Shown here one piece after another: positions 1-64,000 of a stretch of 64,000 nucleotides of DNA (the first letter of the stretch is position 1; each line of letters opens with the position of its first letter). Location of the stretch: NCBI GenBank assembly GCA_963806755.1, contig CAWDZR010000016.1, forward strand, positions 153,948 to 217,947, read 5' to 3'. Position numbers and translations under genes: made by a program. Source of the DNA: an uncultured Gemmatimonadales bacterium (GTDB lineage Bacteria; Gemmatimonadota; Gemmatimonadetes; Gemmatimonadales; JACORV01). Under the pieces are notes generated by a model. It saw only the letters and a list, made by a program, of their open reading frames with translations, had not been told where the DNA came from and made no database searches.

Positions 1-978
1 GTTGATCAGGTCGGCCATGAACTGGATGCGGCCGGCCTGGTCGAGCGGCCACATCATATCCGGATTGTTCCTGACGTGCGAGTTGCCGTACCCGGTCTCG
101 GCCACGAGGAACTGCTTGCCCGGAAAGCGCGCGGCGCAGCTGTCCATGTTGGCGAGCAGCTGCTCCAGCGTGCCGTGGCCCCACTCGGGGTAGAAGCTCT
201 CGGCGATGATGTCGTAGGGCACGTGCGCCGCCTCGAGGTGGTCGAAGAACCACTTCGTCTTGGGCCAGTCGCCGCCGCGGTCGATGTGGATCGCGATCCT
301 GGGCGGCGTGTTGCCCGCGCCCTCCAGGACGCCGCGGACGCCCGCCTTCAGCAGGTCCGTCAGGTGCGACCACTGCAGCGTCGAGTCGTAGGGCTGCGGC
401 GGCAGGTAGGCCGTGTCGCCCGGCTCCTCCACCTGCCCCACCGGCCACAGCGTGCCGCGCGTGATCTCGTTGCCGACCTGTACCCAGTCGGGCATGGCGC
501 CGGCGTCCTTCAGCGCCTGGATGACGTCGCGGCTGTAGGTCTCGACCTGCCGCTGGAGCGCGTCGAAGCTCAGGCCGCGCCAGGCGACGGGGATCTCCTG
601 GTGCTGCGGGTCGGCCCAGGTATCGGAGTAGTGGATGTCCAGCAGGAACAGCGCGCCGGACTGCTTGATCTTCCGCGCCAGCGGGATCGTGTTCTCCAGC
701 GAGTTGTCCGGCGCCTGCCGCACCGGGGACACGAACACCCGCAGCCGGTAGGCGTTCCAGCCGTGGTGCTCCAGGATCGTCATCTCGTCGCTGGTCTGGC
801 CGTTCTCCCGGTACTCCGGCCGCTGCATGCCGGGCCGCATCGGCGGCGAGTCGAGGAAGCTGATGTCGGCGCCGAGGTAGAAGGGCCTGGCCGCGGCCGG
901 CGCCTGCGCCCGCAGCGTCGCGGGCAGCGCTGCGAGCAGGACGCCGGCCGCGGCGAGAATGAAGCTCCGGTGAGACAT
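1..978 (-). CDS. Arabinogalactan endo-beta-1,4-galactanase, GH53 (C-terminus cut off by window edge)
   Basis: Not in the ORF track because there is no stop inside the window. My translation of the minus strand from the ATG at 978 gives MSHRSFILAAAGVLLAALPATLRAQ (signal peptide) ..FYLGADISF..GWNAYRLRVFV..DIHYSDTWADP..VQVGNEITRG..FLVAETGY. This has GH53-type GNE acid/base and ETG nucleophile motifs. The frame stays open to base 1. Confidence 0.8.
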   Translation of the reverse strand, partial: MSHRSFILAAAGVLLAALPATLRAQAPAAARPFYLGADISFLDSPPMRPGMQRPEYRENGQTSDEMTILEHHGWNAYRLRVFVSPVRQAPDNSLENTIPLARKIKQSGALFLLDIHYSDTWADPQHQEIPVAWRGLSFDALQRQVETYSRDVIQALKDAGAMPDWVQVGNEITRGTLWPVGQVEEPGDTAYLPPQPYDSTLQWSHLTDLLKAGVRGVLEGAGNTPPRIAIHIDRGGDWPKTKWFFDHLEAAHVPYDIIAESFYPEWGHGTLEQLLANMDSCAARFPGKQFLVAETGYGNSHVRNNPDMMWPLDQAGRIQFMADLIN

Positions 979-1082
979 GCCAGGTCCTCCCAGGGGATGG
1001 CCCGGCGCCGGGCGCGGTTTGCGGCGCGCCGCCGGGTGCGCGTACGTTGCTCGATGGTTGGCTCAATTTAGTGGAGACTCCG

Positions 1083-2300
1083 ATGCGTCGCATGCTCTTG
1101 TCGTTCGCCCTGCTGCTTGCCGCCGTCCCCGCGCTCGCCCAGCAGCCGTCGGCCGCAGCGCCCGGCGGCCTGACGATCCGGCTCGGCGTGCCCGCCTCGA
1201 CGCCCGCGGGTGCCGCGGTGTACGTGGCCGGCAGCTTCAACGCCTGGAACCCCGCCGATTCGAGCTGCCGGCTCGCGAGGGCCGCCGACGGCTCGTACAC
1301 CATCACGCTGCCGGAGACGGTGCGCGGCCCGGTCGAGTTCAAGTTCACGCTCGGCTCGTGGGACCGGGCCGAGACGGACAGCGCCGGCCGCGACGTCGGC
1401 AATCGCGCGTTCACCATCCCGGCCGCGGGCCCCGCCACGTGGGAGGGCGCCGTCGCGGCCTGGCGGAAGGGCCCGGCGGCGCCCCGCGCCCACACGGCCA
1501 GCGCGTCGGTCTCGATCCTCGACACCGCGTTCGCGATACCGCAGCTCGGCCGGACGCGGCGGGTGTGGCTGTATCTCCCGCCCGGCTACGCCGCTTCGCA
1601 CCGGCGCTATCCCGTGCTGTACCTCCACGACGGCCAGAACGTGTTCGACGCGGCAACCAGCTACGCCGGCGAGTGGGGCGTGGACGAGACGCTCGACAGC
1701 CTGCGCGCACTTGGCGACCCGGGTGTGATCGTGGTCGCGGTGGACAACGGCGGCGCCGAGCGGATGAACGAGTACATGCCGTGGAAGGCGGCGACGGCGG
1801 ACGTCGGCGGCGGCCAGGGCGGCGCCTACGTGGACTTCCTGGCCAGGACCCTCAAGCCCTGGGTGGACGCGCACTACCGCACCCTGCGCGATCCCGCCCA
1901 CACCGGCATCGGGGGCTCGAGCCTGGGGGGGCTGATCTCCTTCTACGCCGCCCTCGAGTACCCGCGGGTGTTCGGCCGCGCGATCGTGTTCTCGACGCCC
2001 TTCTTCATCAACCCGGAGCTGTACGCGATGGCCCGCGCGTTCCGGCCCCCGCGCTCCCGCGTGCGATTCTACTTCGACATGGGCGCGGGCGAGGGCCTGG
2101 GCAGCCTGGGCCTGCCCGACAGCGCGATGGTGCGCTCGCAGCGGGCCATGGTGGATACGCTGGCGGCGGCGGGGGTGGACACCGTGCGCGACGTCCGCGC
2201 CATCGTCCGCGCCGACGGGCAGCACCAGGAGTGGTTCTGGAGGAGAGAGTTCGCCGCGGCGTATCTGTACTTGTTCGAGAACAGGACGACGGGGAGGTGA
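1083..2300 (+). CDS. Secreted esterase-family alpha/beta hydrolase with an N-terminal carbohydrate-binding (CBM20/48-like) beta-sandwich domain
   Basis: Track ORF 1047..2300. The preferred start is ATG 1083, 6 nt after GGAG (1073-1076), giving signal peptide MRRMLLSFALLLAAVPALAQQ. Supporting motifs: YVAGSFNAWNP..FKF..GSWD (starch/glycogen-binding-like), and YLHDGQNVF plus GGSSLGG (GxSxG), typical of the 'putative esterase' family. Confidence 0.75.
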   Translation: MRRMLLSFALLLAAVPALAQQPSAAAPGGLTIRLGVPASTPAGAAVYVAGSFNAWNPADSSCRLARAADGSYTITLPETVRGPVEFKFTLGSWDRAETDSAGRDVGNRAFTIPAAGPATWEGAVAAWRKGPAAPRAHTASASVSILDTAFAIPQLGRTRRVWLYLPPGYAASHRRYPVLYLHDGQNVFDAATSYAGEWGVDETLDSLRALGDPGVIVVAVDNGGAERMNEYMPWKAATADVGGGQGGAYVDFLARTLKPWVDAHYRTLRDPAHTGIGGSSLGGLISFYAALEYPRVFGRAIVFSTPFFINPELYAMARAFRPPRSRVRFYFDMGAGEGLGSLGLPDSAMVRSQRAMVDTLAAAGVDTVRDVRAIVRADGQHQEWFWRREFAAAYLYLFENRTTGR

Positions 2301-2392
2301 TGAAGTGATGGCGTGATGATGTGATGAGGTGATGGCCGGGCGCGGGACCGTCATCACTTCATCACCGCATCACCTCCATCACGTCCTCACCT
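2293..2392. terminator. Long imperfect hairpin between convergent genes, built from GTGATG units (left arm) and CATCAC units (right arm)
   Basis: Left arm: ggaggtgatgaagtgatggcgtgatgatgtgatgaggtgatgg. Right arm: ccgtcatcacttcatcaccgcatcacctccatcacgtcctcacc. For example, gtgatgaagtgatg (2297-2310) is the exact complement of catcacttcatcac (2352-2365). The stop codons of both flanking genes (2298-2300 and 2387-2389) lie inside the arms. Confidence 0.5.
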
Positions 2393-2728
2393 TCCCGTGG
2401 GCCCCTCGTGCTCCACCTTGCCCACGAGGCTGCCGTCCTTCGCGTTGACGTTCACCTCGTAGATGCCGGGCCGGCTCGGGACCTTGAACTCGAACGACCA
2501 GATCAGGAGGCCGTTCTCGTTCTCCAGCTCGAGGGCCTGCACGGTCCCACTCGGGATCCGCGCCTGCGCCACCTTCAGGGCGGAATCCTCCGTGATCTTG
2601 GTCTGCCTGAGGAGGCGCGGCGGCACCTCGCGCTTGTAGGCTCGCGCCGGTTGCTGCTGGGCGGCGGCCAAGGTGGGGATGCCGCCGAGTGCACCGGCGA
2701 CGACGGCGACGGCGATGAGACGATTCAT
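2387..2728 (-). CDS. PepSY domain-containing secreted protein
   Basis: This is the C-terminal part of track ORF 2387..3022; the real start is ATG 2728 (MNRLIAVAVVAGALGGIPTLAAAQQ signal peptide). The segment ITEDSALKVAQARIPSGTVQALELENENGLLIWSFEFK..YEVNVNAKDGSLV matches the PepSY pattern. Confidence 0.75.
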   Translation of the reverse strand: MNRLIAVAVVAGALGGIPTLAAAQQQPARAYKREVPPRLLRQTKITEDSALKVAQARIPSGTVQALELENENGLLIWSFEFKVPSRPGIYEVNVNAKDGSLVGKVEHEGPTGR

Positions 2729-2805
2729 CGGTGACTCCTTCTGCAAAGGGATGGACAACACCCGGTGAGTGGTGAACGGGTGAGAACGAGGGAGACGTTC
2801 ACCTC

Positions 2806-5800
2806 CTAGCTCCCGCTTCTCACGTCCGGATTCCGCGCCTTCGCGCTCCCCTCGGGGAGCCAGTCCCGTCCGCGCACGGCGACCACCAGGGTCGGGACGA
2901 GAAACAGGGTGATGGGCGTCGAGAGCGCCAGGCCGCCGATGACCGCCAGCGCCAGCGGCTGCTGCATCTCGCTCCCGGCGCCGAGGGCCAGGGCGAGCGG
3001 GAAGAGCCCGAACAAGGTGCACAGCGTCGTCATCAGGATCGGGCGCAGCCTGATCCGCCCCGCGTCGATGATGGCTTGTTCCAGCGGCATTCCGTCGTAC
3101 AGCCCGCGGCGCCTGGTGAAATCGAGCAGGATGATGCCGTTCTTGACGATGAGCCCCACCAGCAGGATCAAGCCCATGAACGAGGAGACGTTGAGTGGCG
3201 TGCCCGTCACCCAGAGCATGCCGATGGCGCCGATGGACGACACGGGCGCGGCGAGCGCGATGGAGAGCGGCTCGACGAACGACTCGAACTGCAGCACCAT
3301 CACCGCGATCACGCTCACCGTGGCGAGACCGAGCACCATCAGCAGGGCCCGGAACGCGTCCTGCTGGCTCGCGTACTGGCCGCCGAATTCGAGGCGGATC
3401 CCGGTCGGCGGCGGATTGGCCGCCAGCACGCGCTTGACGTCGCCGATCACCTGGCCCAGCGACCGGCCGCTGACGTCGGCCGTCATGGCGATCATCTGCT
3501 GCTGGTTCTCGCGATCCAGCTCGGCCCGCGACTCCACCGGCCGGATGCTCGCGAGCGCCGAGAGCGGGGCCACCCGGCCCCCCACGCCGGCGGAGATGGG
3601 GAGCGATCCGAGCTTCATGGGGTCGAAGCGCACGGAGTCGGGTGCGCGCACCCGCACGTCGATGGCGCGGTCGTCGGTGTGGACCTGACCGGCGTCAACG
3701 CCCAGCAGCGCGCCGCTCACGCCGGCCCCCACCTGCTCCGGCGTCATCCCGATGCGGCTCGCCTCCGCCTGGTCCACCTTGAGCAGCATCTCGGCCGCCG
3801 GCAGGCTGACGCCGTCGTAGAGGTCCACCAGCCCGTCCACCTTCTCGAGCGGCGGCGCAACGCGGCGCGCGTACGCCTCGAGGGAATCGAGCTGGCTGCC
3901 GAACAACTTGATTTCGACCGGCTTGGCCCCCGAGCCGGAGAGGTCGTTGATCACGTCGGACAGAATCTGTACGAACTCGATGTGCAGGGTCGGGATCGCC
4001 GCGTTGACCTTGTCACGCACGTCGTCCATCACCTGGAAGATGGTGCGCCTGCGCTGGCTCCGCGGCTTGAGGCGGGCCACCAGGTCGCCCGTATTCTGCA
4101 GGGTCGCGTACAACCCCAGCTCGGCGCCCGTGCGCCGGGAGGTGGCGGTGATCTCGGGCTCCTGGGCGAGGATGTGCTCGACGATCTTCATCTCGCGGTC
4201 CGTCTCGGCGAGCGCCGTCCCGCCCGGCGTCCAGTAGTCGAGCACGAACGCACCCTCGTCCATGTCGGGGAGGAACCCGCTCCCCAGGAACCGCTGCACG
4301 ACCACGCCACCCACGATCAGCGCCAGGGCGCCCGCCAGCACCCGGCGCGGATGGCGCAGGACCGACCCCAGCGCCTTCGCATAGAGGTCCCCGAGACCGT
4401 CGAGGGCATGACCCACCAGCTCCGGGATCGCGGCCAGGCCGCCGCGCCGCCGCGCGCCCGAACCCGCCTCCGTCTCGATGTCCTCCTCCCGCAGGTACTG
4501 GTCCGACAGGAGGGGGATGACCGTGAAGGCCAGCACCAGCGAGATCAGCACCGCGATGGTGAGCGTCAGCCCGAGCGCAGCGAAGAACTGTCCCGCGACC
4601 CCCTGCAGCAACCCGAGGGGCAGGAACACCACCACCGTCGTGATCGTGGACGTCGCGACCGGCCAGATCAACTCCTGCACCGCCTCCCGCACGGCCACGT
4701 GGCGGTCCGGGACCAGCAGGAGGTGGCGCGCGATGTTCTCGGTGATGACGACCGCGTCGTCGATGACCAGGCCGATGGCCAGGGCCATCGCGCCGAGCGT
4801 CATCAGGTTGAATGTCTGACCCACGAGGTGCATCACGAAGATGGTGATGATCATCGTGAGGGGGATCGAGGAGGCGCTGATGGCGGTGATGCGGCCACGG
4901 CGCAGGAAGGCCAGCAGGATCACGACGGCGAGGAACGCGCCGATCAGCATCGCGTCCCGGACGGCCTTGACCGCGTCCCGCACCAGGGTGGCCTGGTCGT
5001 AGACGGGCACGAAGTGCACGCCGGGCGGCAGGGTCGGCGCGAGCTCCGCCATCGTCCTGGCGACGCTGTCCGCCAGCTCGAGGGTGTTCCCGCCGATCTG
5101 CCGCGTCACGAAGATGGCGGCGACGGGCTTGCCGTCGCCGGAGATGATGCGGACGTGGTCCTCGGTGCCGAGGTTCACGGTCGCCACGTCCCTCACCCGC
5201 AGTCCGTTGCCGATGACCACGTTCCCGACGTCCTCGGGGGTGCGGGCGTCCTGGTCGGTGACGATCAGGTACTGCTTGTAGTCCTTGGCGATCCGCCCCA
5301 CGGCCTCGGGAGTGATGGCCTGGCGGATGTCGTTGGCCAGATCGTCGTAGGTCAGCCCCAGGGTGGCGAGGCGCGTGGGGTCCGCCACGACCTCGATCTC
5401 CCGCACGTCCGTGCCCTGCACCTCCACCCGCCCCACCCCCGGCATGCCGGACAGGGCGGGCATGATCTGATAGCGCGCGATGTCGTAGAGGGTGGCGGGG
5501 TCGCCTCCCTCCAGGTTGTACGAGAGAATCGGGAAGAGCGACGGGGTCATGCGCTCGACGCGGACGTCGAGACCGGGCGGAAGCTGGGAGGCGATCTGGT
5601 TCACGTACGCCCGCACCAGGTCGAGCGCGTTGATCATGTCCGTGTTGGGCGCGAACCAGATCGAGATCTCGCTCGCGCCGCGGATGGACCGGGAGTGGAC
5701 GCGCCGCACGCCCGGCACCACGCTCACCGCCTGCTCGAGCGGCCGGGTGATGCTGAAGACGACTTGCCGGGTGCCGAGCGAGGAGCCCTGCGCGACGACG

Positions 5801-5937
5801 GCGATGCGGGGGAAGAGCAGCTCCGGGTAGATGGCGGACGGCAGCAGGAAGGCCGACCCGATGCCGGCCGCGCTCGCCAGCGCCACGGCGAGATAGACGA
5901 ACCGCCGCTGGCGGACCAGGATGTCGAACAGCTTCAC
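2806..5937 (-). CDS. RND efflux transporter permease (CzcA/CusA-like, 1043 aa)
   Basis: Track ORF of 1043 aa: MKLFDILVRQRRFVYL.. with 12 TM-type hydrophobic blocks and two large loops, the typical AcrB/CzcA architecture. Its ATG overlaps the MFP stop codon (ATGA at 5934-5937). Confidence 0.9.
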   Translation of the reverse strand: MKLFDILVRQRRFVYLAVALASAAGIGSAFLLPSAIYPELLFPRIAVVAQGSSLGTRQVVFSITRPLEQAVSVVPGVRRVHSRSIRGASEISIWFAPNTDMINALDLVRAYVNQIASQLPPGLDVRVERMTPSLFPILSYNLEGGDPATLYDIARYQIMPALSGMPGVGRVEVQGTDVREIEVVADPTRLATLGLTYDDLANDIRQAITPEAVGRIAKDYKQYLIVTDQDARTPEDVGNVVIGNGLRVRDVATVNLGTEDHVRIISGDGKPVAAIFVTRQIGGNTLELADSVARTMAELAPTLPPGVHFVPVYDQATLVRDAVKAVRDAMLIGAFLAVVILLAFLRRGRITAISASSIPLTMIITIFVMHLVGQTFNLMTLGAMALAIGLVIDDAVVITENIARHLLLVPDRHVAVREAVQELIWPVATSTITTVVVFLPLGLLQGVAGQFFAALGLTLTIAVLISLVLAFTVIPLLSDQYLREEDIETEAGSGARRRGGLAAIPELVGHALDGLGDLYAKALGSVLRHPRRVLAGALALIVGGVVVQRFLGSGFLPDMDEGAFVLDYWTPGGTALAETDREMKIVEHILAQEPEITATSRRTGAELGLYATLQNTGDLVARLKPRSQRRRTIFQVMDDVRDKVNAAIPTLHIEFVQILSDVINDLSGSGAKPVEIKLFGSQLDSLEAYARRVAPPLEKVDGLVDLYDGVSLPAAEMLLKVDQAEASRIGMTPEQVGAGVSGALLGVDAGQVHTDDRAIDVRVRAPDSVRFDPMKLGSLPISAGVGGRVAPLSALASIRPVESRAELDRENQQQMIAMTADVSGRSLGQVIGDVKRVLAANPPPTGIRLEFGGQYASQQDAFRALLMVLGLATVSVIAVMVLQFESFVEPLSIALAAPVSSIGAIGMLWVTGTPLNVSSFMGLILLVGLIVKNGIILLDFTRRRGLYDGMPLEQAIIDAGRIRLRPILMTTLCTLFGLFPLALALGAGSEMQQPLALAVIGGLALSTPITLFLVPTLVVAVRGRDWLPEGSAKARNPDVRSGS

Positions 5938-7034
5938 GGCTTGGCCGGGACGATCTTGGCGCTGTCGGAGACGCCGTAGGCGCCGTAGGTCACCACCCGT
6001 TCGCCGCCCACGAGGCCGCTGGTGATCTCCGCCAGTGAGTCGGTGCGCGCGCCCGCGGTGACGGGACGGCTGAAGGCGAGGCCGGCACTGTCCACGACGA
6101 AGACCTTGAAGGTCTCGCCCTCGGGGACCAGCGCCTCAAGCGGCACACTGACCGCGCGGGGATGCGTGCCCACGGCGACGCGGCCGTACACCTCCTCGCC
6201 GATCTTGAGCGGGCGGCTGGCGCGGGTCACGCGGGCCCGGACCGCCACCGCCCGCGTGGCCGAATCCACCGTCGCGCCCACGGCATCCACCGTCCCGACC
6301 GCCAGCGGCGGGCCGTGCGATTCGGCGGCAGGCCAGACCGAAACGCCCATCCCGGGCCGGACGGGTGCGGCATCGGCCGGGGAGAGGTTGAAGACGACGT
6401 CGAGGGCGGAAGGGTCGGCCACGGCGACCAGAGGCCCGGAGGTGGGATCCACCGCCTCGCCGAGCACCGCGGTCATCCGCGTCACGACGCCGTTCACCGG
6501 GGAATGGAGCGTCGCCAGCTCCTCGTTGCGCCGGGCGGTCACGAGCGCGGCCTGGGCCTGGGCCAGGTCGGCGGCGGACTGATCCACGTCCTTCCTAGGT
6601 AGGATGCCGGCCTCGGCGAGCCGGACGGCCCGGTCGTTGGCTCTCTGAGCGACCGTCACGGCGGCCTGGGCGCTCAGCGCGGCCGCGTCGAAGGGGGCGC
6701 GATCGAACTCGACGAGCGGAGCGCCCTCCGCGACCGCCTGTCCGGCGGCGACGAAGATCCGCATCACGCGGGTGGGGGCCGGCGCCCCCAGCGCCGCGTA
6801 GTGGTCCGGGCGAGGGGCGACGATCCCGAGCGCGCCGAGCGACACGGCGAACGGGCCTACCGCGGCCACGGCCGTGCGCGCTCCCACCACGGTCTGGACG
6901 TTGGCGCGCACCTCCTGCTCGGTGTCGCCCCCGCCGGCACCGCTGCAACCGCTGAGGATGGCGAGCAGGGCCAGGATGCCCACGGCTGCGCTCAGCTGTG
7001 GGGCGGGGGGCGCGTCAGGGCGCGAGCGTTTCAC
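5934..7034 (-). CDS. RND efflux periplasmic adaptor (membrane fusion protein), lipoprotein
   Basis: This is the C-terminal 366 aa of track ORF 5934..7964. The GTG at 7034 overlaps the TolC-like stop codon (GTGA). It has a lipobox (LAILSGC) and HlyD/MFP-like hairpin and beta-barrel segments (..LVEFDRAPFDAA..LHSPVNGVVT..). Confidence 0.8.
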   Translation of the reverse strand: MKRSRPDAPPAPQLSAAVGILALLAILSGCSGAGGGDTEQEVRANVQTVVGARTAVAAVGPFAVSLGALGIVAPRPDHYAALGAPAPTRVMRIFVAAGQAVAEGAPLVEFDRAPFDAAALSAQAAVTVAQRANDRAVRLAEAGILPRKDVDQSAADLAQAQAALVTARRNEELATLHSPVNGVVTRMTAVLGEAVDPTSGPLVAVADPSALDVVFNLSPADAAPVRPGMGVSVWPAAESHGPPLAVGTVDAVGATVDSATRAVAVRARVTRASRPLKIGEEVYGRVAVGTHPRAVSVPLEALVPEGETFKVFVVDSAGLAFSRPVTAGARTDSLAEITSGLVGGERVVTYGAYGVSDSAKIVPAKP

Positions 7035-8251
7035 GGCGACATCCCGGTGGCGGAAAAGAGTTGAACGGCTGCGGCCGCCGTGTTCGCGGCGGCGGTATCG
7101 TCGATCAGCAGTGCCAGGGCGCCGCGCGCCTGGCGTTGGGCCTCGAGCACGCTGGGCAGGCCGACCGCGCCTTCGGCGTACGCCTGGAGCGACATGGCGG
7201 CGACGCGCTCCGCGCTCGACACCAGCCCGCGGTCGCGGCCGGCCTTCTCCACGGCGACGGCCAGGTCGCGCCGCGCGCGCGCCCGCGACGCATCCGACTC
7301 GCGGCGCGCCAGCTCCACCACGGCTCGCGCCCGGTCGCGCTCCGCCGCGGCCGCGGCGATCTGGCCGCCGTTGAGATTGAACAGCGGCAGCGGGATGGCG
7401 ATGCCGATCGCCGGCAGCAGGCCGCGCTGCGTCGGGTCGTGGGTGTCGAAGCCGAGCGTCAGACTCGGCGAGAGAAGCACGCTGCGCCGCGCCAGGGCGA
7501 GGGCGGCGTCGGCCGAGCCCAGCGCCGCTTCCGCGGCGGCCACCTGGAGGGTCGGCGCCGCAGCCAGGGCCGTATCCGCCGCCGGCAACGCGAGCGTGTC
7601 CGCGAGCGCAATGGAGACGGTGTCCGCGGCGAGACCCATCGCGCGCTGCACGTCCAGCACGGCGGTGACGGCCGATACGGAGTCCTGGGCCGCGGCGTTC
7701 GCGACCTGCCCCGCGTTCACGGCCGCCAGCTGCACGTCGAGGTCGCTGGCATCGCCTGCGTCCCGCCGGGCCCGCGCCATCTTGAGCAGACTGTCGGCGT
7801 CCACGGCGTCGCGGCGCGAGAGCCGGGCGTGCGCCGCGGCGCCGAGCGCCGCCGCGTAGGCCAGGTCCGCGTCGAAGCGAGCGGAGGCGCGCTGGAACCG
7901 GAAGCTCAGCACCGCCGAGCGGCTGGCCTCGGCGGCGGCCCGAATGCGCGCGCTGCGGATCCACGGGAAATCGATGAGCACGCCGACGGTGGCGTGGTAC
8001 TGCGGCGCGTCCTTGCTGTAGCCTGCGCTGAAGACGGGGTTCTCGTACTCCCGCGCGGTGATCAAGCCGGCGCGGGCGCTGGCGGTGTCGGCGGCGGCCA
8101 GCGCCACCAGGGGCCCGCGGGCGATCGCCGCCGCCTCGGCCTGGACGCGCGTGACGGTTTGCTGTGCGCGCGCCGACGGGGCCGCGAGCGCGTGGAGCGT
8201 GAGGAGGGCGGCGAGCCAGAACGCGGCGCGGAACGGCGCGGGACTAGGCAT
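7031..8251 (-). CDS. TolC-family outer membrane efflux protein
   Basis: Track ORF 7031..8305; the likely start is ATG 8251 (MPSPAPFRAAFWLAALLTLHALAAPSARAQQ signal peptide). The sequence is Ala-rich with a duplicated coiled-coil/beta pattern typical of OEP/TolC, and it is the first gene of the RND tricistron. Confidence 0.8.
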   Translation of the reverse strand: MPSPAPFRAAFWLAALLTLHALAAPSARAQQTVTRVQAEAAAIARGPLVALAAADTASARAGLITAREYENPVFSAGYSKDAPQYHATVGVLIDFPWIRSARIRAAAEASRSAVLSFRFQRASARFDADLAYAAALGAAAHARLSRRDAVDADSLLKMARARRDAGDASDLDVQLAAVNAGQVANAAAQDSVSAVTAVLDVQRAMGLAADTVSIALADTLALPAADTALAAAPTLQVAAAEAALGSADAALALARRSVLLSPSLTLGFDTHDPTQRGLLPAIGIAIPLPLFNLNGGQIAAAAAERDRARAVVELARRESDASRARARRDLAVAVEKAGRDRGLVSSAERVAAMSLQAYAEGAVGLPSVLEAQRQARGALALLIDDTAAANTAAAAVQLFSATGMSP

Positions 8252-8390
8252 GGCCTTGGAAGTTAGCGGCCCAACCTGTCGCGACGATGACACGCCGTCG
8301 CCCACGTTAGTCCTCGAGCACCGGCATCGATTCCAGCACCTCGCGTGCGTTGGGCCTTCCGGGCACCGGCTCGTTACCGGGTAGTACCAG

Positions 8391-9670
8391 TCAGGAGGAT
8401 GACAGCGGCGCCGGGAACCGGATCGCCACCCGCGTGCCCCGGCCCGGCTCGCTGGTCACGTCGATCCGCGCCCCGTGCGTGTCGGCGATCCAGCGCGCGA
8501 TCGCGAGGCCGAGGCCCGCCCCGACCGCGCCGGCGCCGCGCGAGCGCGAGGGATCGCCGCGATAGAACCGCTCGAAGATGTGCGGGAGCTGCTCGGCCGG
8601 GATCCCGACGCCGGTGTCGGCGACCACCACCTCGCTCTGGCCCCCGGGCGCGGACACGTCCACGCGCACCCGGCCGCCGGTCGGCGTGAACTTCACCGCG
8701 TTGTCGAGCACGATCATCAGCAGCTGACGCAGCAACGCCGGGTCGCCCACCGCCACCGCCTCCTCGAACTCACCCACCTCCAGCTGGACCCCCCGTCGCT
8801 CGGCCAGCGCCCGGGCCGCGGACGCCGCGTCCACCGCGAGATCGTCGAGGAAGACCCGCCGCCGCTCCACCGGCCGCTGCCCGGCGTCGGCACGCGCCAG
8901 CGTCAGCAGGTCCTCCACCGTCGCGCCGAGGCGCACCGCCTCCCCCTCGACGCGCCGCAGCGCCTCGGCGTAGCCCGCGGCGTCCCGCGCCCGCTGCAGC
9001 GCCACCTCCGCCTGGCTGCGCACCACGGCGATGGGCGTGCGCAGCTCGTGCGCCGCGTCCGCCATGAAGCGCCGCATGGTCTCCAGCGACTGCTCCACCG
9101 GCGCGGTGGACTTCCGCACCAGCAGCGACCCTCCCGCCGCGATGAGGAACAGCCCCGCCAGCGCCGCGGCGCCGAACGCGTAGATCAGCGCGGCATACTG
9201 GTCCTCCAGCTCGACCACGTCGGCTACGGCCACGGCGACGTACGTCTTCGGGCCCGGCACCGTGAACCGCTCCGCGTGCAGTCGCAGGCGGCGCTCGTGG
9301 GGCACGTTCCGCTCCAGGTCCGCCCTCCCGTCGGCGCCGGCCCGCCGCGCCGCGTCCCGGATCCACGGGTCGGCGACGGGAGGCTTCACCGGAGTACCGT
9401 CCGCCGTCGTCAGGTACAGCGAGCGGTCGGGGATGTGCAGCTCGTCCACGGCGTCCACGACCGCGCCGCGCGCCTCGCGCGACTCGACTTCCCGGATCCG
9501 GGCGGCCCGCATCAGCTCGCCCGTGGCCAGGGCGAGAGAGGTATCCAGGCTGTGCGAGATCTGAGCGCGGACGACGAGGAACAGGCCGCCGCCCAGGAGC
9601 AGCAGGATCAGCCCGAACGTGCCGACATACCAGGCCGTGAGCTGCAGACGCAGGCGGGCGAGCGGGGGAA

Positions 9671-9674
<4 letters not shown>
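8391..9674 (-). CDS. Two-component sensor histidine kinase (CusS/BaeS-like)
   Basis: This is the C-terminal 427 aa of track ORF 8391..10217. ATG 9674 overlaps the response regulator stop codon (ATGA). It has two TM segments, an H-box (FMADAAHELRTPIA), an N-box (LDNAVKFTP) and G-boxes (DTGVGIP, GAGLGLAIA). Confidence 0.85.
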
Positions 9675-10348
<674 letters not shown>

Positions 10349-10376
10349 GGGCTCCTCCGGCGCGGAACTCCGAGGC

Positions 10377-11504
10377 TCAGTACTTCAGCCCCGCGGAATC
10401 GGCGAAGCTCTTGATCAGCGCCTCCTGCTCCGGCGAGAGCTTGGCCGGCAGGTCCACCTGGATCTCGACCAGCTGGTCCCCGCGGGCGCCGCCCTTCTCG
10501 ATGCCCTGGCCCTTGATCCGGAACGTCCGGCCCGCCTGCGTGCCGGCCGGGATCCGGAGCACCACGTGCTTCCCATCGAGCGTGCGCACCTTGAGCCTCG
10601 TGCCCAGGATCGCCTGGGCGACGTTGATCGGCACGGTGCAGCGCACGTCGAGACCGTCGCGGGAGAAGAAGTGGTCCGGCTCGACCTGGAACGCCACCAT
10701 CAGGTCGCCGGCCGCCGCGCCGCCGGTCCCCCGCGGCCCCTGCTCCTTCAAGCGGATCTTGGTGCCGTCGTCGGTCCCCGGCGGCACGTTGATCATCAGC
10801 CGCTTCTCGAGCCGGACCTCGCCGACGCCCTGGCAGGTGGGGCACTTCTGCGCCGCGACCTTGCCGCGGCCCCGGCAGGCGGGACACGGGCGCTTGACCG
10901 CGAAGCCGCCGTAGCCGAACGAGACGGTGCCGGTGCCCCGGCACTCCGCGCAGGTGCTGAGCGTCGAGCCGGGCGCGGCCCCCGTGCCGCCGCAGGTCCC
11001 GCACGCCTCGGTGACCAGGACCGAGACCGGGACCTTGCCGCCCAGCGCCGCGACGCGGAACGGAATGGAGACGACGGTCTCCACGCTCTCGCCGCGCTCG
11101 CTGCCGCCCTTGCGCTTGCCGCCCCCGCCGCCGCCCCCCCCGCCGAAGATCGAGGAGAACAGGTCACCGAGACCGCCCAGCCCGCCGAGGTCGCCCGGAT
11201 CGAACTCCTCGAAGCGGGTCCCGCCGCCGGGACGCGGCCTCGGACCCGCACCCGGGCTCCGCGTCCCCGCGCCCGAGAACGCCCCGTACTTCCGAAGCTG
11301 GTCGTATTGTCTGCGGCGCGCGGGATCGGCAAGAACGGCGTGCGCCTCCGAAATCTCCTTGAAGCGCTCGCCCGCGCTCTTGTCCCCGGGATTCGCGTCC
11401 GGGTGGTGCTTCTTCGCGAGCTTCCGGTAGGCGCGCTTGATCTGGTCGGGCGTGGCGTTCGCCGTCACGCCCAGGACGCCGTAGTAGTCCTTGTCCGCGG
11501 CCAT
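10377..11504 (-). CDS. dnaJ: Chaperone DnaJ (type I, with zinc-finger domain)
   Basis: J-domain (DYYGVLGV..AYRKLAKKHHPDANP), a G/F-rich linker, and four CxxCxGxG motifs (CGTCGGTG, CAECRGTG, CPACRGRG, CPTCQGVG). Confidence 0.9.
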   Translation of the reverse strand: MAADKDYYGVLGVTANATPDQIKRAYRKLAKKHHPDANPGDKSAGERFKEISEAHAVLADPARRRQYDQLRKYGAFSGAGTRSPGAGPRPRPGGGTRFEEFDPGDLGGLGGLGDLFSSIFGGGGGGGGGKRKGGSERGESVETVVSIPFRVAALGGKVPVSVLVTEACGTCGGTGAAPGSTLSTCAECRGTGTVSFGYGGFAVKRPCPACRGRGKVAAQKCPTCQGVGEVRLEKRLMINVPPGTDDGTKIRLKEQGPRGTGGAAAGDLMVAFQVEPDHFFSRDGLDVRCTVPINVAQAILGTRLKVRTLDGKHVVLRIPAGTQAGRTFRIKGQGIEKGGARGDQLVEIQVDLPAKLSPEQEALIKSFADSAGLKY

Positions 11505-11507
11505 CGG

Positions 11508-12182
11508 CTACTCGGGCGAGCCGGCGGCGGGCTCGGTCCAGGTGAGGACCGACACGCGCGCGGGCCTGAGCAGGACGCCGTTCAGACGGTACCCGGGCTG
11601 GAACACCGAGCCCACCAGGTGGTCGGCCTCGGGCGACTGGGCCGGCGCCGTCATCACCGCCTCGTGCAGGTTGGGATCGAAGGGCTGGCCCGCCGGGTCC
11701 ACCCGCTCCAGGCCGACGCCTTCGAGGGCCTTGAGCAGCTTCCGCTCGACCAGCCCCGCGCCCTCGTGCAGTGCCTGCGCGCTGGTCTGCCCCGGGTCCA
11801 GCGCGGCGATGCGGCCCAGGTCGTCGAGCGCGTCGAGCGCCTTGCCGATCAGGTCCGCCTGCGCGCGGCCCCAGGTCTCCGCGCGCTCCCTGGCCGCGCG
11901 CTTCTTGAGGTTCTCGAACTCGGCCGCCGCGCGGAGCGCCCGGTCCTTCCAGTCCGCAGCCTCCTGCTCCAGCCGGCGCCGCGCCTCCCCGGCGGGCTCC
12001 GCCAGCGCGGCGCCGGCCGCCGCCCCCGCGTCCTGCGCGCCGCCCAGGTCGGGGCTCACGCGCTCTCCGTCCGCCAGCGTCTCGGCCGGGGGAGCCATGT
12101 CACCACCCTGAGGCACGGACGCCCCGGGAGGAGGGGCCGGGGTGTGGTGCGCTGCGTGCTGTGAATGGGGCTTCCTGCCCAT
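11508..12182 (-). CDS. grpE: Nucleotide exchange factor GrpE
   Basis: This is the C-terminal 224 aa of track ORF 11508..12470, starting at ATG 12182. Supporting motifs: ..RALRAAAEFENLKKRAARE.. and ..FDPNLHEAV..GYRLNGVLLRPARV. dnaJ starts 4 nt after its stop codon. Confidence 0.85.
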   Translation of the reverse strand: MGRKPHSQHAAHHTPAPPPGASVPQGGDMAPPAETLADGERVSPDLGGAQDAGAAAGAALAEPAGEARRRLEQEAADWKDRALRAAAEFENLKKRAARERAETWGRAQADLIGKALDALDDLGRIAALDPGQTSAQALHEGAGLVERKLLKALEGVGLERVDPAGQPFDPNLHEAVMTAPAQSPEADHLVGSVFQPGYRLNGVLLRPARVSVLTWTEPAAGSPE

Positions 12183-12235
12183 GTCGCCTCGACGATGGAT
12201 CGTGCGTAAGTTGGCCTTGAACGATAACCCTATCC

Positions 12236-12315
12236 GGTTGCGACACGCCAAGTTGTACGGCGCGGAACCGCACTGATGCAAGCATGGGGCCACTCGACGG
12301 GCGCCAACTTGGCAG
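12236..12315. repeat. Degenerate copy of the AGTTGCGAG-type inverted-repeat element (see 25442..25938)
   Basis: ggttgcgacacgccaagttgtacgg (12236-12260) resembles agttgcgagacgccaagttgcgag at 25443. A partial inverted partner, gcgccaacttggc, lies at 12301-12313. Confidence 0.35.
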
Positions 12316-12426
12316 GGCGCGCGCAGCCTCGAATCGCCGGCCGCCGCGTCGGGCGTCGGCTCCCGGGCCAACCCTCCGTCCAGGAGACGCCACCAACATA
12401 CGGGCCATGAGACGCCGTCAACCGAT

Positions 12427-13008
12427 GTGCCGCCCGTGCCGGTGACCGCCGGCGCCGCCCTCGATCCCACCCGGCCCGACCGGGAGCTGGCGGAGCTGGT
12501 GCTCGCCGGGGACGAGACCGCGTTCCGCGATCTCTACCGCCGGCATACGCCCCGGCTCCTCCAGCTCGCGCTGCGCCTGCTCGGGGGCGAGGCGTCCGAC
12601 GCCGAGGACGTGGTCCAGGAAACCTGGATCCGGGCGACGGAGAAGCTCGACGCGTTCCGCTGGGAGTCGGCCTTCGGGACCTGGCTCCACTCCATCGGCG
12701 TCAACGTGGCGCGGGAGGCGGCGCGGAAGCGAGGCCGGCGGCACGAGGTGGCATGGCCGGACGACGCCGATCCTCCCGCGGCGGAACCGCAGGACCACGT
12801 GGAGCCGCTGGATCTCGAGCGGGCCATCGCCGCGTTGCCCGCCGGTTACCGGACCGTGCTCGTGCTCCACGACGTCGAGGGGTACACGCACGAGGCCATC
12901 GCCGGCCAGCTCGGCGTGACGCCCGGCACCACCAAGTCGCAGCTCTTCTGGGCGCGGCGCGCGGTCCGCGCGCTGCTCGCCCCGCAGACGAAAGGCGGGA
13001 TCCGATGA
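12427..13008 (+). CDS. ECF-type RNA polymerase sigma factor
   Basis: Region 2 (..FRDLYRRHTPRLLQLALRLLG..DAEDVVQETWIRA..) and region 4 (..LPAGYRTVLVLHDVEGYTHEAIAGQLGVTPGTTKSQLFWARRAV). GTG start. Confidence 0.85.
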   Translation: MPPVPVTAGAALDPTRPDRELAELVLAGDETAFRDLYRRHTPRLLQLALRLLGGEASDAEDVVQETWIRATEKLDAFRWESAFGTWLHSIGVNVAREAARKRGRRHEVAWPDDADPPAAEPQDHVEPLDLERAIAALPAGYRTVLVLHDVEGYTHEAIAGQLGVTPGTTKSQLFWARRAVRALLAPQTKGGIR

Positions 13009-13565
13009 CCGATCACGACGAACTGACGCCCGCCGAACGACGCGCCTTCGAGCAACTGCCGCGCGAGCAGGCGCCGCGCGCGGCCCTCGAGGAGCGGGTC
13101 GTCGGCGCCCTGCGGCGCCGCGGGCTGCTGCCGATCCCCCTCGCCGCCGAGGCGCCGCGCCGCCGGCTCGCGCCGTGGCTCGTGGGCGCGGTGGCGGCGT
13201 CGCTCGCCCTGTTCGCGGGCGGGTTCGCGGCCGGGCAGTACTTCGGCGCCCGGAGCGGCGCGGCCGCGGCGATCTCGGGCGCGCAGGCAGCGGGCTCCGC
13301 GACGCAGGTGGCGGCGCACGTGGAGCGGGCCGGCGCCCTGTACGTGGCGGCGCTGGTCGCTCTCAACCAGATGGACGATTCGGCCGACGCGCCGACCCGG
13401 GCCAAGGCGCGCCAAGTCGCGCTCACCGCGCTCGGCGCGGCGGCGACGGAAGTGGCACACCTGGCACCCAACGATCCGCTCGCGGCTGCGGTGCTGAGGG
13501 GCATGACCGAGCGGGAAGATGAGCAGCGGCCGGCGCCGTCCACCCGGTCCGTGGTGTGGTTCTGA
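13005..13565 (+). CDS. Putative anti-sigma factor (single-pass membrane protein)
   Basis: Lies in the frame of track ORF 12753..13565. ATG 13005 overlaps the sigma factor stop codon (ATGA). One TM segment (PWLVGAVAASLALFAGGFAAGQYF). There is no zf-HC2 motif, so the call rests on position and topology only. Confidence 0.5.
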   Translation: MTDHDELTPAERRAFEQLPREQAPRAALEERVVGALRRRGLLPIPLAAEAPRRRLAPWLVGAVAASLALFAGGFAAGQYFGARSGAAAAISGAQAAGSATQVAAHVERAGALYVAALVALNQMDDSADAPTRAKARQVALTALGAAATEVAHLAPNDPLAAAVLRGMTEREDEQRPAPSTRSVVWF

Positions 13566-13582
13566 CCCAGGGAGGATGGAGC

Positions 13583-14191
13583 ATGTTGCGTTACATCATC
13601 GCGTTGGGCGCGCTGGCGGCCGTCACGGCTCCGGCCGCGGCCCAGGTGGACTCGAGCCGAGCCGGCAGCGCCACCATCAGCCGCAGCGTCCCGCGGCTCA
13701 CCTACAGCATCACGTCACGCGAGGGCTGGCTGGGCATCGGCGTGGCGTGCAGCCAGTGCAGCCTCACGGCGAGCGACGACGGGGAGGCTCGCCGGTGGAC
13801 GTTCTCGGCGCCCCCGACGGTCTTCACCGTGGACCGGGACGGCCCCGCAGACCGCGCGGGCCTGAGGACCGGCGACACGCTCATCGCGATCGACGGCGTG
13901 CCCCTCACGTCGTCCCGGGGCGGCACCGCGTTCGCCAACATCCGTCCGGGGCAGGCGGTGAGATTGACCTACCGGCGTCTTTCCGAGGAGCGGGAGGTGG
14001 GTCTCGTGGCGCAGTCGCATCCCGTCAGCTACCAGGTCGGGGCGGCGATGCGGGCCGTGCGGCGCGCGCAGGAGTTGCAGCAGCAGACCCTCGAGTCGTC
14101 GCGCGAGCAGTTGGAGCGCTCGCGCGCCACGCTCGACCAGGTCCGGGAGCAGATGCGGCAACAGCTCGAGGCAGGCGCAGAGTCAGCGTGA
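13583..14191 (+). CDS. Secreted PDZ domain protein with C-terminal coiled coil
   Basis: ATG 13583 follows GGAGGA (13571-13576). Signal peptide MLRYIIALGALAAVTAPAAAQ. PDZ-like segment: GWLGIG..V..DGPADRAGLRTGDTLIAIDGVPL.. Q/E/R-rich tail. Confidence 0.65.
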   Translation: MLRYIIALGALAAVTAPAAAQVDSSRAGSATISRSVPRLTYSITSREGWLGIGVACSQCSLTASDDGEARRWTFSAPPTVFTVDRDGPADRAGLRTGDTLIAIDGVPLTSSRGGTAFANIRPGQAVRLTYRRLSEEREVGLVAQSHPVSYQVGAAMRAVRRAQELQQQTLESSREQLERSRATLDQVREQMRQQLEAGAESA

Positions 14192-14201
14192 CTCGGCCAC
14201 G

Positions 14202-14672
14202 GTGGACCAGGTTCAGCGGCTGCAGCGCGTGCTCGAGGAACAGCAGCGCGTGCTCGCCCGGACGCTGGCCGAGCGCGCGACGCTGGAGTCACGCGAGTGG
14301 CAGGAGCCCCCGCCGGTCGCGGCGATGCCGCCGACGCCGGCAGCCGCGCCCGCCGCGCCCGGTGAGCCGGCGGAGCCGGCCCCGGCCGCAGTGCCGGCCC
14401 AGCCTGCGATGCCGGCCGCGCCCGCCATCGCGGCGATGCCCCCGATGAGCTACCGCGAGCACCGCCGCTTCGGGCCGCTGCGCTACACCGGCCGCCTCGG
14501 CGACGTCGTCATCGAGGCGCGCGGTCCCGGCGAGGTGACGGCGACGGAAGTGTCGGACAGCGAGGTGGTGGTGACCTCGGGCGACCTCAGCGTGCGGCTG
14601 GCCCTGCGGCCACGGACGCCCCCTCCGGCCCCGGCGCGCGCGCCCCGGCCCGCGCGCCCGCCGCAGCCCTAG
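14202..14672 (+). CDS. Hypothetical Pro/Ala-rich protein (possibly the displaced C-terminus of the PDZ protein)
   Basis: GTG-start ORF beginning 10 nt after the previous stop codon. It continues the same coiled-coil style (VDQVQRLQRVLEEQQRVLA). Its TAG overlaps the stop codon of the convergent gene (CTAG at 14669-14672). Confidence 0.4.
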   Translation: MDQVQRLQRVLEEQQRVLARTLAERATLESREWQEPPPVAAMPPTPAAAPAAPGEPAEPAPAAVPAQPAMPAAPAIAAMPPMSYREHRRFGPLRYTGRLGDVVIEARGPGEVTATEVSDSEVVVTSGDLSVRLALRPRTPPPAPARAPRPARPPQP

Positions 14673-15553
14673 GCGGCGGCCGGCGCCGGCGCGTCGCGCG
14701 CGACCACGATCAACCCGAGCATGCCGAGGTCGCAGAACAGCAGCGGCGCGAGGACCGGGGCGAAGACGAGGATCCGCTCGAGGCTGAGCTGCCCGGTCTC
14801 CGCCAGGTCGCCCGAGAGGTGGAATGCGAAGCCCATGACGCCGACCACGAACGCGGCCACCATGGTCCACACGTAGGTGAGCTCGTCGGCGCGCGACCAC
14901 GTCCGGCTCACGGCGAGCGTGAGCACGACGCTGGTCGCGAACAGCCCGTACGCGATCGGGATGAGCTTGTAGAGACCGTACCCGTACTGCCCGTGGTCGA
15001 TGATCGACGTCAGCGCGCTGGCCCCGAAGCCGAGGCCCACCAGCCACAGGAAGTGCCGCTCCCGCGAGATCGGCGCCTTGAACGTTCCCAGGCCCGGGAC
15101 CTCCAGCAGCCCGGGCTGGCCCTCCACCTCGTGGACGGCGGCGACCAGCCCGACCAGCGAGATCCCGGCGAAGGCGAGCGGCGCCAGGATCGGCGACGCG
15201 AAGGTGAGCCAGATCCACGTGAGGCGCCCCAGCGGATTCAGGGCTTCGTTGGCGTGGAACGCCGTCCCCAGCACGCCGACGCCGACGCCGGCCAGCATCA
15301 GCGCCACGTGGGCGAGGCCCACGACCCGGCCCGGCCGCGGCCGCACGGCGGCGAGGAAGCTCGAGGCCGCGGCCAGCGGCGCGAAGAAGATCGGGATCAA
15401 CTCGTACGTCGGGTGGAAGTCGTTCACGGCATGGGCCAGCGCGACGTCCAGGCCGGTGAACAGGAAGTTCACGCCCACGAGGATCAACAGCAGCCGGTGC
15501 TTCTCGATCGGCAGCTTCACGCGCGCCAGGTGGAACACGGTCAATTCGCTCAC
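14669..15553 (-). CDS. Polytopic membrane protein (about 8 hydrophobic segments, His-bearing), partner of the octahaem cytochrome
   Basis: This is the C-terminal 294 aa of track ORF 14669..16687. GTG 15553 overlaps the cytochrome stop codon (GTGA). Hydrophobic helices contain AHAVNDFH, FHANE, VHEVEG, IIDHGQ and FAFHLSG. I recognise no family. Confidence 0.7.
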   Translation of the reverse strand: MSELTVFHLARVKLPIEKHRLLLILVGVNFLFTGLDVALAHAVNDFHPTYELIPIFFAPLAAASSFLAAVRPRPGRVVGLAHVALMLAGVGVGVLGTAFHANEALNPLGRLTWIWLTFASPILAPLAFAGISLVGLVAAVHEVEGQPGLLEVPGLGTFKAPISRERHFLWLVGLGFGASALTSIIDHGQYGYGLYKLIPIAYGLFATSVVLTLAVSRTWSRADELTYVWTMVAAFVVGVMGFAFHLSGDLAETGQLSLERILVFAPVLAPLLFCDLGMLGLIVVARDAPAPAAA

Positions 15554-16857
15554 GGCCGTGCCCTCCCGCCGCGGCGCGAGCGCAGCGCGGCGGCGTCCTC
15601 TTCGACCCTGGTGAGTTGCTCGAGGAGCGGGTACACGCCGTGCCATTGCACGAAGTCGGGACCCTGCATGTAGGCCGCGAACTTCGCCGTCCGCCCGTAG
15701 TAATGCCACAGGTCGAAGGCGTCGAAGCTGATCCCGGTCGCGAACGGCTTCGCGGTGATGACGCGGTCGCGAATCAGCCCGCTCAGGAGGTCGGACGCCT
15801 GCTGCACGTGCGCGTTGACGAACGCGGTGACGCTGTCGGCCCGCCGGTACGCCGCCGCGACGAGCGGCTGCGCGTGGCAGTTCTCGCACACCTGCTGCAT
15901 CGCCAGCCGGTGCTGGCCCGCGTCCGGCCGGTCGGTCGAGAGCGCCGCGAACAGGAACTTCGACAGCCGGGTGCCCACCTCGTGCGTGGTGCCCTGGCCG
16001 CCGAAGCCGCTCATGTGGCAGGTCGCGCAGGTGGGCGCCGGCATGTCGAGCGTGGTCAGCCGCCCGGCGGGCTGCGACCAGTTCCAGGTCGCTCCCTCGG
16101 TGGCGTACATGACGCCGTGGGCGGACTCGCGGTAGATCTCGTCCTGCGGGTGGTCCGGGCCGAGGTGGCACTGGCCGCACACCTCGGGCTTGCGCACCTG
16201 CGCGAGCGAGAACTCGTGGCGCAGGTGGCAGGTGGTGCAATTGCCGATGCTCCCGTCCGCGTTCGGCCTGCCGATGGCGTGGCAGCTCTGGCACGCCGCG
16301 GGGGTGACGGTCGGGCCCTCCAGGTCGAAGATCGCGTTGCGCGTCGCCGTCGGGATGCCGTTCGGCCCCCGCGTCAGCTCGGCGATCTGCTCCGTCTGCG
16401 CGCGCTGCGCCGGGCTGAAGTCGCTCCATCCCGTGAGCGCCATCCACGCCGGACCCGCGTGCCGGCTGTGCGCGAACTCCGCCGCCTCGCGGACGTGGCA
16501 GCGCCCGCACTGCTGCGGCGTGGGCGCCGACGTGATGAAGAAGCCCTCGTGCTCGTGGCCCCCGCCCGGCGCATCGCCCCGGGGCAGGACGTGGCAGTCC
16601 TCGCAGGTGACGCCCGCCCGCGCCATCGCGCCGGCCGCGAACTGGTGGACGATGTCGGGGGACACGCGCTGGTGGCAGGTGGCGCACTTGTCGCCGCCGG
16701 TGTAGGCGACCGAGCCGGTGCCGAGGCGGGACCCGGCGGACTGCAGCGTGGCGGTCTCGGCGCCGCCGGGCAGGCGGGTGAAGAGGTACAGCGCGGCAAG
16801 ACCGACGACGGTGACCGTCGCTCCGACGACCAGCGACTTGGGAATCTCGCGCGGCAC
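15550..16857 (-). CDS. Octahaem c-type cytochrome, hydroxylamine oxidoreductase (HAO)-family-like, membrane-anchored or secreted
   Basis: This is the C-terminal 435 aa of track ORF 15550..18114. GTG 16857 lies 6 nt after GAAAGGAA. N-terminal hydrophobic anchor: SLVVGATVTVVGLAALYLF. Eight CxxCH motifs: CATCH, CEDCH, CGRCH, CQSCH, CTTCH, CGQCH, CATCH, CENCH. Also GPDHPQDEIYRESAHG and DLWHYYGR. Confidence 0.85.
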   Translation of the reverse strand: MPREIPKSLVVGATVTVVGLAALYLFTRLPGGAETATLQSAGSRLGTGSVAYTGGDKCATCHQRVSPDIVHQFAAGAMARAGVTCEDCHVLPRGDAPGGGHEHEGFFITSAPTPQQCGRCHVREAAEFAHSRHAGPAWMALTGWSDFSPAQRAQTEQIAELTRGPNGIPTATRNAIFDLEGPTVTPAACQSCHAIGRPNADGSIGNCTTCHLRHEFSLAQVRKPEVCGQCHLGPDHPQDEIYRESAHGVMYATEGATWNWSQPAGRLTTLDMPAPTCATCHMSGFGGQGTTHEVGTRLSKFLFAALSTDRPDAGQHRLAMQQVCENCHAQPLVAAAYRRADSVTAFVNAHVQQASDLLSGLIRDRVITAKPFATGISFDAFDLWHYYGRTAKFAAYMQGPDFVQWHGVYPLLEQLTRVEEDAAALRSRRGGRARP

Positions 16858-16904
16858 GGCCCGTTCCTTTCGCGATGCGCCGCGACCGGTACCCGCGGCC
16901 GCGG

Positions 16905-18281
16905 CTACGCCAGCATGCCTCCGAGCGGCGCCAGGCGCGCCGTGAAGTGCGGCAGCACCGGCGCCCGCGTCACGATCCTGAGCCCGCGGATCGTGTCGCG
17001 GCAGGCCAGGAGCCGGGCGCACACCTCCACCACGTGGTCCAGGTGGGCGTCGGTGTACACGCGCCGCGGCACGGCGAGGCGCACCAGCTCCAGCTCCGGC
17101 CAGCTCCACGCGCCCGTCGCCTCGTCGGGCGTCCCGAACATCAGCCCGCCGATCTCGACGCCGCGGACCCCGCCCTCGAGGAAAAGCGCGCAGGTCAGCG
17201 CCTGGGCCGGAAACTCCGGCTGCGGAATGTGCGGGAGGAACCGCTTCGCGTCGAGATACACGGCGTGGCCGCCCACGGGCACCAGGATCGGCACCCCGGC
17301 CGCCTGCAGCCGCTCGCCGAAGCGCCGCACCTGCCCCACCCGGTGCTCGAGGTAGCGCACGTCGAGCACCTCCTCCAGGCCGAGGGCGATGGCCTCCAGG
17401 TCGCGCCCCGCGAGGCCGCCGTAGGTCGTGAAGCCCTCGATCAGGATCAGCATGTTGGAGAGGTGGGTGGCCAGGGCGTCGTCGTTGGTGGCGATGAATC
17501 CGCCGATGTTGACCAGCCCGTCCTTCTTGGCCGACATCGTGCACCCGTCGCCCAGGGTGAAGAAGGCCCGGGCGATCTCCTCGATGCTCATCCCCGCGCA
17601 CTCCGCCTCGCGCGTCTTGCAAAAGTAGGCGTTCTCGGCGAACCGGCAGGCGTCGAAGAACAGCGGAATGCCGTGGTCGCGGCACCACCGGCTCGTCGCG
17701 CGGGCGCTGGCGAGCGAGACCGGCTGCCCGCCGCCGGAGTTGTTCGTCACGGTGAGCATCACCACGGGAATGCGCTCGCGGCCCACCTCGGCGAACAGGC
17801 GGTCGAGCTTGGCGACGTCCATGTTCCCCTTGAACGGGAACTCGTTCGTGGGGTCGTACGCCTCGTCCACCACGCAGTCCACGGCGACGCCGAGGTTGTG
17901 CTCGACGTTCGCCCGGGTCGTGTCGAAGTGGATGTTGTTGGGCACGCGGTCGCCGGGCTTGACGACCGTGGTGAACAGGAGGTTCTCCGCGACGCGCCCC
18001 TGGTGGGTCGGGATCACGTGCCGGAACGTGGTGATCCGCCGGACCACGCTCTCGAGATGGAAGTAGTTCCGGCTGCCCGCGTACGACTCGTCGCCGAGCA
18101 TCATGCCGGACCACTGCCGGTCGCTCATCGCCGACGTGCCGGAATCCGTCAGCAGGTCGATGGTGATGAGCGCCGCCGGGACGTTGAAGAGGTTGTACCC
18201 CGCCTCGGCGAGCGCCGCCGCCCGCTGCGGGCGGGTGGTGAACGCGATCGGCTCGACGACCTTGATCTTGTAGGGTTCCAT
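16905..18281 (-). CDS. Tryptophanase / tyrosine phenol-lyase family PLP beta-eliminating lyase
   Basis: MEPYKIKVVEP..LLTDSGTSAMSD.QW..GDESYAGS.NY..., with the PLP-lysine motif SAKKDGLVNIGG. 458 aa. Confidence 0.9.
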   Translation of the reverse strand: MEPYKIKVVEPIAFTTRPQRAAALAEAGYNLFNVPAALITIDLLTDSGTSAMSDRQWSGMMLGDESYAGSRNYFHLESVVRRITTFRHVIPTHQGRVAENLLFTTVVKPGDRVPNNIHFDTTRANVEHNLGVAVDCVVDEAYDPTNEFPFKGNMDVAKLDRLFAEVGRERIPVVMLTVTNNSGGGQPVSLASARATSRWCRDHGIPLFFDACRFAENAYFCKTREAECAGMSIEEIARAFFTLGDGCTMSAKKDGLVNIGGFIATNDDALATHLSNMLILIEGFTTYGGLAGRDLEAIALGLEEVLDVRYLEHRVGQVRRFGERLQAAGVPILVPVGGHAVYLDAKRFLPHIPQPEFPAQALTCALFLEGGVRGVEIGGLMFGTPDEATGAWSWPELELVRLAVPRRVYTDAHLDHVVEVCARLLACRDTIRGLRIVTRAPVLPHFTARLAPLGGMLA

Positions 18282-18285
18282 GGTC

Positions 18286-19158
18286 TCAGGTGGTGGTGGG
18301 GCGGAGCCGCGCGGGCGCCGCCGCCTGGAGGATGCGCTCGAGCCACGGCTCGAGATCGCGGTACGCCATCGCGCGGTCCTTCTCGTTCAGGACCTCGTGA
18401 TAGAAGCCGTCGTAAACGCGCACCGTCACGTCGCCCCGGAGCCCGCGCGCGAAGGCCTCCGAGGCCGGCCGGGAGACGATACGGTCGTCGCCGCCGAGGA
18501 GGAAGAGCAGCGGGACCGCGATCCGGTCCCCTTCGGCCAGCACGGCCGCCTGGGCGGCCAGCACCTCGCGATACGCGCGCGGCGTCATGACCCGGTGGTA
18601 GAGGGGGTCGCTGAGCGCCGCCTGGCCGACGGCCGGGTCCGTGGACAGGTGGGCCGCGTCGAGGCCGGTCGCGACGGGCAGCGCCGGCAGGATCTCGCCC
18701 AGCGCCCGCGCCAGCACCCGCTTCCACCGCGGCACCGGCATGGCCACCGCGAGGAACGGACTCACCAGGATGCCGCCCGCCAGGCCCTCCGGCCCCGTCT
18801 CCAGGTAGCGCAGCGCCACGCAGCCGCCGAAGGAATGGCCGAGGATGACCTGCGGGCCCGGGACCTCCCCGCCGGCGAGCTTGCGCAGCGCCGCGACGTC
18901 CGAGAGGAACTGCGCGAAGCGCGACATGTGGCCGCGCCGGCCCGGGGACCGGCCGTGCCCCCGCTGGTCCAGCGCGTACACCGCGAGGCCCCGCCGGCTG
19001 AACCACTCGGCCGCTTCGACGTAGCGGCCGCTGTGGTCGCCGAAGCCGTGCAGCAGGATCAACGCCCCCCGGGACGGAGTGGCGGGCTGGGCCCGGCGCA
19101 AGGCGAGCCTGGCGCCGTCCGCGGCCGTCCAGAACTCGACCTCGCCGAAGCCCGCCAT
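18286..19158 (-). CDS. Alpha/beta hydrolase (lysophospholipase / monoacylglycerol lipase-like)
   Basis: This is the C-terminal 290 aa of track ORF 18286..19788, starting at ATG 19158. Supporting motifs: LLHGFGDHSGRY, the nucleophile elbow GHSFGG, and ..GGDDRIV..FYHEVLNE. Confidence 0.8.
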   Translation of the reverse strand: MAGFGEVEFWTAADGARLALRRAQPATPSRGALILLHGFGDHSGRYVEAAEWFSRRGLAVYALDQRGHGRSPGRRGHMSRFAQFLSDVAALRKLAGGEVPGPQVILGHSFGGCVALRYLETGPEGLAGGILVSPFLAVAMPVPRWKRVLARALGEILPALPVATGLDAAHLSTDPAVGQAALSDPLYHRVMTPRAYREVLAAQAAVLAEGDRIAVPLLFLLGGDDRIVSRPASEAFARGLRGDVTVRVYDGFYHEVLNEKDRAMAYRDLEPWLERILQAAAPARLRPTTT

Positions 19159-19160
19159 GC

Positions 19161-20489
19161 TCAGCTCCCTCCCCCTCCGCCGTCGGCCATCGCGCGCCGC
19201 AGCGCGTCGAGCGCCGCCTGCGCGGCGCGGCGCCGGATCGCGTCGCGGTCGCCGGGCAGCAGGAACCGGAAGGCCCGCACCCGCCCCTGCCATTGCACGC
19301 CGATCCACACCGTGCCCACGGGCTTCTCCGGCGTCCCCCCGTCGGGCCCGGCAATGCCGGTGACGGCGATCGCCGCGTCGGTGCCGAGGACGCGGGCCGC
19401 CCCCGCGCACATCTGGCGCACGACCTCCTCGCTCACGGCACCGTGTCGCGCCAGCTCGTCGGCCGACACGCCGAGGAGTCCGCACTTCACGTCGTTGTCG
19501 TAGGCGACCACGCCGCCGAGGAAGACGCGCGAGCTGCCGGGCACGGCGGTGATCCGTCCTCCCAGCAACCCGCCGGTGCACGATTCGGCGACCGCCAGCC
19601 TGGCGCCGTGGCGCTCGAGCTCGCCGAGGACGAGCGCCGCGAGATCCGCGTCGCCTTCGCCGTAGCAGGTCGCGCCCAGCAGCGGGCGCAGCGCCGCGGC
19701 GGCCTTCGCCAGCGCCGCCTCGGCCTCCGCCGGAGCGACCTGCCACGCCGTCAGCCTGAGGTCGGTGCCTTCGGGGCCGGGGAGCCACGCGAGCGTCACG
19801 TGCTGCCCGAGCAGCCGGGAGGGGTCGCCGACCTTGTCCGCGAGCGCGGATTCCGAAATGCCGGTGGTGCGCAGCGTGCGGCTGAGGATGACCGTGGCCG
19901 CGGTCTCCGTGCCTCCGTGCCCCTGTGCCCCCGTGCCTCCGTCCTCCCGTGCCCCCGTGCCCCCGTGCCCCCGTGCCACCAGCCTCGGGATCACCTCCTG
20001 CTCGAGCAGCCCCCGCATCTCGACCGGCACGCCGGGGAGCAGGACGGCCAGGCGGCCGCGATCGTCCTCGAGCCAGAGCCCCGGGGCGGTGCCCGCGCGG
20101 TTCGGGAGCACCGTGGCGCCCTCCGGCACGTCCGCCTGGCGCCGGTTGGCCTCGGGCATCGGCCCGCGGCCCAGCCGGGCGAACCGCTCCTCGAGGGCGG
20201 CCACCAGCGCGGGGTCGCGCACCAGGCGGCGGCCGAAGACCGCGGCCACGGCCTCGCGCGTGAGGTCGTCCTCGGTCGGGCCGAGCCCGCCCGTGACGAT
20301 CACGGTGCCGGTGCGCTCGAGCGCGGCCGCCACGGCCGCGCGCACGGCTGCGGCCTCGTCGCCGACCGTGCCGTGCGCCGCGAGCCGGATGCCAGCCGCG
20401 GCCAGCCGCCGCCCGGCGTCGGCCGCGTTCGTGTCCACCGTGAAGCCCAGCAGCAGCTCGGTGCCGACGGTCAGGAGCTCGCAGTCCAT
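19161..20489 (-). CDS. cinA: CinA family protein (MoCF-binding domain plus nicotinamide-nucleotide amidohydrolase PncC domain)
   Basis: This is the C-terminal 442 aa of track ORF 19161..21125, starting at ATG 20489. Supporting motifs: ELLTVGTELLLG..DTNA.., ..VTGGLGPTEDDLT.., and C-terminal AESCTGGLLG..VAY.N..K...LGV. The interdomain linker carries the 8-nt repeat tract. Confidence 0.85.
   Translation of the reverse strand: MDCELLTVGTELLLGFTVDTNAADAGRRLAAAGIRLAAHGTVGDEAAAVRAAVAAALERTGTVIVTGGLGPTEDDLTREAVAAVFGRRLVRDPALVAALEERFARLGRGPMPEANRRQADVPEGATVLPNRAGTAPGLWLEDDRGRLAVLLPGVPVEMRGLLEQEVIPRLVARGHGGTGAREDGGTGAQGHGGTETAATVILSRTLRTTGISESALADKVGDPSRLLGQHVTLAWLPGPEGTDLRLTAWQVAPAEAEAALAKAAAALRPLLGATCYGEGDADLAALVLGELERHGARLAVAESCTGGLLGGRITAVPGSSRVFLGGVVAYDNDVKCGLLGVSADELARHGAVSEEVVRQMCAGAARVLGTDAAIAVTGIAGPDGGTPEKPVGTVWIGVQWQGRVRAFRFLLPGDRDAIRRRAAQAALDALRRAMADGGGGGS
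19907..19978. repeat. Nine tandem copies of an 8-nt unit (CCGTGCCC on +, GGGCACGG on the coding strand), in frame inside cinA
   Basis: Units: ccgtgcct ccgtgccc ctgtgccc ccgtgcct ccgtcctc ccgtgccc ccgtgccc ccgtgccc ccgtgcca. That is 72 nt or 24 codons, encoding ..ARGHGGTGAREDGGTGAQGHGGTE.. Confidence 0.85.
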
Positions 20490-20491
20490 GG

Positions 20492-21127
20492 TCAGCGCTG
20501 GGGCGCGCGGAACAAGGCGCGGTACCGGTACAGGTACACGGCGAAGGAGTACACGGTCAGGACGACCGCGATGGCCAGCGTGAGGGCCACCACGGCGCCG
20601 TGGAAGTCGTCCCAGGCGTCCCGCAGGCGGCCGGTGAGCCCGGTCGAGACGATGTAGTCCTTCCACGCGAACCAGGCGATGGTGGCGCCGATGAAGACGT
20701 ACTGGAAGATGGCCTTGAGCTTCCCCTCGTTGCCCGCGGGAATCACGACGCCGCGCTTCTTCGCTTCGTAGCGGAACGCCGTCATCAGCAGCTCGCGGCC
20801 CACGAGCATGATCGCCACCCACAGCGGCAGGCTCCCCCACCACGGGATCCCGTACAGCACGGTCGGGTGGCGCGTGAGCCAGTAGATGGGCACGAGGGTC
20901 GCGACCAGCAGCAGCTTGTCGGCGACGGGGTCGAGCAGCTTGCCCACGTCGCTCACCTGCTGGCGGCTGCGCGCCAGGTAGCCGTCCACCACGTCGCTGA
21001 CGGCGGCGACGACGAAGATCACGAACGCGATGACCTTGGGCCAGTAACCTTCGATGAACGGCAGCAGGGCGATGACCGGCGCGAGGACGATGCGCGCCAG
21101 GGTGAGAACGTTCGGCAGGGTCCACAT
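20492..21127 (-). CDS. pgsA: CDP-diacylglycerol--glycerol-3-phosphate 3-phosphatidyltransferase
   Basis: MWTLPNVLTLARI.. with the CDP-alcohol phosphatidyltransferase motif SDVVDGYLAR....S..GKLLDPVADK. 211 aa, multi-TM. Confidence 0.9.
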   Translation of the reverse strand: MWTLPNVLTLARIVLAPVIALLPFIEGYWPKVIAFVIFVVAAVSDVVDGYLARSRQQVSDVGKLLDPVADKLLLVATLVPIYWLTRHPTVLYGIPWWGSLPLWVAIMLVGRELLMTAFRYEAKKRGVVIPAGNEGKLKAIFQYVFIGATIAWFAWKDYIVSTGLTGRLRDAWDDFHGAVVALTLAIAVVLTVYSFAVYLYRYRALFRAPQR

Positions 21128-21134
21128 GCGCCCG

Positions 21135-21812
21135 TCAGCCGAGCGACTTCAATACCAGCTTGCTGACCGCCTTGAGCGTCTCGAAGACGCCGTCGCCCGT
21201 GATCGCCACCGCCTCGTACGCCGGCGCGCGCTCCACCCACTCGCCGGTGGGCAGCTGCATGACGAGGTACTCGCCCGCCCAGTTCGGGTCGGGCGTGACC
21301 TTCTGCCGGTCGGGGCTCGCGACCGGCCAGCCGGGATTCAGCGAGGCCTGCAGCTCCTTGATCGGCGATGCGTTGGGAAGGTCGCGCTTGTTGTACTGCA
21401 CCACGAAGGGGAGCTTGGTCAGGTCGTAGCCGTACTCGGCCATGTTGTCGTACAGGTTCTGCATGGACTCGATGTTCGCTTCCATGCGCTCGACCTGGCT
21501 GTCGGCCACGAACACGATGCCGTCCACGCCCTTGAGGATCAGCTTGCGGCTGGCGTTGTAGTACACCTGGCCCGGCACGGTGTAGAGGTGGAACCGGGTC
21601 TTGAAGCCGCGGATCGTGCCCAGGTCCACGGGCAGGAAGTCGAAGAACAGCGTGCGCTCGGTCTCGGTCGCGAGCGAGATGAGCTTGCCGCGCGTGTTGG
21701 GCTGCACCTTGCCGTACACGTGCTCGAGGTTGGTGGTCTTGCCCCCCAGCCCGGGCCCGTAGTACACGAGCTTGCAGTTGATCTCGCGCGAGGCGTAGTT
21801 GATCATCGACAT
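21135..21812 (-). CDS. mglA: MglA-type Ras-like small GTPase (polarity/gliding motility regulator) carrying an insertion of about 35 aa
   Basis: [86 protein letters not shown]. This is near-identical in pattern to Myxococcus MglA. There is extra sequence between LNP and YEAVA. Confidence 0.9.
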
Positions 21813-21824
21813 GGCGTGAGCCCC

Positions 21825-22316
21825 TCAGTCCCCGAACAGCTTGTCGATCTCATCTTCCGCCTCTTTGGAGCCGAAGCCCTCGACCTTCGGGCTCTGGGTC
21901 CCGGACCGCGTGAACATGTCCTCGAACACCTTGGTGAGCTCCTCGACCGTCGCCTTCATCTTGAGGCGCACCAGGCCCAGGGTCGTCCGGCTGTCGAACA
22001 GCGCCACCAGGATGACGCGCCGCGCCACGTCGGCCAGGTACATGGACTCCTTCTCGCCCTGGTGGAACAGCGAGGAGAACTCGTGCTCGCCGATCATCTT
22101 CGCGAGCTGGTCGTTGGCGCTGAAGTCCGCGGCCGTGAGCGAGGCGAACGCCTGCGGATCGAACTGGGGCGGCTCCCCGACGTTGGCGACCACCTGCCCG
22201 TTGCGGTCCACCAGCATCAGGGACTTCACGTTGGTCTCCCGCAGGAGGCCGCTCATGTGGCCCGTGATGGTCTTGTAGTCCTCTTCGCGGAACGACCAGC
22301 TCGACGCACCCGGCAT
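21825..22316 (-). CDS. mglB: MglB-like Roadblock/LC7 domain protein (putative GAP for MglA)
   Basis: 163 aa. Has the Roadblock/LC7 pattern (..VKSLMLVDRNGQVVA..FASLTAADF..ILVALFD..TLGLVRLK..) and an acidic C-terminal tail. Lies 12 nt upstream of mglA. Confidence 0.8.
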   Translation of the reverse strand: MPGASSWSFREEDYKTITGHMSGLLRETNVKSLMLVDRNGQVVANVGEPPQFDPQAFASLTAADFSANDQLAKMIGEHEFSSLFHQGEKESMYLADVARRVILVALFDSRTTLGLVRLKMKATVEELTKVFEDMFTRSGTQSPKVEGFGSKEAEDEIDKLFGD

Positions 22317-22328
22317 GCCGTGCCCCGC

Positions 22329-22598
22329 TTACGAGAGGTGAGCTTCCATCCGGCGTACGATGGCTTCGGCCCGCCGCCGCAGCGCCGGATGTTCTTCCCA
22401 GGAGAGGTAGTCGCGCAGCACCTGCACCGCCTCGACCCCCGGATGCCCGCTCAAATACCCCAGCGCCGCCAGCCGGCGCAAGGGGCGCGCGCTGAACAGG
22501 GCCGAGCGCCACTTGCCCATGGACCGCTGCGCGAGCAGGGCCCCCGCCACGAAGCCGGCCGCCGTGGCCGCCGCCACGTACAGGCCGCGGCGCCTCAT
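22329..22598 (-). CDS. Small hypothetical protein with N-terminal TM segment
   Basis: This is the C-terminal 89 aa of track ORF 22329..22964. ATG 22598 overlaps the recR stop codon (ATGA). Sequence: MRRRGLYVAAATAAGFVAGALLAQ.. then a helical region (YLSGHPGVEAVQVLRDYL). TAA stop. I recognise no family. Confidence 0.45.
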   Translation of the reverse strand: MRRRGLYVAAATAAGFVAGALLAQRSMGKWRSALFSARPLRRLAALGYLSGHPGVEAVQVLRDYLSWEEHPALRRRAEAIVRRMEAHLS

Positions 22599-23200
22599 TC
22601 GACCGGGAAGCGGCGGCGCGCCGCGAAGGCCTGGGCGATGGTCTCGCCGTCCGCGTACTCGAGCTCGCCGCCCACGGGCAGCCCCCGTGCCAGGCGGCTG
22701 ACGCCGACGGCCGGCGCCTGGGCATGGAGCGAGCGCTCGAGGTAGTGGGCCGTCGCTTCCCCCTCCACCGACGGGTTCGTGGCCACGATCACCTCGCGGA
22801 CCGCCGACCCGTCCGCGAGCCGCCCGAGCAGCGCGGCGATGTTGAGGCGATCGGGCCCCACGCCGTCGAGGGGCGAGAGCCGCCCGCCGAGCACGTGGTA
22901 GAGCCCCCGGTATTCCCCCGTCCGCTCGATCGCCGCCACGTCGGAGGCCTCCTCCACGACGCACACCAGGGTGGCGTCGCGCCGCGGATCGGTGCAGATC
23001 GCGCAGGGATCCTGCTCCGTGAGGTCGCCGCAGCGGGAGCAGGCCCGTACCCGCTCGCCGAGCGCCGCGACGGCGCGGGCGAGCCGCGCGGACTCCTCGC
23101 GGGGCTGCTTGAGCAGGAAGTACGTCAGGCGCTGCGCCGTCTTGCGGCCGATGCCCGGGAGCTTCGCGAACTCCGCGACCAGCTCCTCGATCGCGGCCAC
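22595..23200 (-). CDS. recR: Recombination protein RecR
   Basis: ..LPGIGRKTAQRL.. HhH motif, a C4 zinc finger (CSRCGDL...CAIC) and a Toprim domain (VCVVE...D..A.E.TGEY.G.YHVLGG). Confidence 0.95.
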   Translation of the reverse strand: MAAIEELVAEFAKLPGIGRKTAQRLTYFLLKQPREESARLARAVAALGERVRACSRCGDLTEQDPCAICTDPRRDATLVCVVEEASDVAAIERTGEYRGLYHVLGGRLSPLDGVGPDRLNIAALLGRLADGSAVREVIVATNPSVEGEATAHYLERSLHAQAPAVGVSRLARGLPVGGELEYADGETIAQAFAARRRFPVE

Positions 23201-23202
23201 GG

Positions 23203-23523
23203 CTACAGCGAGAACGGCAGCGGAAACGGCAGGGCCGTCTGGACCTTCTTGATCTCGTCCTGCGCCACCTCCGCCGCCCGCTTCTGCACTTCCGCCACCG
23301 CCGCGAGGACGAGGTCCTCGAGCATCTCGACGTCCGCCGCCGACCCCAGGAGGCTGGGGTCGATGTGGACTTCCCGGACCTGGCCCCGGCCGTCGGCCGT
23401 CACCGTCACCATGCCGGCGCCGGACGACCCCGTCACGGTCCGCTGCGCCAATTCCGTCTGGATCGCGGCCAGCCGCCCCTGCATCTGCTGCCCTAACTGC
23501 AGGAGCGCACGAAGATCGGTCAT
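23203..23523 (-). CDS. ybaB: YbaB/EbfC family nucleoid-associated protein
   Basis: Track ORF 23203..23559, with the start placed at ATG 23523. Sequence: MTDLRALLQLGQQMQGRLAAIQTELAQRTVTGSSGAGMVTVTADGRGQVREVHIDPSLL. Conserved position between dnaX and recR. Confidence 0.9.
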   Translation of the reverse strand: MTDLRALLQLGQQMQGRLAAIQTELAQRTVTGSSGAGMVTVTADGRGQVREVHIDPSLLGSAADVEMLEDLVLAAVAEVQKRAAEVAQDEIKKVQTALPFPLPFSL

Positions 23524-23561
23524 TGGTGGAAACCTAGGCCCGGCGGGGGTCCGTCGCAAGC

Positions 23562-25403
23562 CTACTCGAGAAGCTCCAAGTCCAAGCTATCTATAGCGCT
23601 ATCCAGCGTCGGGTCACGCTGGCGCAGGGCCTTCACGCGCTCCGCCTTGGCGCCCGTGGCGGTGACGCGCTGCGGGAGCGAAGGGGGCACCGGGGGCGGG
23701 TTCGGGACGGAACCCGCCGGGGCGGCGGGCACCGCCGAGGCCTCCCGGACCGCGCCCGGACCGCCGCCGCCGGGTCGCGCGGGTGCCGCCTCGGAGACCA
23801 CGACGCGGACGCGGGCGCCGGTCACCTGCTCGACGATGGTCTCGACGGCCGAGCGGTTCCGGCTCAATCCCTCCGCCGTCATCGGGTTGAGACCGCGGGT
23901 CCGCAGGCGCAAGGCGCCGTCCTCGAGCTCCGCCGGCTCGGCGTCCTCGAGCGCGTTGCCCACCATCGGCTTCTGGGCCTTGGCGGCCGCGACGACGTCG
24001 GGCCAGGCGGCGACGAGCGACGCGAGCGACACGGCACCGCCGGCCACCGCGGGCGCAGGAGCCACATCCTCCGGCTGCGGCGACGCGACGCGCTCGGCAG
24101 GCGCCGCGGCGGACGCCGGCCCCGGCGGCGCGGCAGGCGGCGTCGGCGGCGCCCCGGCGTCGCGCACCAGCCTGGGGGGTGGTGGTGGGGCCTGCCCTCT
24201 GCCCCCTCCCGACTCGTAACCACTTCGCAACTTGGCGTCTCGCAACTGACCTGAAGGCTCACCTCTGAGCAACTCCGCGATCTGCACGGTGCGATCCATG
24301 AGCGTCCATCGCACCAGCAGCGTCTCGATCGCCAGTCGCGCGTTGGCGCCGCGCCGGATCGGCTCCTCCGCCTCCTCGAGGGCGCGGAGCATGCGCAGCA
24401 GGTCGCCGGGCTCGAACGACGGCGCGGCCGCGACGACGCGGGCCGCGAGGCCGGACGCGAGGCCGGCGGGCTGCCCGCCGAGGCGCGTGGCCAGGAGCGC
24501 GCGCAGCACGTCGCCCGCCCCGTCCACGAACGGGGCGAGGTCCACGCCGGCGTCCGCCAGTCGCGCCACGAACGGGAAAACGTCCGCCGCCCGGCGCGCG
24601 GCGACCAGGTCCAGCAGCTCCGCGAACACCTCGTCGCCCACCAGGCCGAGCACCTGCCGCACGCGCTCCGCGGTCAGCGGGCCCTCGCCGAAGGCCGTCG
24701 CCTGGTCGAGCACCGAGAGCGCGTCCCGCAGGCCGCCGTCGGCCACGCGCGCGATGATCTCGACCGCGTCGGGCTCGGCGCTCAGGCCTTCCTGGGCGAG
24801 GACGCTGCGCAACCGCTCGGCGATCGCCGGCGCGCCGACGCGGCGGAAGTCGAACCGCTGCAGCCGGCTCATCACGGGCGCGGCGGTGTTGCCGATCTTG
24901 TGCGGCTCGGTGGTGGCGAAGACGAACACGACGCCGGGCGGCGGCTCCTCCAGGATCTTCAGGAGCGCGTTCCAGGCGTCGCGGGTGAGCATGTGGGCTT
25001 CGTCCACGATGTAGACCTTGTGGCGGCCCTCCTGCGACGCGGCGTACATCGCCCGCTCCCGCAGGTCGCGCGCGTCGTCCACGCCGCGGTTGCTCGCCGC
25101 GTCGATCTCGACCACGTCGAGGCTCGCCGACCCCGCCCAGATCCGCCGGCACGACGCGCACTCGCCGCACGGCTCCCCCGGGGCGGCCGTCGCCGTGCCG
25201 GCGTGCCGCGCTTCGCAGTTCAGGGCCATGGCGAGGATGCGGGCCGCCGTCGTCTTGCCCACGCCGCGCGGCCCGGCGAACAGGTACCCGTGCGCCACCT
25301 TGCCCTGCTCCACCGCGCCGCGCAGCGCGCGGGCGACGTGGTCCTGCGCGATCAGGTCGCCGAACAGTCGCGGACGATATTTCCGGGCCAGGGCGAGGTA
25401 CAT
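23562..25403 (-). CDS. dnaX: DNA polymerase III subunit gamma/tau
   Basis: MYLALARKYRP..F.DLI.Q.HV...L......GKVAHGYLF.GPRGVGKTT.ARI.A..LNC, a zinc module (CGECASC), and KVYI.DEAHMLT. Long Pro/Ala-rich variable C-terminal half. Confidence 0.95.
   Translation of the reverse strand: MYLALARKYRPRLFGDLIAQDHVARALRGAVEQGKVAHGYLFAGPRGVGKTTAARILAMALNCEARHAGTATAAPGEPCGECASCRRIWAGSASLDVVEIDAASNRGVDDARDLRERAMYAASQEGRHKVYIVDEAHMLTRDAWNALLKILEEPPPGVVFVFATTEPHKIGNTAAPVMSRLQRFDFRRVGAPAIAERLRSVLAQEGLSAEPDAVEIIARVADGGLRDALSVLDQATAFGEGPLTAERVRQVLGLVGDEVFAELLDLVAARRAADVFPFVARLADAGVDLAPFVDGAGDVLRALLATRLGGQPAGLASGLAARVVAAAPSFEPGDLLRMLRALEEAEEPIRRGANARLAIETLLVRWTLMDRTVQIAELLRGEPSGQLRDAKLRSGYESGGGRGQAPPPPPRLVRDAGAPPTPPAAPPGPASAAAPAERVASPQPEDVAPAPAVAGGAVSLASLVAAWPDVVAAAKAQKPMVGNALEDAEPAELEDGALRLRTRGLNPMTAEGLSRNRSAVETIVEQVTGARVRVVVSEAAPARPGGGGPGAVREASAVPAAPAGSVPNPPPVPPSLPQRVTATGAKAERVKALRQRDPTLDSAIDSLDLELLE
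24218..24250. repeat. Solo arm of the AGTTGCGAG-type inverted-repeat element, embedded in frame in dnaX
   Basis: aaccacttcgcaacttggcgtctcgcaactgacc, compared with aaccactcgcaactcggcgtctcgcaactcaact at 25905-25938. It encodes ..GQLRDAKLRSGYE.. in the DnaX variable region. Confidence 0.55.
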
Positions 25404-25441
25404 ATCAGAGTTGCCAGATGGCGAGTTGACAGGTGTCAGGG

Positions 25442-25580
25442 AAGTTGCGAGACGCCAAGTTGCGAGTGGTCACGAGACGCGAGTCAGCGGCACGCAGACG
25501 AGTCAGCAGTTGCCAACAACCGGTCTCACGTCGGCAGTCTCCGGTCTGTGAACCACTCGCAACTCGGCGTCTCACCACTT
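25442..25580. repeat. MITE-like long imperfect hairpin element (copy 1) between ffs and dnaX
   Basis: Terminal inverted repeats: aagttgcgagacgccaagttgcgagtggt (25442-25470) and aaccactcgcaactcggcgtctcaccactt (25551-25580). The interior is also partially self-complementary. Confidence 0.6.
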
Positions 25581-25623
25581 CACTGCAGTCCGCCAGGCCG
25601 ACTGACTGATCACCGTGCAGGTT

Positions 25624-25730
25624 GGAGTGCCCCAGGCACCCCGCCGCGACGTGGGACATCACTTAGCGCTGCTGCCTTCGGGGCTCTGACGCGGTTCGTG
25701 CGCCCTCGCCCGACGGACCTGGGGCACCTC
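25624..25730 (-). ncRNA. ffs: Signal recognition particle RNA (small, 4.5S-type)
   Basis: Minus-strand RNA: GGUGCCCCAGG...CGUCAGAGCCCCGAAGGCAGCAGCGCUAAGUGAUG...CCUGGGGCAC. The ends form a 10-bp closing helix. The apical GUCAG..GAAGG.AGCAGC..AAG.GA resembles the conserved domain IV of E. coli 4.5S RNA (GUCAGGUCCGGAAGGAAGCAGCCAAGGCAGA). It sits immediately upstream of dnaX, as in Bacillus subtilis scr-dnaX. Ends are approximate. Confidence 0.8.
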
Positions 25731-25783
25731 AAGGTAGCATGTCGGCATCTGGGAGACCAGTTGCGAGGCACGAGTCTGCAGAA

Positions 25784-25938
25784 CAGTTGTGAGACGCCGA
25801 GTTGCGAGCGGTTACGAGATGCGAGTTGCCGGCAGGAGAGCAAGCCCCGCGGCAGCCCCGTAGCCGCCCGAGGGCTGTTCTCGCACGGCTTCCTCACATC
25901 TCACAACCACTCGCAACTCGGCGTCTCGCAACTCAACT
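25784..25938. repeat. MITE-like long imperfect hairpin element (copy 2) between kdpE and ffs
   Basis: Terminal inverted repeats: cagttgtgagacgccgagttgcgagcggt (25784-25812) and aaccactcgcaactcggcgtctcgcaactcaact (25905-25938). The segment after the left arm (tacgagatgcgagt) parallels copy 1 (cacgagacgcgagt). Confidence 0.6.
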
Positions 25939-25955
25939 GACCCCCGACATCCTCC

Positions 25956-26648
25956 TCACTCCGCCTTGAGCCGGTAGCCGACGCCGGATTCGGTGAGCAG
26001 GTACCGCGGCCGGGACGGCTCCACCTCGAGCTTGTGCCTGAGCTGCGTCATGTACACCCGCACGTAGTGCGCATGCTCCACCGCGTTCGGCCCCCACGCC
26101 TCCTTCAGCAGCTGGCGGTGCGTGACCACCTTGCCCGCATGGTGCACCAGGGTGGTGAGCAGCTTGTACTCGATCGGCGTGAGGTGGACCTCGGCGCCGC
26201 CCCGGTACACCAGTCGCGCGGCGAGGTCCACCTTCAGATCGCCCACGGTGAAGACCGGATCGCCGTCTTCGGCGCTCGCGACGCGGCGCAGGGCGACGCG
26301 GAGCCGTGCGAGCAGCTCGCCAAGGCCGAACGGCTTGGTGAGGTAGTCGTCGGCGCCGGCGTCCAGCGCGGCGATCTTGTCCTGTTCGCGGCCGCGGGCG
26401 GAGATGACGATGATCGGCGTCCGGGACCACTCCCGGACGCGGCGCGTCAGCTCGAGGCCGTCCAGGTCGGGCAGGCCGAGGTCGAGGAGGATGACGTCGG
26501 GGTTGCGGCCGGTGGCCTGGGCGAGGCCCTCGCGCGCGGTCACCGCCTCGACGATGCGGTAGTCGTGCGCCTCGAGCGACGCCTTCAGGAAGCGTCGCAT
26601 CTGGGGCTCGTCTTCGATGACCAGGATCGTCGGCGCTACGTCGCTCAT
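25956..26648 (-). CDS. kdpE: Response regulator KdpE (OmpR family)
   Basis: Track ORF 25956..26714, with the start at ATG 26648. Sequence: MSDVAPTILVIEDEPQMRRFL..DLGLPDLDG..ISARG.E.DKI.ALDAGADDYLTKPF..LTP.EYKLL..L..HAGKV.T...LL...WG. Lies downstream of kdpD. Confidence 0.9.
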   Translation of the reverse strand: MSDVAPTILVIEDEPQMRRFLKASLEAHDYRIVEAVTAREGLAQATGRNPDVILLDLGLPDLDGLELTRRVREWSRTPIIVISARGREQDKIAALDAGADDYLTKPFGLGELLARLRVALRRVASAEDGDPVFTVGDLKVDLAARLVYRGGAEVHLTPIEYKLLTTLVHHAGKVVTHRQLLKEAWGPNAVEHAHYVRVYMTQLRHKLEVEPSRPRYLLTESGVGYRLKAE

Positions 26649-26673
26649 GGGGCCGCCCGCGAGGTGGCAGAAG

Positions 26674-29394
26674 CTAACTCGCGGCGGGCTCCCCCGGAAC
26701 GCCTTCGGGCACACGCGTGGCCAGGGGCAGCGAGAAGCGGAACATGGCGCCGCCGCCGGGCCTGTTCTCGGCCCAGATGCGCCCGCCGTGGGCCGTCAGG
26801 ATGCCGCGGCAGATGGTGAGGCCCAGGCCGACGCCGCCGCCACTGCCCTCCGGGACGGCACCCGGGACGCGGTAGAACTTCTCGAACACCCGCGCTTCCT
26901 CCCCGGGCGCGAAGCCCGGGCCGCGGTCGGCCACGTTCACGGTCACCTGGCCGTCGGCCGCGGCGGCCGAGATCTCGATCGCGGTGCCGGCCGGCGTGTA
27001 CTTGGCGGCGTTCTCGAGCAGATTGACGAACACCTGCTCGACGAGGAGCCCGTCGATCCACAGCAGCGGCAGGTCGGCCGGCAGCGACACTTGCACCGGA
27101 TGCCCCTTGAGCCGCTCCTCGAGCCGAATCAGCGCGACGCCGACCACCTCCTCGAGCGGCTGCCAGTCGCGCTGCACCTCCAGCGCTCCCGTCTCGACGC
27201 GGATCATGTCGAGCAGGTTGCCGATGAGGCGGTTCATCCGCTGCGCCTCTTCCAGGATGGCGGTCAGCAGATCGCGCCGGGTGGCGTCCGCGAGCGCCCC
27301 GCGGTCCTCGAGCAGGCTGCTGGCCGCGCCGGTGATCGCGCCCAGCGGCGTACGCATGTCGTGCGAGAGGGACGAGAGCAACGCCGTCCGCAGCCGCTCC
27401 GCCTCCGCCTCGACCTGCTCCTGCTGGGCGCGCTCGCCGAGGTTGACGCGCTCCAGCGCCAGGGCCGCCTGGCCGGCGAGCGCCTCGAGCAGCCGCTGCA
27501 GCCCGGGATCCTGGAGGCGCTGCGGCACGTCGGACCGGAGGCCCACGACGCCGACCGTGCCGGAGGAGCCGATCAGCGGCAGGTAGAGCGCCTGGGCGGC
27601 CGGCAGCGTATCGGTACCCGCGCCGGCGGGGTGGCTCCGCTCGAACACCCACTGCGCGACGCTGCGCTCCTTCTCGTCGAGAGGATAGGCGGGGGGCGCG
27701 CCCACCGGGATCTCGAGCCGCCCCGCCGCGTCGGGCAGCAAGATCAGCGCCCGGCCGCCGAATCCGGCTTCCAGCTGCCGGCCGGCCGCGACGGCCACGC
27801 CGCTCCGGCCCCGCGTGGCCGCCAGCTCCCGGCTCATCGCGTACAGCGCCGCCGTCCGCTGCTCGCGCTCGCGCGCCGCCTCGGCCTGGGCGCGGATCCG
27901 CAGCGTCAGCGCGCTGATCAGCAGCGCGATGGTGAGCATCACCACGAAGGTCAGCACGTAGCGGATGTCGGAGACGGCGAAGGTGTAATACGGCGGCACG
28001 AAGAAGAAGTCGAACAGGGCGATGCTGATCAGCGCCGCGGACACCGAGGGCCCGCGGCCGTACCGCGAGGCCACGACGCCTGCGCCGAGCAGGTACACCA
28101 TCGCGACGTCGGTGACGGTGAGGTAGCGGAACACCAGCGCGGCCACCACCGTGGCGGCCGCGACGATCAGCCCGGCCGACGCGTACTCGTCGAGCGGCGA
28201 GCGCCGGACCGCGCGGCCGGCCCGGCGCCGGCGCCGCGGCTCGCCCTCGACGTCGCCGCTGATCGCGTACACGTCCACGTCGCCGCTGCCCCGGACCAGC
28301 TGGTCGAGCAGCGACCCGAAGACCTTGTCGCGCCAGCGCGGATGGGTGGGCTTGCCCACCACGATCTTGGTGACGTTGTGGGCCCGCGCGTAGGCCAGGA
28401 TCTCCTCGGCCGCATGGTGGCCGCTCAGCGTCGCCGTCGCCGCCCCCAGCGACTCGGCGAGCTGGAGGTTGGCGACCAGCGCCTCGCGGTCCGCGGGCGA
28501 GACCGCCTGGCCCGGGCGCTCGACGTACGCCACCCGCCACTCGCACTTGAGGCCCGTCGCCATCCGCTTGCCGGCGCGCACCAGCCGCGCGCCCTCGGGG
28601 TTCGGGCCGATGCACACCAGCAGCCGCTCGCCCGCGGGCCACGTGGCGTGGATCCCGGCCTCGCGCATGTAGCCGCGCATCTGCGCGTCCACGCGCTCGG
28701 CGGCACGGCGCAGCGTCAGCTCCCGGAGCGCGATCAGGTTGCCCTTCCGGAAGAACCGCTCGATCGCCGCCGCGGCCTGCTCGGGCACGTACACCTTCCC
28801 CTGCCGCAGCCGGGCGAGGAGGTCGTCCGCCGAGAGATCGGCCAGCTCGATCTCGTCCGCCTGGTCGAACACGGCGTCGGGGAGCGTCTCGCGCACCGTG
28901 ACGCCGGTGATCTGGGCCACCACGTCGTTGAGGCTCTCGAGGTGCTGGACGTTCAAGGTGGAATAGACGCTGATGCCCGCCGACAGCAGCTCCTCGACGT
29001 CCTGCCAGCGCTTGGCGTGGCGCGAGCCGGGCGCGTTGGTGTGGGCCAGCTCGTCCACCAGGAGGATCCCCGGCCGGCGCTGCAGGGCCGCGTCGAGGTC
29101 GAATTCCTGGAGGGTGATGCCGCGGTACTCGATCGGGTGCCGGGGCAGCACGGCGAGCCCCTCGGCGAGGGCGGCCGTCTCGGGGCGGCCGTGGGTTTCC
29201 ACCACCCCCATGACCACGTCCGCGCCGTCCCGCAGCTGGGCGCGCGCCGCCTCGAGCATGGCGAACGTCTTGCCGACGCCGGGCGCGGCGCCGAAGAAGA
29301 TCTTGAGGCGCCCGCGCGACGCGCGCCGTTCCTCCTCGTGCGCCTGCGCGAGGAGCGCTTCGGGATCGGGCCGGCGAGGCTCGGAGGGCGTCAC
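26674..29394 (-). CDS. kdpD: Sensor histidine kinase KdpD
   Basis: 906 aa. N-terminal KdpD domain (GRLKIFFGAAPGVGKTFAMLEAA), a Usp domain, a 4-TM block, GAF-like region, H-box (SLSHDMRTPL) and an HATPase domain (NLLENAAKYTP..DRGPG..GVGLGLTICRGI). Confidence 0.95.
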   Translation of the reverse strand: MTPSEPRRPDPEALLAQAHEEERRASRGRLKIFFGAAPGVGKTFAMLEAARAQLRDGADVVMGVVETHGRPETAALAEGLAVLPRHPIEYRGITLQEFDLDAALQRRPGILLVDELAHTNAPGSRHAKRWQDVEELLSAGISVYSTLNVQHLESLNDVVAQITGVTVRETLPDAVFDQADEIELADLSADDLLARLRQGKVYVPEQAAAAIERFFRKGNLIALRELTLRRAAERVDAQMRGYMREAGIHATWPAGERLLVCIGPNPEGARLVRAGKRMATGLKCEWRVAYVERPGQAVSPADREALVANLQLAESLGAATATLSGHHAAEEILAYARAHNVTKIVVGKPTHPRWRDKVFGSLLDQLVRGSGDVDVYAISGDVEGEPRRRRRAGRAVRRSPLDEYASAGLIVAAATVVAALVFRYLTVTDVAMVYLLGAGVVASRYGRGPSVSAALISIALFDFFFVPPYYTFAVSDIRYVLTFVVMLTIALLISALTLRIRAQAEAAREREQRTAALYAMSRELAATRGRSGVAVAAGRQLEAGFGGRALILLPDAAGRLEIPVGAPPAYPLDEKERSVAQWVFERSHPAGAGTDTLPAAQALYLPLIGSSGTVGVVGLRSDVPQRLQDPGLQRLLEALAGQAALALERVNLGERAQQEQVEAEAERLRTALLSSLSHDMRTPLGAITGAASSLLEDRGALADATRRDLLTAILEEAQRMNRLIGNLLDMIRVETGALEVQRDWQPLEEVVGVALIRLEERLKGHPVQVSLPADLPLLWIDGLLVEQVFVNLLENAAKYTPAGTAIEISAAAADGQVTVNVADRGPGFAPGEEARVFEKFYRVPGAVPEGSGGGVGLGLTICRGILTAHGGRIWAENRPGGGAMFRFSLPLATRVPEGVPGEPAAS

Positions 29395-29477
29395 GCGCCT
29401 AACCTAGCATCGGCGCGTGACGCCTGGTGAGGGCGGGGCTGCGGCCGGAGGCATCGCCCCCGGCCACGGGCGGCCGG

Positions 29478-30827
29478 CTACAGCTTCACCAGCAGCGCGC
29501 AGTTGATGCGGTTCTCCATCTTCCGCAAGTCCGGCGACCAGCCGGCGACGTTCGATCCGGGCGCGCCCTGGTTGCCGTTCGGCGGCGTCACGCCACCGGG
29601 GCCCGCGAAGTACGGCACGCTCGCCGCGCGATGATCGAACTCGGCCCGGAAGGTCACGAAGTCGTCGGGCATGTAGTCGAACGTGAGCGAGGCGTCCCAG
29701 GCCGAGAACCGGTCGCCGGGATTCTCGGTGAAGTACGACGTGCCCGAGAAGGCGGTGGCGCCGTTGATCGGCGGCATCAGCACCAGGTAGCGACCCGGGT
29801 TGGTCATCGCGCCGCCGCCCAGGGTGACGGCGTACAGGTCCTTGTCGAACCAGAGCCGGTTGTAGAGCATGAAGCCGAGAAACGCCTGCTTGGGGCCAAG
29901 CGTGGTGCCCGTGCAGCTCACGCCTCCGCCGTTCTCGCAACCTGCGTCCACCGTGAGCGAGAACGCCGCCTTGTCCGGCAGCCCCGCCGGCCGGTCGAGG
30001 TACTTCACCTGCACGCTGTTGTCGGTGTGCACCCGGGCCCGGTTCGGGATGCCCAGCCAGTCGTAGCCGTAGTAGTTGTTCGACAGCACTGAGACGGCGC
30101 CGGTGGGCCGCCACAGGATCTGCACGCCGTAGCCCGGGCTCTCGTTGAACATGCCGTACGATTGCCAGCCGTTCACCAGCCACGGCTCGATCTTGAGCTT
30201 GTCGCTGGGGAAGATCTGCACCCGCAGGCCGTTGAAGAACCACGGCGTATTGCTCGACACGTATGACGGCTGATACGCCCAGTTGTCGAAGTTGTAGTAG
30301 CCGAACAGCCCCACGTACGACATGAAGATGCCGGCCTCGAAGTTGATCCCGTTCCACACGTTCCAGTGGTAGCCGCCGTACGCCTCGGAGATGTAGCGGT
30401 AGGCGTCAGCCAGGTTCCACTGGCCGCGCGCCGGGCTGGCGTCGTTGCGCGGCGTCATCGTGGAGTACATCCCGAACTGCGTCATCAGGCGTCCGATGGC
30501 GTTCCCCGCGTGGAAGTCGCCGCCGATGCCGAGCTGCTGCACCTGGATCTCGCTGGTGCGCCCGCTCTCGCTGGTGCCGACCAGCGTGTGGTCCGACGGG
30601 TGGTTGAAATCGCCGATGTACGAGACGTCCACCCGGAACTCGCCCGTGAAGTACTTCGAGTCCAGCACGCTCTGGTGGCTGCGCGGGTTGCCCTGCAACC
30701 ACGTGAAGTCGGCGAAGGCGAAGGGAGCGGGCTTCGCTGCCGCGTGGGCCGTGTCCGCCGGCGTGGAGGCGGCGCGCGTCGTGTCCTGCGCAGCCAGGCA
30801 GCCGGGCACGAGCAGGCCCGCGAGCAT
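29478..30827 (-). CDS. Outer-membrane beta-barrel porin encoded inside the kdp locus
   Basis: Track ORF 29478..30881. The preferred start is ATG 30827, after the kdpC stop codon (MLAGLLVPGCLAAQ). The sequence is rich in alternating aromatic/Gly beta-strand patterns (YGGYHWNVWNGINFEAGIFMSYVGLFGYYNFDNWAY..). Confidence 0.7.
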   Translation of the reverse strand: MLAGLLVPGCLAAQDTTRAASTPADTAHAAAKPAPFAFADFTWLQGNPRSHQSVLDSKYFTGEFRVDVSYIGDFNHPSDHTLVGTSESGRTSEIQVQQLGIGGDFHAGNAIGRLMTQFGMYSTMTPRNDASPARGQWNLADAYRYISEAYGGYHWNVWNGINFEAGIFMSYVGLFGYYNFDNWAYQPSYVSSNTPWFFNGLRVQIFPSDKLKIEPWLVNGWQSYGMFNESPGYGVQILWRPTGAVSVLSNNYYGYDWLGIPNRARVHTDNSVQVKYLDRPAGLPDKAAFSLTVDAGCENGGGVSCTGTTLGPKQAFLGFMLYNRLWFDKDLYAVTLGGGAMTNPGRYLVLMPPINGATAFSGTSYFTENPGDRFSAWDASLTFDYMPDDFVTFRAEFDHRAASVPYFAGPGGVTPPNGNQGAPGSNVAGWSPDLRKMENRINCALLVKL

Positions 30828-30841
30828 CAGGCGTCCGATCA

Positions 30842-31420
30842 CTAGTGTCCTCCGAGACTGTCGAGAGCGAGATTGAGCCACAGCACGTTGACGCGCGGCT
30901 CGCCGAAGATGCCGAGGGTGCGTCCCTTCGTGTGCCGGGCCACCAGCGCGCGCACCGCCGCTTCCGGGAGCCCGCGGGCGCCGGCCACCCGCGCCACCTG
31001 GCCCTCGGCGCTGGCCGGCGAGATGTCGGGATCGAGCCCCGAGCCCGACGAGGTGACGAGATCGGCCGGGATCTGCCCCTTCACCCAGTGATCGAGCTTC
31101 ACCGCGCTGTCCACCGCCCCCACGACCAGCGTGTCGAGCTTCGCGCTGGTGGGCCCGAGATTGGTGCCGCCCGAGAGCGTGTCGTCGTAGCCGTTCCCGG
31201 CCGCCGACGGGCGCGCGTGGAAGTACCGGGCGCCGGCGAACGTCTGCCCGATGAGCAGGCTGCCCACGACCCTCCCGTCCACCGTCACCAGCGAGCCGTC
31301 GGCCTGGCGCGGGAAGAGGAGCCGGGCGATGCCCGTCACCAGTCCCGGGTAGAGGAGCCCGGTGATCACCATGAGGACGAGGGTGACCACGATCGCGGGA
31401 CGGAGCTGGTTCTTGAGCAT
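30842..31420 (-). CDS. kdpC: K+-transporting ATPase subunit KdpC
   Basis: This is the C-terminal 192 aa of track ORF 30842..31552, starting at ATG 31420. Sequence: MLKNQLRPAIVVTLVLMVITGLLYP...SGGTNLGPTS..L......ADLVT.SGSGLDP.ISP..A..Q..RVA..RG. Confidence 0.9.
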   Translation of the reverse strand: MLKNQLRPAIVVTLVLMVITGLLYPGLVTGIARLLFPRQADGSLVTVDGRVVGSLLIGQTFAGARYFHARPSAAGNGYDDTLSGGTNLGPTSAKLDTLVVGAVDSAVKLDHWVKGQIPADLVTSSGSGLDPDISPASAEGQVARVAGARGLPEAAVRALVARHTKGRTLGIFGEPRVNVLWLNLALDSLGGH

Positions 31421-31422
31421 GG

Positions 31423-33468
31423 CTACGCCAGATGGAGCAGGGTGAGAAGCACGTCCAGGACCTTGATGCCGGCGAACGGAATCAGGATGCCGCCGACACC
31501 GTACAGCCACAGGTTGCGGCGCAGGATCGCGGCGGCCGGCGCCGGGCGCCACCGCACGCCCCGGAGCGCCAGCGGGATCAGCGCGACGATGATGAGGGCG
31601 TTGAAGATCACCGCCGCGAGGATCGCCGACTGCGCCGAGTGCAGGCGCATGACGTTGAGCGCCTGGAGCGCCGGGTAGGTCGTCACGAACATCGCCGGGA
31701 TGATGGCGAAGTACTTGGCCACGTCGTTGGCGATCGAGAAGGTGGTGAGCGCGCCGCGGGTGATCAGCAGCTGCTTCCCGATCTCGACCACCTCGATGAG
31801 CTTGGTGGGGTTGGAGTCGAGATCGATGAGGTTCCCGGCCTCCTTCGCCGCCTGCGTGCCCGTGTTCATCGCGACGGCCACGTCGGCCTGGGCCAGCGCC
31901 GGCGCGTCGTTGGTGCCGTCGCCCGTCATCGCGACGAGCCGGCCGCCCGCCTGCTCGCGCTTGATGAGCGCCATCTTGTCCTCGGGCCTGGCCTGGGCGA
32001 GGAAGTCGTCCACGCCGGCCTCGGCCGCCACCGCGGCGGCCGTGAGCGGGTTGTCGCCGGTGATCATCACCGTCTTGATGCCCATCCGCCTGAGCTCGGC
32101 GAAGCGCTCCTTGATGCCGCCCTTCACGATGTCCTTGAGGTGGACGACGCCGAGGGCGCGCGGTCCGTCCGCCACCACCAGCGGCGTCCCGCCGTCCCGC
32201 GCGATCGCCTCCACGGAGGTGCGAACGCCGGCCGGGACGCTGCCTCCCTGCTCCGCGACGAAGGCCTCGATCGCGTCGGAGGCGCCCTTGCGGATCCGGC
32301 GGCCGTCGAAGTTGACCCCGCTGAGGCGGGTCTGCGCACTGAAGGGAATGAACGTGGCGCCCAGCCCGTGCACGTCGCGCTCCCGCAGCCCGTAGCTGGT
32401 CTTCGCCAGCACCACGATGCTCCGCCCCTCGGGCGTTTCGTCGGCCAGCGAGGCGAGCTGCGCCGCGTCCGCCAGCGCCTCGCCGGACACGCCCTCGGCG
32501 GGAACGAGCGCCACGGCCTGCCGGTTGCCGAGCGTGATCGTGCCGGTCTTATCGAGCAGCAGGGTGTCCACGTCGCCCGCCGCCTCCACCGCCCGGCCGC
32601 TCATCGCGATCACGTTGTGCTGGATCATCCGGTCCATGCCCGCGATGCCGATCGCGGAGAGCAGCCCGCCGATGGTGGTCGGGATCAGGCAGACCAGCAG
32701 CGCGACGAGGATCGGAATCGCGACGGCGCCGCCGGAGTAGATGGCGAACGGCTGCAACGTCACCACGGCCAGCAGGAAGACGATCGTGAGCCCCGACAGC
32801 AGGATGATCAGCGCGATCTCGTTGGGCGTCTTCTGGCGCTTGGCGCCCTCCACCAGGCCGATCATCCGGTCCAGGAACGTCTCGCCCGGATTGGCGGTGA
32901 TGCGCACGACCAGAAAGTCGGACAGCACCCGGGTGCCGCCCGTGACCGCCGACCGGTCGCCGCCGGACTCGCGGATCACGGGCGCCGACTCGCCGGTGAT
33001 GGCCGACTCGTCCACCGACGCCACCCCTTCGATCACCTCGCCGTCGCCGGGAACCAGGTCGCCCGGCTGGCACAGGACGACGTCGCCGCGCCGCAGCTCG
33101 CCCGCCCATACGCTCAGGGTCTTCGCGCGATCCTTGGGGTCACTCAGCTTCTTGGCGAGCGTCTGGGTCCGCGAGCGGCGCAGCGTGTCGGCCTGCGCCT
33201 TGCCCCGGCCTTCGGCCATCGCCTCGGCGAAGTTCGCGAACACCACGGTGAACCAGAGCCACAGGGCGATCTGGAGCGTGAAGCCGACGTCGCCCCGCCC
33301 CGCCGCGACGTCGCGCACCAGGACCAGCGTCGTCAGCACGCTGCCCACGAGCACCACGAACATCACCGGGTTGCGCACCATGTGCCGCGGATCGAGCTTG
33401 GCGAACGAGTCTCGCACGGCCCGGCGCACGATGGGCGGATCGAACAGGGGGCGCTTCGCGGTCGCCAT
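31423..33468 (-). CDS. kdpB: K+-transporting P-type ATPase subunit KdpB
   Basis: 681 aa. Contains [14 protein letters not shown] (the DKTGT phosphorylation site), [10 protein letters not shown] and [21 protein letters not shown]. Confidence 0.95.
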
Positions 33469-35184
33469 CTAGAACAGCCTCCCCGCGCCCATCAGCAGGT
33501 GCTCGACGATGGGGCCGAGCGAGAGCGCCGGAAAGAACGTGAGCGCGCCCACGATCAGGATGACGCCGACCAGCAGCGCGACGAACAGGGGCGACGTGAC
33601 CGGGAAGGTGCCGGCCGACGCCGGGACGATCTTGCGCTCCGAGAGGAACCCGGCCAGGGCCAGCGCCGGCACCATCATCGCGAACCGCCCGAACAGCGTG
33701 CCGAGCCCCAGCAGGGTGTTGTAGTAGTAGGTCGAGCCCGTCAGGCCGGCGAACGCGCTGCCGTTGTTGCCGGTGACGGACGAGAAGGCGTACAGGATCT
33801 CGCTCAGGCCGTGCGGCCCGTTGTTGTTGAGGCCCTTGAGCCCCGCCGGCAGCACGGCCGAAGCGGCCGTGAACAGCAGGATGACGGCCGGGAAGATCAG
33901 GACGTACAGCATCGCCATCCGCACTTCGCGGCTCTGGATCTTCTTGCCCAGGTACTCGGGCGTCCGGCCGACCATCAATCCGGCGATGAACACGGTCAGG
34001 ATCGCCATGACCAGCATCCCGTACAGCCCGGACCCGACGCCGCCGAAGATCAGCTCGCCAAGCTGGATGTTGACCAGCGGCACCATCCCGCCCAGCGGCG
34101 TGAACGAGTCGTGCATGCTGTTCACCGCGCCGCACGACGCGTCGGTGGTCACGGTGGCGTAGAGGGCGGAGTTCGCGATCCCGAAGCGGACCTCCTTGCC
34201 CTCCATGTTGCCGCCGGGGTTCGTCGCCGACGCCACGACGTCCACGCCGGCGGCGGCGTGAATCGGATTCCCGCGCGCTTCGGCCCAGTACGCGGTCGTC
34301 ACGCCGGCGGCGAACAGCACGAACATCGCCGCCCACAGCGCCCAGCCGTGCTTCTGGTTCTTCACCATCCGGCCGAAGGTGTAGGTGAGCCCGGCCGGCA
34401 CGATGAAGATCGCGAGCATGCTCAGGAAGTTGGTCCACGGCGTCGGGTTTTCGAACGGATGCGCGGCGTTGGCGTTGAAGAAGCCGCCGCCGTTGGTGCC
34501 GAGCTGCTTGATGGCTTCCTGGCTGGCGACCGGCCCCATCGCCAGCACCTGCTTGGCCCCTTCGAGCGTGGTGGCGGTGACGTAGGGGTGGAAGTTCTGG
34601 ATCACGCCCTGCTGGACGAACAGCAGCGCCAGGACGAACGACGCCGGCAGGAACAGGTACAGCGTCCCGCGCACCAGGTCCACCCAGAAGTTGCCGATCC
34701 TGCCCGCGGACCGGCGCGCGATGCCGCGCGCCAGGGCCACCGCCGCCGCGACGCCGCACGCCGCCGACATGAAGTTGTGGAAGGCGAGCTGCATCATCTG
34801 CGAGAGGTAGCTCATCACCGTCTCGCCGGAGTACGACTGCCAGTTGGTATTGGTGGTGAACGACGCGGCGGTCTCGAACGCCTGGCGGTCGGTCACCGCC
34901 ACGCGGTGGAAGGGATTGAGCGGCAGGTGCCCCTGCAGGCGGAGGGCGCCGTAGGTGACGAGCATGGACACGGCGCTGAAGAGCAGCAGGCCCGCCGCGT
35001 AGCGCGTCCAGTGCTGATCCTCCGCCGGGTCCACGCCGCACAGCCGGTAGATGACCCGCTCCACCGGCGCGAGCCAGCGCAGCGAGCCGTCGTACACGCG
35101 CAGGATGTAGATGCCCGCGGGCTTCGTCACGGCGAGCACCGCGACGGAGAAGATCAGGATCTGCAGCCAGCCGTTGAGGGTCAT
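33469..35184 (-). CDS. kdpA: K+-transporting ATPase subunit KdpA
   Basis: 571 aa. MTLNGWLQILIFSVAVLAVTKPAGIYI..., with TNTNWQSY and NGGGFFNAN selectivity-filter-like motifs. Confidence 0.95.
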   Translation of the reverse strand: MTLNGWLQILIFSVAVLAVTKPAGIYILRVYDGSLRWLAPVERVIYRLCGVDPAEDQHWTRYAAGLLLFSAVSMLVTYGALRLQGHLPLNPFHRVAVTDRQAFETAASFTTNTNWQSYSGETVMSYLSQMMQLAFHNFMSAACGVAAAVALARGIARRSAGRIGNFWVDLVRGTLYLFLPASFVLALLFVQQGVIQNFHPYVTATTLEGAKQVLAMGPVASQEAIKQLGTNGGGFFNANAAHPFENPTPWTNFLSMLAIFIVPAGLTYTFGRMVKNQKHGWALWAAMFVLFAAGVTTAYWAEARGNPIHAAAGVDVVASATNPGGNMEGKEVRFGIANSALYATVTTDASCGAVNSMHDSFTPLGGMVPLVNIQLGELIFGGVGSGLYGMLVMAILTVFIAGLMVGRTPEYLGKKIQSREVRMAMLYVLIFPAVILLFTAASAVLPAGLKGLNNNGPHGLSEILYAFSSVTGNNGSAFAGLTGSTYYYNTLLGLGTLFGRFAMMVPALALAGFLSERKIVPASAGTFPVTSPLFVALLVGVILIVGALTFFPALSLGPIVEHLLMGAGRLF

Positions 35185-35218
35185 GACGCCCCCGGGCGGC
35201 GCCCCATCGTGGGCACGG

Positions 35219-35308
35219 TCAGAACTTCTCCGGCTTGAGCAGGGTGTAAGCCAGGTACACCAGGAGCAGCAGCGACACGATCGCGGCGACGAGGGTCTCG
35301 GCGCTCAC
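35219..35308 (-). CDS. kdpF: K+-transporting ATPase subunit KdpF (29 aa)
   Basis: Not in the track (too short). My translation from GTG 35308 is VSAETLVAAIVSLLLLVYLAYTLLKPEKF*. It has the same length and pattern as E. coli KdpF and lies 35 nt upstream of kdpA. Confidence 0.7.
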   Translation of the reverse strand: MSAETLVAAIVSLLLLVYLAYTLLKPEKF

Positions 35309-35421
35309 GGCCGGTCCCCTTCGCCGGCGCCGTCCTTGCCCAGGTGCTCGCAGCCTCGGACGTAGGCGAGCATCAGGGCGAAAAACGCCACCGTGACGGC
35401 GATGTAGACGACGTCCAGCAT
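35305..35421 (-). CDS. Small hydrophobic ORF (38 aa) leading the kdp operon
   Basis: My translation is MLDVVYIAVTVAFFALMLAYVRGCEHLGKDGAGEGDRP*. The ATG at 35421 directly follows GGAGGGGAG. Its TGA overlaps the kdpF GTG (GTGA). Confidence 0.4.
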   Translation of the reverse strand: MLDVVYIAVTVAFFALMLAYVRGCEHLGKDGAGEGDRP

Positions 35422-35561
35422 CTCCCCTCCCGGAGCGGGAGGAGGAGAGTATCGGCCGTCAGGTCAAGATGGGGTCAGGAAGTCGCGGCGGGACATCAGG
35501 AAAGTATCAAGACGCAGGGTTGCCTGGTCGCGGCGGCTTCCAGGGCAACCCCGCGCCTCCG

Positions 35562-36452
35562 TCAGTGCCCCGCCTCCTGCGCGGCCCGCCACGCGCTCCG
35601 GTCCATCGGCGACAGGCTGTCGGCGAGACCCGGCCGAAGCTGGAAGCCGCGCTCGAAGACGAGCTTCGCCTCGCTGATGCGGTTGAGCAGCACCAGCACG
35701 CGACCGGTCTCGACGTACCACAGGCCGTTCTCGGGGAAGTGCTCCTTGAGGTACAGCGCGTGAGCCAGCGCGGAGTCGAGCTGCTGCGTCGCGACGAACG
35801 CCTCCATCAGCGCCCACTGGAGCGGCGGGGCCCGAGGCTCGTCGCGCACCGCGACCTGCATCACGGCCACGGCCTCCGGCGCCCGATGGAGCCGCAACAG
35901 GCAGTAGGCCAGCTCAGGGGCCGGTGCGTGCCACTGGGGGTGAGCGCTCACGAGGGGAAGCAGGACCGCGACGGCCTCCGGGCAGCGCCCCGCCGAGGCG
36001 AGGAGCCGCCCGTGCAGGGCGACGAAGGCCTGGTCCGTGTCGCCGAGTGCGGAGGCGCTGTCGGCCAGGGCGAGGGCCGCGGGGATGCGCCGCGCGCGCG
36101 CCTCCAGCAAGGCCTGCCCGCCCAGCGCCCGGGCCAGGCGAGGCTGGATCCGCAGGGCCGAGGCGAACTCGCCCGCCGCCTCCGAGTCCCGGCCGACTTC
36201 GATCGCGGCCGTGCCGCGGGCCACCAGCTCGGCGGCCCGGCTCGAGTCCCTCGCCGCGCGCCGTGCGGCCGCCGCGACGGTGTCCGATGCCCCCGGTGCG
36301 ACCGGGGTCGGCGGCACCGGCGCCTCGCCGGCGGGCGCGGCCGCCGGCACGGGCGATGCCCCGGCGCGGACGGCCACCCTCCCGGCACAGGCCGCCGCTG
36401 CCAGGGCCAGGACACACGTCGCGCCGACGACGAGCCGCTCGTTGGTGCTCAT
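35562..36452 (-). CDS. Secreted/lipoprotein TPR-like helical repeat protein
   Basis: 296 aa. Signal/lipobox: MSTNERLVVGATCVLALAAAAC. Ala/Leu-rich helical repeats (..AAGEFASALRIQPRLARALGGQALL.., ..ALMEAFVATQQLDSALAHALYL..). No specific family recognised. Confidence 0.55.
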   Translation of the reverse strand: MSTNERLVVGATCVLALAAAACAGRVAVRAGASPVPAAAPAGEAPVPPTPVAPGASDTVAAAARRAARDSSRAAELVARGTAAIEVGRDSEAAGEFASALRIQPRLARALGGQALLEARARRIPAALALADSASALGDTDQAFVALHGRLLASAGRCPEAVAVLLPLVSAHPQWHAPAPELAYCLLRLHRAPEAVAVMQVAVRDEPRAPPLQWALMEAFVATQQLDSALAHALYLKEHFPENGLWYVETGRVLVLLNRISEAKLVFERGFQLRPGLADSLSPMDRSAWRAAQEAGH

Positions 36453-36533
36453 GCCGCTCCTCCCCGGGCTGTGCCCACTGCGATTTGACTCAGGCTCCTG
36501 GGGGGAAGGTGCGGGGCAGGCGTCACTCGGGCG

Positions 36534-37556
36534 TCACTTCAGCACTTCCGCGACCACCGCGATCGCGCGCTCGACGTCGGCGGCGCTCACGTCGAGGTGC
36601 GTGATGGCCCTGAGCCGCTTCGGTCCGAACGCCGTCACCAGCACGCCCCGCTCCGCCAGCTTCGGGATCACGTCGTCGGCCATGTGACGGGTGAGGTCGA
36701 GCATCACGATGTTCGTCTCGGGCGGAAGCGGGCGCACGGCCGGGTGGCCCGCGAGGCCGTCGGCCAGGCGCCGGGCGTTGGCGTGGTCCTCGGCGAGCCG
36801 GCCGAGGTTGTGCTCGAGCGCCCAGAGCCCGGCGGCCGTGAGGATGCCCGACTGGCGCATCCCGCCGCCGAAGCGCTTGCGGATCTCCCACACCTCATCG
36901 CGCGCCTCCTTCGGGAACGCGAGGCACGAGCCGATGGGACAGCCCAGCCCCTTCGAAAGGCTCACCATCACGGTGTCGGCGGGCGCCGCGAGACGCGAGG
37001 GCGGGACGCCCAGCGCGGCCGCCGCGTTCCACAGCCGCGCGCCGTCGAGGTGCAGCGGCACCTTCACCTCCCGGGCCAGCGACCCGATGGCATCGCCCAC
37101 CGCGGCCGGCATCACCTTCCCGCCCGCCGCATTGTGGGTGTTCTCGATCGCCATCGCCGAGACGCGCGGGTAGTGCGGCGACCGGGGCCGCAAGGCCGCA
37201 CGCAGGAGCTCCGCCGTCAGCACGCCGTCGGGCGTCTGGACCGGGCGGACCTGCACCCCGGCGTTCGCGGCCACGCCGGCGATCTCGTACGTCAGCAGGT
37301 GCGCGCCGGCCTCCAGCAGCAGCTCCGTGCCGGGCCGCGTCAGGAGCCGGATGCCGGTCTGGTTGGCCTGCGTGCCGCTGGGGAAGAACAGCGCCGCTCC
37401 CTTGCCCAGCAGCTCGGCCACGCGCTCCTCGAGGCGCAGCGTGGTCGGGTCGTGGTCCAGGACGTCGTCGCCGACCTCCGCCTCGGCCATGGCGCGGCGC
37501 ATCGCGGCCGACGGGCGGGTGACGGTATCGGAGCGGAGATCTATGGGCATGGCCAT
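36534..37556 (-). CDS. ltaE: Low-specificity L-threonine aldolase (PLP)
   Basis: IDLRSDTVTRPS.AMR.AMA.AEVGDDV...DPT...LE..VAELLGK.AALF.PSGTQAN. The start is placed at ATG 37556 (MAMPIDL). The track GTG at 37580 would lie inside the GGCACGGG repeat. Confidence 0.85.
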   Translation of the reverse strand: MAMPIDLRSDTVTRPSAAMRRAMAEAEVGDDVLDHDPTTLRLEERVAELLGKGAALFFPSGTQANQTGIRLLTRPGTELLLEAGAHLLTYEIAGVAANAGVQVRPVQTPDGVLTAELLRAALRPRSPHYPRVSAMAIENTHNAAGGKVMPAAVGDAIGSLAREVKVPLHLDGARLWNAAAALGVPPSRLAAPADTVMVSLSKGLGCPIGSCLAFPKEARDEVWEIRKRFGGGMRQSGILTAAGLWALEHNLGRLAEDHANARRLADGLAGHPAVRPLPPETNIVMLDLTRHMADDVIPKLAERGVLVTAFGPKRLRAITHLDVSAADVERAIAVVAEVLK

Positions 37557-37575
37557 GGGCGCACCAACGCTGGAG

Positions 37576-37602
37576 GGCACGGGGGCACGGGAACGGCACG
37601 GC
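37576..37602. repeat. Intergenic GGCACGG(G) short tandem repeat
   Basis: ggcacggg ggcacggg aac ggcacggc, between the yihY-family stop codon and the ltaE start. Same unit as in cinA (19907..19978). Confidence 0.7.
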
Positions 37603-37608
37603 TGGCGC

Positions 37609-38496
37609 CTAGCGCAGCACCGCGCGCTGCGCGGTCTGGCGCCGCCGCAGCTCGTACACCTGCGCGATCTGGGCGCCGATGAGAAAGACGAACGTGAGGT
37701 AGTACACCCAGGCCACGAACAGGATGAGGGCGCCGAGCGTGGCGTCGCTCACCAGCTGGCCGGGGCGCACGAAGGTGCGGAAATAGATGCCCAGCGCGGT
37801 CCTCGCGACCTCGAAGCAGACCGCGCACACGAGGCCGGCCACGAGCGCCGTGTCCCAGCGCACCCGGTGCGCGGGGGCGTACTTGAAGATCATGACGAAC
37901 AGGCCGACCAGGAACGCGAAGGCCAGGATCTGGGCGGCGAAGAACTCGACGAAGCCGTGCCGGCCTTCCACCGAGAGCAGGCCCACGCTGAGCGCGGTGT
38001 AAACGGCGGAGAGAAGGCCGGTAGCCACGACCAGCACTGCGTCGTACGCCTTGCCGCGGAGCCAGGAGCGGGTCTCGCGGGTGTCGAAGACCTCGCACAG
38101 GGCGGCCCGCAGGGAGCCGAAGAGCCGGGTCGCAAACCAGACGAACAGCGGCAGGCCGACGAGGGTCAGGCGGCCGCGCGAGTGGGCGACGGTTTCGACC
38201 AGGTGGACCACCGGCGCGAAGGGGTCGGCGCCCGCGCCGCGGCCGTATTCCGGCAGGAGGCCCTGCAGGTACACGGCAAGATCCACCCGCGCGGCGGCCG
38301 CGCGCGCGTTGAGGACCGAGCCGGCGATGGAGAGGATCACGAGGACGAGCGGGATGGCGGCGAGGAGCGCGTCGAACGCCAGGCCGCTCGCGAGGAACGG
38401 CACGTTCGCCTCCACCGCGCCTTCGTAGACGCGGCGGACGAAGTTCCGCACGTCGTGCCACAGAAACAGCCAGCGGCGATGGCGGTCGGCCGCCAC
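37609..38496 (-). CDS. YihY/BrkB family membrane protein
   Basis: 295 aa. ..NVPFLASGLAFDALLAAIPLVLVIL.., six hydrophobic segments, C-terminal ..LILFVAWVYYLTFVFLIGAQIAQVYE. GTG start. Confidence 0.8.
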   Translation of the reverse strand: MAADRHRRWLFLWHDVRNFVRRVYEGAVEANVPFLASGLAFDALLAAIPLVLVILSIAGSVLNARAAAARVDLAVYLQGLLPEYGRGAGADPFAPVVHLVETVAHSRGRLTLVGLPLFVWFATRLFGSLRAALCEVFDTRETRSWLRGKAYDAVLVVATGLLSAVYTALSVGLLSVEGRHGFVEFFAAQILAFAFLVGLFVMIFKYAPAHRVRWDTALVAGLVCAVCFEVARTALGIYFRTFVRPGQLVSDATLGALILFVAWVYYLTFVFLIGAQIAQVYELRRRQTAQRAVLR

Positions 38497-38504
38497 GGTC
38501 GTGG

Positions 38505-39002
38505 CTACGCTCCCGGCTCCTCGCTGCCGCCGGGCGGCAGGGTGCCGCCGCGGGGCACGGTGCCCCCGCGGGGCACGGTGCCCCCCGGCGGGGAGCGCCG
38601 GGCGGCGCGCCGCGCCTCACGGGCGTCCGCGAGCCGCTGCTCGAGCTCGGCGCGCGCCGACGTGGCCACCTCGCGACCGGCCTCGACCGCGTCGTGCGCC
38701 GCATCCCGGCCTTCCTGCACGCTGCGCTTGGCCCGCTCGAGGTGCTCCTCGACGCGCGCCCGGGCGCTCTCGTAGCCGCCCGCCACCAGATCCTCGAGTT
38801 CGTCCACCTTCTCGGTGGCGAGGTCCTTGAGCTTGCGGGAGCGCGAGCGCAGGTCGGCGCGCAGCGCCGCGCCGCTCATCGGCGCGAACAGCAGGCCGAG
38901 GGCGGCGCCGGCCGCCAGCCCCCACAGGAACGGCGCCACCGCGGAGCCGCGCTTCTCCACCACCACCACGTCCTCGTCATCCTCGTCGTGATGCCGGGCC
39001 AT
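38505..39002 (-). CDS. YtxH domain-containing protein
   Basis: FLWGLAAGAALGLLFAPMSGAALRADLRSRSRKLKD.. followed by a long charged helix. The C-terminal tail PPGGTVPRGGTVPRGGTLPPGG is encoded by the 18-nt tandem repeat. Confidence 0.7.
   Translation of the reverse strand: MARHHDEDDEDVVVVEKRGSAVAPFLWGLAAGAALGLLFAPMSGAALRADLRSRSRKLKDLATEKVDELEDLVAGGYESARARVEEHLERAKRSVQEGRDAAHDAVEAGREVATSARAELEQRLADAREARRAARRSPPGGTVPRGGTVPRGGTLPPGGSEEPGA
38530..38583. repeat. Three tandem 18-nt units, each containing the palindrome GGCA(C/G)GGTGCC, in frame at the 3' end of the YtxH gene
   Basis: ccgggcggcagggtgccg / ccgcggggcacggtgccc / ccgcggggcacggtgccc. Confidence 0.8.
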
Positions 39003-39011
39003 GACGCCTCC

Positions 39012-40469
39012 CTATTCTCCGGCTTCGGCGTCGTCCGGCGCGGCGGAGCCGGCCACGGCCGGCTCCGTCCGCCGCACCGCCGGCGCCTTCACATGCTTCG
39101 CGACCAGCGCCGCGCTCCCCTCGACGCGCAGGGTCTTCAGCAGGAACGCGAACTGCTCCTCGAGCGCCGCGCCCAGCGCCCCGCGCACCACCTCCGACAG
39201 GCCCCACCACTCCTCCTTGAAGGGGCCGAGGGCCTTCTTGCGCGTCTTGTAGAAGAACTGCTCGTCCGTCTCCCCGGCCTTGCGCTCGTTGGCGGCGTTC
39301 GCGCGCAGCCAGTCGTAGATCTTCGCCTTGAAGGCGGCCGGCGTGGCCGGGTGCTCGAACAGCAGCGTCTGGAACGCGGTCGCCAGGTGGATCTCCGCCG
39401 TCTCGATCTCGGGGAACTTCCCGAACGCGGAGTTCGGCAGGGTCGAGGCGCCGTGCTGCACGGCGCCCGCCATCCCGTAGCGCTCGCGCGCATCGCGCGA
39501 CAGGATCCGCAGCGTATCGAAGTCGATCTTGACGTCGGCAATGGAGCCGTCCGGGAGCACGACGCCCCCGTGGCTCGTGCCGGTCTGAACGCTGATCTTG
39601 GAGATGCCGGTCAGCTTCGCGCCGCGAGCCGCGAGCGACGTGCGGTACCCGTCCGCGAACGCGTGCTGCTCCTCGATCGTGCTGTTCTTCCCCCCCACTT
39701 CCCCGATCTCGGCGCCCACGGAGATCGTGACGCCCTTGGGCTCCTGCGCCCGGATCGCCGCCGTCAGCTCCGCGGCGCGCTCGTAGTTGACCCGCTGCTG
39801 CGTGTCGAGCGTGGGCTGCGACAGGTCCACCAGCGTGGACGTGTCCACGTCGATGTTGTAGAACCCCGCCGCCACCGCCTCCTTCACCAGCGCCTTCACC
39901 GCACCGACCTCCCCCTCCGGGTCGGACGCGTACTTTTTGGCGTTGATCTGGAAGTGGTCGCCCTGCACGAACAGCGGGCCGCGGAACCCTTCCCGCAGGG
40001 CCGCCGCCAGGAGCACGGACACGTACTCCGCCGGCCGCTGGTCGGTGTAGGCCATCTCGGAGCGCGCGATTTCGCACAGGAAGGCCCCGGCCTCCAGCGC
40101 CCGCGCCGCCCGGAACAGGGCGCGCGCGGAGTCGTAGGCGAGGCCACGGATGTTGATCGCGGGCACGGTGAAGCCGTGCACCTCGCCCCGCCCGCGCGCC
40201 ATGTAGAGGTCGTGAATCGACGCCGGCCGCACGCCGACCACCTGGCCGATCTCCCACAGCAGCCAGCGGGCCGCGTCGCGGGTCGCCGGCTCGCCGAACA
40301 CCGCGCTGCGGACCAGCGTGTCCGTCGCCGGACCCGCCAGCACCGCCGGCCTCGGCACCGCGACCGCCCCACCCGCACTCACCGTCACCGCGCCCTTGAA
40401 GGGCTCGAGCAGCTTGCCGACCGTCTCCACCATCACGACCCCCGCATGCATGTGCGGCCGCGAAACCAC
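39012..40469 (-). CDS. Class II (metal-dependent) fructose/ketose-bisphosphate aldolase, long form
   Basis: ..HGFTVPAINIRG..., ..PLFVQGDHFQ.., ..GFYNIDVDTS.., ..TSHGGV.., ..GAVQHGASTLP. These are class II aldolase signatures. The start may instead be an internal Met (about 40433). Confidence 0.8.
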   Translation of the reverse strand: MVSRPHMHAGVVMVETVGKLLEPFKGAVTVSAGGAVAVPRPAVLAGPATDTLVRSAVFGEPATRDAARWLLWEIGQVVGVRPASIHDLYMARGRGEVHGFTVPAINIRGLAYDSARALFRAARALEAGAFLCEIARSEMAYTDQRPAEYVSVLLAAALREGFRGPLFVQGDHFQINAKKYASDPEGEVGAVKALVKEAVAAGFYNIDVDTSTLVDLSQPTLDTQQRVNYERAAELTAAIRAQEPKGVTISVGAEIGEVGGKNSTIEEQHAFADGYRTSLAARGAKLTGISKISVQTGTSHGGVVLPDGSIADVKIDFDTLRILSRDARERYGMAGAVQHGASTLPNSAFGKFPEIETAEIHLATAFQTLLFEHPATPAAFKAKIYDWLRANAANERKAGETDEQFFYKTRKKALGPFKEEWWGLSEVVRGALGAALEEQFAFLLKTLRVEGSAALVAKHVKAPAVRRTEPAVAGSAAPDDAEAGE

Positions 40470-40558
40470 GGCTCAACAGGCAAATGTAGGGCGCCCGGCA
40501 GGGGGCGTAAAGCACGGCACACCGCTCGAGTTGCGATGCCCGCACGCCTCCGGCCACA

Positions 40559-40981
40559 TTGAGCGTCGCGACGTCCCGTCCCCGCGCCGAGGAGAACGCC
40601 CCCGTGAGCGATCCATCCGCCGACCCGTACGACACGCACCTCGACATCCTGCACGGCGCGCTGGAGATCGTGGACGTGCCGGCGCTGGTGGCGGCGTGCC
40701 GGCACCCGTGGTACAACCAGACCCTGTGCCGGGTGAACGACGCGGTGGTGCGCCTCGGCGTGGTCCGAGGCGAGTACCACTGGCACCACCACGACACGGA
40801 GGACGAGTTCTTCTTCGTCGTGAGCGGCCGCCTGCTGGTGGACCTGGAGGGCCGCACCCTCGAGCTGGGGCCCGGGCAGGGTGTGGTCGTGCCCCACGGC
40901 GTGGAGCATCGCACGCGGGCCCCCACGCGCACCGTGATGCTGATGGTGGAGCGCGCCACCATCGTGCCGACGGGCAGCTGA
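40559..40981 (+). CDS. Cupin domain protein
   Basis: GEYHWHHHDTEDEFFFVVSGRLLVDL.G....L.PGQGVVVPHGVEHR (cupin motifs 1 and 2). The TTG start in the track may be replaced by a downstream GTG. Confidence 0.7.
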   Translation: MSVATSRPRAEENAPVSDPSADPYDTHLDILHGALEIVDVPALVAACRHPWYNQTLCRVNDAVVRLGVVRGEYHWHHHDTEDEFFFVVSGRLLVDLEGRTLELGPGQGVVVPHGVEHRTRAPTRTVMLMVERATIVPTGS

Positions 40982-40983
40982 CG

Positions 40984-41406
40984 ATGCGCCCGCCGCGCTC
41001 GCCGCCGCGCGTCCTCGCGTACGATCTCGGCGAGGGCTGGACGGCGCTGGTCGGGCGCTCGGACGCCGACAACGACCGGCTGACGCTGCGCCTGGCGCGC
41101 CCGGACGACCGCTGGTTCCACGTGCGCGGCTGGCCCGGGAGCCACGTGCTGCTGCGCGGCCCGGAGGGCGAAGAGCCCGGCCGGGACCTGCTCGAGCGCG
41201 CGGCGGCCATCGCGGCGCATCACAGCAAGGCGCGCGACGCGGGCGTGGTGCCGGTCTCGTGCACGCTCGCGCGCCACGTCACCAAGCCCCGGGGCGCCAA
41301 GCCCGGGTCGGTGGAGATCCGCAAGGAAGTCGTGCTGAAGGTCCGCCCCGCTCTGCCGGGCGGCACGGGGCCGCCGCGCGGCACGGTGCCGCCGGGCGGC
41401 GCCTGA
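40984..41406 (+). CDS. NFACT-R/DUF814 domain protein
   Basis: Lies in the frame of track ORF 40318..41406, starting at ATG 40984. Sequence: ..GWTALVGRSDADNDRLTLRLARPDDRWFHVRGWPGSHVLLRG..AA.IAA.HSKAR.....V......V.KP.GAKPG.V. The tail LPGGTGPPRGTVPPGGA is encoded by the 18-nt repeat. Confidence 0.7.
   Translation: MRPPRSPPRVLAYDLGEGWTALVGRSDADNDRLTLRLARPDDRWFHVRGWPGSHVLLRGPEGEEPGRDLLERAAAIAAHHSKARDAGVVPVSCTLARHVTKPRGAKPGSVEIRKEVVLKVRPALPGGTGPPRGTVPPGGA
41356..41403. repeat. About 2.5 tandem 18-nt units of the same GGCACGG(T/G)GCC family, in frame at the 3' end of the DUF814 gene
   Basis: ccgggcggcacggggccg / ccgcgcggcacggtgccg / ccgggcggcgcc. Confidence 0.75.
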
Positions 41407-41412
41407 CCCGCG

Positions 41413-42186
41413 TCACACCTCGACGGCGAGCCCGTCGTAGGCCGGCTCGATGCCGGCCGGCAGCTCCGCGAGCAGGGCCGCGTGGCCCGTCTCGTGGGTG
41501 AGGTGGGTGAGGAAGGTGCGGCGCGCCCCGAGCGCCCGCGCCGTCTCCACCGCCTCCGGGATGGACAGGTGCGTGGGGTGCGGCCGGTGGAACAGCGCGT
41601 TCAGGACCAGCACCTCGAGCCCGCGGAGGCGCTCGCGCGCCGCCTCCGGCACGACCTGCACGTCGGTGAGGTAGGCCAGCGCCCCGATCCGGTAGCCGAA
41701 CACGTCGGACGGCCCGTGCGAGAAGCGCAGCGGGAGGACCGGGGTGCCGGCCACGACCGTCGCCACGCCCGCCTCGAGCGCGGTCGCGCTGACGTCGGGC
41801 CGCGACGAGCCCGGGATGGGGCGGGCCGCGGGATCGAAGATGTAGTCGAACTTCCGGCGCATCCGCTCCAGCGCGTCGGCCGGCCCGTAGATCGGCACGC
41901 GGCCGCGACCGTGGCCCGACAGCGCCCGCAGGTCGTCGATCCCGTGCGTGTGGTCGGCGTGATCGTGGGTGTAGAGCACCGCGTCCACCGCGCCGATGCC
42001 GGCCCTGAGCAGGCCGAGCCGCAGCTCCGTCGGGGTGTCGATCAGCAGCGTCGCCGTCGCCGTCTGCACCACGACCCCGGCGCGGTTGCGCTTGTCGCGC
42101 GGGTCGGTCGAGGTGCACACCGCGCACGTGCATCCCACCTGCGGGATCCCGAACGACGTGCCCGTCCCGAGGAAGGTGAGGCGCAC
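41413..42186 (-). CDS. MBL-fold metallo-hydrolase (PhnP/RNase Z-like)
   Basis: This is the C-terminal 257 aa of track ORF 41413..43101. GTG 42186 lies 2 nt after the pyk stop codon. Sequence: VRLTFLGTGTSFGIP...C.C..C......NR......LLIDT, and YTHDHADHTHGIDDLR. Confidence 0.8.
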   Translation of the reverse strand: MRLTFLGTGTSFGIPQVGCTCAVCTSTDPRDKRNRAGVVVQTATATLLIDTPTELRLGLLRAGIGAVDAVLYTHDHADHTHGIDDLRALSGHGRGRVPIYGPADALERMRRKFDYIFDPAARPIPGSSRPDVSATALEAGVATVVAGTPVLPLRFSHGPSDVFGYRIGALAYLTDVQVVPEAARERLRGLEVLVLNALFHRPHPTHLSIPEAVETARALGARRTFLTHLTHETGHAALLAELPAGIEPAYDGLAVEV

Positions 42187-42188
42187 CG

Positions 42189-43625
42189 CTAGACCTCTTC
42201 CACCTTGACCAGGTTCGTGGTGCCCGGGACGTCGAACGGGACGCCGGCGGTGACCACGACGCGGTCGCCGGGCCGGGCGAGGCCGGTGGCGAGGATCCGC
42301 TCGCGGGCCGCGTCGAGCATCGCGTCGTAGTGCGGCGCGCCCTCGCACCGCATCGGCACCACGCCCCACACCAGCGCCAGCTGCCGGCACGTCGCGGCGT
42401 TGTCGGTGACGCCCAGCACTGGCACCGCCGGGCGATTGGCCGCGACCATCCGCGCGCTGAAGCCGCTCTTGGTGAAGGTGACGATCAGCGGCGCGCCCAG
42501 CATCCGCGCCGCGGCCACCGCCGCCGCCGCGACGGCGTGCTCGCTGCGCGCCGGGGCCTCCGGCACGAGGTCGAGCCACTCGGGCGCCGGCCGCCAGCTC
42601 CGGTCCCCCTCCACGGCGCGGATGATCCGGTCCATCGCCTCGACCGCCTGGCGCGGATGGGCGCCGACGGCCGTCTCCTCCGACAGCATGACCGCGTCGG
42701 TGCCGTCCCAGATCGCGTTCGCCACGTCCGACGCTTCGGCCCGCGTGGGGCGCGGCGCGCGCACCATGGACTCGAGCATCTGCGTGGCGGTGATCACCGG
42801 TCGCCGGTGCGTCACGGCGGCGCGGATGACGCGCTTCTGCGCCAGGGGCACCTGTTCGAACGGCAGCTCCACGCCGAGATCGCCGCGCGCCACCATCACG
42901 CCGTCGCTCGCGTCGGCGATGCGGTCGAGATCGTCGAGCGCGGTGTCCTTCTCGATCTTGGCCACGATCCGGATACCGGCCGGCAGGAGGGAGCGCAGCG
43001 TCGTGACGTCCCCGGCCCGGCGCACGAACGAGAGCGCCACGTACTCGACGCCCTGCGCGACGGCGAAGCCCACGTCCGCGCGGTCCTTGTCGGTCAGGCA
43101 CGGGGCGGAGACTGCGACGCCCGGCAGGTTGATGCCCTTGTGGCTGGACAGCGGCCCGCCGCAGCGCACCCGCGCCTCGACCCGCGGCGGCCGCACGGCG
43201 ACCACGTCGAGCGCCAGGAGGCCGTCCGCCACCAGGATCCGCGTGCCGGCGGCCACGTCGGGCGCCAGGTCGTAGGTGACCGGCACCTCTCCGCGCTCCG
43301 CCACGCCCTCCGGCGCGAACACCACGGTCCCGCCTTCCTCCAGCACCAGGGGCGCCGCCAGCTCGCCGATCCGGATGCGCGGCCCCTGGAGATCGAGCAG
43401 GACGGCGACGGGCTTGCCCGCCGCGGCCGCCGCCTCGCGCGTGGCGGCGACGAGCGCCGCCCGCTGCTCGGGCGTGCCGTGGCTGGCGTTGATGCGCGCC
43501 ACGTCGAGCCCCGCGGCGATCAGGCCTCCGACCGAGGCGGCGGAGGCGGCGGCGGGACCGAGGGTGGCGACGATCTTGGTGCGGCGGACGACCAGGGGGC
43601 TACCTCGCGGCGGGACGAAGCTCAA
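42189..43625 (-). CDS. pyk: Pyruvate kinase
   Basis: ..RRTKIVATLGPA......L..AG.DVARIN.SHG.., ..IVAKIE......L..I....DG.MVARGDLGVE.., ..ATQMLESM...P.PTRAE.SDVANA. The proposed TTG start at 43625 (7 nt after GGTGGAG) overlaps the receptor stop codon as TTGA. The track's longer N-terminus looks spurious. Confidence 0.88.
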   Translation of the reverse strand: MSFVPPRGSPLVVRRTKIVATLGPAAASAASVGGLIAAGLDVARINASHGTPEQRAALVAATREAAAAAGKPVAVLLDLQGPRIRIGELAAPLVLEEGGTVVFAPEGVAERGEVPVTYDLAPDVAAGTRILVADGLLALDVVAVRPPRVEARVRCGGPLSSHKGINLPGVAVSAPCLTDKDRADVGFAVAQGVEYVALSFVRRAGDVTTLRSLLPAGIRIVAKIEKDTALDDLDRIADASDGVMVARGDLGVELPFEQVPLAQKRVIRAAVTHRRPVITATQMLESMVRAPRPTRAEASDVANAIWDGTDAVMLSEETAVGAHPRQAVEAMDRIIRAVEGDRSWRPAPEWLDLVPEAPARSEHAVAAAAVAAARMLGAPLIVTFTKSGFSARMVAANRPAVPVLGVTDNAATCRQLALVWGVVPMRCEGAPHYDAMLDAARERILATGLARPGDRVVVTAGVPFDVPGTTNLVKVEEV

Positions 43626-46405
43626 AAGATAAGCTCCACCCCCAGTCTCACCAGCCGCGGCGGCCCGTAGCAGAACAGCGGCTGGTAGAAGTCGCGCGCC
43701 GCCGCGACGTAGAGCGGCAGCAACTCGCTCTGGCCGGAGATGTAGCCGTCGTGGTTCTGGTCGGCCCACGCCCGGTAGTACGGCGACTCGTACGGGATCG
43801 GCTGTGGGTGCGCCTGGTAGGCGGCCATCCCCGCCGCCTGGATCCCCGCGTCCGAGAGTCCCGGTTCACCGGTGTCCCGCCGCACCGAGATCAGGTTGCG
43901 GGCGTTGAGGAGGTTGCGGACGTCGAGGTACAGGCTGCCGTGCACCCCCGCGACCGTGACCGGGCGCCGCAGCAGCATGTCCACCGTGGACGTGCTCGGC
44001 AGGCGCTCGCCGTTGATCGGCCCGAGCAGCGTGTCGCCGCTGGCGCTCGTCTTGGTGTACGGGAGCCCCGTCCCGTACCGGACGATCACCGCGCCCTGCC
44101 AGTTGGCCAGCGGCCGGATCCCCTGCACCACCGGCCCGAACTGCTCCGGCGCGCGCGCCTGGCCGATCACCGTCACGCCGAGCCGCTGGTCGTAGTCGAG
44201 CGGGAACTGGACCTGACCCGGATTCACCGTGTCCACGCCGACGACATAGGTGCCGCGGTACAGGTTGAAGGCGTTGCTGGCCGTGGCCGTGGCCGACTGC
44301 ACCGTGGCCGAGACCCGCACACCCCACCAGTCCTTCAGCTCCCGCTCGAACAGCACCTCCAGCCCCTTCACGGAGCCGTAGTCCACGTTGCCGAACACCG
44401 TCGAGTCGGGATTGAGCCCGAACGGCACGCTCGCCACCAGGCCCTCGAGCTGCTTCACGTACACGTTCACGTGCACCGAGGTCTCGGGCGTGGGCCGCGC
44501 CCGCACGCTGAACTCGTACTGCGTGGACTGCTCGAAGCCGAGATCCGGATTGCCGACGCGGAACCGGCCCGTGCGCAGCGTGTCGTCGAACGCCTGGTCC
44601 ACGAGGTACTGGTAGTCCGGCGACTGGCTGAAGCGACCCCAGCTGGCCACGACCGTGGCGCCGTGCAGCACCGTGGACAGCGCGAAGCGCGGGTTGAAGG
44701 TGGAGCGCCCCGGCATGCTGCGCGTCTGGCCCGCGAACGGAGGGGCGTGGGGATCGAACGCGTCGTAGCGTACGCCGAAGGTGAGCGCCAGGTCCTCGGT
44801 GCGCACCTGCGTCTCCGCGTACGCCGCCCCGCTGACGGGCGAGAAGTTGGATGCCGCGGGCGCGGGCACGCTGTCGCCCACCGGGAGATAGGCGAGCACT
44901 CGCTGGAACGTCTGCACCTTCTGGCGGACCACCTCGCCGCCGAAGTACAGGTCGGCGTCGTGCGACAGGCCGAGATCCGCATCGAGCTGGCCCCGGTACT
45001 CGCGGAACCGGTTCCAGGCGATCTCTCCGTCCGACCCCCCGCTCATGAAGAACGCCGGCACGCCCCACGGCGTATTGGTGGCGAACTGGGGCACCGCGAA
45101 GCCGGACACCGCGTTCCGCGCGCCGAGGGTGTCCTGGGCCTGCGCCAGCCCCTCGCCCAGGAAGTGGAAGGTCGTGCCGGTGAACGCCCCGAACCGGTAC
45201 GGGGCGGGCGAGCTCAGCATGCCGCGCTCGAAGTCGCGGGCGAAGTACCCGGCGCGCAGGTCCACGAGGAGCGTCGTGCCGGCGGAGGGCGGCGACACCA
45301 GCTGCAGGTGCCCGCTCAGCAGGTCGCCCGCCGTCCGCTGGGCGGGCGCGTCCGACTCGTCGTACTTGTACACCGGGTCGTACAGCAGCCGCTGGTCGAT
45401 GGAGTGCAGCGCGAACAGCCGCAGCGTCTGGCGGCCGAGGAACGGCACCGTCAGCTTGGCCGCGGCGTCGAGCTGCTCGGCGCTGTTGTGCGGCAGCATG
45501 TAGGGATTCGAGGAGCGCGGGTCCAGGCTCTGGCCGGGCCCCGGCGCGTTCACCGGGTCGCCGTCGAGGCGCCCGGTCGCGTCCAGGGCCGCCAGGAACT
45601 TGACGCCGCCCACCAGCGGCCCATCGGCCTCCAGCACGGCGCGGTCGAGCCCGTGGTCGAACGCCTGCCCCAGGCCCCGGTCGCTCTCGTAGGCGGCCCG
45701 GCCCTGCCAGCGATCACCGCCGTCCTTCGTCACGACGTTGATCATGCCGGAGATGGCCTGCCCGTACCGCGCCGAAAATCCATCGGTGACGAGCGCGGCC
45801 TCCGTCAGGATGTCGGGCGGCACCTGGACGCCGAGCGTGCCCGTGGAGGCGTCGAGCTGGTTCTTGAGGCCCAGGCCGTCGATGATGAACGTCTGCTCTC
45901 CGAGGCGGCCGCCGCGGTAGCTCTCGCCCACCGCCCCCGCGCTCAGGCTCACCGCCTCTTCGAGGGTGCTGACCGGCAGATGGCGCAGGTCGTCGGACGT
46001 GATGTGCTGGGTCGTGGCGGTCGCCAGGGGATTCAGCACCGCGTCGGGCTCGGCCTGCACGTTGACCGCGCCGAGCGGCACCGCCTGGGGCTGGAGCGCG
46101 AAGGACAGCATCGTCATCTCGCCCGCCCGGACCAGGACGCTGTCGCGCCGCGTCGGGGCGAAGCCGATCAGGCGCACCGTGACGGCGTGCCACCCGCTCG
46201 ACACCCCGCGGACCATGTAGTTGCCGCCGGTGTCGCTGAGCGTCGCGAGCCGGTGGTCGAGCAGCACCTGCGCGCTGCGCACCGCCGCGCCGGTGGTCGC
46301 GTCGCGCACGCGGCCCCCGATCGACCCCGAGGACTGGGCCGCGAGGGGCGACGCCGCCGCGACGAGAAGGGCCGCCGCGGCCACGAGCCGGCCGCGCGAC
46401 CTCAC
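43622..46405 (-). CDS. TonB-dependent receptor with N-terminal carboxypeptidase-regulatory-like domain
   Basis: This is the C-terminal 927 aa of track ORF 43622..47260. GTG 46405 overlaps the upstream stop codon (GTGA). Signal peptide: RLVAAAALLVAAASPLAAQ. Also SGSIGGRVRDATTGAAVRSAQV..GNYMV..SGWHAVTVRLIGF (CarboxypepD_reg), a plug domain (..FSARYGQAISGMINVVTKDG), a long beta-barrel and a terminal ..RLGVELIF. Confidence 0.85.
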   Translation of the reverse strand: MRSRGRLVAAAALLVAAASPLAAQSSGSIGGRVRDATTGAAVRSAQVLLDHRLATLSDTGGNYMVRGVSSGWHAVTVRLIGFAPTRRDSVLVRAGEMTMLSFALQPQAVPLGAVNVQAEPDAVLNPLATATTQHITSDDLRHLPVSTLEEAVSLSAGAVGESYRGGRLGEQTFIIDGLGLKNQLDASTGTLGVQVPPDILTEAALVTDGFSARYGQAISGMINVVTKDGGDRWQGRAAYESDRGLGQAFDHGLDRAVLEADGPLVGGVKFLAALDATGRLDGDPVNAPGPGQSLDPRSSNPYMLPHNSAEQLDAAAKLTVPFLGRQTLRLFALHSIDQRLLYDPVYKYDESDAPAQRTAGDLLSGHLQLVSPPSAGTTLLVDLRAGYFARDFERGMLSSPAPYRFGAFTGTTFHFLGEGLAQAQDTLGARNAVSGFAVPQFATNTPWGVPAFFMSGGSDGEIAWNRFREYRGQLDADLGLSHDADLYFGGEVVRQKVQTFQRVLAYLPVGDSVPAPAASNFSPVSGAAYAETQVRTEDLALTFGVRYDAFDPHAPPFAGQTRSMPGRSTFNPRFALSTVLHGATVVASWGRFSQSPDYQYLVDQAFDDTLRTGRFRVGNPDLGFEQSTQYEFSVRARPTPETSVHVNVYVKQLEGLVASVPFGLNPDSTVFGNVDYGSVKGLEVLFERELKDWWGVRVSATVQSATATASNAFNLYRGTYVVGVDTVNPGQVQFPLDYDQRLGVTVIGQARAPEQFGPVVQGIRPLANWQGAVIVRYGTGLPYTKTSASGDTLLGPINGERLPSTSTVDMLLRRPVTVAGVHGSLYLDVRNLLNARNLISVRRDTGEPGLSDAGIQAAGMAAYQAHPQPIPYESPYYRAWADQNHDGYISGQSELLPLYVAAARDFYQPLFCYGPPRLVRLGVELIF

Positions 46406-47490
46406 GGCACCTCCAGCAGCCACAGGTCGGACGCTGCGTTCACGACGGTATCCACGGGGCCGCCCTCCACCTGTAGGTACGTCACGGCATGGCCCTCGGC
46501 CACCACTTGCGTGCCCGACGGCGACAGGGCCGGCCGCATGTAGAATACGTACGGACCCGACGTGAGATGGGACGGCCCGCCGGCGGGCAACCTGGCGGTG
46601 AAGACGTGACCCGCACGCTGGGACTCGGTCGCGGCCCCCAGGATCGCCACCAGCCGTCCCGACGCCACCTGCGCATCCACGCAGGTGCCCAGGCTGTCGA
46701 ACGCGTACACGGGCGTCCGCGCGCCGCTGACCGCGTTCACGGCGTACACCACGGAGTCGCGGGTCATCGTCACGTACACGGACTCCGAATCGCCGGGGGT
46801 CGTGCTCACCGAGGTCGCACCCGCCGTCCCGGGAACGACCCGAACCACGGCCGTCGCGCCGCTGACGTCGGCCACGGCGACTTCGAGCGGCACGACGATC
46901 GTGTCCACGAGCGTTCCTCGCGTCTGGTAGGTGACCAGCTCGGCGAGGTAGACCAGCGTGGTGCTGCTGAGCCAATGGAGGTTCGACAGGCTGGTGTGCA
47001 GCACGCCATCGGGCGCCAGGTAGGGGAACGAGAGGACCACGCGGCCCGATTCCGGCTGCGCCATCGCCCCCACCACCAGGTCGCGGGTGTGCGGGCTCTC
47101 CGCGCCGATCGCCGAGCTCTCCCTCAAATAGGCGATATCCGCCCTGAACCCCAGCGCGGGATTCGAGAGCACGTTGGTCGAATCCGCGTCGAGCACGGGC
47201 GGCACGTGGCAGACGATCTCCTCCAGATGTCCGCCCTGTGACGGCAGCACGCCGAGGCACTGGTCGTGGTCCGCCTGCGGGAGCTGGAAAGCGTACGCGA
47301 TGAGGGCGCCGTCGGGCGACCAGGACGGATCCACGTTCGCGCCGGCCCTGAACGTGAGTCGGCGCGGAAACGCGCCGTCGAACGGCCCGCCGGGCTCACC
47401 CGGGCCCAGCGGGAACGGCTGCGCGTGATCGCAGGCCGCGAGGGAGGCCAGCCCCATCATCACCGCGGTCACGACCGTGCCGACCTTCAT
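46402..47490 (-). CDS. Lipoprotein, beta-propeller-like, paralog B
   Basis: This is the C-terminal 362 aa of track ORF 46402..48108, starting at ATG 47490. Lipobox: GLASLAAC. PD40-like WSPDGALIAY. Shares CxHAQPF, FPRxLTF, QCLGVxPxxGGHL, LDADSTN, VPGTAGATSV and DLWLLxVP with the gene at 47610..48617. Confidence 0.65.
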   Translation of the reverse strand: MKVGTVVTAVMMGLASLAACDHAQPFPLGPGEPGGPFDGAFPRRLTFRAGANVDPSWSPDGALIAYAFQLPQADHDQCLGVLPSQGGHLEEIVCHVPPVLDADSTNVLSNPALGFRADIAYLRESSAIGAESPHTRDLVVGAMAQPESGRVVLSFPYLAPDGVLHTSLSNLHWLSSTTLVYLAELVTYQTRGTLVDTIVVPLEVAVADVSGATAVVRVVPGTAGATSVSTTPGDSESVYVTMTRDSVVYAVNAVSGARTPVYAFDSLGTCVDAQVASGRLVAILGAATESQRAGHVFTARLPAGGPSHLTSGPYVFYMRPALSPSGTQVVAEGHAVTYLQVEGGPVDTVVNAASDLWLLEVP

Positions 47491-47609
47491 CGCTCGCCCT
47501 GCGGTTGGCACATCCAGCTCTCCCCGCCGTGCCCGAACGCCGGGATCTCCGAAAGCACGATCCCGGCCAGGACCGCCGTCCGTCGCACGCGCGAGGCGGG
47601 CGCCTAGGC

Positions 47610-48617
47610 TCACGGCACCACCAGCAGCCACAGGTCCGGGGGAGCCCCGGACGCGCTCGCCGCGGCGACCAGCCGGTCGCCGGCGTGGCTCAGTGCGATG
47701 TCCACCACCTGCAATGAATCGGGGAGGCCGAGCACGGTCGGCGTCCCGGAGCCGACGTGGACGTCGTAGATCGAATCCCCCACGAGCGCGGCCAGGACCT
47801 GCCCCGCCACCCGGATGCGCGTCGGCGCGCCGGCCGCGCCGAAGTCGTACCACGCCGTGGGGGTGGGAGCGTTCTCCAGGAGCCGGTACACGCGGCTGTC
47901 TCCGGGCAGCGTGTAGTACAGCGCGAGCGAGTCGGTGGCGACCGACGTCGCCCCGGCGGTGCCGGGGACCGAAGTCTCCTGCACCGAGTCCCCGACCAGG
48001 TCGAGGCGGACGATCTCGATCGGAGCGAACAGTGTGTCCACCGGCAGCGGCGGCGTGGTGAACGTCAGCACGCCCGAGCGGAAGACGAGCGTGCCGGCGT
48101 GCCACCACTGGAGGTCGCGGACGCCCGTGACGAGCGAGCCGCCGCTGTCAGTGTAGGGGAGCCGCAGCAGCACCCGGCCGGGGTCCGGCGCGCTCCAGGG
48201 GGCCAGCACCAGCTCGCTGCTGCCGGGGTCGGTCGCGCCGATCGCCGAGCCGTCGCGCAGGTACGCCAGCAGGCCCGCCGGCCCCGGCGCCGGCATCCAG
48301 AGCGCATTGGTGGAGTCGGCGTCGAGCGGAGCGGTATGGCAGATCGTCGTGGTCAGGTGCCCGCCGGCGGGCGGCATGACGCCGAGGCAATGGTCCCCGT
48401 CGGGCCGGTCGAGCGACAGCGAGTAGATGATGCCGGAGTCGGCCGGCAGGAATGCGGGCTGCACGTCGCCGAGCCGGCTGAACGTCAGCTGGCGGGGAAA
48501 GGCGAAGCCGAACGGCTCGTTCGGCCCGAGATCGGCCCGGCCGAAAGGCTGCGCGTGCTCGCAGGCGGCCACGGTGGCGAGGCCGGCCAGGGCGACCGCT
48601 GCGGCGGCGCGCGACAT
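47610..48617 (-). CDS. Lipoprotein, beta-propeller-like, paralog A
   Basis: This is the C-terminal 335 aa of track ORF 47610..49718, starting at ATG 48617. Lipobox: LATVAAC. See the shared motifs listed for paralog B. Confidence 0.65.
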   Translation of the reverse strand: MSRAAAAVALAGLATVAACEHAQPFGRADLGPNEPFGFAFPRQLTFSRLGDVQPAFLPADSGIIYSLSLDRPDGDHCLGVMPPAGGHLTTTICHTAPLDADSTNALWMPAPGPAGLLAYLRDGSAIGATDPGSSELVLAPWSAPDPGRVLLRLPYTDSGGSLVTGVRDLQWWHAGTLVFRSGVLTFTTPPLPVDTLFAPIEIVRLDLVGDSVQETSVPGTAGATSVATDSLALYYTLPGDSRVYRLLENAPTPTAWYDFGAAGAPTRIRVAGQVLAALVGDSIYDVHVGSGTPTVLGLPDSLQVVDIALSHAGDRLVAAASASGAPPDLWLLVVP

Positions 48618-49546
48618 CACGGCGCGATCCCGGGCAATGGCACCCACCCCTCCCCGCGGTGACCGAAGGTGAACACGTCCGGATGCAGCACTTCGGCGAG
48701 GATCTCCAGCGATTCCACCAGCCGCGGGCCAGGCCGGTGGAAGTACGCGTTCCCGTCGGCGAGATATACACGTTGCGACGAGACGGCGCGAAGTCCCGGC
48801 CACCCGGCGCGCCCCGCCAGCGCCGGCATTTCGGCCCGCGTGCGTTCCAGGTCGAAGCCGCACGGCGAAACCAGGATGAGGTCGGGGTCCGCCGCGGCGA
48901 GCGATTCCCACGTCATCCACGGCGAGTGCTTGCCGGCCGTTCCGAAGAGGTTGACGCCGCCCGCCGCGGCCACCAGCTCGGGCATCCAGTTGCCGGCGGC
49001 CATGAGGGGCTCGATCCATTCTACCACGGCGACCCGGGGGCGTTCCGGGACGGAGGCGGCCCGCCGTTCGATCGCCTCGACGCGGGCCCGGAGCCGAGCC
49101 ACCAGCGCCGCGCCGCGCGCCGCGACCCCCAGCGCCGCCGCCACGCGCGCGATGTCCGCCCAGACGTCGCCCAGCCCATTGGGCTCCAGCGCCACGATGC
49201 GCGCCGGGTGCTCGGCCAGCTCGCACGCGGCCCGCTCCACGTCGGCGGGGCTCACGGCGCACACCTCGCACTGCGTCTGGGTGAGAATGACGTCCGGTCG
49301 GAGCGCCTTCAACAGCCCCGCGTCCACCTCGTAGATCGACAGCGCGCGGCGCAGCCGCTCCTTCAGCGCGGCGTCCACCGCGCGGCTGCTCCCGCCGGTC
49401 GCAAAGGCCGGGCGGCTCACCGCCGGGAGGTGTCGCACCGACGGCGGCCAGTCGCACTCGTGCGAGCGGCCGACGAGCGACGCCTCCGCTCCCAGGGCGC
49501 ACACGATCTCGGTGGCCGAGGCGATCAGCGACACGACCCGCGGCAT
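48617..49546 (-). CDS. BtuF/TroA-like periplasmic-binding-protein fold (cobalamin/iron-siderophore binding family) without a signal peptide
   Basis: This is the C-terminal 309 aa of track ORF 48617..50824, starting at ATG 49546. MPRVVSLIASATEIVCALGA...LVG.SHECDWP...., ..LRPDVILTQ..C.VC.., ..PDLILVSPCGF... The protein begins directly with the first beta-strand motif, and no hydrophobic leader is present. Confidence 0.7.
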   Translation of the reverse strand: MPRVVSLIASATEIVCALGAEASLVGRSHECDWPPSVRHLPAVSRPAFATGGSSRAVDAALKERLRRALSIYEVDAGLLKALRPDVILTQTQCEVCAVSPADVERAACELAEHPARIVALEPNGLGDVWADIARVAAALGVAARGAALVARLRARVEAIERRAASVPERPRVAVVEWIEPLMAAGNWMPELVAAAGGVNLFGTAGKHSPWMTWESLAAADPDLILVSPCGFDLERTRAEMPALAGRAGWPGLRAVSSQRVYLADGNAYFHRPGPRLVESLEILAEVLHPDVFTFGHRGEGWVPLPGIAP

Positions 49547-51090
49547 CAGGTGCCGCGGGTCGGGAAGGTGTCGAGCAACCAGCTCCGCCACCGCGCCTGC
49601 CGCTGCATGGCCAGCACGAAGGGCCGCTCGCGCGGCGCCTCCTTGGCGCGGAGGACGGCGAGCAGGGCGCGGCGCTGGGACGGCTCCCAGCGCCCCAGAT
49701 CGGGCACCAGGGCCGCAACCGGAGCCAGGCGGGGCGGGACGGTGTCGGCGCCGAGGGCGCGGGCGACCTGGCGCACGGACTCCCGGACGGCCCGGGCCCG
49801 GTCGCCGCCGTGGCGGAGCCGGATGGCGCGCGTGACCGCGAGCCCCGCGGCGCGCACGTCCACGTCCCGGAACGCCTCGGGCGGCGCGCCGTCGGTGGAC
49901 AGCACGAGGTCGCTGCGCGCCAGGCGTCGCAGGGTCGCGGGCGAGCTGCGCGCTCCCGGCCGCGCCGCGAGGCGAGCCGCCTCCGCCTCCGCCTCGAGCC
50001 GCACCACCCGCGCCAGAGGCCGGAAGCCCAGCTTGTGGTAGAACCAGAACGAGCCGGCCTCGATCCCCTCGGGGTTGTGGTGGCCCACCTGGTAGCGGCG
50101 CATCACGAAGGTCCGGGCCCCGAAGTTGTGATGGAACGTGGCGCAGAAGCGGTCGAAGACGAAGGCCGACTCCCCGCCCCGGTACGTCGGGAAGATGTTG
50201 ATCCCGATGTCGGCGCGGCCGAAGAGCAGGACGGCGTACCCGTACCCGATCGGCACCCCGTTCTTCACCAGCAACGCACCGTAGTCGCTCTCCAGGGTCA
50301 GGCGGAGCGGCGCGACGAGGCCGATCACGTAGATCTCGAGCCCGCGGCCGGCCGCGACGCGGTACACCTCCCGCGGGTTGCCGTGGACGATGACGTGAAA
50401 CTCCCGCTCGCGCTGGGACAGCGCGGCGCGGGCCGCGTCCACGATCCGGCGGCCGCGCTCGGGGGCGAGCAGCCGCAGCGCCCCCGGCGCGCGCCGCACG
50501 CCGGCGGCGAAGTCCGGCGGCCGCTCCACCAGGAGCCGGCGGTGGAAGAACGGCGCGGCCGGCAGCTTCGCGTGGGTGATCGCGTCGCGGCACCCGCTCA
50601 GGTCCCAGCGGATCGGCAGGTTGAGGGATTCGAAGAGGTGCGCCTCGAGCTGCGGATCGAGGCCCCGGGCCGCCAGCGCGTCGAGCAGCCACGCCAGGTC
50701 GGTGCGCCGGTCGGCGCCTTTCGCCGCGCGGATCCACGCCCACGAGGGCACGTCGTCGTCGTCCAGCCCCTCGTTCTCCGCCCAGGCCACCACCAGCGAC
50801 AGCAGGGCCGCGACGTCGTCCCACGGCCGGCGCCGGTAGGCCGCCCAGTCCACCTCGACCGCGGAGCCGTAGCGGCCCCGCAGCCAGCGGGTCATCGCGT
50901 AGTTGAAGGGATAGTGATAGGTGGTCCCGGCGATCCCGGTGTTGCGCAGCTCCTCGCGCCGCGGCCCGACCAGGCGCTCGAACACCGCCAGCGCGCGCTC
51001 GGCGCGCCGCAGCTCGCGGGCGCTGCGGGGAAAGGCCCGCTGAAAGCAGAGGCGCTCGTGTCGCGCCGCGAGCGCCTCCGCCGTCACCAT
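49546..51090 (-). CDS. Conserved-looking hypothetical protein (514 aa) with a possible GNAT-like C-terminal half
   Basis: Full-length track ORF with a coding-like composition (Trp/Tyr/Phe/His-containing, not Arg/Gly junk). The segment ..NGVPIGYGYAVLLFGRADIGINIFPTYRGGESAFVFDRFCATF...GIEAGSFWFYHKLGFRP resembles an acetyltransferase fold by eye only. Confidence 0.6.
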   Translation of the reverse strand: MVTAEALAARHERLCFQRAFPRSARELRRAERALAVFERLVGPRREELRNTGIAGTTYHYPFNYAMTRWLRGRYGSAVEVDWAAYRRRPWDDVAALLSLVVAWAENEGLDDDDVPSWAWIRAAKGADRRTDLAWLLDALAARGLDPQLEAHLFESLNLPIRWDLSGCRDAITHAKLPAAPFFHRRLLVERPPDFAAGVRRAPGALRLLAPERGRRIVDAARAALSQREREFHVIVHGNPREVYRVAAGRGLEIYVIGLVAPLRLTLESDYGALLVKNGVPIGYGYAVLLFGRADIGINIFPTYRGGESAFVFDRFCATFHHNFGARTFVMRRYQVGHHNPEGIEAGSFWFYHKLGFRPLARVVRLEAEAEAARLAARPGARSSPATLRRLARSDLVLSTDGAPPEAFRDVDVRAAGLAVTRAIRLRHGGDRARAVRESVRQVARALGADTVPPRLAPVAALVPDLGRWEPSQRRALLAVLRAKEAPRERPFVLAMQRQARWRSWLLDTFPTRGT

Positions 51091-51108
51091 GCCCGCCCCG
51101 CCGTCACC

Positions 51109-51948
51109 CTAGGCGCACTCCCGCTCCACGATCTCGCGATAGAGCTGCGCCAGCCGGCGGGTGACGGGGCGGTCCGCCGGGAGCTTCCGCCCGTCGAGGC
51201 AGTCCACGCTCACCACTTCATACGGCGTGCTCGTCAGGAACAGCTCGTCCACGTCGCCGAGCTCGGTGGCGAACACCGGCGTCTCGCGGCAGGGGATCCC
51301 GTGCTCGCGGCACAGGTCCAGCACCACCGCGCGCGTGATCCCCGGCAGGATGTAGTTCGACAGCGGCGCCGTGCGCACCTCCCCGTCGCACACCGCGAAC
51401 ACGTTGCTGAGCGACCCCTCCTGCACCACGCCGTCGCGCACGAACAGCCCCTCGTGCGCCCCCAGCTCCCTGGCCCGCTGGGCCGAGAAGGAGTTGGGAA
51501 TCAGCGACGTGACCTTGATGTCGCAGCGGGACCAGCGCACGTCGGGCTCGAGGATCGCGATCGCGCCGGGATCGGCGAAGGCCGGATTGGGCTTGAACGC
51601 CCAGGCCATCCCGAACACCGTCGGCTTCGTGTCGGCCGGCGGGAAGACGTGCGAGCGCGGCGCCGTGCCGCGGGTCACCTGGAGGTAGATCGCCGCGTCG
51701 CCGGTCAGGCCGTTCTCGCGCAGCAGCCGGCCCGCCACCTCCTCGAGCGGGGTGAGGTGCACCCCGATGCGCATCTTCGCGCAGCTGGAGGCCAGGCGCT
51801 GGAAATGCTCCCCGAGGAGAAACGGCTTGCCGTGGTAGGCGCGGATCCACTCGTACACGCCGTCGCCGTAGGTGAACCCGCGGTCGAGGGGGGAGATGCG
51901 CGCCTGGTCGTCGGGCAGGTACTGCCCGTTGAGATAGACAGTGCTCAT
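51109..51948 (-). CDS. Class IV aminotransferase (D-amino-acid / branched-chain aminotransferase family)
   Basis: ..DRGFTYGDGVYE..R.Y.GK.F....H..RL..S......., ..RCDIKVTSLIPN.. (the PLP Lys), ..EGS.SNVF.V.DG...T.P.....LPGITR. 279 aa. Confidence 0.85.
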   Translation of the reverse strand: MSTVYLNGQYLPDDQARISPLDRGFTYGDGVYEWIRAYHGKPFLLGEHFQRLASSCAKMRIGVHLTPLEEVAGRLLRENGLTGDAAIYLQVTRGTAPRSHVFPPADTKPTVFGMAWAFKPNPAFADPGAIAILEPDVRWSRCDIKVTSLIPNSFSAQRARELGAHEGLFVRDGVVQEGSLSNVFAVCDGEVRTAPLSNYILPGITRAVVLDLCREHGIPCRETPVFATELGDVDELFLTSTPYEVVSVDCLDGRKLPADRPVTRRLAQLYREIVERECA

Positions 51949-51969
51949 GACTTCAACCTAGCCCCGCGG

Positions 51970-53112
51970 CTAGCGACGCCGCCAGATCGTCCAGCGGTCC
52001 ACGACCTCCTCGCCGCGGACCACGTCGTAGTGATCGAACATCGCCGCGGTGAGGCAGGAGTGGTTGGGCAGGATGCGGACCTTGTCCCCCACGGCCAGCC
52101 GCCCCTCGACGTCGGCGATGTCCGGCCCTCCCACCAGGCCGTGCTCCTGCGAGACGCCCCGGACCTCGAGCCGCGGCTCGAGCTCGGCCCCCGCCAGGCC
52201 GGCGAGCAGGGGACCGAGGCCCCGGGCCCGCGCCGGGTCGTGCGGCCCGGCGTCCTTGGACAGCGCGAGCGCGCCGGCGTCCACCACGGCGTGGCCGGCG
52301 CCGGGCTGGTGCGAGACCACGCTCGCCAGCACGCTCACCGCGCAGTCGGCCGGCGCGCACACCCCGACCGCCGCCTGCATGTAGTCGTAGAAGGCGTAGT
52401 TGCCCGGCCGGATCTCGCTCACCCCGTCCAGCCGCTCGACGGCGGACATCCCGGGCGTCGAGCCCACGCTCACGCCGGACACGGTGATTCCCTCCCCCGC
52501 CAGCCGCGCCGCGAGGCCGGCCATCGTCGCGCGCTCGGCCTCCGCCACGGCCGCGCGCGCCGCGCGGCCGCCGGCCTGGTAGCTCTGCCCCGCGTGGGTG
52601 AGCAGACCGTCGAAGGCCACGCCCCGCTCCCCGGCCATGCGCCGCGCCAGCTCCACGGTGGCCGCCGCGGCGGGGTCCACGCCCGAGCGGTGGTGGCCGG
52701 CGTCCACCTCGAGCCACGCGTGCACCACGACGCCGGCCGCGCGCGCCGCCGCGCCGAGGGCCTCGAGCGCGCGCGGCGAATCGAGCGTCACCCGGAACGC
52801 GAGCCGGCGGGCCAGCGCGACCACCTCGTCGAGCCGCCCCACCACCAGCGGAAAGGCCCAGGTGACGTCCTTGAAGCCGCCGTCGGCGAACGCCTGCGCC
52901 TCGGGCAGCGTGGCGACCGTGATCCCCACCGCGCCGCGCGCCAGCTGGCGGCGCCCGACCTCGAGGCACTTGTGGGTCTTGGCGTGGGGCCGCAGCGCGA
53001 CGCCGAGCGCCGAGGCGCGTGCGGCCATGCGGTCGAGGTTGCGCTCGAGGACGTCGAGCTCGAGCAGCAGGGCGGGCGTGGGCAGGTCGCCCACCAACGA
53101 ACGGCGCGGCAT
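51970..53112 (-). CDS. D-threonine aldolase / D-serine dehydratase-like PLP enzyme (alanine-racemase-N fold, DSD1 family)
   Basis: LPTPALLLELDVLERNLDRMA......GVALRPHAKTHKC.EV...QL..GA.GITVATL.EA. C-terminal ..RILPNHSC.TAAMFD.Y.V. Confidence 0.8.
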   Translation of the reverse strand: MPRRSLVGDLPTPALLLELDVLERNLDRMAARASALGVALRPHAKTHKCLEVGRRQLARGAVGITVATLPEAQAFADGGFKDVTWAFPLVVGRLDEVVALARRLAFRVTLDSPRALEALGAAARAAGVVVHAWLEVDAGHHRSGVDPAAAATVELARRMAGERGVAFDGLLTHAGQSYQAGGRAARAAVAEAERATMAGLAARLAGEGITVSGVSVGSTPGMSAVERLDGVSEIRPGNYAFYDYMQAAVGVCAPADCAVSVLASVVSHQPGAGHAVVDAGALALSKDAGPHDPARARGLGPLLAGLAGAELEPRLEVRGVSQEHGLVGGPDIADVEGRLAVGDKVRILPNHSCLTAAMFDHYDVVRGEEVVDRWTIWRRR

Positions 53113-53185
53113 CAGTCGAAACTGACGCCGCGCCGTGGAGACTTCAATGCCTCCCTGGTTCCCGACCCCTGGCCCCTAGCCCGTC

Positions 53186-53569
53186 TTACTTGGCAAACCC
53201 GCCCGGCATCTGCAGCAGGAAGAACTTGTTGCCGTCGAGGTCCTTGAAGTTCGCCAGAATGCCGCCCCAGCGTTCCTTGCGCGGCTTCAGCGTGAACTTG
53301 ACCTTCTTCTGCTTCAAAGTCCGGTAGGTCTTCTCGATGTCGTCCACCTGGAAGCTCACGCCGGTCTTGATCCCCACCAGTTTCTTCGCGGCCTTGTTCC
53401 ACGGCGTGGTGAGCGACAGGGTGGTGCGCCCGGCCCCGCAGTCGAAGCACACCCAGGCGTGCTTCCGGTCGAAGAAGCACAGCCTGAGCCCCAGCTTGTC
53501 GCGATAGAACTTGAGCGACTTGCCCAGGTCCTTGACGACGACCGTCACGTTCCCGATCTGCGTGATCAT
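53186..53569 (-). CDS. VOC (glyoxalase/bleomycin-resistance) family protein
   Basis: 127 aa. MITQIGNVTVVVKDLGKSLKFYRDKLGL.. FQVDDIEKTY..LK.KKV.F......RWGG..A.F.D.DGN.F.L. The protein is Lys-rich, ends in a TAA stop and has visibly lower G+C than its neighbours. Confidence 0.8.
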   Translation of the reverse strand: MITQIGNVTVVVKDLGKSLKFYRDKLGLRLCFFDRKHAWVCFDCGAGRTTLSLTTPWNKAAKKLVGIKTGVSFQVDDIEKTYRTLKQKKVKFTLKPRKERWGGILANFKDLDGNKFFLLQMPGGFAK

Positions 53570-53584
53570 AACCCGCCCCGGCCT

Positions 53585-54922
53585 TTAGAGAAGCTTGCGT
53601 TCGCGCGCCGCCCGCTCCAGCTCCTCGCGGAACTTGGGGTGCGCGATGTCGATGAGGGCGCGGGCGCGCTGCCGCACCGTCTTGCCGAACAGGTAGGCCG
53701 AGCCGTACTCGGTCACCACCCAGCGGACGTCGGCGCGCGTCGTCACCACCCCCGCGCACGAGGACAGGCACGGCACGACGCGCGACAGCGTGCCGCCCTT
53801 GGCCGTCGAGGGCAGCGCGATGATCGGCTTGCCGCCCCGCGAGCGCGACGCGCCGCGGATGAAGTCGGTCTGGCCCCCGAAGCCGCTGTAGAAGATCGCG
53901 CCGATCGAGTCCGACGAAACCTGCCCCGTGATGTCCAGCTCGATCGCCGAGTTGATCGCCACCATGTTGTCGTTCTGCGCGATGACGAACGGATCGTTGG
54001 TGTACGACGTGGGGTGCAGCTCGACCACGGGGTTGTCGTGCACGAAGTCGAACAGCCGCTTGGTGCCGAGCAGGAAGCCGGCGATCACCTTGCCGCGGTG
54101 GATGGACTTGCGCTCGCCGGTCACGACGCCGGCCTCGATCAGGTCCACGATCCCGTCGGCGAACATCTCGCTGTGGACGCCGAGGCCGCGGCGGTCCGTC
54201 AGGTCCTTGAGCACCGCGTCGGGGATGCCCCCGATGCCCATCTGCAGCGTGTCGCCGTCGTCGATCAGCTCGGCCACGTTGTGCGCGATGGCGTCGGTGA
54301 TCTCGTCGCCCGGCTCCACGTGCAGCTCCATCAGCGGCCGCGACGTCTCCACCACCGCGTTGAACTGCCGCACGTGCAGGAACGCGTCGCCGTGGGTGCG
54401 CGGCATCTGGTCGTTGACTTCGGCGATCACGTGCCGCGCGTGCCGCGCCGCGTCGAGCGTGTGATCCACGCCCACGCCGAGCGAGCAGAAGCCGTGCGCG
54501 TCCGGCGGCGACACCTGGATCAGCGCCACGTCGATGGGCAGCGTGCCGTCGCTGAACAGCCGGGCGATCTCGCCCAGGAAAATCGGCGTGTAGTCCGCCC
54601 GGCCCTCGTTCACCGCCTTGCGGGCATTGGCGCCGATGAACATCGCGTTGTGCCGGAAGTGGCCCTCCATCTCCGGCGTCATGTGCGACGCCCGGCCCAT
54701 CGTCAGGAGGTGCACCACCTCCACGTCCTTCAGGGACGGCGCCCGCGCGCTCAGGGCGTCCACCAGCGGCTCCGGCACCGCGCAGCCGGGATGGATGTAC
54801 ACCCGGTCGCCGCTGCGCACGACCTTGACCGCCTCTTCCGGGGTGCAGACGAGGGAGCGGTAGAACTCCGACCACGTCGTACGTGGATGGGCACTCATCG
54901 GTGGCGCGGCGACGGCGGACAT
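53585..54922 (-). CDS. Acetyl-CoA hydrolase/transferase family protein (4-hydroxybutyrate / succinyl-CoA:acetate CoA-transferase-like)
   Basis: Track ORF 53585..54958. The start is probably ATG 54922 or 54898, which lie outside the upstream hairpin. Supporting motifs: ..EEAVKVVRSGDRVYIHPG.A.P..L..AL.., ..GD.LQMGIGGIPDAV.., ..INSAIELD.TGQV.S.S.G....SG.GGQ.DF..GA. Confidence 0.85.
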   Translation of the reverse strand: MSAVAAPPMSAHPRTTWSEFYRSLVCTPEEAVKVVRSGDRVYIHPGCAVPEPLVDALSARAPSLKDVEVVHLLTMGRASHMTPEMEGHFRHNAMFIGANARKAVNEGRADYTPIFLGEIARLFSDGTLPIDVALIQVSPPDAHGFCSLGVGVDHTLDAARHARHVIAEVNDQMPRTHGDAFLHVRQFNAVVETSRPLMELHVEPGDEITDAIAHNVAELIDDGDTLQMGIGGIPDAVLKDLTDRRGLGVHSEMFADGIVDLIEAGVVTGERKSIHRGKVIAGFLLGTKRLFDFVHDNPVVELHPTSYTNDPFVIAQNDNMVAINSAIELDITGQVSSDSIGAIFYSGFGGQTDFIRGASRSRGGKPIIALPSTAKGGTLSRVVPCLSSCAGVVTTRADVRWVVTEYGSAYLFGKTVRQRARALIDIAHPKFREELERAARERKLL

Positions 54923-54926
54923 GTTG

Positions 54927-55010
54927 CCTCTCCCCTGGCGGCGATGATGCGAGCTCACGCCACCCGTAACCGCAATTTCTGTGCTCGCCTTGGCCGCCAG
55001 GGGAGAGAGG
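54927..55010. terminator. Inverted repeat directly downstream of the BNR-protein gene
   Basis: cctctcccctggcggc (54927-54942) and gccgccaggggagagagg (54993-55010), with an inner gcgagc/gctcgc pair around a lower-G+C loop. It lies between the stop codon at 55051 and the next start. Confidence 0.4.
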
Positions 55011-55050
55011 AGAGCGGCGCCCTCGAACGGGCGTTCGAAGGTCTACGCCG

Positions 55051-58000
55051 TCATTGCCAGTCCCCCACCATCACCGACTTCGGACCGGCGGGGCGCTCCA
55101 CGTGGACGATCTGGCGATACCGGACGCCGTTCACGGTCACGCTCACCACGTAATCGCCCGGATCCACCGTGGTGGGCCCGCCGAATCCGCCGAAGCCGCC
55201 GAAGCGACGCGGCTCGAGGCCGGGCGGCGCCTCGTACGTGCCCGGCTCCGACGGCTCGGGGTCGCGGCCCCTGGCCAGCCGGCGGCCGCGGGCCGTCGTG
55301 TCGCCGCGGTACGCTTCGGCGAGGCTGTCGTGGACCACGCGCGAGCGCGCGGCCGCCAGCACGCTGTCGCGGAGCGCCGCCGGCCCGAGCGGCGGGCGGT
55401 TCTTGCGCAGGTCCCACGCCAGCCAGTGGAAGCCGGGCGCACCGCTGGCCTTGAGCGACCGCAGCGTGTCGCCGAGCGGGCCGGTGACGACGAACTCGAG
55501 GGTGTCCGCGCGCCTGCGCCCGCCGGCCCCTCCCCTGCCGCCGCCGGCCTGGGCGGTGTCGCCGCCCTCGCCGCCGCGGGCCGCGCCGGTGTCGGGCGCC
55601 GCCGGGGTGGCGCCGGGCATCCGGTAGGCGATCGCCGCGCCGAACGGAGGGTTGGACGCGACGTACAGCTTGTCGCCCGACCAGAATTGGCCCGTGCGCT
55701 GCTGGTAGAGCAGCGCCGGCTCCACCGGGAAGAGGGCGAACGGCGCCGCGGCGATGGAGTCGGTCAACTCCTCGAGCGGCCCGATGTCCATCGTGTAGAC
55801 GCTGCGGCCGTGGGTGGCCGCCACCAGCACCCGGTCGCGGGGATGGATGGCGAGATCGTGCACCGGCACCGTGGGCAGCCCCGCGTCGAGCCGGTGCCAC
55901 GCCGCGCCGGCGTCGAAGGAGACGTACGCGCCGTGCTCGGTGCCCAGGAACAGCAGCGACCGCCGCCGCGGGTCTTCGCGGATCACGTGGACGAAGTCGC
56001 CGTCGGGGAGCCCGGCCGCGAGGCCGGTGAACGTCTTGCCGAAGTCGTGCGTCACGAACACGAACGGCCGGTCGTCGTCGTCGCGGTGGCCGTCGAACGT
56101 CACGTAGCACGTGGCCGAGTCGAAGTGCGACGGCTCGACGCGGGTCACCCAGGTCATGCGCGGGACGCCGGGGAAGCGGCCCGCCAGGCTGCTCCACGCC
56201 GCGCCACCGTTGGTCGAGAGCCAGACCATGCCGTCGTCCATGCCCACCCACAGGATGCCGGGACGCACGGGCGACTCGGCGAGCGTGGTGATCGTGCCGT
56301 AGGTCTCCGCCCCGGTGACGTCGCGGGTGACGCCGCCGGTGGTGTGCAGGCTGACGTTGATGCGCGCCGTGTCGTGCGCCGACAGGTCGTCGCTGATGGG
56401 GACCCAGTGGTCGCCGCGATCCACGGACCGGTAGAGCCGGTTCCCGCCCAGGTAGAGCGTGTTGGGGTCGTGCGGCGAGAGGACGAACGGCGTGGACCAG
56501 TTGAAGCGCGGGCGGCCCACCGAGTCGGACGCGATGCGCGCCTTGTAGGCGTCCACCGCGCGCTGCTCCTCGGGCGTGGCCGGCTTCGTCGTGTCGCCGC
56601 GCGCGATGATCACCGAGTCCTCCAGCAGCTGCGACAGGGGCCGGCCGCCCGGGAAGATCCGGGCGCGATCCCAGGTCCTGAGGTCGAGGCGCGAGATGCG
56701 GCCGCCCTGGGACTCGGGGTACACGATGTTCGGGTCGGTGGGGTCGATCGCGGCGTAGAACCCGTCGCCGCCGCCCACGTTGAACCAGTCCTGATTCAGG
56801 ATCCCGTCGCGGCGGCTGGTGGCGCTCGGCCCGCACCACGCGCCGTTGTCCTGGAGCCCGCCGCAGATCCAGAACGGCTGCTGCATGTCGAGGGCGATCG
56901 CGTAGAACTGCCCGACCGGAAGCTGGCTGATGGCGTCGTAGGTGCGGCCCCGGTCGTAGGTGATCCCCAGGCCGCCGTCCTCGCCGACCACGTAGTGGTC
57001 CGGGTCGTTGGGGTCGATCCAGAAGGCGTGGTTGTCCACGTGGATGCTCTTGCCGATGACGCGCGGGGTGCGCCCCCCGTCGTTCGAGAACTTCAGCTCC
57101 GTCCCCATCCAGTAGATGCGGTCGGGGTCGCTGGGGTCCACCGCCACCTGGGAGAAGTAGAACGGCCGGTCGTCGTCCTCGTTCATCCTGGTCCAGGTGG
57201 TACCGCCGTCGCTGGTGCGGTACAGCCCCGACTGGAGGTGCTGGCGCTTGCTCGTGTCGGCCACGAATCCGCGGCGCAGGGACGCCGGGTTGGGGCTGCT
57301 GTCGGCCTCGACCATGGCGTACACGACCTGCGCGTTGCTCGGAGCGATCGCGACGTCGATGCGGCCCAGGGTCGTCGCGGGGAATCCGCCGCCCGCGATC
57401 TTCGTCCAGTGCTCGCCCGCGTCGGCGCTCCGCCACAGGCCGGAGCCGGGGCCGCCGCTGGTGAGCGAGTACGGCGTGCGCTGCCGCTCCCACGCCGACG
57501 CCCACACCACGTCGTGGTTCGACGGGTCCACGGCGACGTCCACGAAGCCGGCCCGGTCGCTGATGAACTTGACGTTGCGCCAGGTGCGGCCGCCGTCCGT
57601 GGTCTTGTACAGCCCGCGCTCCTTGTTGGGCGCCCACGCGTGTCCCAGCGCCGCCACGTACACGACGTTCGCGTCCGTCGGATCGATCGCGATCCGGCCG
57701 ATCTGCCGGGTGTCGGCGAGCCCCATGAAGGCCCAGGTCTTTCCGGCGTCGGTGGACTTGAAGACCCCGCCGCCCGGCGAGATGGAGTTGCGCGAGTCCG
57801 CCTCCCCGGTGCCGGCCCACACGACGCTGGTATCGCTCGGCGCCACGGCGAGGGCGCTCACGGTCGAGACCGGCTGATGGTCGAAGACCGGCGTCCAGGT
57901 GACGCCGTCGTTCACGGTGCGCCACAGCCCGCCGGTCGCGAACCCCGCGAACAGCTCCTTGGGATTGCGGGGGTTGCCGGTCACGGCGCTCACCCGCCCG

Positions 58001-58149
58001 CTCATGTCGGCGGGCCCGATCTCGCGCCACTTGAAGGCCGAGAGCAGCGTGGTGTCGGAGAGCGCCGTGGTGTCGGTCGCGGGCTCCTGGGCCTGGCCGG
58101 CGAGGGGCGCGAGCAGGACGAGGGCGAGCAGGGCGGTCGCGCTGCGCAT
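55051..58149 (-). CDS. Secreted Sortilin/VPS10-type BNR (Asp-box) beta-propeller protein (GH74-like fold), 1032 aa
   Basis: Signal peptide: MRSATALLALVLLAPLAGQAQ. Repeated Asp-box motifs: TVNDGVTW, STDAGKTW, TTDGGRTW, SADAGEHW, TSDGGTTW, SNDGGRT, SVDRGDHW, STNGGAAW, SFDAGAAW. Confidence 0.8.
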   Translation of the reverse strand: MRSATALLALVLLAPLAGQAQEPATDTTALSDTTLLSAFKWREIGPADMSGRVSAVTGNPRNPKELFAGFATGGLWRTVNDGVTWTPVFDHQPVSTVSALAVAPSDTSVVWAGTGEADSRNSISPGGGVFKSTDAGKTWAFMGLADTRQIGRIAIDPTDANVVYVAALGHAWAPNKERGLYKTTDGGRTWRNVKFISDRAGFVDVAVDPSNHDVVWASAWERQRTPYSLTSGGPGSGLWRSADAGEHWTKIAGGGFPATTLGRIDVAIAPSNAQVVYAMVEADSSPNPASLRRGFVADTSKRQHLQSGLYRTSDGGTTWTRMNEDDDRPFYFSQVAVDPSDPDRIYWMGTELKFSNDGGRTPRVIGKSIHVDNHAFWIDPNDPDHYVVGEDGGLGITYDRGRTYDAISQLPVGQFYAIALDMQQPFWICGGLQDNGAWCGPSATSRRDGILNQDWFNVGGGDGFYAAIDPTDPNIVYPESQGGRISRLDLRTWDRARIFPGGRPLSQLLEDSVIIARGDTTKPATPEEQRAVDAYKARIASDSVGRPRFNWSTPFVLSPHDPNTLYLGGNRLYRSVDRGDHWVPISDDLSAHDTARINVSLHTTGGVTRDVTGAETYGTITTLAESPVRPGILWVGMDDGMVWLSTNGGAAWSSLAGRFPGVPRMTWVTRVEPSHFDSATCYVTFDGHRDDDDRPFVFVTHDFGKTFTGLAAGLPDGDFVHVIREDPRRRSLLFLGTEHGAYVSFDAGAAWHRLDAGLPTVPVHDLAIHPRDRVLVAATHGRSVYTMDIGPLEELTDSIAAAPFALFPVEPALLYQQRTGQFWSGDKLYVASNPPFGAAIAYRMPGATPAAPDTGAARGGEGGDTAQAGGGRGGAGGRRRADTLEFVVTGPLGDTLRSLKASGAPGFHWLAWDLRKNRPPLGPAALRDSVLAAARSRVVHDSLAEAYRGDTTARGRRLARGRDPEPSEPGTYEAPPGLEPRRFGGFGGFGGPTTVDPGDYVVSVTVNGVRYRQIVHVERPAGPKSVMVGDWQ

Positions 58150-58252
58150 GAGAGGCGTCCGGGTTGTGGTGGTCGGGACGAAGAAGATGGCGTGCCGATC
58201 AGCCGGCGGCCATCCCAGGTAGTACGACGGGCTCCCGGATGGCGTTGCAGGA

Positions 58253-58303
58253 GGGGTTAGGGGTTAGGGCCCCGCCGCCCCTAGCCCCTTGTCCCTAGCC
58301 CCT
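58253..58303. repeat. GGGGTTA / CCCTAGCCCC unit-repeat hairpin in a divergent intergenic region
   Basis: ggggttaggggttaggg c cccgccg cccctagccccttgtccctagcccct. GGGGUUAGGG pairs with CCCUAGCCCC using one G-U wobble, and only in the plus-strand RNA. It lies 45 nt upstream of ATG 58349. Confidence 0.4.
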
Positions 58304-58348
58304 TTGGCTTGCCGCGCGGACGGTACGGCGCCACCATTTACCCATCTC

Positions 58349-58942
58349 ATGGACCCCAACGAGAGCTACCAGCTGCTGCGCAGCCTGACGTCGCCCATCG
58401 TGGCCATCACGGCCTCGCGGGGCGCGAAGGCGAACGGGATGATCTCCGATGCGGCGTCACGCGCTTCCATCGTCCCGGACATCCCGCGCCTGATCGTGCT
58501 CGTGCACAAGATCAACTACACGCACGACATGATCTTCGAGACCGGACGGTTCGCCGTGCACGTGCTGCACCGCGGGCAGTTCGACCTGGTCGAGCGGCTC
58601 GGGTTCCACAGCGGGCGCGACGGCGACAAGCTCGCCGGCGTGCCGCACCATCTCGGGCGGCTCGGATGCCCGATCCTCGAGGACTGCTGGGCGTGGTTCG
58701 AGTGCCGGGTGATCAACGTGATGGACACGGGCAGCTCGACCTGCTTCCTGGGCGAGGCGGAGGACGTGGGGCGCGGTCCCGGGAAAGAGGAGATGACGGC
58801 GGGCTACCTGCGGGCGAACCTGCCGGAGGAGCTGCGCGAGCGTTACCTGCGGAATCTCGCGGCCGCCCAGGACTGGGCGCGGGAACGGTCGGGGGACATT
58901 CGCGCGGTGACGTGGAAGGACCTTCGAGACCTGGTCGAGTAG
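58349..58942 (+). CDS. Flavin reductase-like FMN-binding domain protein
   Basis: Track ORF 58289..58942, starting at ATG 58349. Sequence: ..LTSPIVAITASRGAKANGMISDAASRASI.P..PRL.V.V.K.NYTHD.I...G.FAVHVL...Q..L... Confidence 0.75.
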   Translation: MDPNESYQLLRSLTSPIVAITASRGAKANGMISDAASRASIVPDIPRLIVLVHKINYTHDMIFETGRFAVHVLHRGQFDLVERLGFHSGRDGDKLAGVPHHLGRLGCPILEDCWAWFECRVINVMDTGSSTCFLGEAEDVGRGPGKEEMTAGYLRANLPEELRERYLRNLAAAQDWARERSGDIRAVTWKDLRDLVE

Positions 58943-58955
58943 CGCAGCCCCGTCG

Positions 58956-61556
58956 CTACCGGCGCAGCGCGGCCACCCAGATGTCGCTTTCCGGCTCCGC
59001 CACGGTGACGTAGAGCGAGTCGCGACCGACGCTGTGAAAGTTCATGTTGATCAGGCCGGGGGAGTCGTTCAGGACCACGAGCCGAGGATCGCCCCCCGCA
59101 ACATCCATGGCCCAGATTCCCCGACGGCCATCTTCGTGGTTCGCCGCGAAGTAGATCGTACGGCCGTCCCGGGAGTAGCGCCAGCCGCCGAACACGAGGC
59201 TCAGGCGCGTCGTCGTGGCGATGTTCCGCCGCCAGAGGACCTGGCCTGCGAGGGACACGAGCACCAGGCTGGGACCCGATTCAAGCAGCAGTCCGCGGCC
59301 GTCGGGCGCCCAGGCGGCGGGTGGAGGCTGCCACCGGGCTGTGACCTGCACGGAGTCGGGAACCAGCTGCACGGCGTCGTGCCACGCTCCGCCCCCGCTG
59401 TCGCGCGAGGCGACCCAGATTCCCCAGCGCCCCTGTCCATCCGAGGCGAACGCGACGCGCCGTCCGTCGGGCGACCATTCCGGGCCGGAAGTCGCCCGGC
59501 CGCCGGTCGGCAGAACGGTCGGCGTTCCGCCCCAGGCGGGGATCACGAGGATCCTGGTCGTACGTTCAGGCCCTGGCGACTCGGCGAGGAACGCGATCTC
59601 GGATCCGTCGGGCGACCACCGCGGGTGGTACGTGTTCCCCTGGTAATCGGTGAGCCGCACGGCCTTGCCTCCGCCGGCGGGCACCCGGTACAGGTCCATC
59701 TTGCCGCGGAGGTTGCTGACATAGGCAAGCCACCTTCCGTCCGGCGAAAGATCGTGCGCCTCGACCACCTGGAGCCCGGACGTCACGGGACGCCCGCTTC
59801 GGAGGGATACCGGCCTGCCACCGCCAAGGGCGTAGGCTTGGATGTTCTGGGGCACGGTCAACTTGGCAAACGCGAGCACCCGCCCCTGCGCGGAGTACGA
59901 GATCGAGTAGGGGTCGGCGATGCCGGCGATGGCGCGGGCCTCGCCGCGAGGCCCGCTCGCTCCGACCTCGACGACATAGACGGCGCGCGCTCCGTCCCGA
60001 TTGGAGACGAACATCAGGTGGCGCGAGTCGAGCCACGCGGGGCTGGCGTTGAGGTATTCGTTCGTGGTCAGCCGATATCGCTCGCCCCCCGCGGCGTCCA
60101 CGACCCAGAGGGCGGAACCCTCAACGTTCGCGCTGAACAGCCATTCGCGGTTCCCGGATACGTAGGCGATTCGTTTCCCATCGGGCGACCATGCCAGCGA
60201 GTGCAGGTCCGTGACCGAGTCGCCGTGGATGGTGACGACGTGCCGGGCTCCGTCGGCCGTCGTGGCGCTGAAGATCGTGTCCGCGACGACGAAAGCCACG
60301 CGCGACCCGTCCGGGGACCACGACGGCAGCTCAGCGTGCGCCGGCAAGGTGACCGACCGAACAGGTCCGCCGAGCCTGCCGACCTCGTTCCACTGTTCCG
60401 TGGTGCCGGGATCGACACTCATGAAACGCACGAATTCGCCGTCCGCACTCCAGCTCGGATACCACTGGCTCCCGGAGACCGTGTCGCTGAGCCGGACTTC
60501 GCCGCTTCCACCGGCGCCGCCGGCGCTCCTGATCACCAGGCGCGGCAGCCCGATCGGGCCGGCGAGGAACGCCACTTCCTTTCCGTCGGGCGCGATGGCC
60601 GGCTGGAATTTGAAGCCCGGCTCGCTCGACACCGGCGCAATGTCCATCGCGGTGATGACCGGCGGCTCGTGTTGCAGCAGGCGCGCGATCAGCAGGCCGA
60701 CGACGACCGCCGCGGCGAGTGTGCCCACAGCGGCGACGGCGGTCCGATGCCACGGAGGTGGCGCGGCGGCCGCGTTCGGGACGGGCTGCGGCGCCGGGGC
60801 GATCGGGGGTGGAGCGGACGCCGTCTCGCGCTTCGGTTCCGACGGGGCCTGGGTGCGGACCTCGGCGATAGCCTCGAGGATGCCGTGCCCCGCGTCCATC
60901 CCCAACTCGGCACGGATCAGCGCACCGTGGCTGACCAGGATCTCCATGGCGTTCGCCCGGTCACCCGTGGCGGCCAGCGCCCGGGCAAGGCCGATCGCCA
61001 CGGGCGTGTTGAGCGGGTCCACCGCCAACAGCCTTCGCCACCACCGCGCCGCAGACTGGTGGTCCCCCTCCTGCACCGCAGCGCGTGCCAGTGCCTCCAG
61101 AGCCCCCACATGGAGCCCGGCGAAGCGCTGGCGCTCCGCGCCGAGCCATTCGTCGAACGCCGAAGCACCCGCGACGTGGAACCCCTCCAGGAACGGACCC
61201 CGGTAGAGGGCCACGGCCGCCGACCGGTCACCGGCCCGCAGTCCGGCGAAGAACCCGGCCAGGTCGGTCGAGACGACGTTCGCGTCGAGATAGAGAACCT
61301 GCCCCACCGACCTGATCGCCTCGTCGCCCAAATCCTGATGGACGCCGTAGAGCGTATCGGAGAGGTTGTGACGTGCCCGACTCTCGTCCACCTCGCCCCA
61401 GAGCAGCGACACCAAACGGTCACGGGTGGCGCCATCAGCCGCTCCCACCGCCAGCACCGACAGCAGCGCCAGGGGCCGCGGCTGCATCAGCCGGCCGTGC
61501 GTCGCCCCGGACGGTGTACGGACCTGGGGCGTCCCGAGCAGGAGGAGCCGGTGCAT
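58956..61556 (-). CDS. Membrane-anchored SARP-type regulator: OmpR-like winged helix plus BTAD, one TM segment, and an extracytoplasmic PD40 (TolB-like) beta-propeller region
   Basis: 866 aa. N-terminus: ..RPLALLSVLAVG...ATRDRLVSLLWGEVDESRARHNL..TLY... BTAD: DLAGFF.....GD...AVALYRGPFLEGF......FDEWL..ER.R......GALEALA.. TM segment: TAVAAVGTLAAAVVVGLLIARLL. Followed by repeated WSPDG(S/K/R)x(V/I)A(F/Y) PD40 motifs. Confidence 0.8.
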   Translation of the reverse strand: MHRLLLLGTPQVRTPSGATHGRLMQPRPLALLSVLAVGAADGATRDRLVSLLWGEVDESRARHNLSDTLYGVHQDLGDEAIRSVGQVLYLDANVVSTDLAGFFAGLRAGDRSAAVALYRGPFLEGFHVAGASAFDEWLGAERQRFAGLHVGALEALARAAVQEGDHQSAARWWRRLLAVDPLNTPVAIGLARALAATGDRANAMEILVSHGALIRAELGMDAGHGILEAIAEVRTQAPSEPKRETASAPPPIAPAPQPVPNAAAAPPPWHRTAVAAVGTLAAAVVVGLLIARLLQHEPPVITAMDIAPVSSEPGFKFQPAIAPDGKEVAFLAGPIGLPRLVIRSAGGAGGSGEVRLSDTVSGSQWYPSWSADGEFVRFMSVDPGTTEQWNEVGRLGGPVRSVTLPAHAELPSWSPDGSRVAFVVADTIFSATTADGARHVVTIHGDSVTDLHSLAWSPDGKRIAYVSGNREWLFSANVEGSALWVVDAAGGERYRLTTNEYLNASPAWLDSRHLMFVSNRDGARAVYVVEVGASGPRGEARAIAGIADPYSISYSAQGRVLAFAKLTVPQNIQAYALGGGRPVSLRSGRPVTSGLQVVEAHDLSPDGRWLAYVSNLRGKMDLYRVPAGGGKAVRLTDYQGNTYHPRWSPDGSEIAFLAESPGPERTTRILVIPAWGGTPTVLPTGGRATSGPEWSPDGRRVAFASDGQGRWGIWVASRDSGGGAWHDAVQLVPDSVQVTARWQPPPAAWAPDGRGLLLESGPSLVLVSLAGQVLWRRNIATTTRLSLVFGGWRYSRDGRTIYFAANHEDGRRGIWAMDVAGGDPRLVVLNDSPGLINMNFHSVGRDSLYVTVAEPESDIWVAALRR

Positions 61557-61600
61557 GCGGCATGATATGACGCGGCCGCGGGCCGACGGTCAACAGGCAC

Positions 61601-61631
61601 GGGGGGAGCGGGCCGCCGGCCCGCTCCCCCC
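61601..61631. terminator. GC-rich perfect stem-loop downstream of the lipoprotein gene
   Basis: ggggggagcgggcc gcc ggcccgctcccccc (14-nt complementary arms), located 26 nt after the minus-strand stop codon at 61657. Confidence 0.7.
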
Positions 61632-61656
61632 GACGCGCGAGAGATCCTGAAGCGAA

Positions 61657-62382
61657 CTAGCGGTGGTGGCCGCGGTGGTCGTGGTCGCGGCGGTCTTGGT
61701 GGTCCTTCACGACCCGCAGATCGATCTTCCAGGCCCAGTCCACCGGAGTCAGCGCTCCATCCCGTCCGAGGACGGGCGTCGCGAAGATTGGTGCCTCCGG
61801 CGTGCCCGACGGCCCGGGACAGACCGACCTGAACGTCGCCGCCGTTACGAGCTTCTCGCCATCGAAGCGCCCGTGTTGCCGCGGGAAATCGCCCGAGGTG
61901 ATGTTGCAGCCGCTGTGCCACTGCACCATCCCCACGAGGAACGGGACGCCGGGCGCCCACTCGGGCATCGGACCGCCGCTCAGGCCGACGTAATCCAATG
62001 TCAGCACGCCGTTGTGCTGGAGCGTGCCCTCGAGGGTGGTCCAGCGATCCCCCTCGCCCGCCGCGACGTGGTCCTCGTGCAGCTGCAGTCGCACCCTGTC
62101 GCCCCCGAGGAACTCCAGCGTGGTGGTCGTCCCGGCTGTCGGCACCACGAAGGGGGCGTCCTGCAGGAGCGCGTGGATCTTCGGCGCGTAGGTCCAGTAG
62201 GTCACCGTACCGGTCAGGACGACGGGCGCCGACTCGTGTCGGATCGAGGCCAGCGGCGCACTCCCGGTCGCAGTGGAGAGTGCCCCAGCCGGCGCCGTAG
62301 GGGGATTGACTGGCGTGGAGGAATCTTCGCACGCGGCTGCCGCGACCAGCAGGGTCAAGAGCATCCAGATGGGTCTGACCAT
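61657..62382 (-). CDS. Hypothetical lipoprotein with His/Asp/Arg-rich C-terminal tail
   Basis: Track ORF 61657..62466, starting at ATG 62382. Lipobox: MVRPIWMLLTLLVAAAAC. Tail: ..VVKDHQDRRDHDHRGHHR. No recognisable family. Confidence 0.55.
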   Translation of the reverse strand: MVRPIWMLLTLLVAAAACEDSSTPVNPPTAPAGALSTATGSAPLASIRHESAPVVLTGTVTYWTYAPKIHALLQDAPFVVPTAGTTTTLEFLGGDRVRLQLHEDHVAAGEGDRWTTLEGTLQHNGVLTLDYVGLSGGPMPEWAPGVPFLVGMVQWHSGCNITSGDFPRQHGRFDGEKLVTAATFRSVCPGPSGTPEAPIFATPVLGRDGALTPVDWAWKIDLRVVKDHQDRRDHDHRGHHR

Positions 62383-62550
62383 ACCTGCCTCCGTTTGGGG
62401 CGTGCCGTCCCTGGCGGCCGTCGAGCGATGGGGGACGGCGGCATGAGACGGGTATCCGCGTGCCAACGTGCGTCGGAGGCATCCGAGCGCTCTCGTGCAG
62501 TCTCAGCGAAATCTCGATGGGGAGGGCTGGGCGGGCTGAGGGGGTGCCGA

Positions 62551-62562
62551 TCGCAATTGCGA
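62551..62562. promoter_or_regulatory. Perfect 12-bp palindrome TCGCAATTGCGA upstream of the lipoprotein gene (candidate operator)
   Basis: Read directly from the sequence. It lies in the 216-nt spacer between the decarboxylase stop codon (62599) and the lipoprotein start (62382). Function is unknown. Confidence 0.25.
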
Positions 62563-62598
62563 CTCGTCTATTCGGCTCTATAGTTTGCTGCACGGGCG

Positions 62599-63999
62599 TC
62601 AGGTCCCGGCGGCCGCCTTCCGGATCAGCTCCCACGCCGTCTCGACGTCACGCCGCGTCGTCCGCAGGTTGCCGATCGCAATGCGCATCACCAGCCGCCC
62701 CCGGAGCCGGGTTGGCGAGAAAAACACCGGGCCCGCGGCGTTGACTTCGTTGATCACCCGCTCGTTGATCCGGTCCTGCTCTTGCCCGCTCGCGCCGCGC
62801 GTCGTTCGCAAGCAGACCACGCTGAAAGGCACCGGCGCCGCCAGCTCGAAGCCCGGTTCCGCGCGTACCCACCCGGCGAGCTCCTGCGCCAGGGCGCAGT
62901 GGCGGCGGATGCGGTCGCGGAGCCCGTTCACTCCGAAGGCGCGGATCACCATCCACAGCTTCAGCGCGCGGAAGCGCCGGCCGAGCTGGATCCCGTAGTC
63001 CATGAGGTTGGTCACGCCCTCCTCGTCGGTGCGCAGGTAGTCGGGCACCAGCGAGAAGGCGGCGCGGAGCGCGGCGGGGTCGCGCACCAACATCACCGAG
63101 CAGTCCACCGGCGTGAACAGCCACTTGTGCGGGTTCACCACGATCGAGTCCGCGCGCTCGATGCCGTCGAACAGCGGGCGGAACTCCGGGCAGATGGCGG
63201 CGCCGCCGCCGTACGCGGCGTCCACGTGCAGCCAGATGGCCTCGCGGCGGCAGATCTCGGCCACGGCGCCGACCGGATCCACGCTCGTCGTCGAGGTGGT
63301 GCCCGCCGTCGCGACGACGGCGATGGGCAGCCGGCCGTGGATGCGATCTTCGGCGATCATGGCCTCGAGCGCGACCGGGTTCATCCGGAACTCGCCGTCC
63401 ACCGGCACCTTGCGCAGGTTGGCGAGCCCGAGGCCGAGGGCGATGACCGCCTTGTCCACGGAGACGTGCGCCTGCTCGCTGGCATAGACCACGAGTGGCG
63501 GTACGTCGGCCCGGCCCGCGAGGCCCTTCTCCCGGATCTCGAGGCCCGGCGCGCGGTCGCGCGCGCAGGCCAGCGCCAGGAACGTCGAGACCGACGCCGT
63601 GTCGTTGATGTGGCCGCGGTAGGCCGCCGGCAGGGCGAGCATCTGCCGCAGCCAGTCGGTCACGACCTCCTCCAGCTCCGTCGCGGCCGGACTGGTGCGC
63701 CACAGCATCGCGTTGACGTTGAGTCCCGCCGCCAGCGCCTCGCCGAGGATGCCCGGTCCCGACCCGGTGATGCCGAAGTAGGCCATGAAGCCGGGGTGGT
63801 TCCAGTGCGTGACGTTGGGCTCGATGAGGCGCTTGTAGTCGTCGAGCACCAGGTCGATCGGCTCGGCGTCGCGCGGCGGAACCGCCGCCAGCGCCGCGCG
63901 CACGTCGCCCGGCCGCACCTTCGGCAGGACCGGGTACTCGCCGACGTGCTCGAGGTAGTCGGCGACCAGGTCGGCGACGCGGTGCATGGCCGGCCGGAA
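62599..63999 (-). CDS. Aromatic-L-amino-acid (group II PLP) decarboxylase, N-terminus probably beyond the window edge
   Basis: ..THWNHPGFMAYF......PGILGE.L.AGLNVN...W..SPAATELE..V..WL.., ..NDTASVS.., ..WLHVDAAYGG.A...PE.R.....GIE.ADS...NPHKWL. The frame remains open upstream of the track ATG 63987 (FRPA-MHRVADLVADYL), and that upstream sequence resembles the family N-terminus. Confidence 0.85.
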   Translation of the reverse strand, partial: FRPAMHRVADLVADYLEHVGEYPVLPKVRPGDVRAALAAVPPRDAEPIDLVLDDYKRLIEPNVTHWNHPGFMAYFGITGSGPGILGEALAAGLNVNAMLWRTSPAATELEEVVTDWLRQMLALPAAYRGHINDTASVSTFLALACARDRAPGLEIREKGLAGRADVPPLVVYASEQAHVSVDKAVIALGLGLANLRKVPVDGEFRMNPVALEAMIAEDRIHGRLPIAVVATAGTTSTTSVDPVGAVAEICRREAIWLHVDAAYGGGAAICPEFRPLFDGIERADSIVVNPHKWLFTPVDCSVMLVRDPAALRAAFSLVPDYLRTDEEGVTNLMDYGIQLGRRFRALKLWMVIRAFGVNGLRDRIRRHCALAQELAGWVRAEPGFELAAPVPFSVVCLRTTRGASGQEQDRINERVINEVNAAGPVFFSPTRLRGRLVMRIAIGNLRTTRRDVETAWELIRKAAAGT

Positions 64000-64000
64000 C

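What the first reader, a model, noticed from the sequence alone, without database searches (positions are those of the whole stretch)
43622..51090. Translationally coupled operon: unknown 514-aa protein, signal-less BtuF-like protein, two paralogous lipoproteins, and a CarboxypepD_reg TonB-dependent receptor (then pyk and an MBL hydrolase)
Five genes follow each other with overlapping stop and start codons (49544-49548 TGATG, 48615-48619 TGATG, 46402-46405 GTGA), with one 119-nt gap at 47491-47609. The receptor's stop codon in turn overlaps a TTG start for pyruvate kinase (TTGA, 43622-43625). The set has an outer-membrane importer and surface/periplasmic lipoproteins but no ABC permease/ATPase, no TonB-ExbBD, and no recognisable catabolic enzyme. 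It resembles a SusC/D-like or haemophore-like capture system built from unfamiliar parts. The substrate is unknown; the BtuF/TroA fold hints at a corrinoid, haem or metallophore.
Basis: partly seen in the sequence, partly recalled or inferred. Interest (0 to 1): 0.58.

Follow-up and report, generated by a model that had tools for sequence, protein, structure and literature searches.

The report
Outer-membrane uptake cassette, probably for vitamin B12
An uncultured soil bacterium (order Gemmatimonadales) carries a conserved gene cassette: an outer-membrane importer, two propeller-shaped lipoproteins and an unusual cytoplasmic relative of the vitamin B12-binding protein BtuF. It most likely scavenges B12-type cofactors, and it resembles known capture systems of gut Bacteroides but is built from different parts.

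Summary

The "five-gene operon", however, is a composite inside a 12-gene co-directional string (58149-41413).
- **The 514-aa protein.** It has a high-confidence model with a central GNAT (acyltransferase) fold. It occurs in many phyla without any of these neighbours.
- **The real module.** It is BtuF-like + one or two lipoproteins + TonB-dependent receptor. It is conserved across Gemmatimonadales, was lost secondarily in some, and has BtuF-like as an optional part.
- **The lipoproteins.** They are a lineage-restricted family of 6-bladed beta-propellers. This parallels BtuG and XusB of Bacteroides in fold class only.
- **The BtuF-like protein.** It is truly signal-less. It belongs to a large subfamily with four conserved Cys and one His. 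In other phyla, members 55-63% identical to it sit in operons headed by cobalamin riboswitches, with a receptor, a cobalamin adenosyltransferase and a DUF6580 membrane protein.

This favours a corrinoid substrate. Against it, the window's receptor is not orthologous to those receptors, and no riboswitch is present here.

Verdict: a new variant of a known kind, of moderate interest.

The parts
48617..49546 (-). Signal-less (cytoplasmic) BtuF-like protein, 309 aa. Conserved His29, Cys31, Asp32, Cys93-x-x-Cys96 and Cys229.
   Evidence: Peripla_BP_2 8e-21. The profile's best PDB matches are an 'iron-binding protein' (4m7o), V. cholerae BtuF and the haem binder ShuT. No N-terminal extension in 23 close homologues or in most of 121 distant representatives. 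Stop codons lie 7-18 codons upstream of the start in several relatives. 55-63% identical to members of cobalamin-riboswitch operons.
47610..48617 (-). Lipoprotein Lip1, 335 aa: 6-bladed beta-propeller with a conserved C-[ED]-H-A-Q-P-F motif right after the lipid-anchor Cys.
   Evidence: Lipobox VAAC. AF2 pLDDT 89.1, six blades. Foldseek returns only generic propellers. The profile matches NHL-type 'Pizza'/PknD propellers and, weakly, TolB. The family has only 47 homologues; all those placed lie in this locus. Conserved motif and Cys77/Cys93 pair.
46402..47490 (-). Lipoprotein Lip2, 362 aa: paralogue of Lip1 (39% identity).
   Evidence: Lipobox LAAC. One PD40 repeat, 5.8e-5. Aligned with Lip1. 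Two-lipoprotein versions also occur in L014, L017, L018, L025 and L027.
43622..46405 (-). TonB-dependent receptor, 927 aa: signal peptide, CarboxypepD_reg N-terminal domain, divergent plug, barrel ending in Phe.
   Evidence: CarboxypepD_reg 4.8e-12, OMP_b-brl_3 2e-7, Plug only E 0.034. TIGR01783 and the colicin I receptor match the plug region at 129-289. Syntenic in at least 14 Gemmatimonadales loci. Not orthologous to the riboswitch-linked receptors.
47491..47609 (-). 119-nt gap between Lip1 and Lip2; no recognisable element.
   Evidence: Fold z-score 0.25 against shuffles. No promoter or terminator match. The gap is about 15-63 nt in two-lipoprotein relatives.
49546..51090 (-). 514-aa cytoplasmic protein (U514) with a central GNAT-like fold: a conserved neighbour, not part of the uptake module.
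   Evidence: No Pfam, NCBIfam or PDB sequence match. AF2 pLDDT 89.5. Foldseek hits are almost all GNAT acetyltransferases, probability up to 1.0 but E >= 0.05. 61 genome loci in more than 10 phyla; outside Gemmatimonadota none has the window's neighbours.
51109..53112 (-). Upstream genes of the same string: D-Ser-dehydratase/D-Thr-aldolase-like (51970-53112) and D-amino-acid transaminase (51109-51948).
   Evidence: Ala_racemase_N + D-ser_dehydrat; Aminotran_4; TIGR01121 at 231.7 bits, below its cutoff of 277. Gaps of 21 and 18 nt. Conserved upstream of U514 in Gemmatimonadales, including loci without the cassette.
41413..43625 (-). Downstream genes of the same string: pyruvate kinase (42189-43625, TTG start overlapping the receptor stop) and a metallo-beta-lactamase-fold hydrolase (41413-42186).
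   Evidence: PK 1.3e-102 and PK_C. Lactamase_B_2 5.5e-36. In L007, L009, L010 and L012, pyk-MBL follows U514 directly with no cassette.

Best explanation
The region holds a three-part uptake module (BtuF-like, Lip1/Lip2, TonB-dependent receptor) inserted in a long co-directional string of otherwise unrelated metabolic genes.

**Proposed mechanism**
1. The receptor imports a scarce cofactor across the outer membrane, using TonB encoded elsewhere.
2. The two paralogous 6-bladed beta-propeller lipoproteins are its dedicated accessory binders. They either capture the ligand at the cell surface, as BtuG and XusB do, or receive it in the periplasm.
3. An inner-membrane transporter encoded elsewhere carries the ligand inward.
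4. The signal-less BtuF-like protein accepts or processes it in the cytoplasm through its Cys/His-lined cleft.

The most likely ligand is a corrinoid (the vitamin B12 family). The 514-aa GNAT-fold protein, the D-amino-acid enzymes, pyruvate kinase and the MBL hydrolase are co-transcribed neighbours, not parts of the module.

**Shown:** gene anatomy, folds, absence of a signal peptide, synteny and its variants, and the riboswitch link of the BtuF-like subfamily in other phyla.
**Inferred:** the ligand, the location and role of the lipoproteins, and the cytoplasmic acceptor role.
For: **Modularity.** Among the Gemmatimonadales loci with enough flank, most read Dser-DAAT-U514-[BtuF]-[Lip x1-2]-receptor-Pyk-MBL. 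Four (L007, L009, L010, L012) have U514-Pyk-MBL with none of the three parts. L007, L009 and L010 form a nested subclade, so their state is a secondary loss. BtuF-like is never present without the lipoprotein and receptor.

**Lipoproteins.** The family has only 47 homologues. Those on long contigs share contig lengths with U514 homologues, and all found in fetched loci sit in this locus.

**BtuF-like is cytoplasmic.** It has no N-terminal extension, and stop codons lie just upstream of the start in relatives. L078 also encodes a signal-bearing BtuF-type binding protein, and L081 a signal-bearing protein in the binding-protein position.

**B12 link.** The subfamily (C31 100%, H29 96%, C93 93%, C96 91%, C229 96%) recurs in the operon receptor - cobalamin adenosyltransferase (PF01923) - DUF6580 - [PP-loop ATPase] - BtuF-like, or next to FecCD + ABC_tran. 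Cobalamin riboswitches (RF00174, 37-116 bits) head these operons in 7 loci. Every evaluable locus with a receptor upstream of BtuF-like has one (5 of 5). The window protein is 55-63% identical over its full length to those members.

**Design precedent.** BtuB-BtuG and XusA-XusB pair a receptor with a beta-propeller surface lipoprotein (PMC10404256, PMC13142918).
Against: - The window's receptor is not orthologous to the riboswitch-linked receptors. Similarity is confined to the N-terminal and plug region (E 6e-5 at best), whereas most of those receptors align with each other over their full length. TIGR01779 (BtuB) scores 14.7 bits against a cutoff of 599.7.
- No cobalamin riboswitch occurs in the window or in 9 related loci.
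- Only 7 of 63 scanned loci of the BtuF-like subfamily carry the riboswitch, and most contexts are uninformative.
- BtuF-like is missing from at least 5 cassettes (the contig of L003/L005, L006, L016, L019, L022), and L022 has the receptor without a lipoprotein.
- The lipoproteins show no sequence similarity to BtuG or XusB, and they have six blades rather than seven.
- No inner-membrane transporter, TonB or B12-dependent enzyme is in the window.
- The Cys cluster could equally bind a metal ion or an Fe-S cluster.
Confidence: 0.45

Rival explanations
1. Same architecture, different ligand: haem, a siderophore or another metal chelate is imported, and the Cys/His-rich BtuF-like protein handles the metal or an Fe-S cluster in the cytoplasm.
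For: By single-sequence search the closest solved relatives are haem binders (ShuT 1e-9, RhuT 6e-9). By profile the best hit is an 'iron-binding protein', 6e-26. Four Cys plus one His is a typical metal or Fe-S ligand set. XusB shows that propeller lipoproteins can serve siderophore uptake (PMC13142918). No cobalamin riboswitch is present here.
Against: In other phyla the subfamily sits next to cobalamin adenosyltransferase and cobalamin riboswitches, not haem or siderophore genes. No iron-regulated features or siderophore genes were seen in the window.
Confidence: 0.2
2. The genes are not one functional unit. The receptor and lipoproteins import an unrelated substrate, and BtuF-like is a separate cytoplasmic cofactor protein that merely sits in the same compact co-directional string.
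For: The string holds 12 co-directional genes of mixed function, including pyruvate kinase overlapping the receptor's stop codon. BtuF-like is absent from at least 5 cassettes. The receptor belongs to a different clade from the riboswitch-linked ones.
Against: BtuF-like never occurs here without the lipoprotein and receptor, and it is lost together with them. Every close BtuF-like homologue placed on a fetched locus lies in this locus. In other phyla the same subfamily is again encoded with a receptor.
Confidence: 0.15
3. The whole string is a pathway for peptides that contain D-amino acids (for example cell-wall fragments). The receptor and the PD40/NHL propeller lipoproteins import peptides, and the D-amino-acid transaminase, the D-Ser-dehydratase-like enzyme and the GNAT protein process them.
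For: D-amino-acid enzymes lie 18-21 nt upstream in the same string. A Peptidase_S15 (X-Pro dipeptidyl-peptidase-type) gene, whose L004 product begins with a hydrophobic, signal-like N-terminus, is inserted between U514 and the cassette in L004, L006, L019 and L145. PD40 propellers are common in peptidases.
Against: The two blocks vary independently. Dser-DAAT-U514 persists without the cassette (L007, L009, L010), and DAAT is missing from loci that keep the cassette (L018, L020, L025, L027). This reading does not explain the BtuF-like protein or its B12 links.
Confidence: 0.12
4. The receptor works outward, like Myxococcus Oar (also CarboxypepD_reg + TonB-dependent transporter), which is needed to secrete a protein.
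For: The N-terminal domain type is shared with Oar (PMC6434023).
Against: No candidate secreted cargo is conserved in the locus. The only precedent is a single system.
Confidence: 0.03

Closest known systems
BtuB-BtuG vitamin B12 capture complexes of Bacteroides (with BtuFCD and a cobalamin riboswitch)
   Same: A TonB-dependent transporter is encoded beside a beta-propeller lipoprotein and a BtuF-type protein. The BtuF-like subfamily here is riboswitch-linked to B12 uptake genes in other phyla.
   Different: - The lipoproteins have six blades, not seven, and show no detectable sequence relation to BtuG.
- They are encoded upstream of the receptor, in one or two copies.
- The receptor is not BtuB-like.
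- There is no riboswitch.
- The BtuF-like protein lacks a signal peptide and carries a Cys/His cluster.
- There is no BtuCD.
XusA-XusB xenosiderophore system of Bacteroides
   Same: Receptor plus beta-propeller surface lipoprotein that binds the ligand (PMC13142918).
   Different: XusB is a seven-bladed DUF4374 protein; no such domain is found here. No adjacent PepSY membrane partner. The phylum is different.
E. coli-type BtuF and haem-binding proteins (ShuT, HmuT), class III periplasmic binding proteins
   Same: Same Pfam family (Peripla_BP_2) and significant sequence similarity.
   Different: No signal peptide. Subfamily-specific H-E-C-D and C-x-x-C motifs and Cys229 sit at loops that face the ligand cleft. 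There is no partner ABC transporter in the locus. Some relatives' operons also encode a separate signal-bearing binding protein.
SusC/SusD pairs of polysaccharide utilisation loci
   Same: The receptor has an N-terminal CarboxypepD_reg domain and an adjacent lipoprotein.
   Different: There is no SusD-type helical lipoprotein, no SusC/RagA signature and no glycoside hydrolases; gene order is reversed.
BtuM-BtuR loci (small membrane B12 transporter with adenosyltransferase)
   Same: In other phyla the BtuF-like subfamily lies with a receptor, a cobalamin adenosyltransferase and a small membrane protein (DUF6580). This mirrors the reported btuB/btuM/btuR co-localisation (PMC6072759).
   Different: None of these partners is in the window. 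Equivalence of DUF6580 and BtuM was not tested.

Membership tests
SusC/SusD-like pair | SusD/RagB-type helical lipoprotein encoded next to the transporter | tested here: not met
   No SusD Pfam hit even at E <= 10. The Lip1 model is an all-beta six-bladed propeller.
SusC/SusD-like pair | SusC/RagA-type transporter signature | tested here: not met
   The NCBIfam scan lists no SusC/RagA model. Only CarboxypepD_reg and weak generic TonB-receptor matches appear.
BtuB-BtuG B12 capture system | BtuB-type receptor | tested here: not met
   TIGR01779 scores 14.7 bits against a cutoff of 599.7. Only N-terminal similarity to riboswitch-linked receptors.
BtuB-BtuG B12 capture system | Beta-propeller lipoprotein partner homologous to BtuG | tested here: inconclusive
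   Fold class is met (propeller lipoprotein). There are six blades, not seven, and no BtuG appears among the profile's PDB sequence hits at E <= 10 or the top 50 Foldseek hits.
BtuB-BtuG B12 capture system | Cobalamin riboswitch control | tested here: not met
   None in the window at the gathering threshold or at E <= 1 in 41000-56000, and none in 9 related loci.
BtuB-BtuG B12 capture system | Lipoprotein binds corrinoid and is surface-exposed | not testable with these tools
   Needs binding assays and surface-exposure experiments.
BtuF / class III periplasmic binding protein of an ABC importer | Peripla_BP_2 fold | tested here: met
   PF01497, 8.2e-21, above cutoff. PDB profile hits include BtuF at 5e-24.
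BtuF / class III periplasmic binding protein of an ABC importer | Export signal (periplasmic location) | tested here: not met
   The protein starts at the first strand of the fold. The same holds in 23 close and most of 121 distant homologues. Upstream stop codons leave no room for a signal peptide in relatives.
BtuF / class III periplasmic binding protein of an ABC importer | Adjacent FecCD-type permease and ATPase | tested here: not met
   None in the window. Present beside subfamily members only in L078 and L081.
Signal-less four-Cys BtuF-like subfamily (defined here) | No signal peptide; His29, Cys31, Asp32, Cys93-x-x-Cys96, Cys229, Trp177, Trp187 | tested here: met
   All are present in the window protein and 91-100% conserved in 121 representatives. 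It is 55-63% identical to riboswitch-operon members.
GNAT acyltransferase superfamily (514-aa protein) | GNAT fold with an acyl-CoA-binding loop | tested here: inconclusive
   Foldseek hits are almost all GNATs (probability up to 1.0), but E >= 0.05 and TM relative to target is 0.35-0.52. No Pfam or PDB sequence hit. Invariant R304, G306, E307, S308 lie at the expected loop. That placement is my inference.
TolB (lipoproteins) | TolB N-terminal domain plus PD40 propeller reaching the family cutoff | tested here: not met
   TIGR02800 scores 18 bits against a cutoff of 343. Only one PD40 repeat is detected. These are lipoproteins with no TolB N-domain.
XusAB | DUF4374 lipoprotein | tested here: not met
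   No such Pfam hit at E <= 10.

The most novel reading that the evidence does not exclude
Two unrecognised components of bacterial B12 scavenging may be present here.

1. The signal-less, four-Cys BtuF-like proteins form a large family with more than 1,300 clusters at E <= 1e-30. They would be cytoplasmic corrinoid acceptors or processors: for example Cys-ligated decyanation, or Fe-S-dependent reduction ahead of adenosylation. They would act after membrane transport. This would explain their place in riboswitch-controlled operons of the form receptor - adenosyltransferase - DUF6580.

2. The Gemmatimonadales lipoproteins would be an independently evolved, six-bladed counterpart of BtuG. That would extend lipoprotein-assisted vitamin capture beyond Bacteroidota.
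Probability: 0.3. Interest if true: 0.75.

Novelty: new variant of a known kind. Interest (0 to 1): 0.5.

Why it matters
- **Reach of the design.** Receptor-plus-surface-lipoprotein capture of vitamins and siderophores has been shown structurally only in gut Bacteroides. A differently built version in abundant, uncultured soil Gemmatimonadales would suggest the design is widespread and arose more than once.
- **A gap in B12 salvage.** The cytoplasmic BtuF-like subfamily is currently annotated as a periplasmic 'iron complex' or 'cobalamin' binding protein. It is large, uncharacterised and tied to B12 riboswitches in several lineages. Defining its ligand would address how imported corrinoids are received and handed to adenosyltransferase.
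- **Annotation.** It would also correct a common mis-annotation.

Tried and rejected
- **Riboswitch or leader.** The Rfam gathering scan of the whole window found only SRP RNA. The permissive scan of 41000-56000 found only chance-level microRNA/sRNA hits. Nine related loci had none.
- **Promoters and terminators.** No promoter-like site. One weak terminator-like site lies inside the U514 gene, fewer than in shuffles.
- **The 119-nt gap.** Its fold is no better than shuffles, z = 0.25.
- **Own contig.** The window's own U514 protein is not on record for contig look-up.
- **Neighbours of U514 outside Gemmatimonadota.** The only hint was PLP enzymes of the PALP type in 4 loci, too sparse to use.
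- **Over-diverse alignment.** A4 was too diverse for a collection scan; the narrower A5 worked.
- **Literature.** Searches for DUF6580, BtuF-like proteins and cytoplasmic BtuF found nothing relevant.
- **Metal site in the lipoproteins.** Rejected: the 'GGH...CH' histidines are not conserved, and only the Cys77/Cys93 pair is, probably a disulfide.
- **Universal B12 regulation of the subfamily.** Rejected: only 7 of 63 scanned loci carry the riboswitch.


Full report
**Observation**

The window is about 72% G+C and resembles Gemmatimonadales: the closest relatives of its proteins come from metagenome-assembled genomes (MAGs) of that order. On the minus strand the genes are:
- a 514-aa ORF, here called U514 (49546-51090);
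- a 309-aa BtuF-like protein (48617-49546);
- two lipoproteins, Lip1 (47610-48617) and Lip2 (46402-47490);
- a 927-aa TonB-dependent receptor (43622-46405);
- pyruvate kinase (42189-43625);
- a metallo-beta-lactamase (MBL) fold hydrolase (41413-42186).

GC3 of 0.90-0.97 supports every gene. The same tight junctions occur in relatives, so they are not chance.

A D-amino-acid transaminase gene ends 18 nt upstream of U514. A D-Ser-dehydratase/D-Thr-aldolase-like gene ends 21 nt upstream of that. Twelve genes from 58149 to 41413 run in one direction with no gap above 119 nt. No promoter, terminator, riboswitch or unusually stable structure marks internal boundaries.

**The 514-aa protein (U514)**

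It matches nothing in Pfam, NCBIfam or PDB by sequence. It is nevertheless strongly conserved: 280 homologues were found, and identity stays at 60-90% among the 120 best.

An AlphaFold model built on 24 homologues is confident (pLDDT 89.5, pTM 0.89). Its central sheet region (about residues 237-357) draws almost only GNAT acetyltransferases in Foldseek. Probabilities reach 1.0, but E-values are weak, 0.05 or worse. Invariant residues R304, G306, E307 and S308, and the 'FWFY.KLGF' segment, sit where GNATs bind acyl-CoA. That placement is my inference.

A genome scan found 61 loci. They come from Gemmatimonadota, Acidobacteriota, Zixibacteria, Ignavibacteriales, Eisenbacteria, Krumholzibacteriota, betaproteobacteria, Planctomycetota, Nitrospinae, Elusimicrobia and Flavobacteriales, and all are MAGs. 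Outside Gemmatimonadota none carries any of the window's other genes. U514 is therefore a neighbour, not a component of the capture system.

**Synteny and modularity**

In Gemmatimonadales the order is Dser-DAAT-U514-[BtuF-like]-[Lip x1-2]-receptor-Pyk-MBL. Dser is the D-Ser-dehydratase-like gene and DAAT the D-amino-acid transaminase. The variants are:
- Four loci (L007, L009, L010, L012) go straight from U514 to Pyk-MBL.
- BtuF-like is missing from the contig of L003/L005 and from L006, L016, L019 and L022.
- L022 has the receptor without a lipoprotein.
- Five loci have two lipoproteins, like the window.
- Four loci carry an extra S15 peptidase gene.

On a U514 tree, L007, L009 and L010 form a nested subclade. 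The cassette is therefore ancestral and was lost secondarily in that group. BtuF-like is never present without the lipoprotein and receptor. The functional unit is thus BtuF-like + Lip + receptor. The flanking genes vary independently of it: DAAT, for example, is absent from L018, L020, L025 and L027, which keep the cassette.

**The lipoproteins**

Both have lipoboxes and are 39% identical. The family is small, only 47 homologues. Members on long contigs share contig lengths with U514 homologues, and all found in fetched loci sit in this locus.

The Lip1 model (pLDDT 89.1) is a six-bladed beta-propeller behind a flexible linker. Foldseek returns only generic propellers. A profile search of PDB sequences returns NHL-type 'Pizza' and PknD propellers (1.5e-15) and weak TolB matches, with no BtuG or XusB.

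A C-[ED]-H-A-Q-P-F motif directly after the lipidated Cys is nearly invariant, although it lies in the low-confidence linker. That suggests a sorting signal or a contact with the receptor; in BtuG the linker runs along a BtuB loop (PMC10404256). An invariant Cys77/Cys93 pair fits an exported, disulfide-bonded protein.

**The receptor**

It has a signal peptide, a CarboxypepD_reg domain, a divergent plug (Pfam Plug E 0.034; TIGR01783 and the colicin I receptor match residues 129-289) and a barrel ending in Phe. A TonB-box-like strand (AVNVQAE) lies between the N-terminal domain and the plug; this is my reading of the sequence. No subfamily model comes near its cutoff, so sequence gives no specificity.

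**The BtuF-like protein: the key evidence**

It begins at the first strand of the fold, as do 23 close homologues. An exhaustive search found 13,494 representative proteins at E <= 1e-3 and 1,325 at E <= 1e-30. The best 150 are mostly about 300 aa, and most align from their first residues.

Among 121 full-length representatives, conservation is: Cys31 100%, His29 96%, Asp32 95%, Cys93 93%, Cys96 91%, Cys229 96%. These residues are absent from solved BtuF and haem binders. 'SHECD' aligns with 'SEYSD' of V. cholerae BtuF, and the C-x-x-C loop aligns with a gap in the top solved hit, 4m7o. From my recollection of the E. coli BtuF sequence, they fall at the loops that carry the B12-contacting Tyr50 and Trp85.

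A metagenome scan with this subfamily returned 80 loci. Clustering their neighbours and scanning them against Pfam gave:
- a recurrent operon, receptor - cobalamin adenosyltransferase (PF01923) - DUF6580 membrane protein - [PP-loop ATPase PF01902] - BtuF-like, complete or in part, in L082, L086, L105, L119, L120, L139, L140 and L141;
- FecCD + ABC ATPase neighbours in L078 and L081.

Rfam found cobalamin riboswitches at the head of these operons in L141 (116 bits), L134, L119, L087, L078 (two copies), L081 and L086. Every evaluable locus with a receptor upstream of BtuF-like has one (5 of 5).

The window protein is 55-63% identical over its full length to these members. In several of them a stop codon 7-18 codons upstream of the start excludes a signal peptide. 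L078 also encodes a separate signal-bearing BtuF-type binding protein, and L081 a signal-bearing protein in the binding-protein position. The signal-less protein therefore has its own, cytoplasmic role.

Caveat: only 7 of 63 scanned loci have the riboswitch. By my rough estimate that is about ten times what chance would give, but it is not universal.

**What argues against a simple B12 reading here**

- The window's receptor shares only N-terminal similarity with the riboswitch-linked receptors. Most of those align with each other over their full length.
- No riboswitch is present in the window or in 9 related loci.
- BtuF-like is dispensable in some cassettes.
- The window holds no inner-membrane importer, no TonB/ExbBD and no B12-dependent enzyme.

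**Most likely mechanism (confidence 0.45)**

1. The receptor, helped by its dedicated propeller lipoproteins, imports a corrinoid.
2. A transporter encoded elsewhere moves it across the inner membrane.
3. The cytoplasmic BtuF-like protein receives or processes it.

Rivals:
- a haem, siderophore or metal ligand with the same architecture (0.2);
- no functional link between BtuF-like and the receptor (0.15);
- a pathway for D-amino-acid peptides that uses the whole string (0.12);
- Oar-like secretion (0.03).

**Comparison with known systems**

- It works like BtuB-BtuG and XusA-XusB of Bacteroides: a receptor plus a propeller lipoprotein.
- It fails membership of BtuBG. The receptor is not BtuB, the lipoproteins have six blades with no detectable homology to BtuG, and there is no riboswitch.
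- It is not a SusC/D pair. There is no SusD-type protein.
- Its BtuF-like protein is not a periplasmic BtuF. It has no signal peptide and no BtuCD partner.

**Verdict**

This is a new variant of a known kind, with one component that is poorly understood: the cytoplasmic four-Cys BtuF-like subfamily. Interest 0.5.

Noticed in passing
window 49546-51090 (-); L001-L064: The 514-aa protein defines a widespread family with no Pfam, NCBIfam or PDB sequence match and a confident GNAT-like central fold. It occurs in more than 10 phyla, and every genome hit is a MAG. Copies labelled Acidobacteria (62-66% identity) nest inside the Gemmatimonadales clade and stand alone, which suggests horizontal transfer or mis-binning.
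   Followed up: partly
L078, L081, L082, L086, L087, L119, L134, L139-L141: In other phyla a signal-less four-Cys BtuF-like protein closes cobalamin-riboswitch operons of the form receptor - PduO-type adenosyltransferase - DUF6580 membrane protein - PP-loop ATPase (Diphthami_syn_2). L078 also encodes a normal signal-bearing BtuF-type protein, and L081 a signal-bearing protein in that position. No paper on this was found.
   Followed up: partly
L079, L086, L094, L113, L114, L117, L119, L144: A PP-loop ATPase of the Diphthami_syn_2 family lies directly beside the BtuF-like gene in 8 loci, often without other B12 genes. Its role is unknown.
   Followed up: no
L004 5120-7207; L006; L019; L145 6920-8959: Some relatives carry a Peptidase_S15/PepX_C gene (X-Pro dipeptidyl-peptidase type) between the 514-aa gene and the cassette; the L004 product begins with a signal-like N-terminus.
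   Followed up: no
window 58956-61556 (-): An 866-aa protein combines a BTAD transcriptional-activator domain, TPR repeats and a PD40 beta-propeller (PD40 2e-41). A small lipoprotein with no Pfam hit is encoded next to it at 61657-62382.
   Followed up: no
window 36534-37580, 51109-53112, 62599-63987 (-): PLP-dependent amino-acid enzymes are unusually frequent in the window: beta-eliminating lyase/threonine-aldolase type, D-amino-acid transaminase, D-Ser-dehydratase-like and a pyridoxal decarboxylase.
   Followed up: no
window 25626-25725 (-): Bacterial small SRP RNA (41.8 bits), the only Rfam match in the window at the gathering threshold.
   Followed up: no
window 26674-35184 (-): By their N-terminal sequences the genes at 33469-35184 and 31423-33468 look like KdpA and KdpB, and 26674-29394 like KdpD. 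A response regulator (25956-26714) and an OmpL-like porin (29478-30881) were confirmed by Pfam. The Kdp calls rest on my reading of N-termini only.
   Followed up: no
L134 13357-13547; L125 2717-2916; L094 1861-1905: Acido-Lenti-1 sRNA matches occur near some BtuF-like loci, in two loci as inverted pairs. They are probably unrelated.
   Followed up: no
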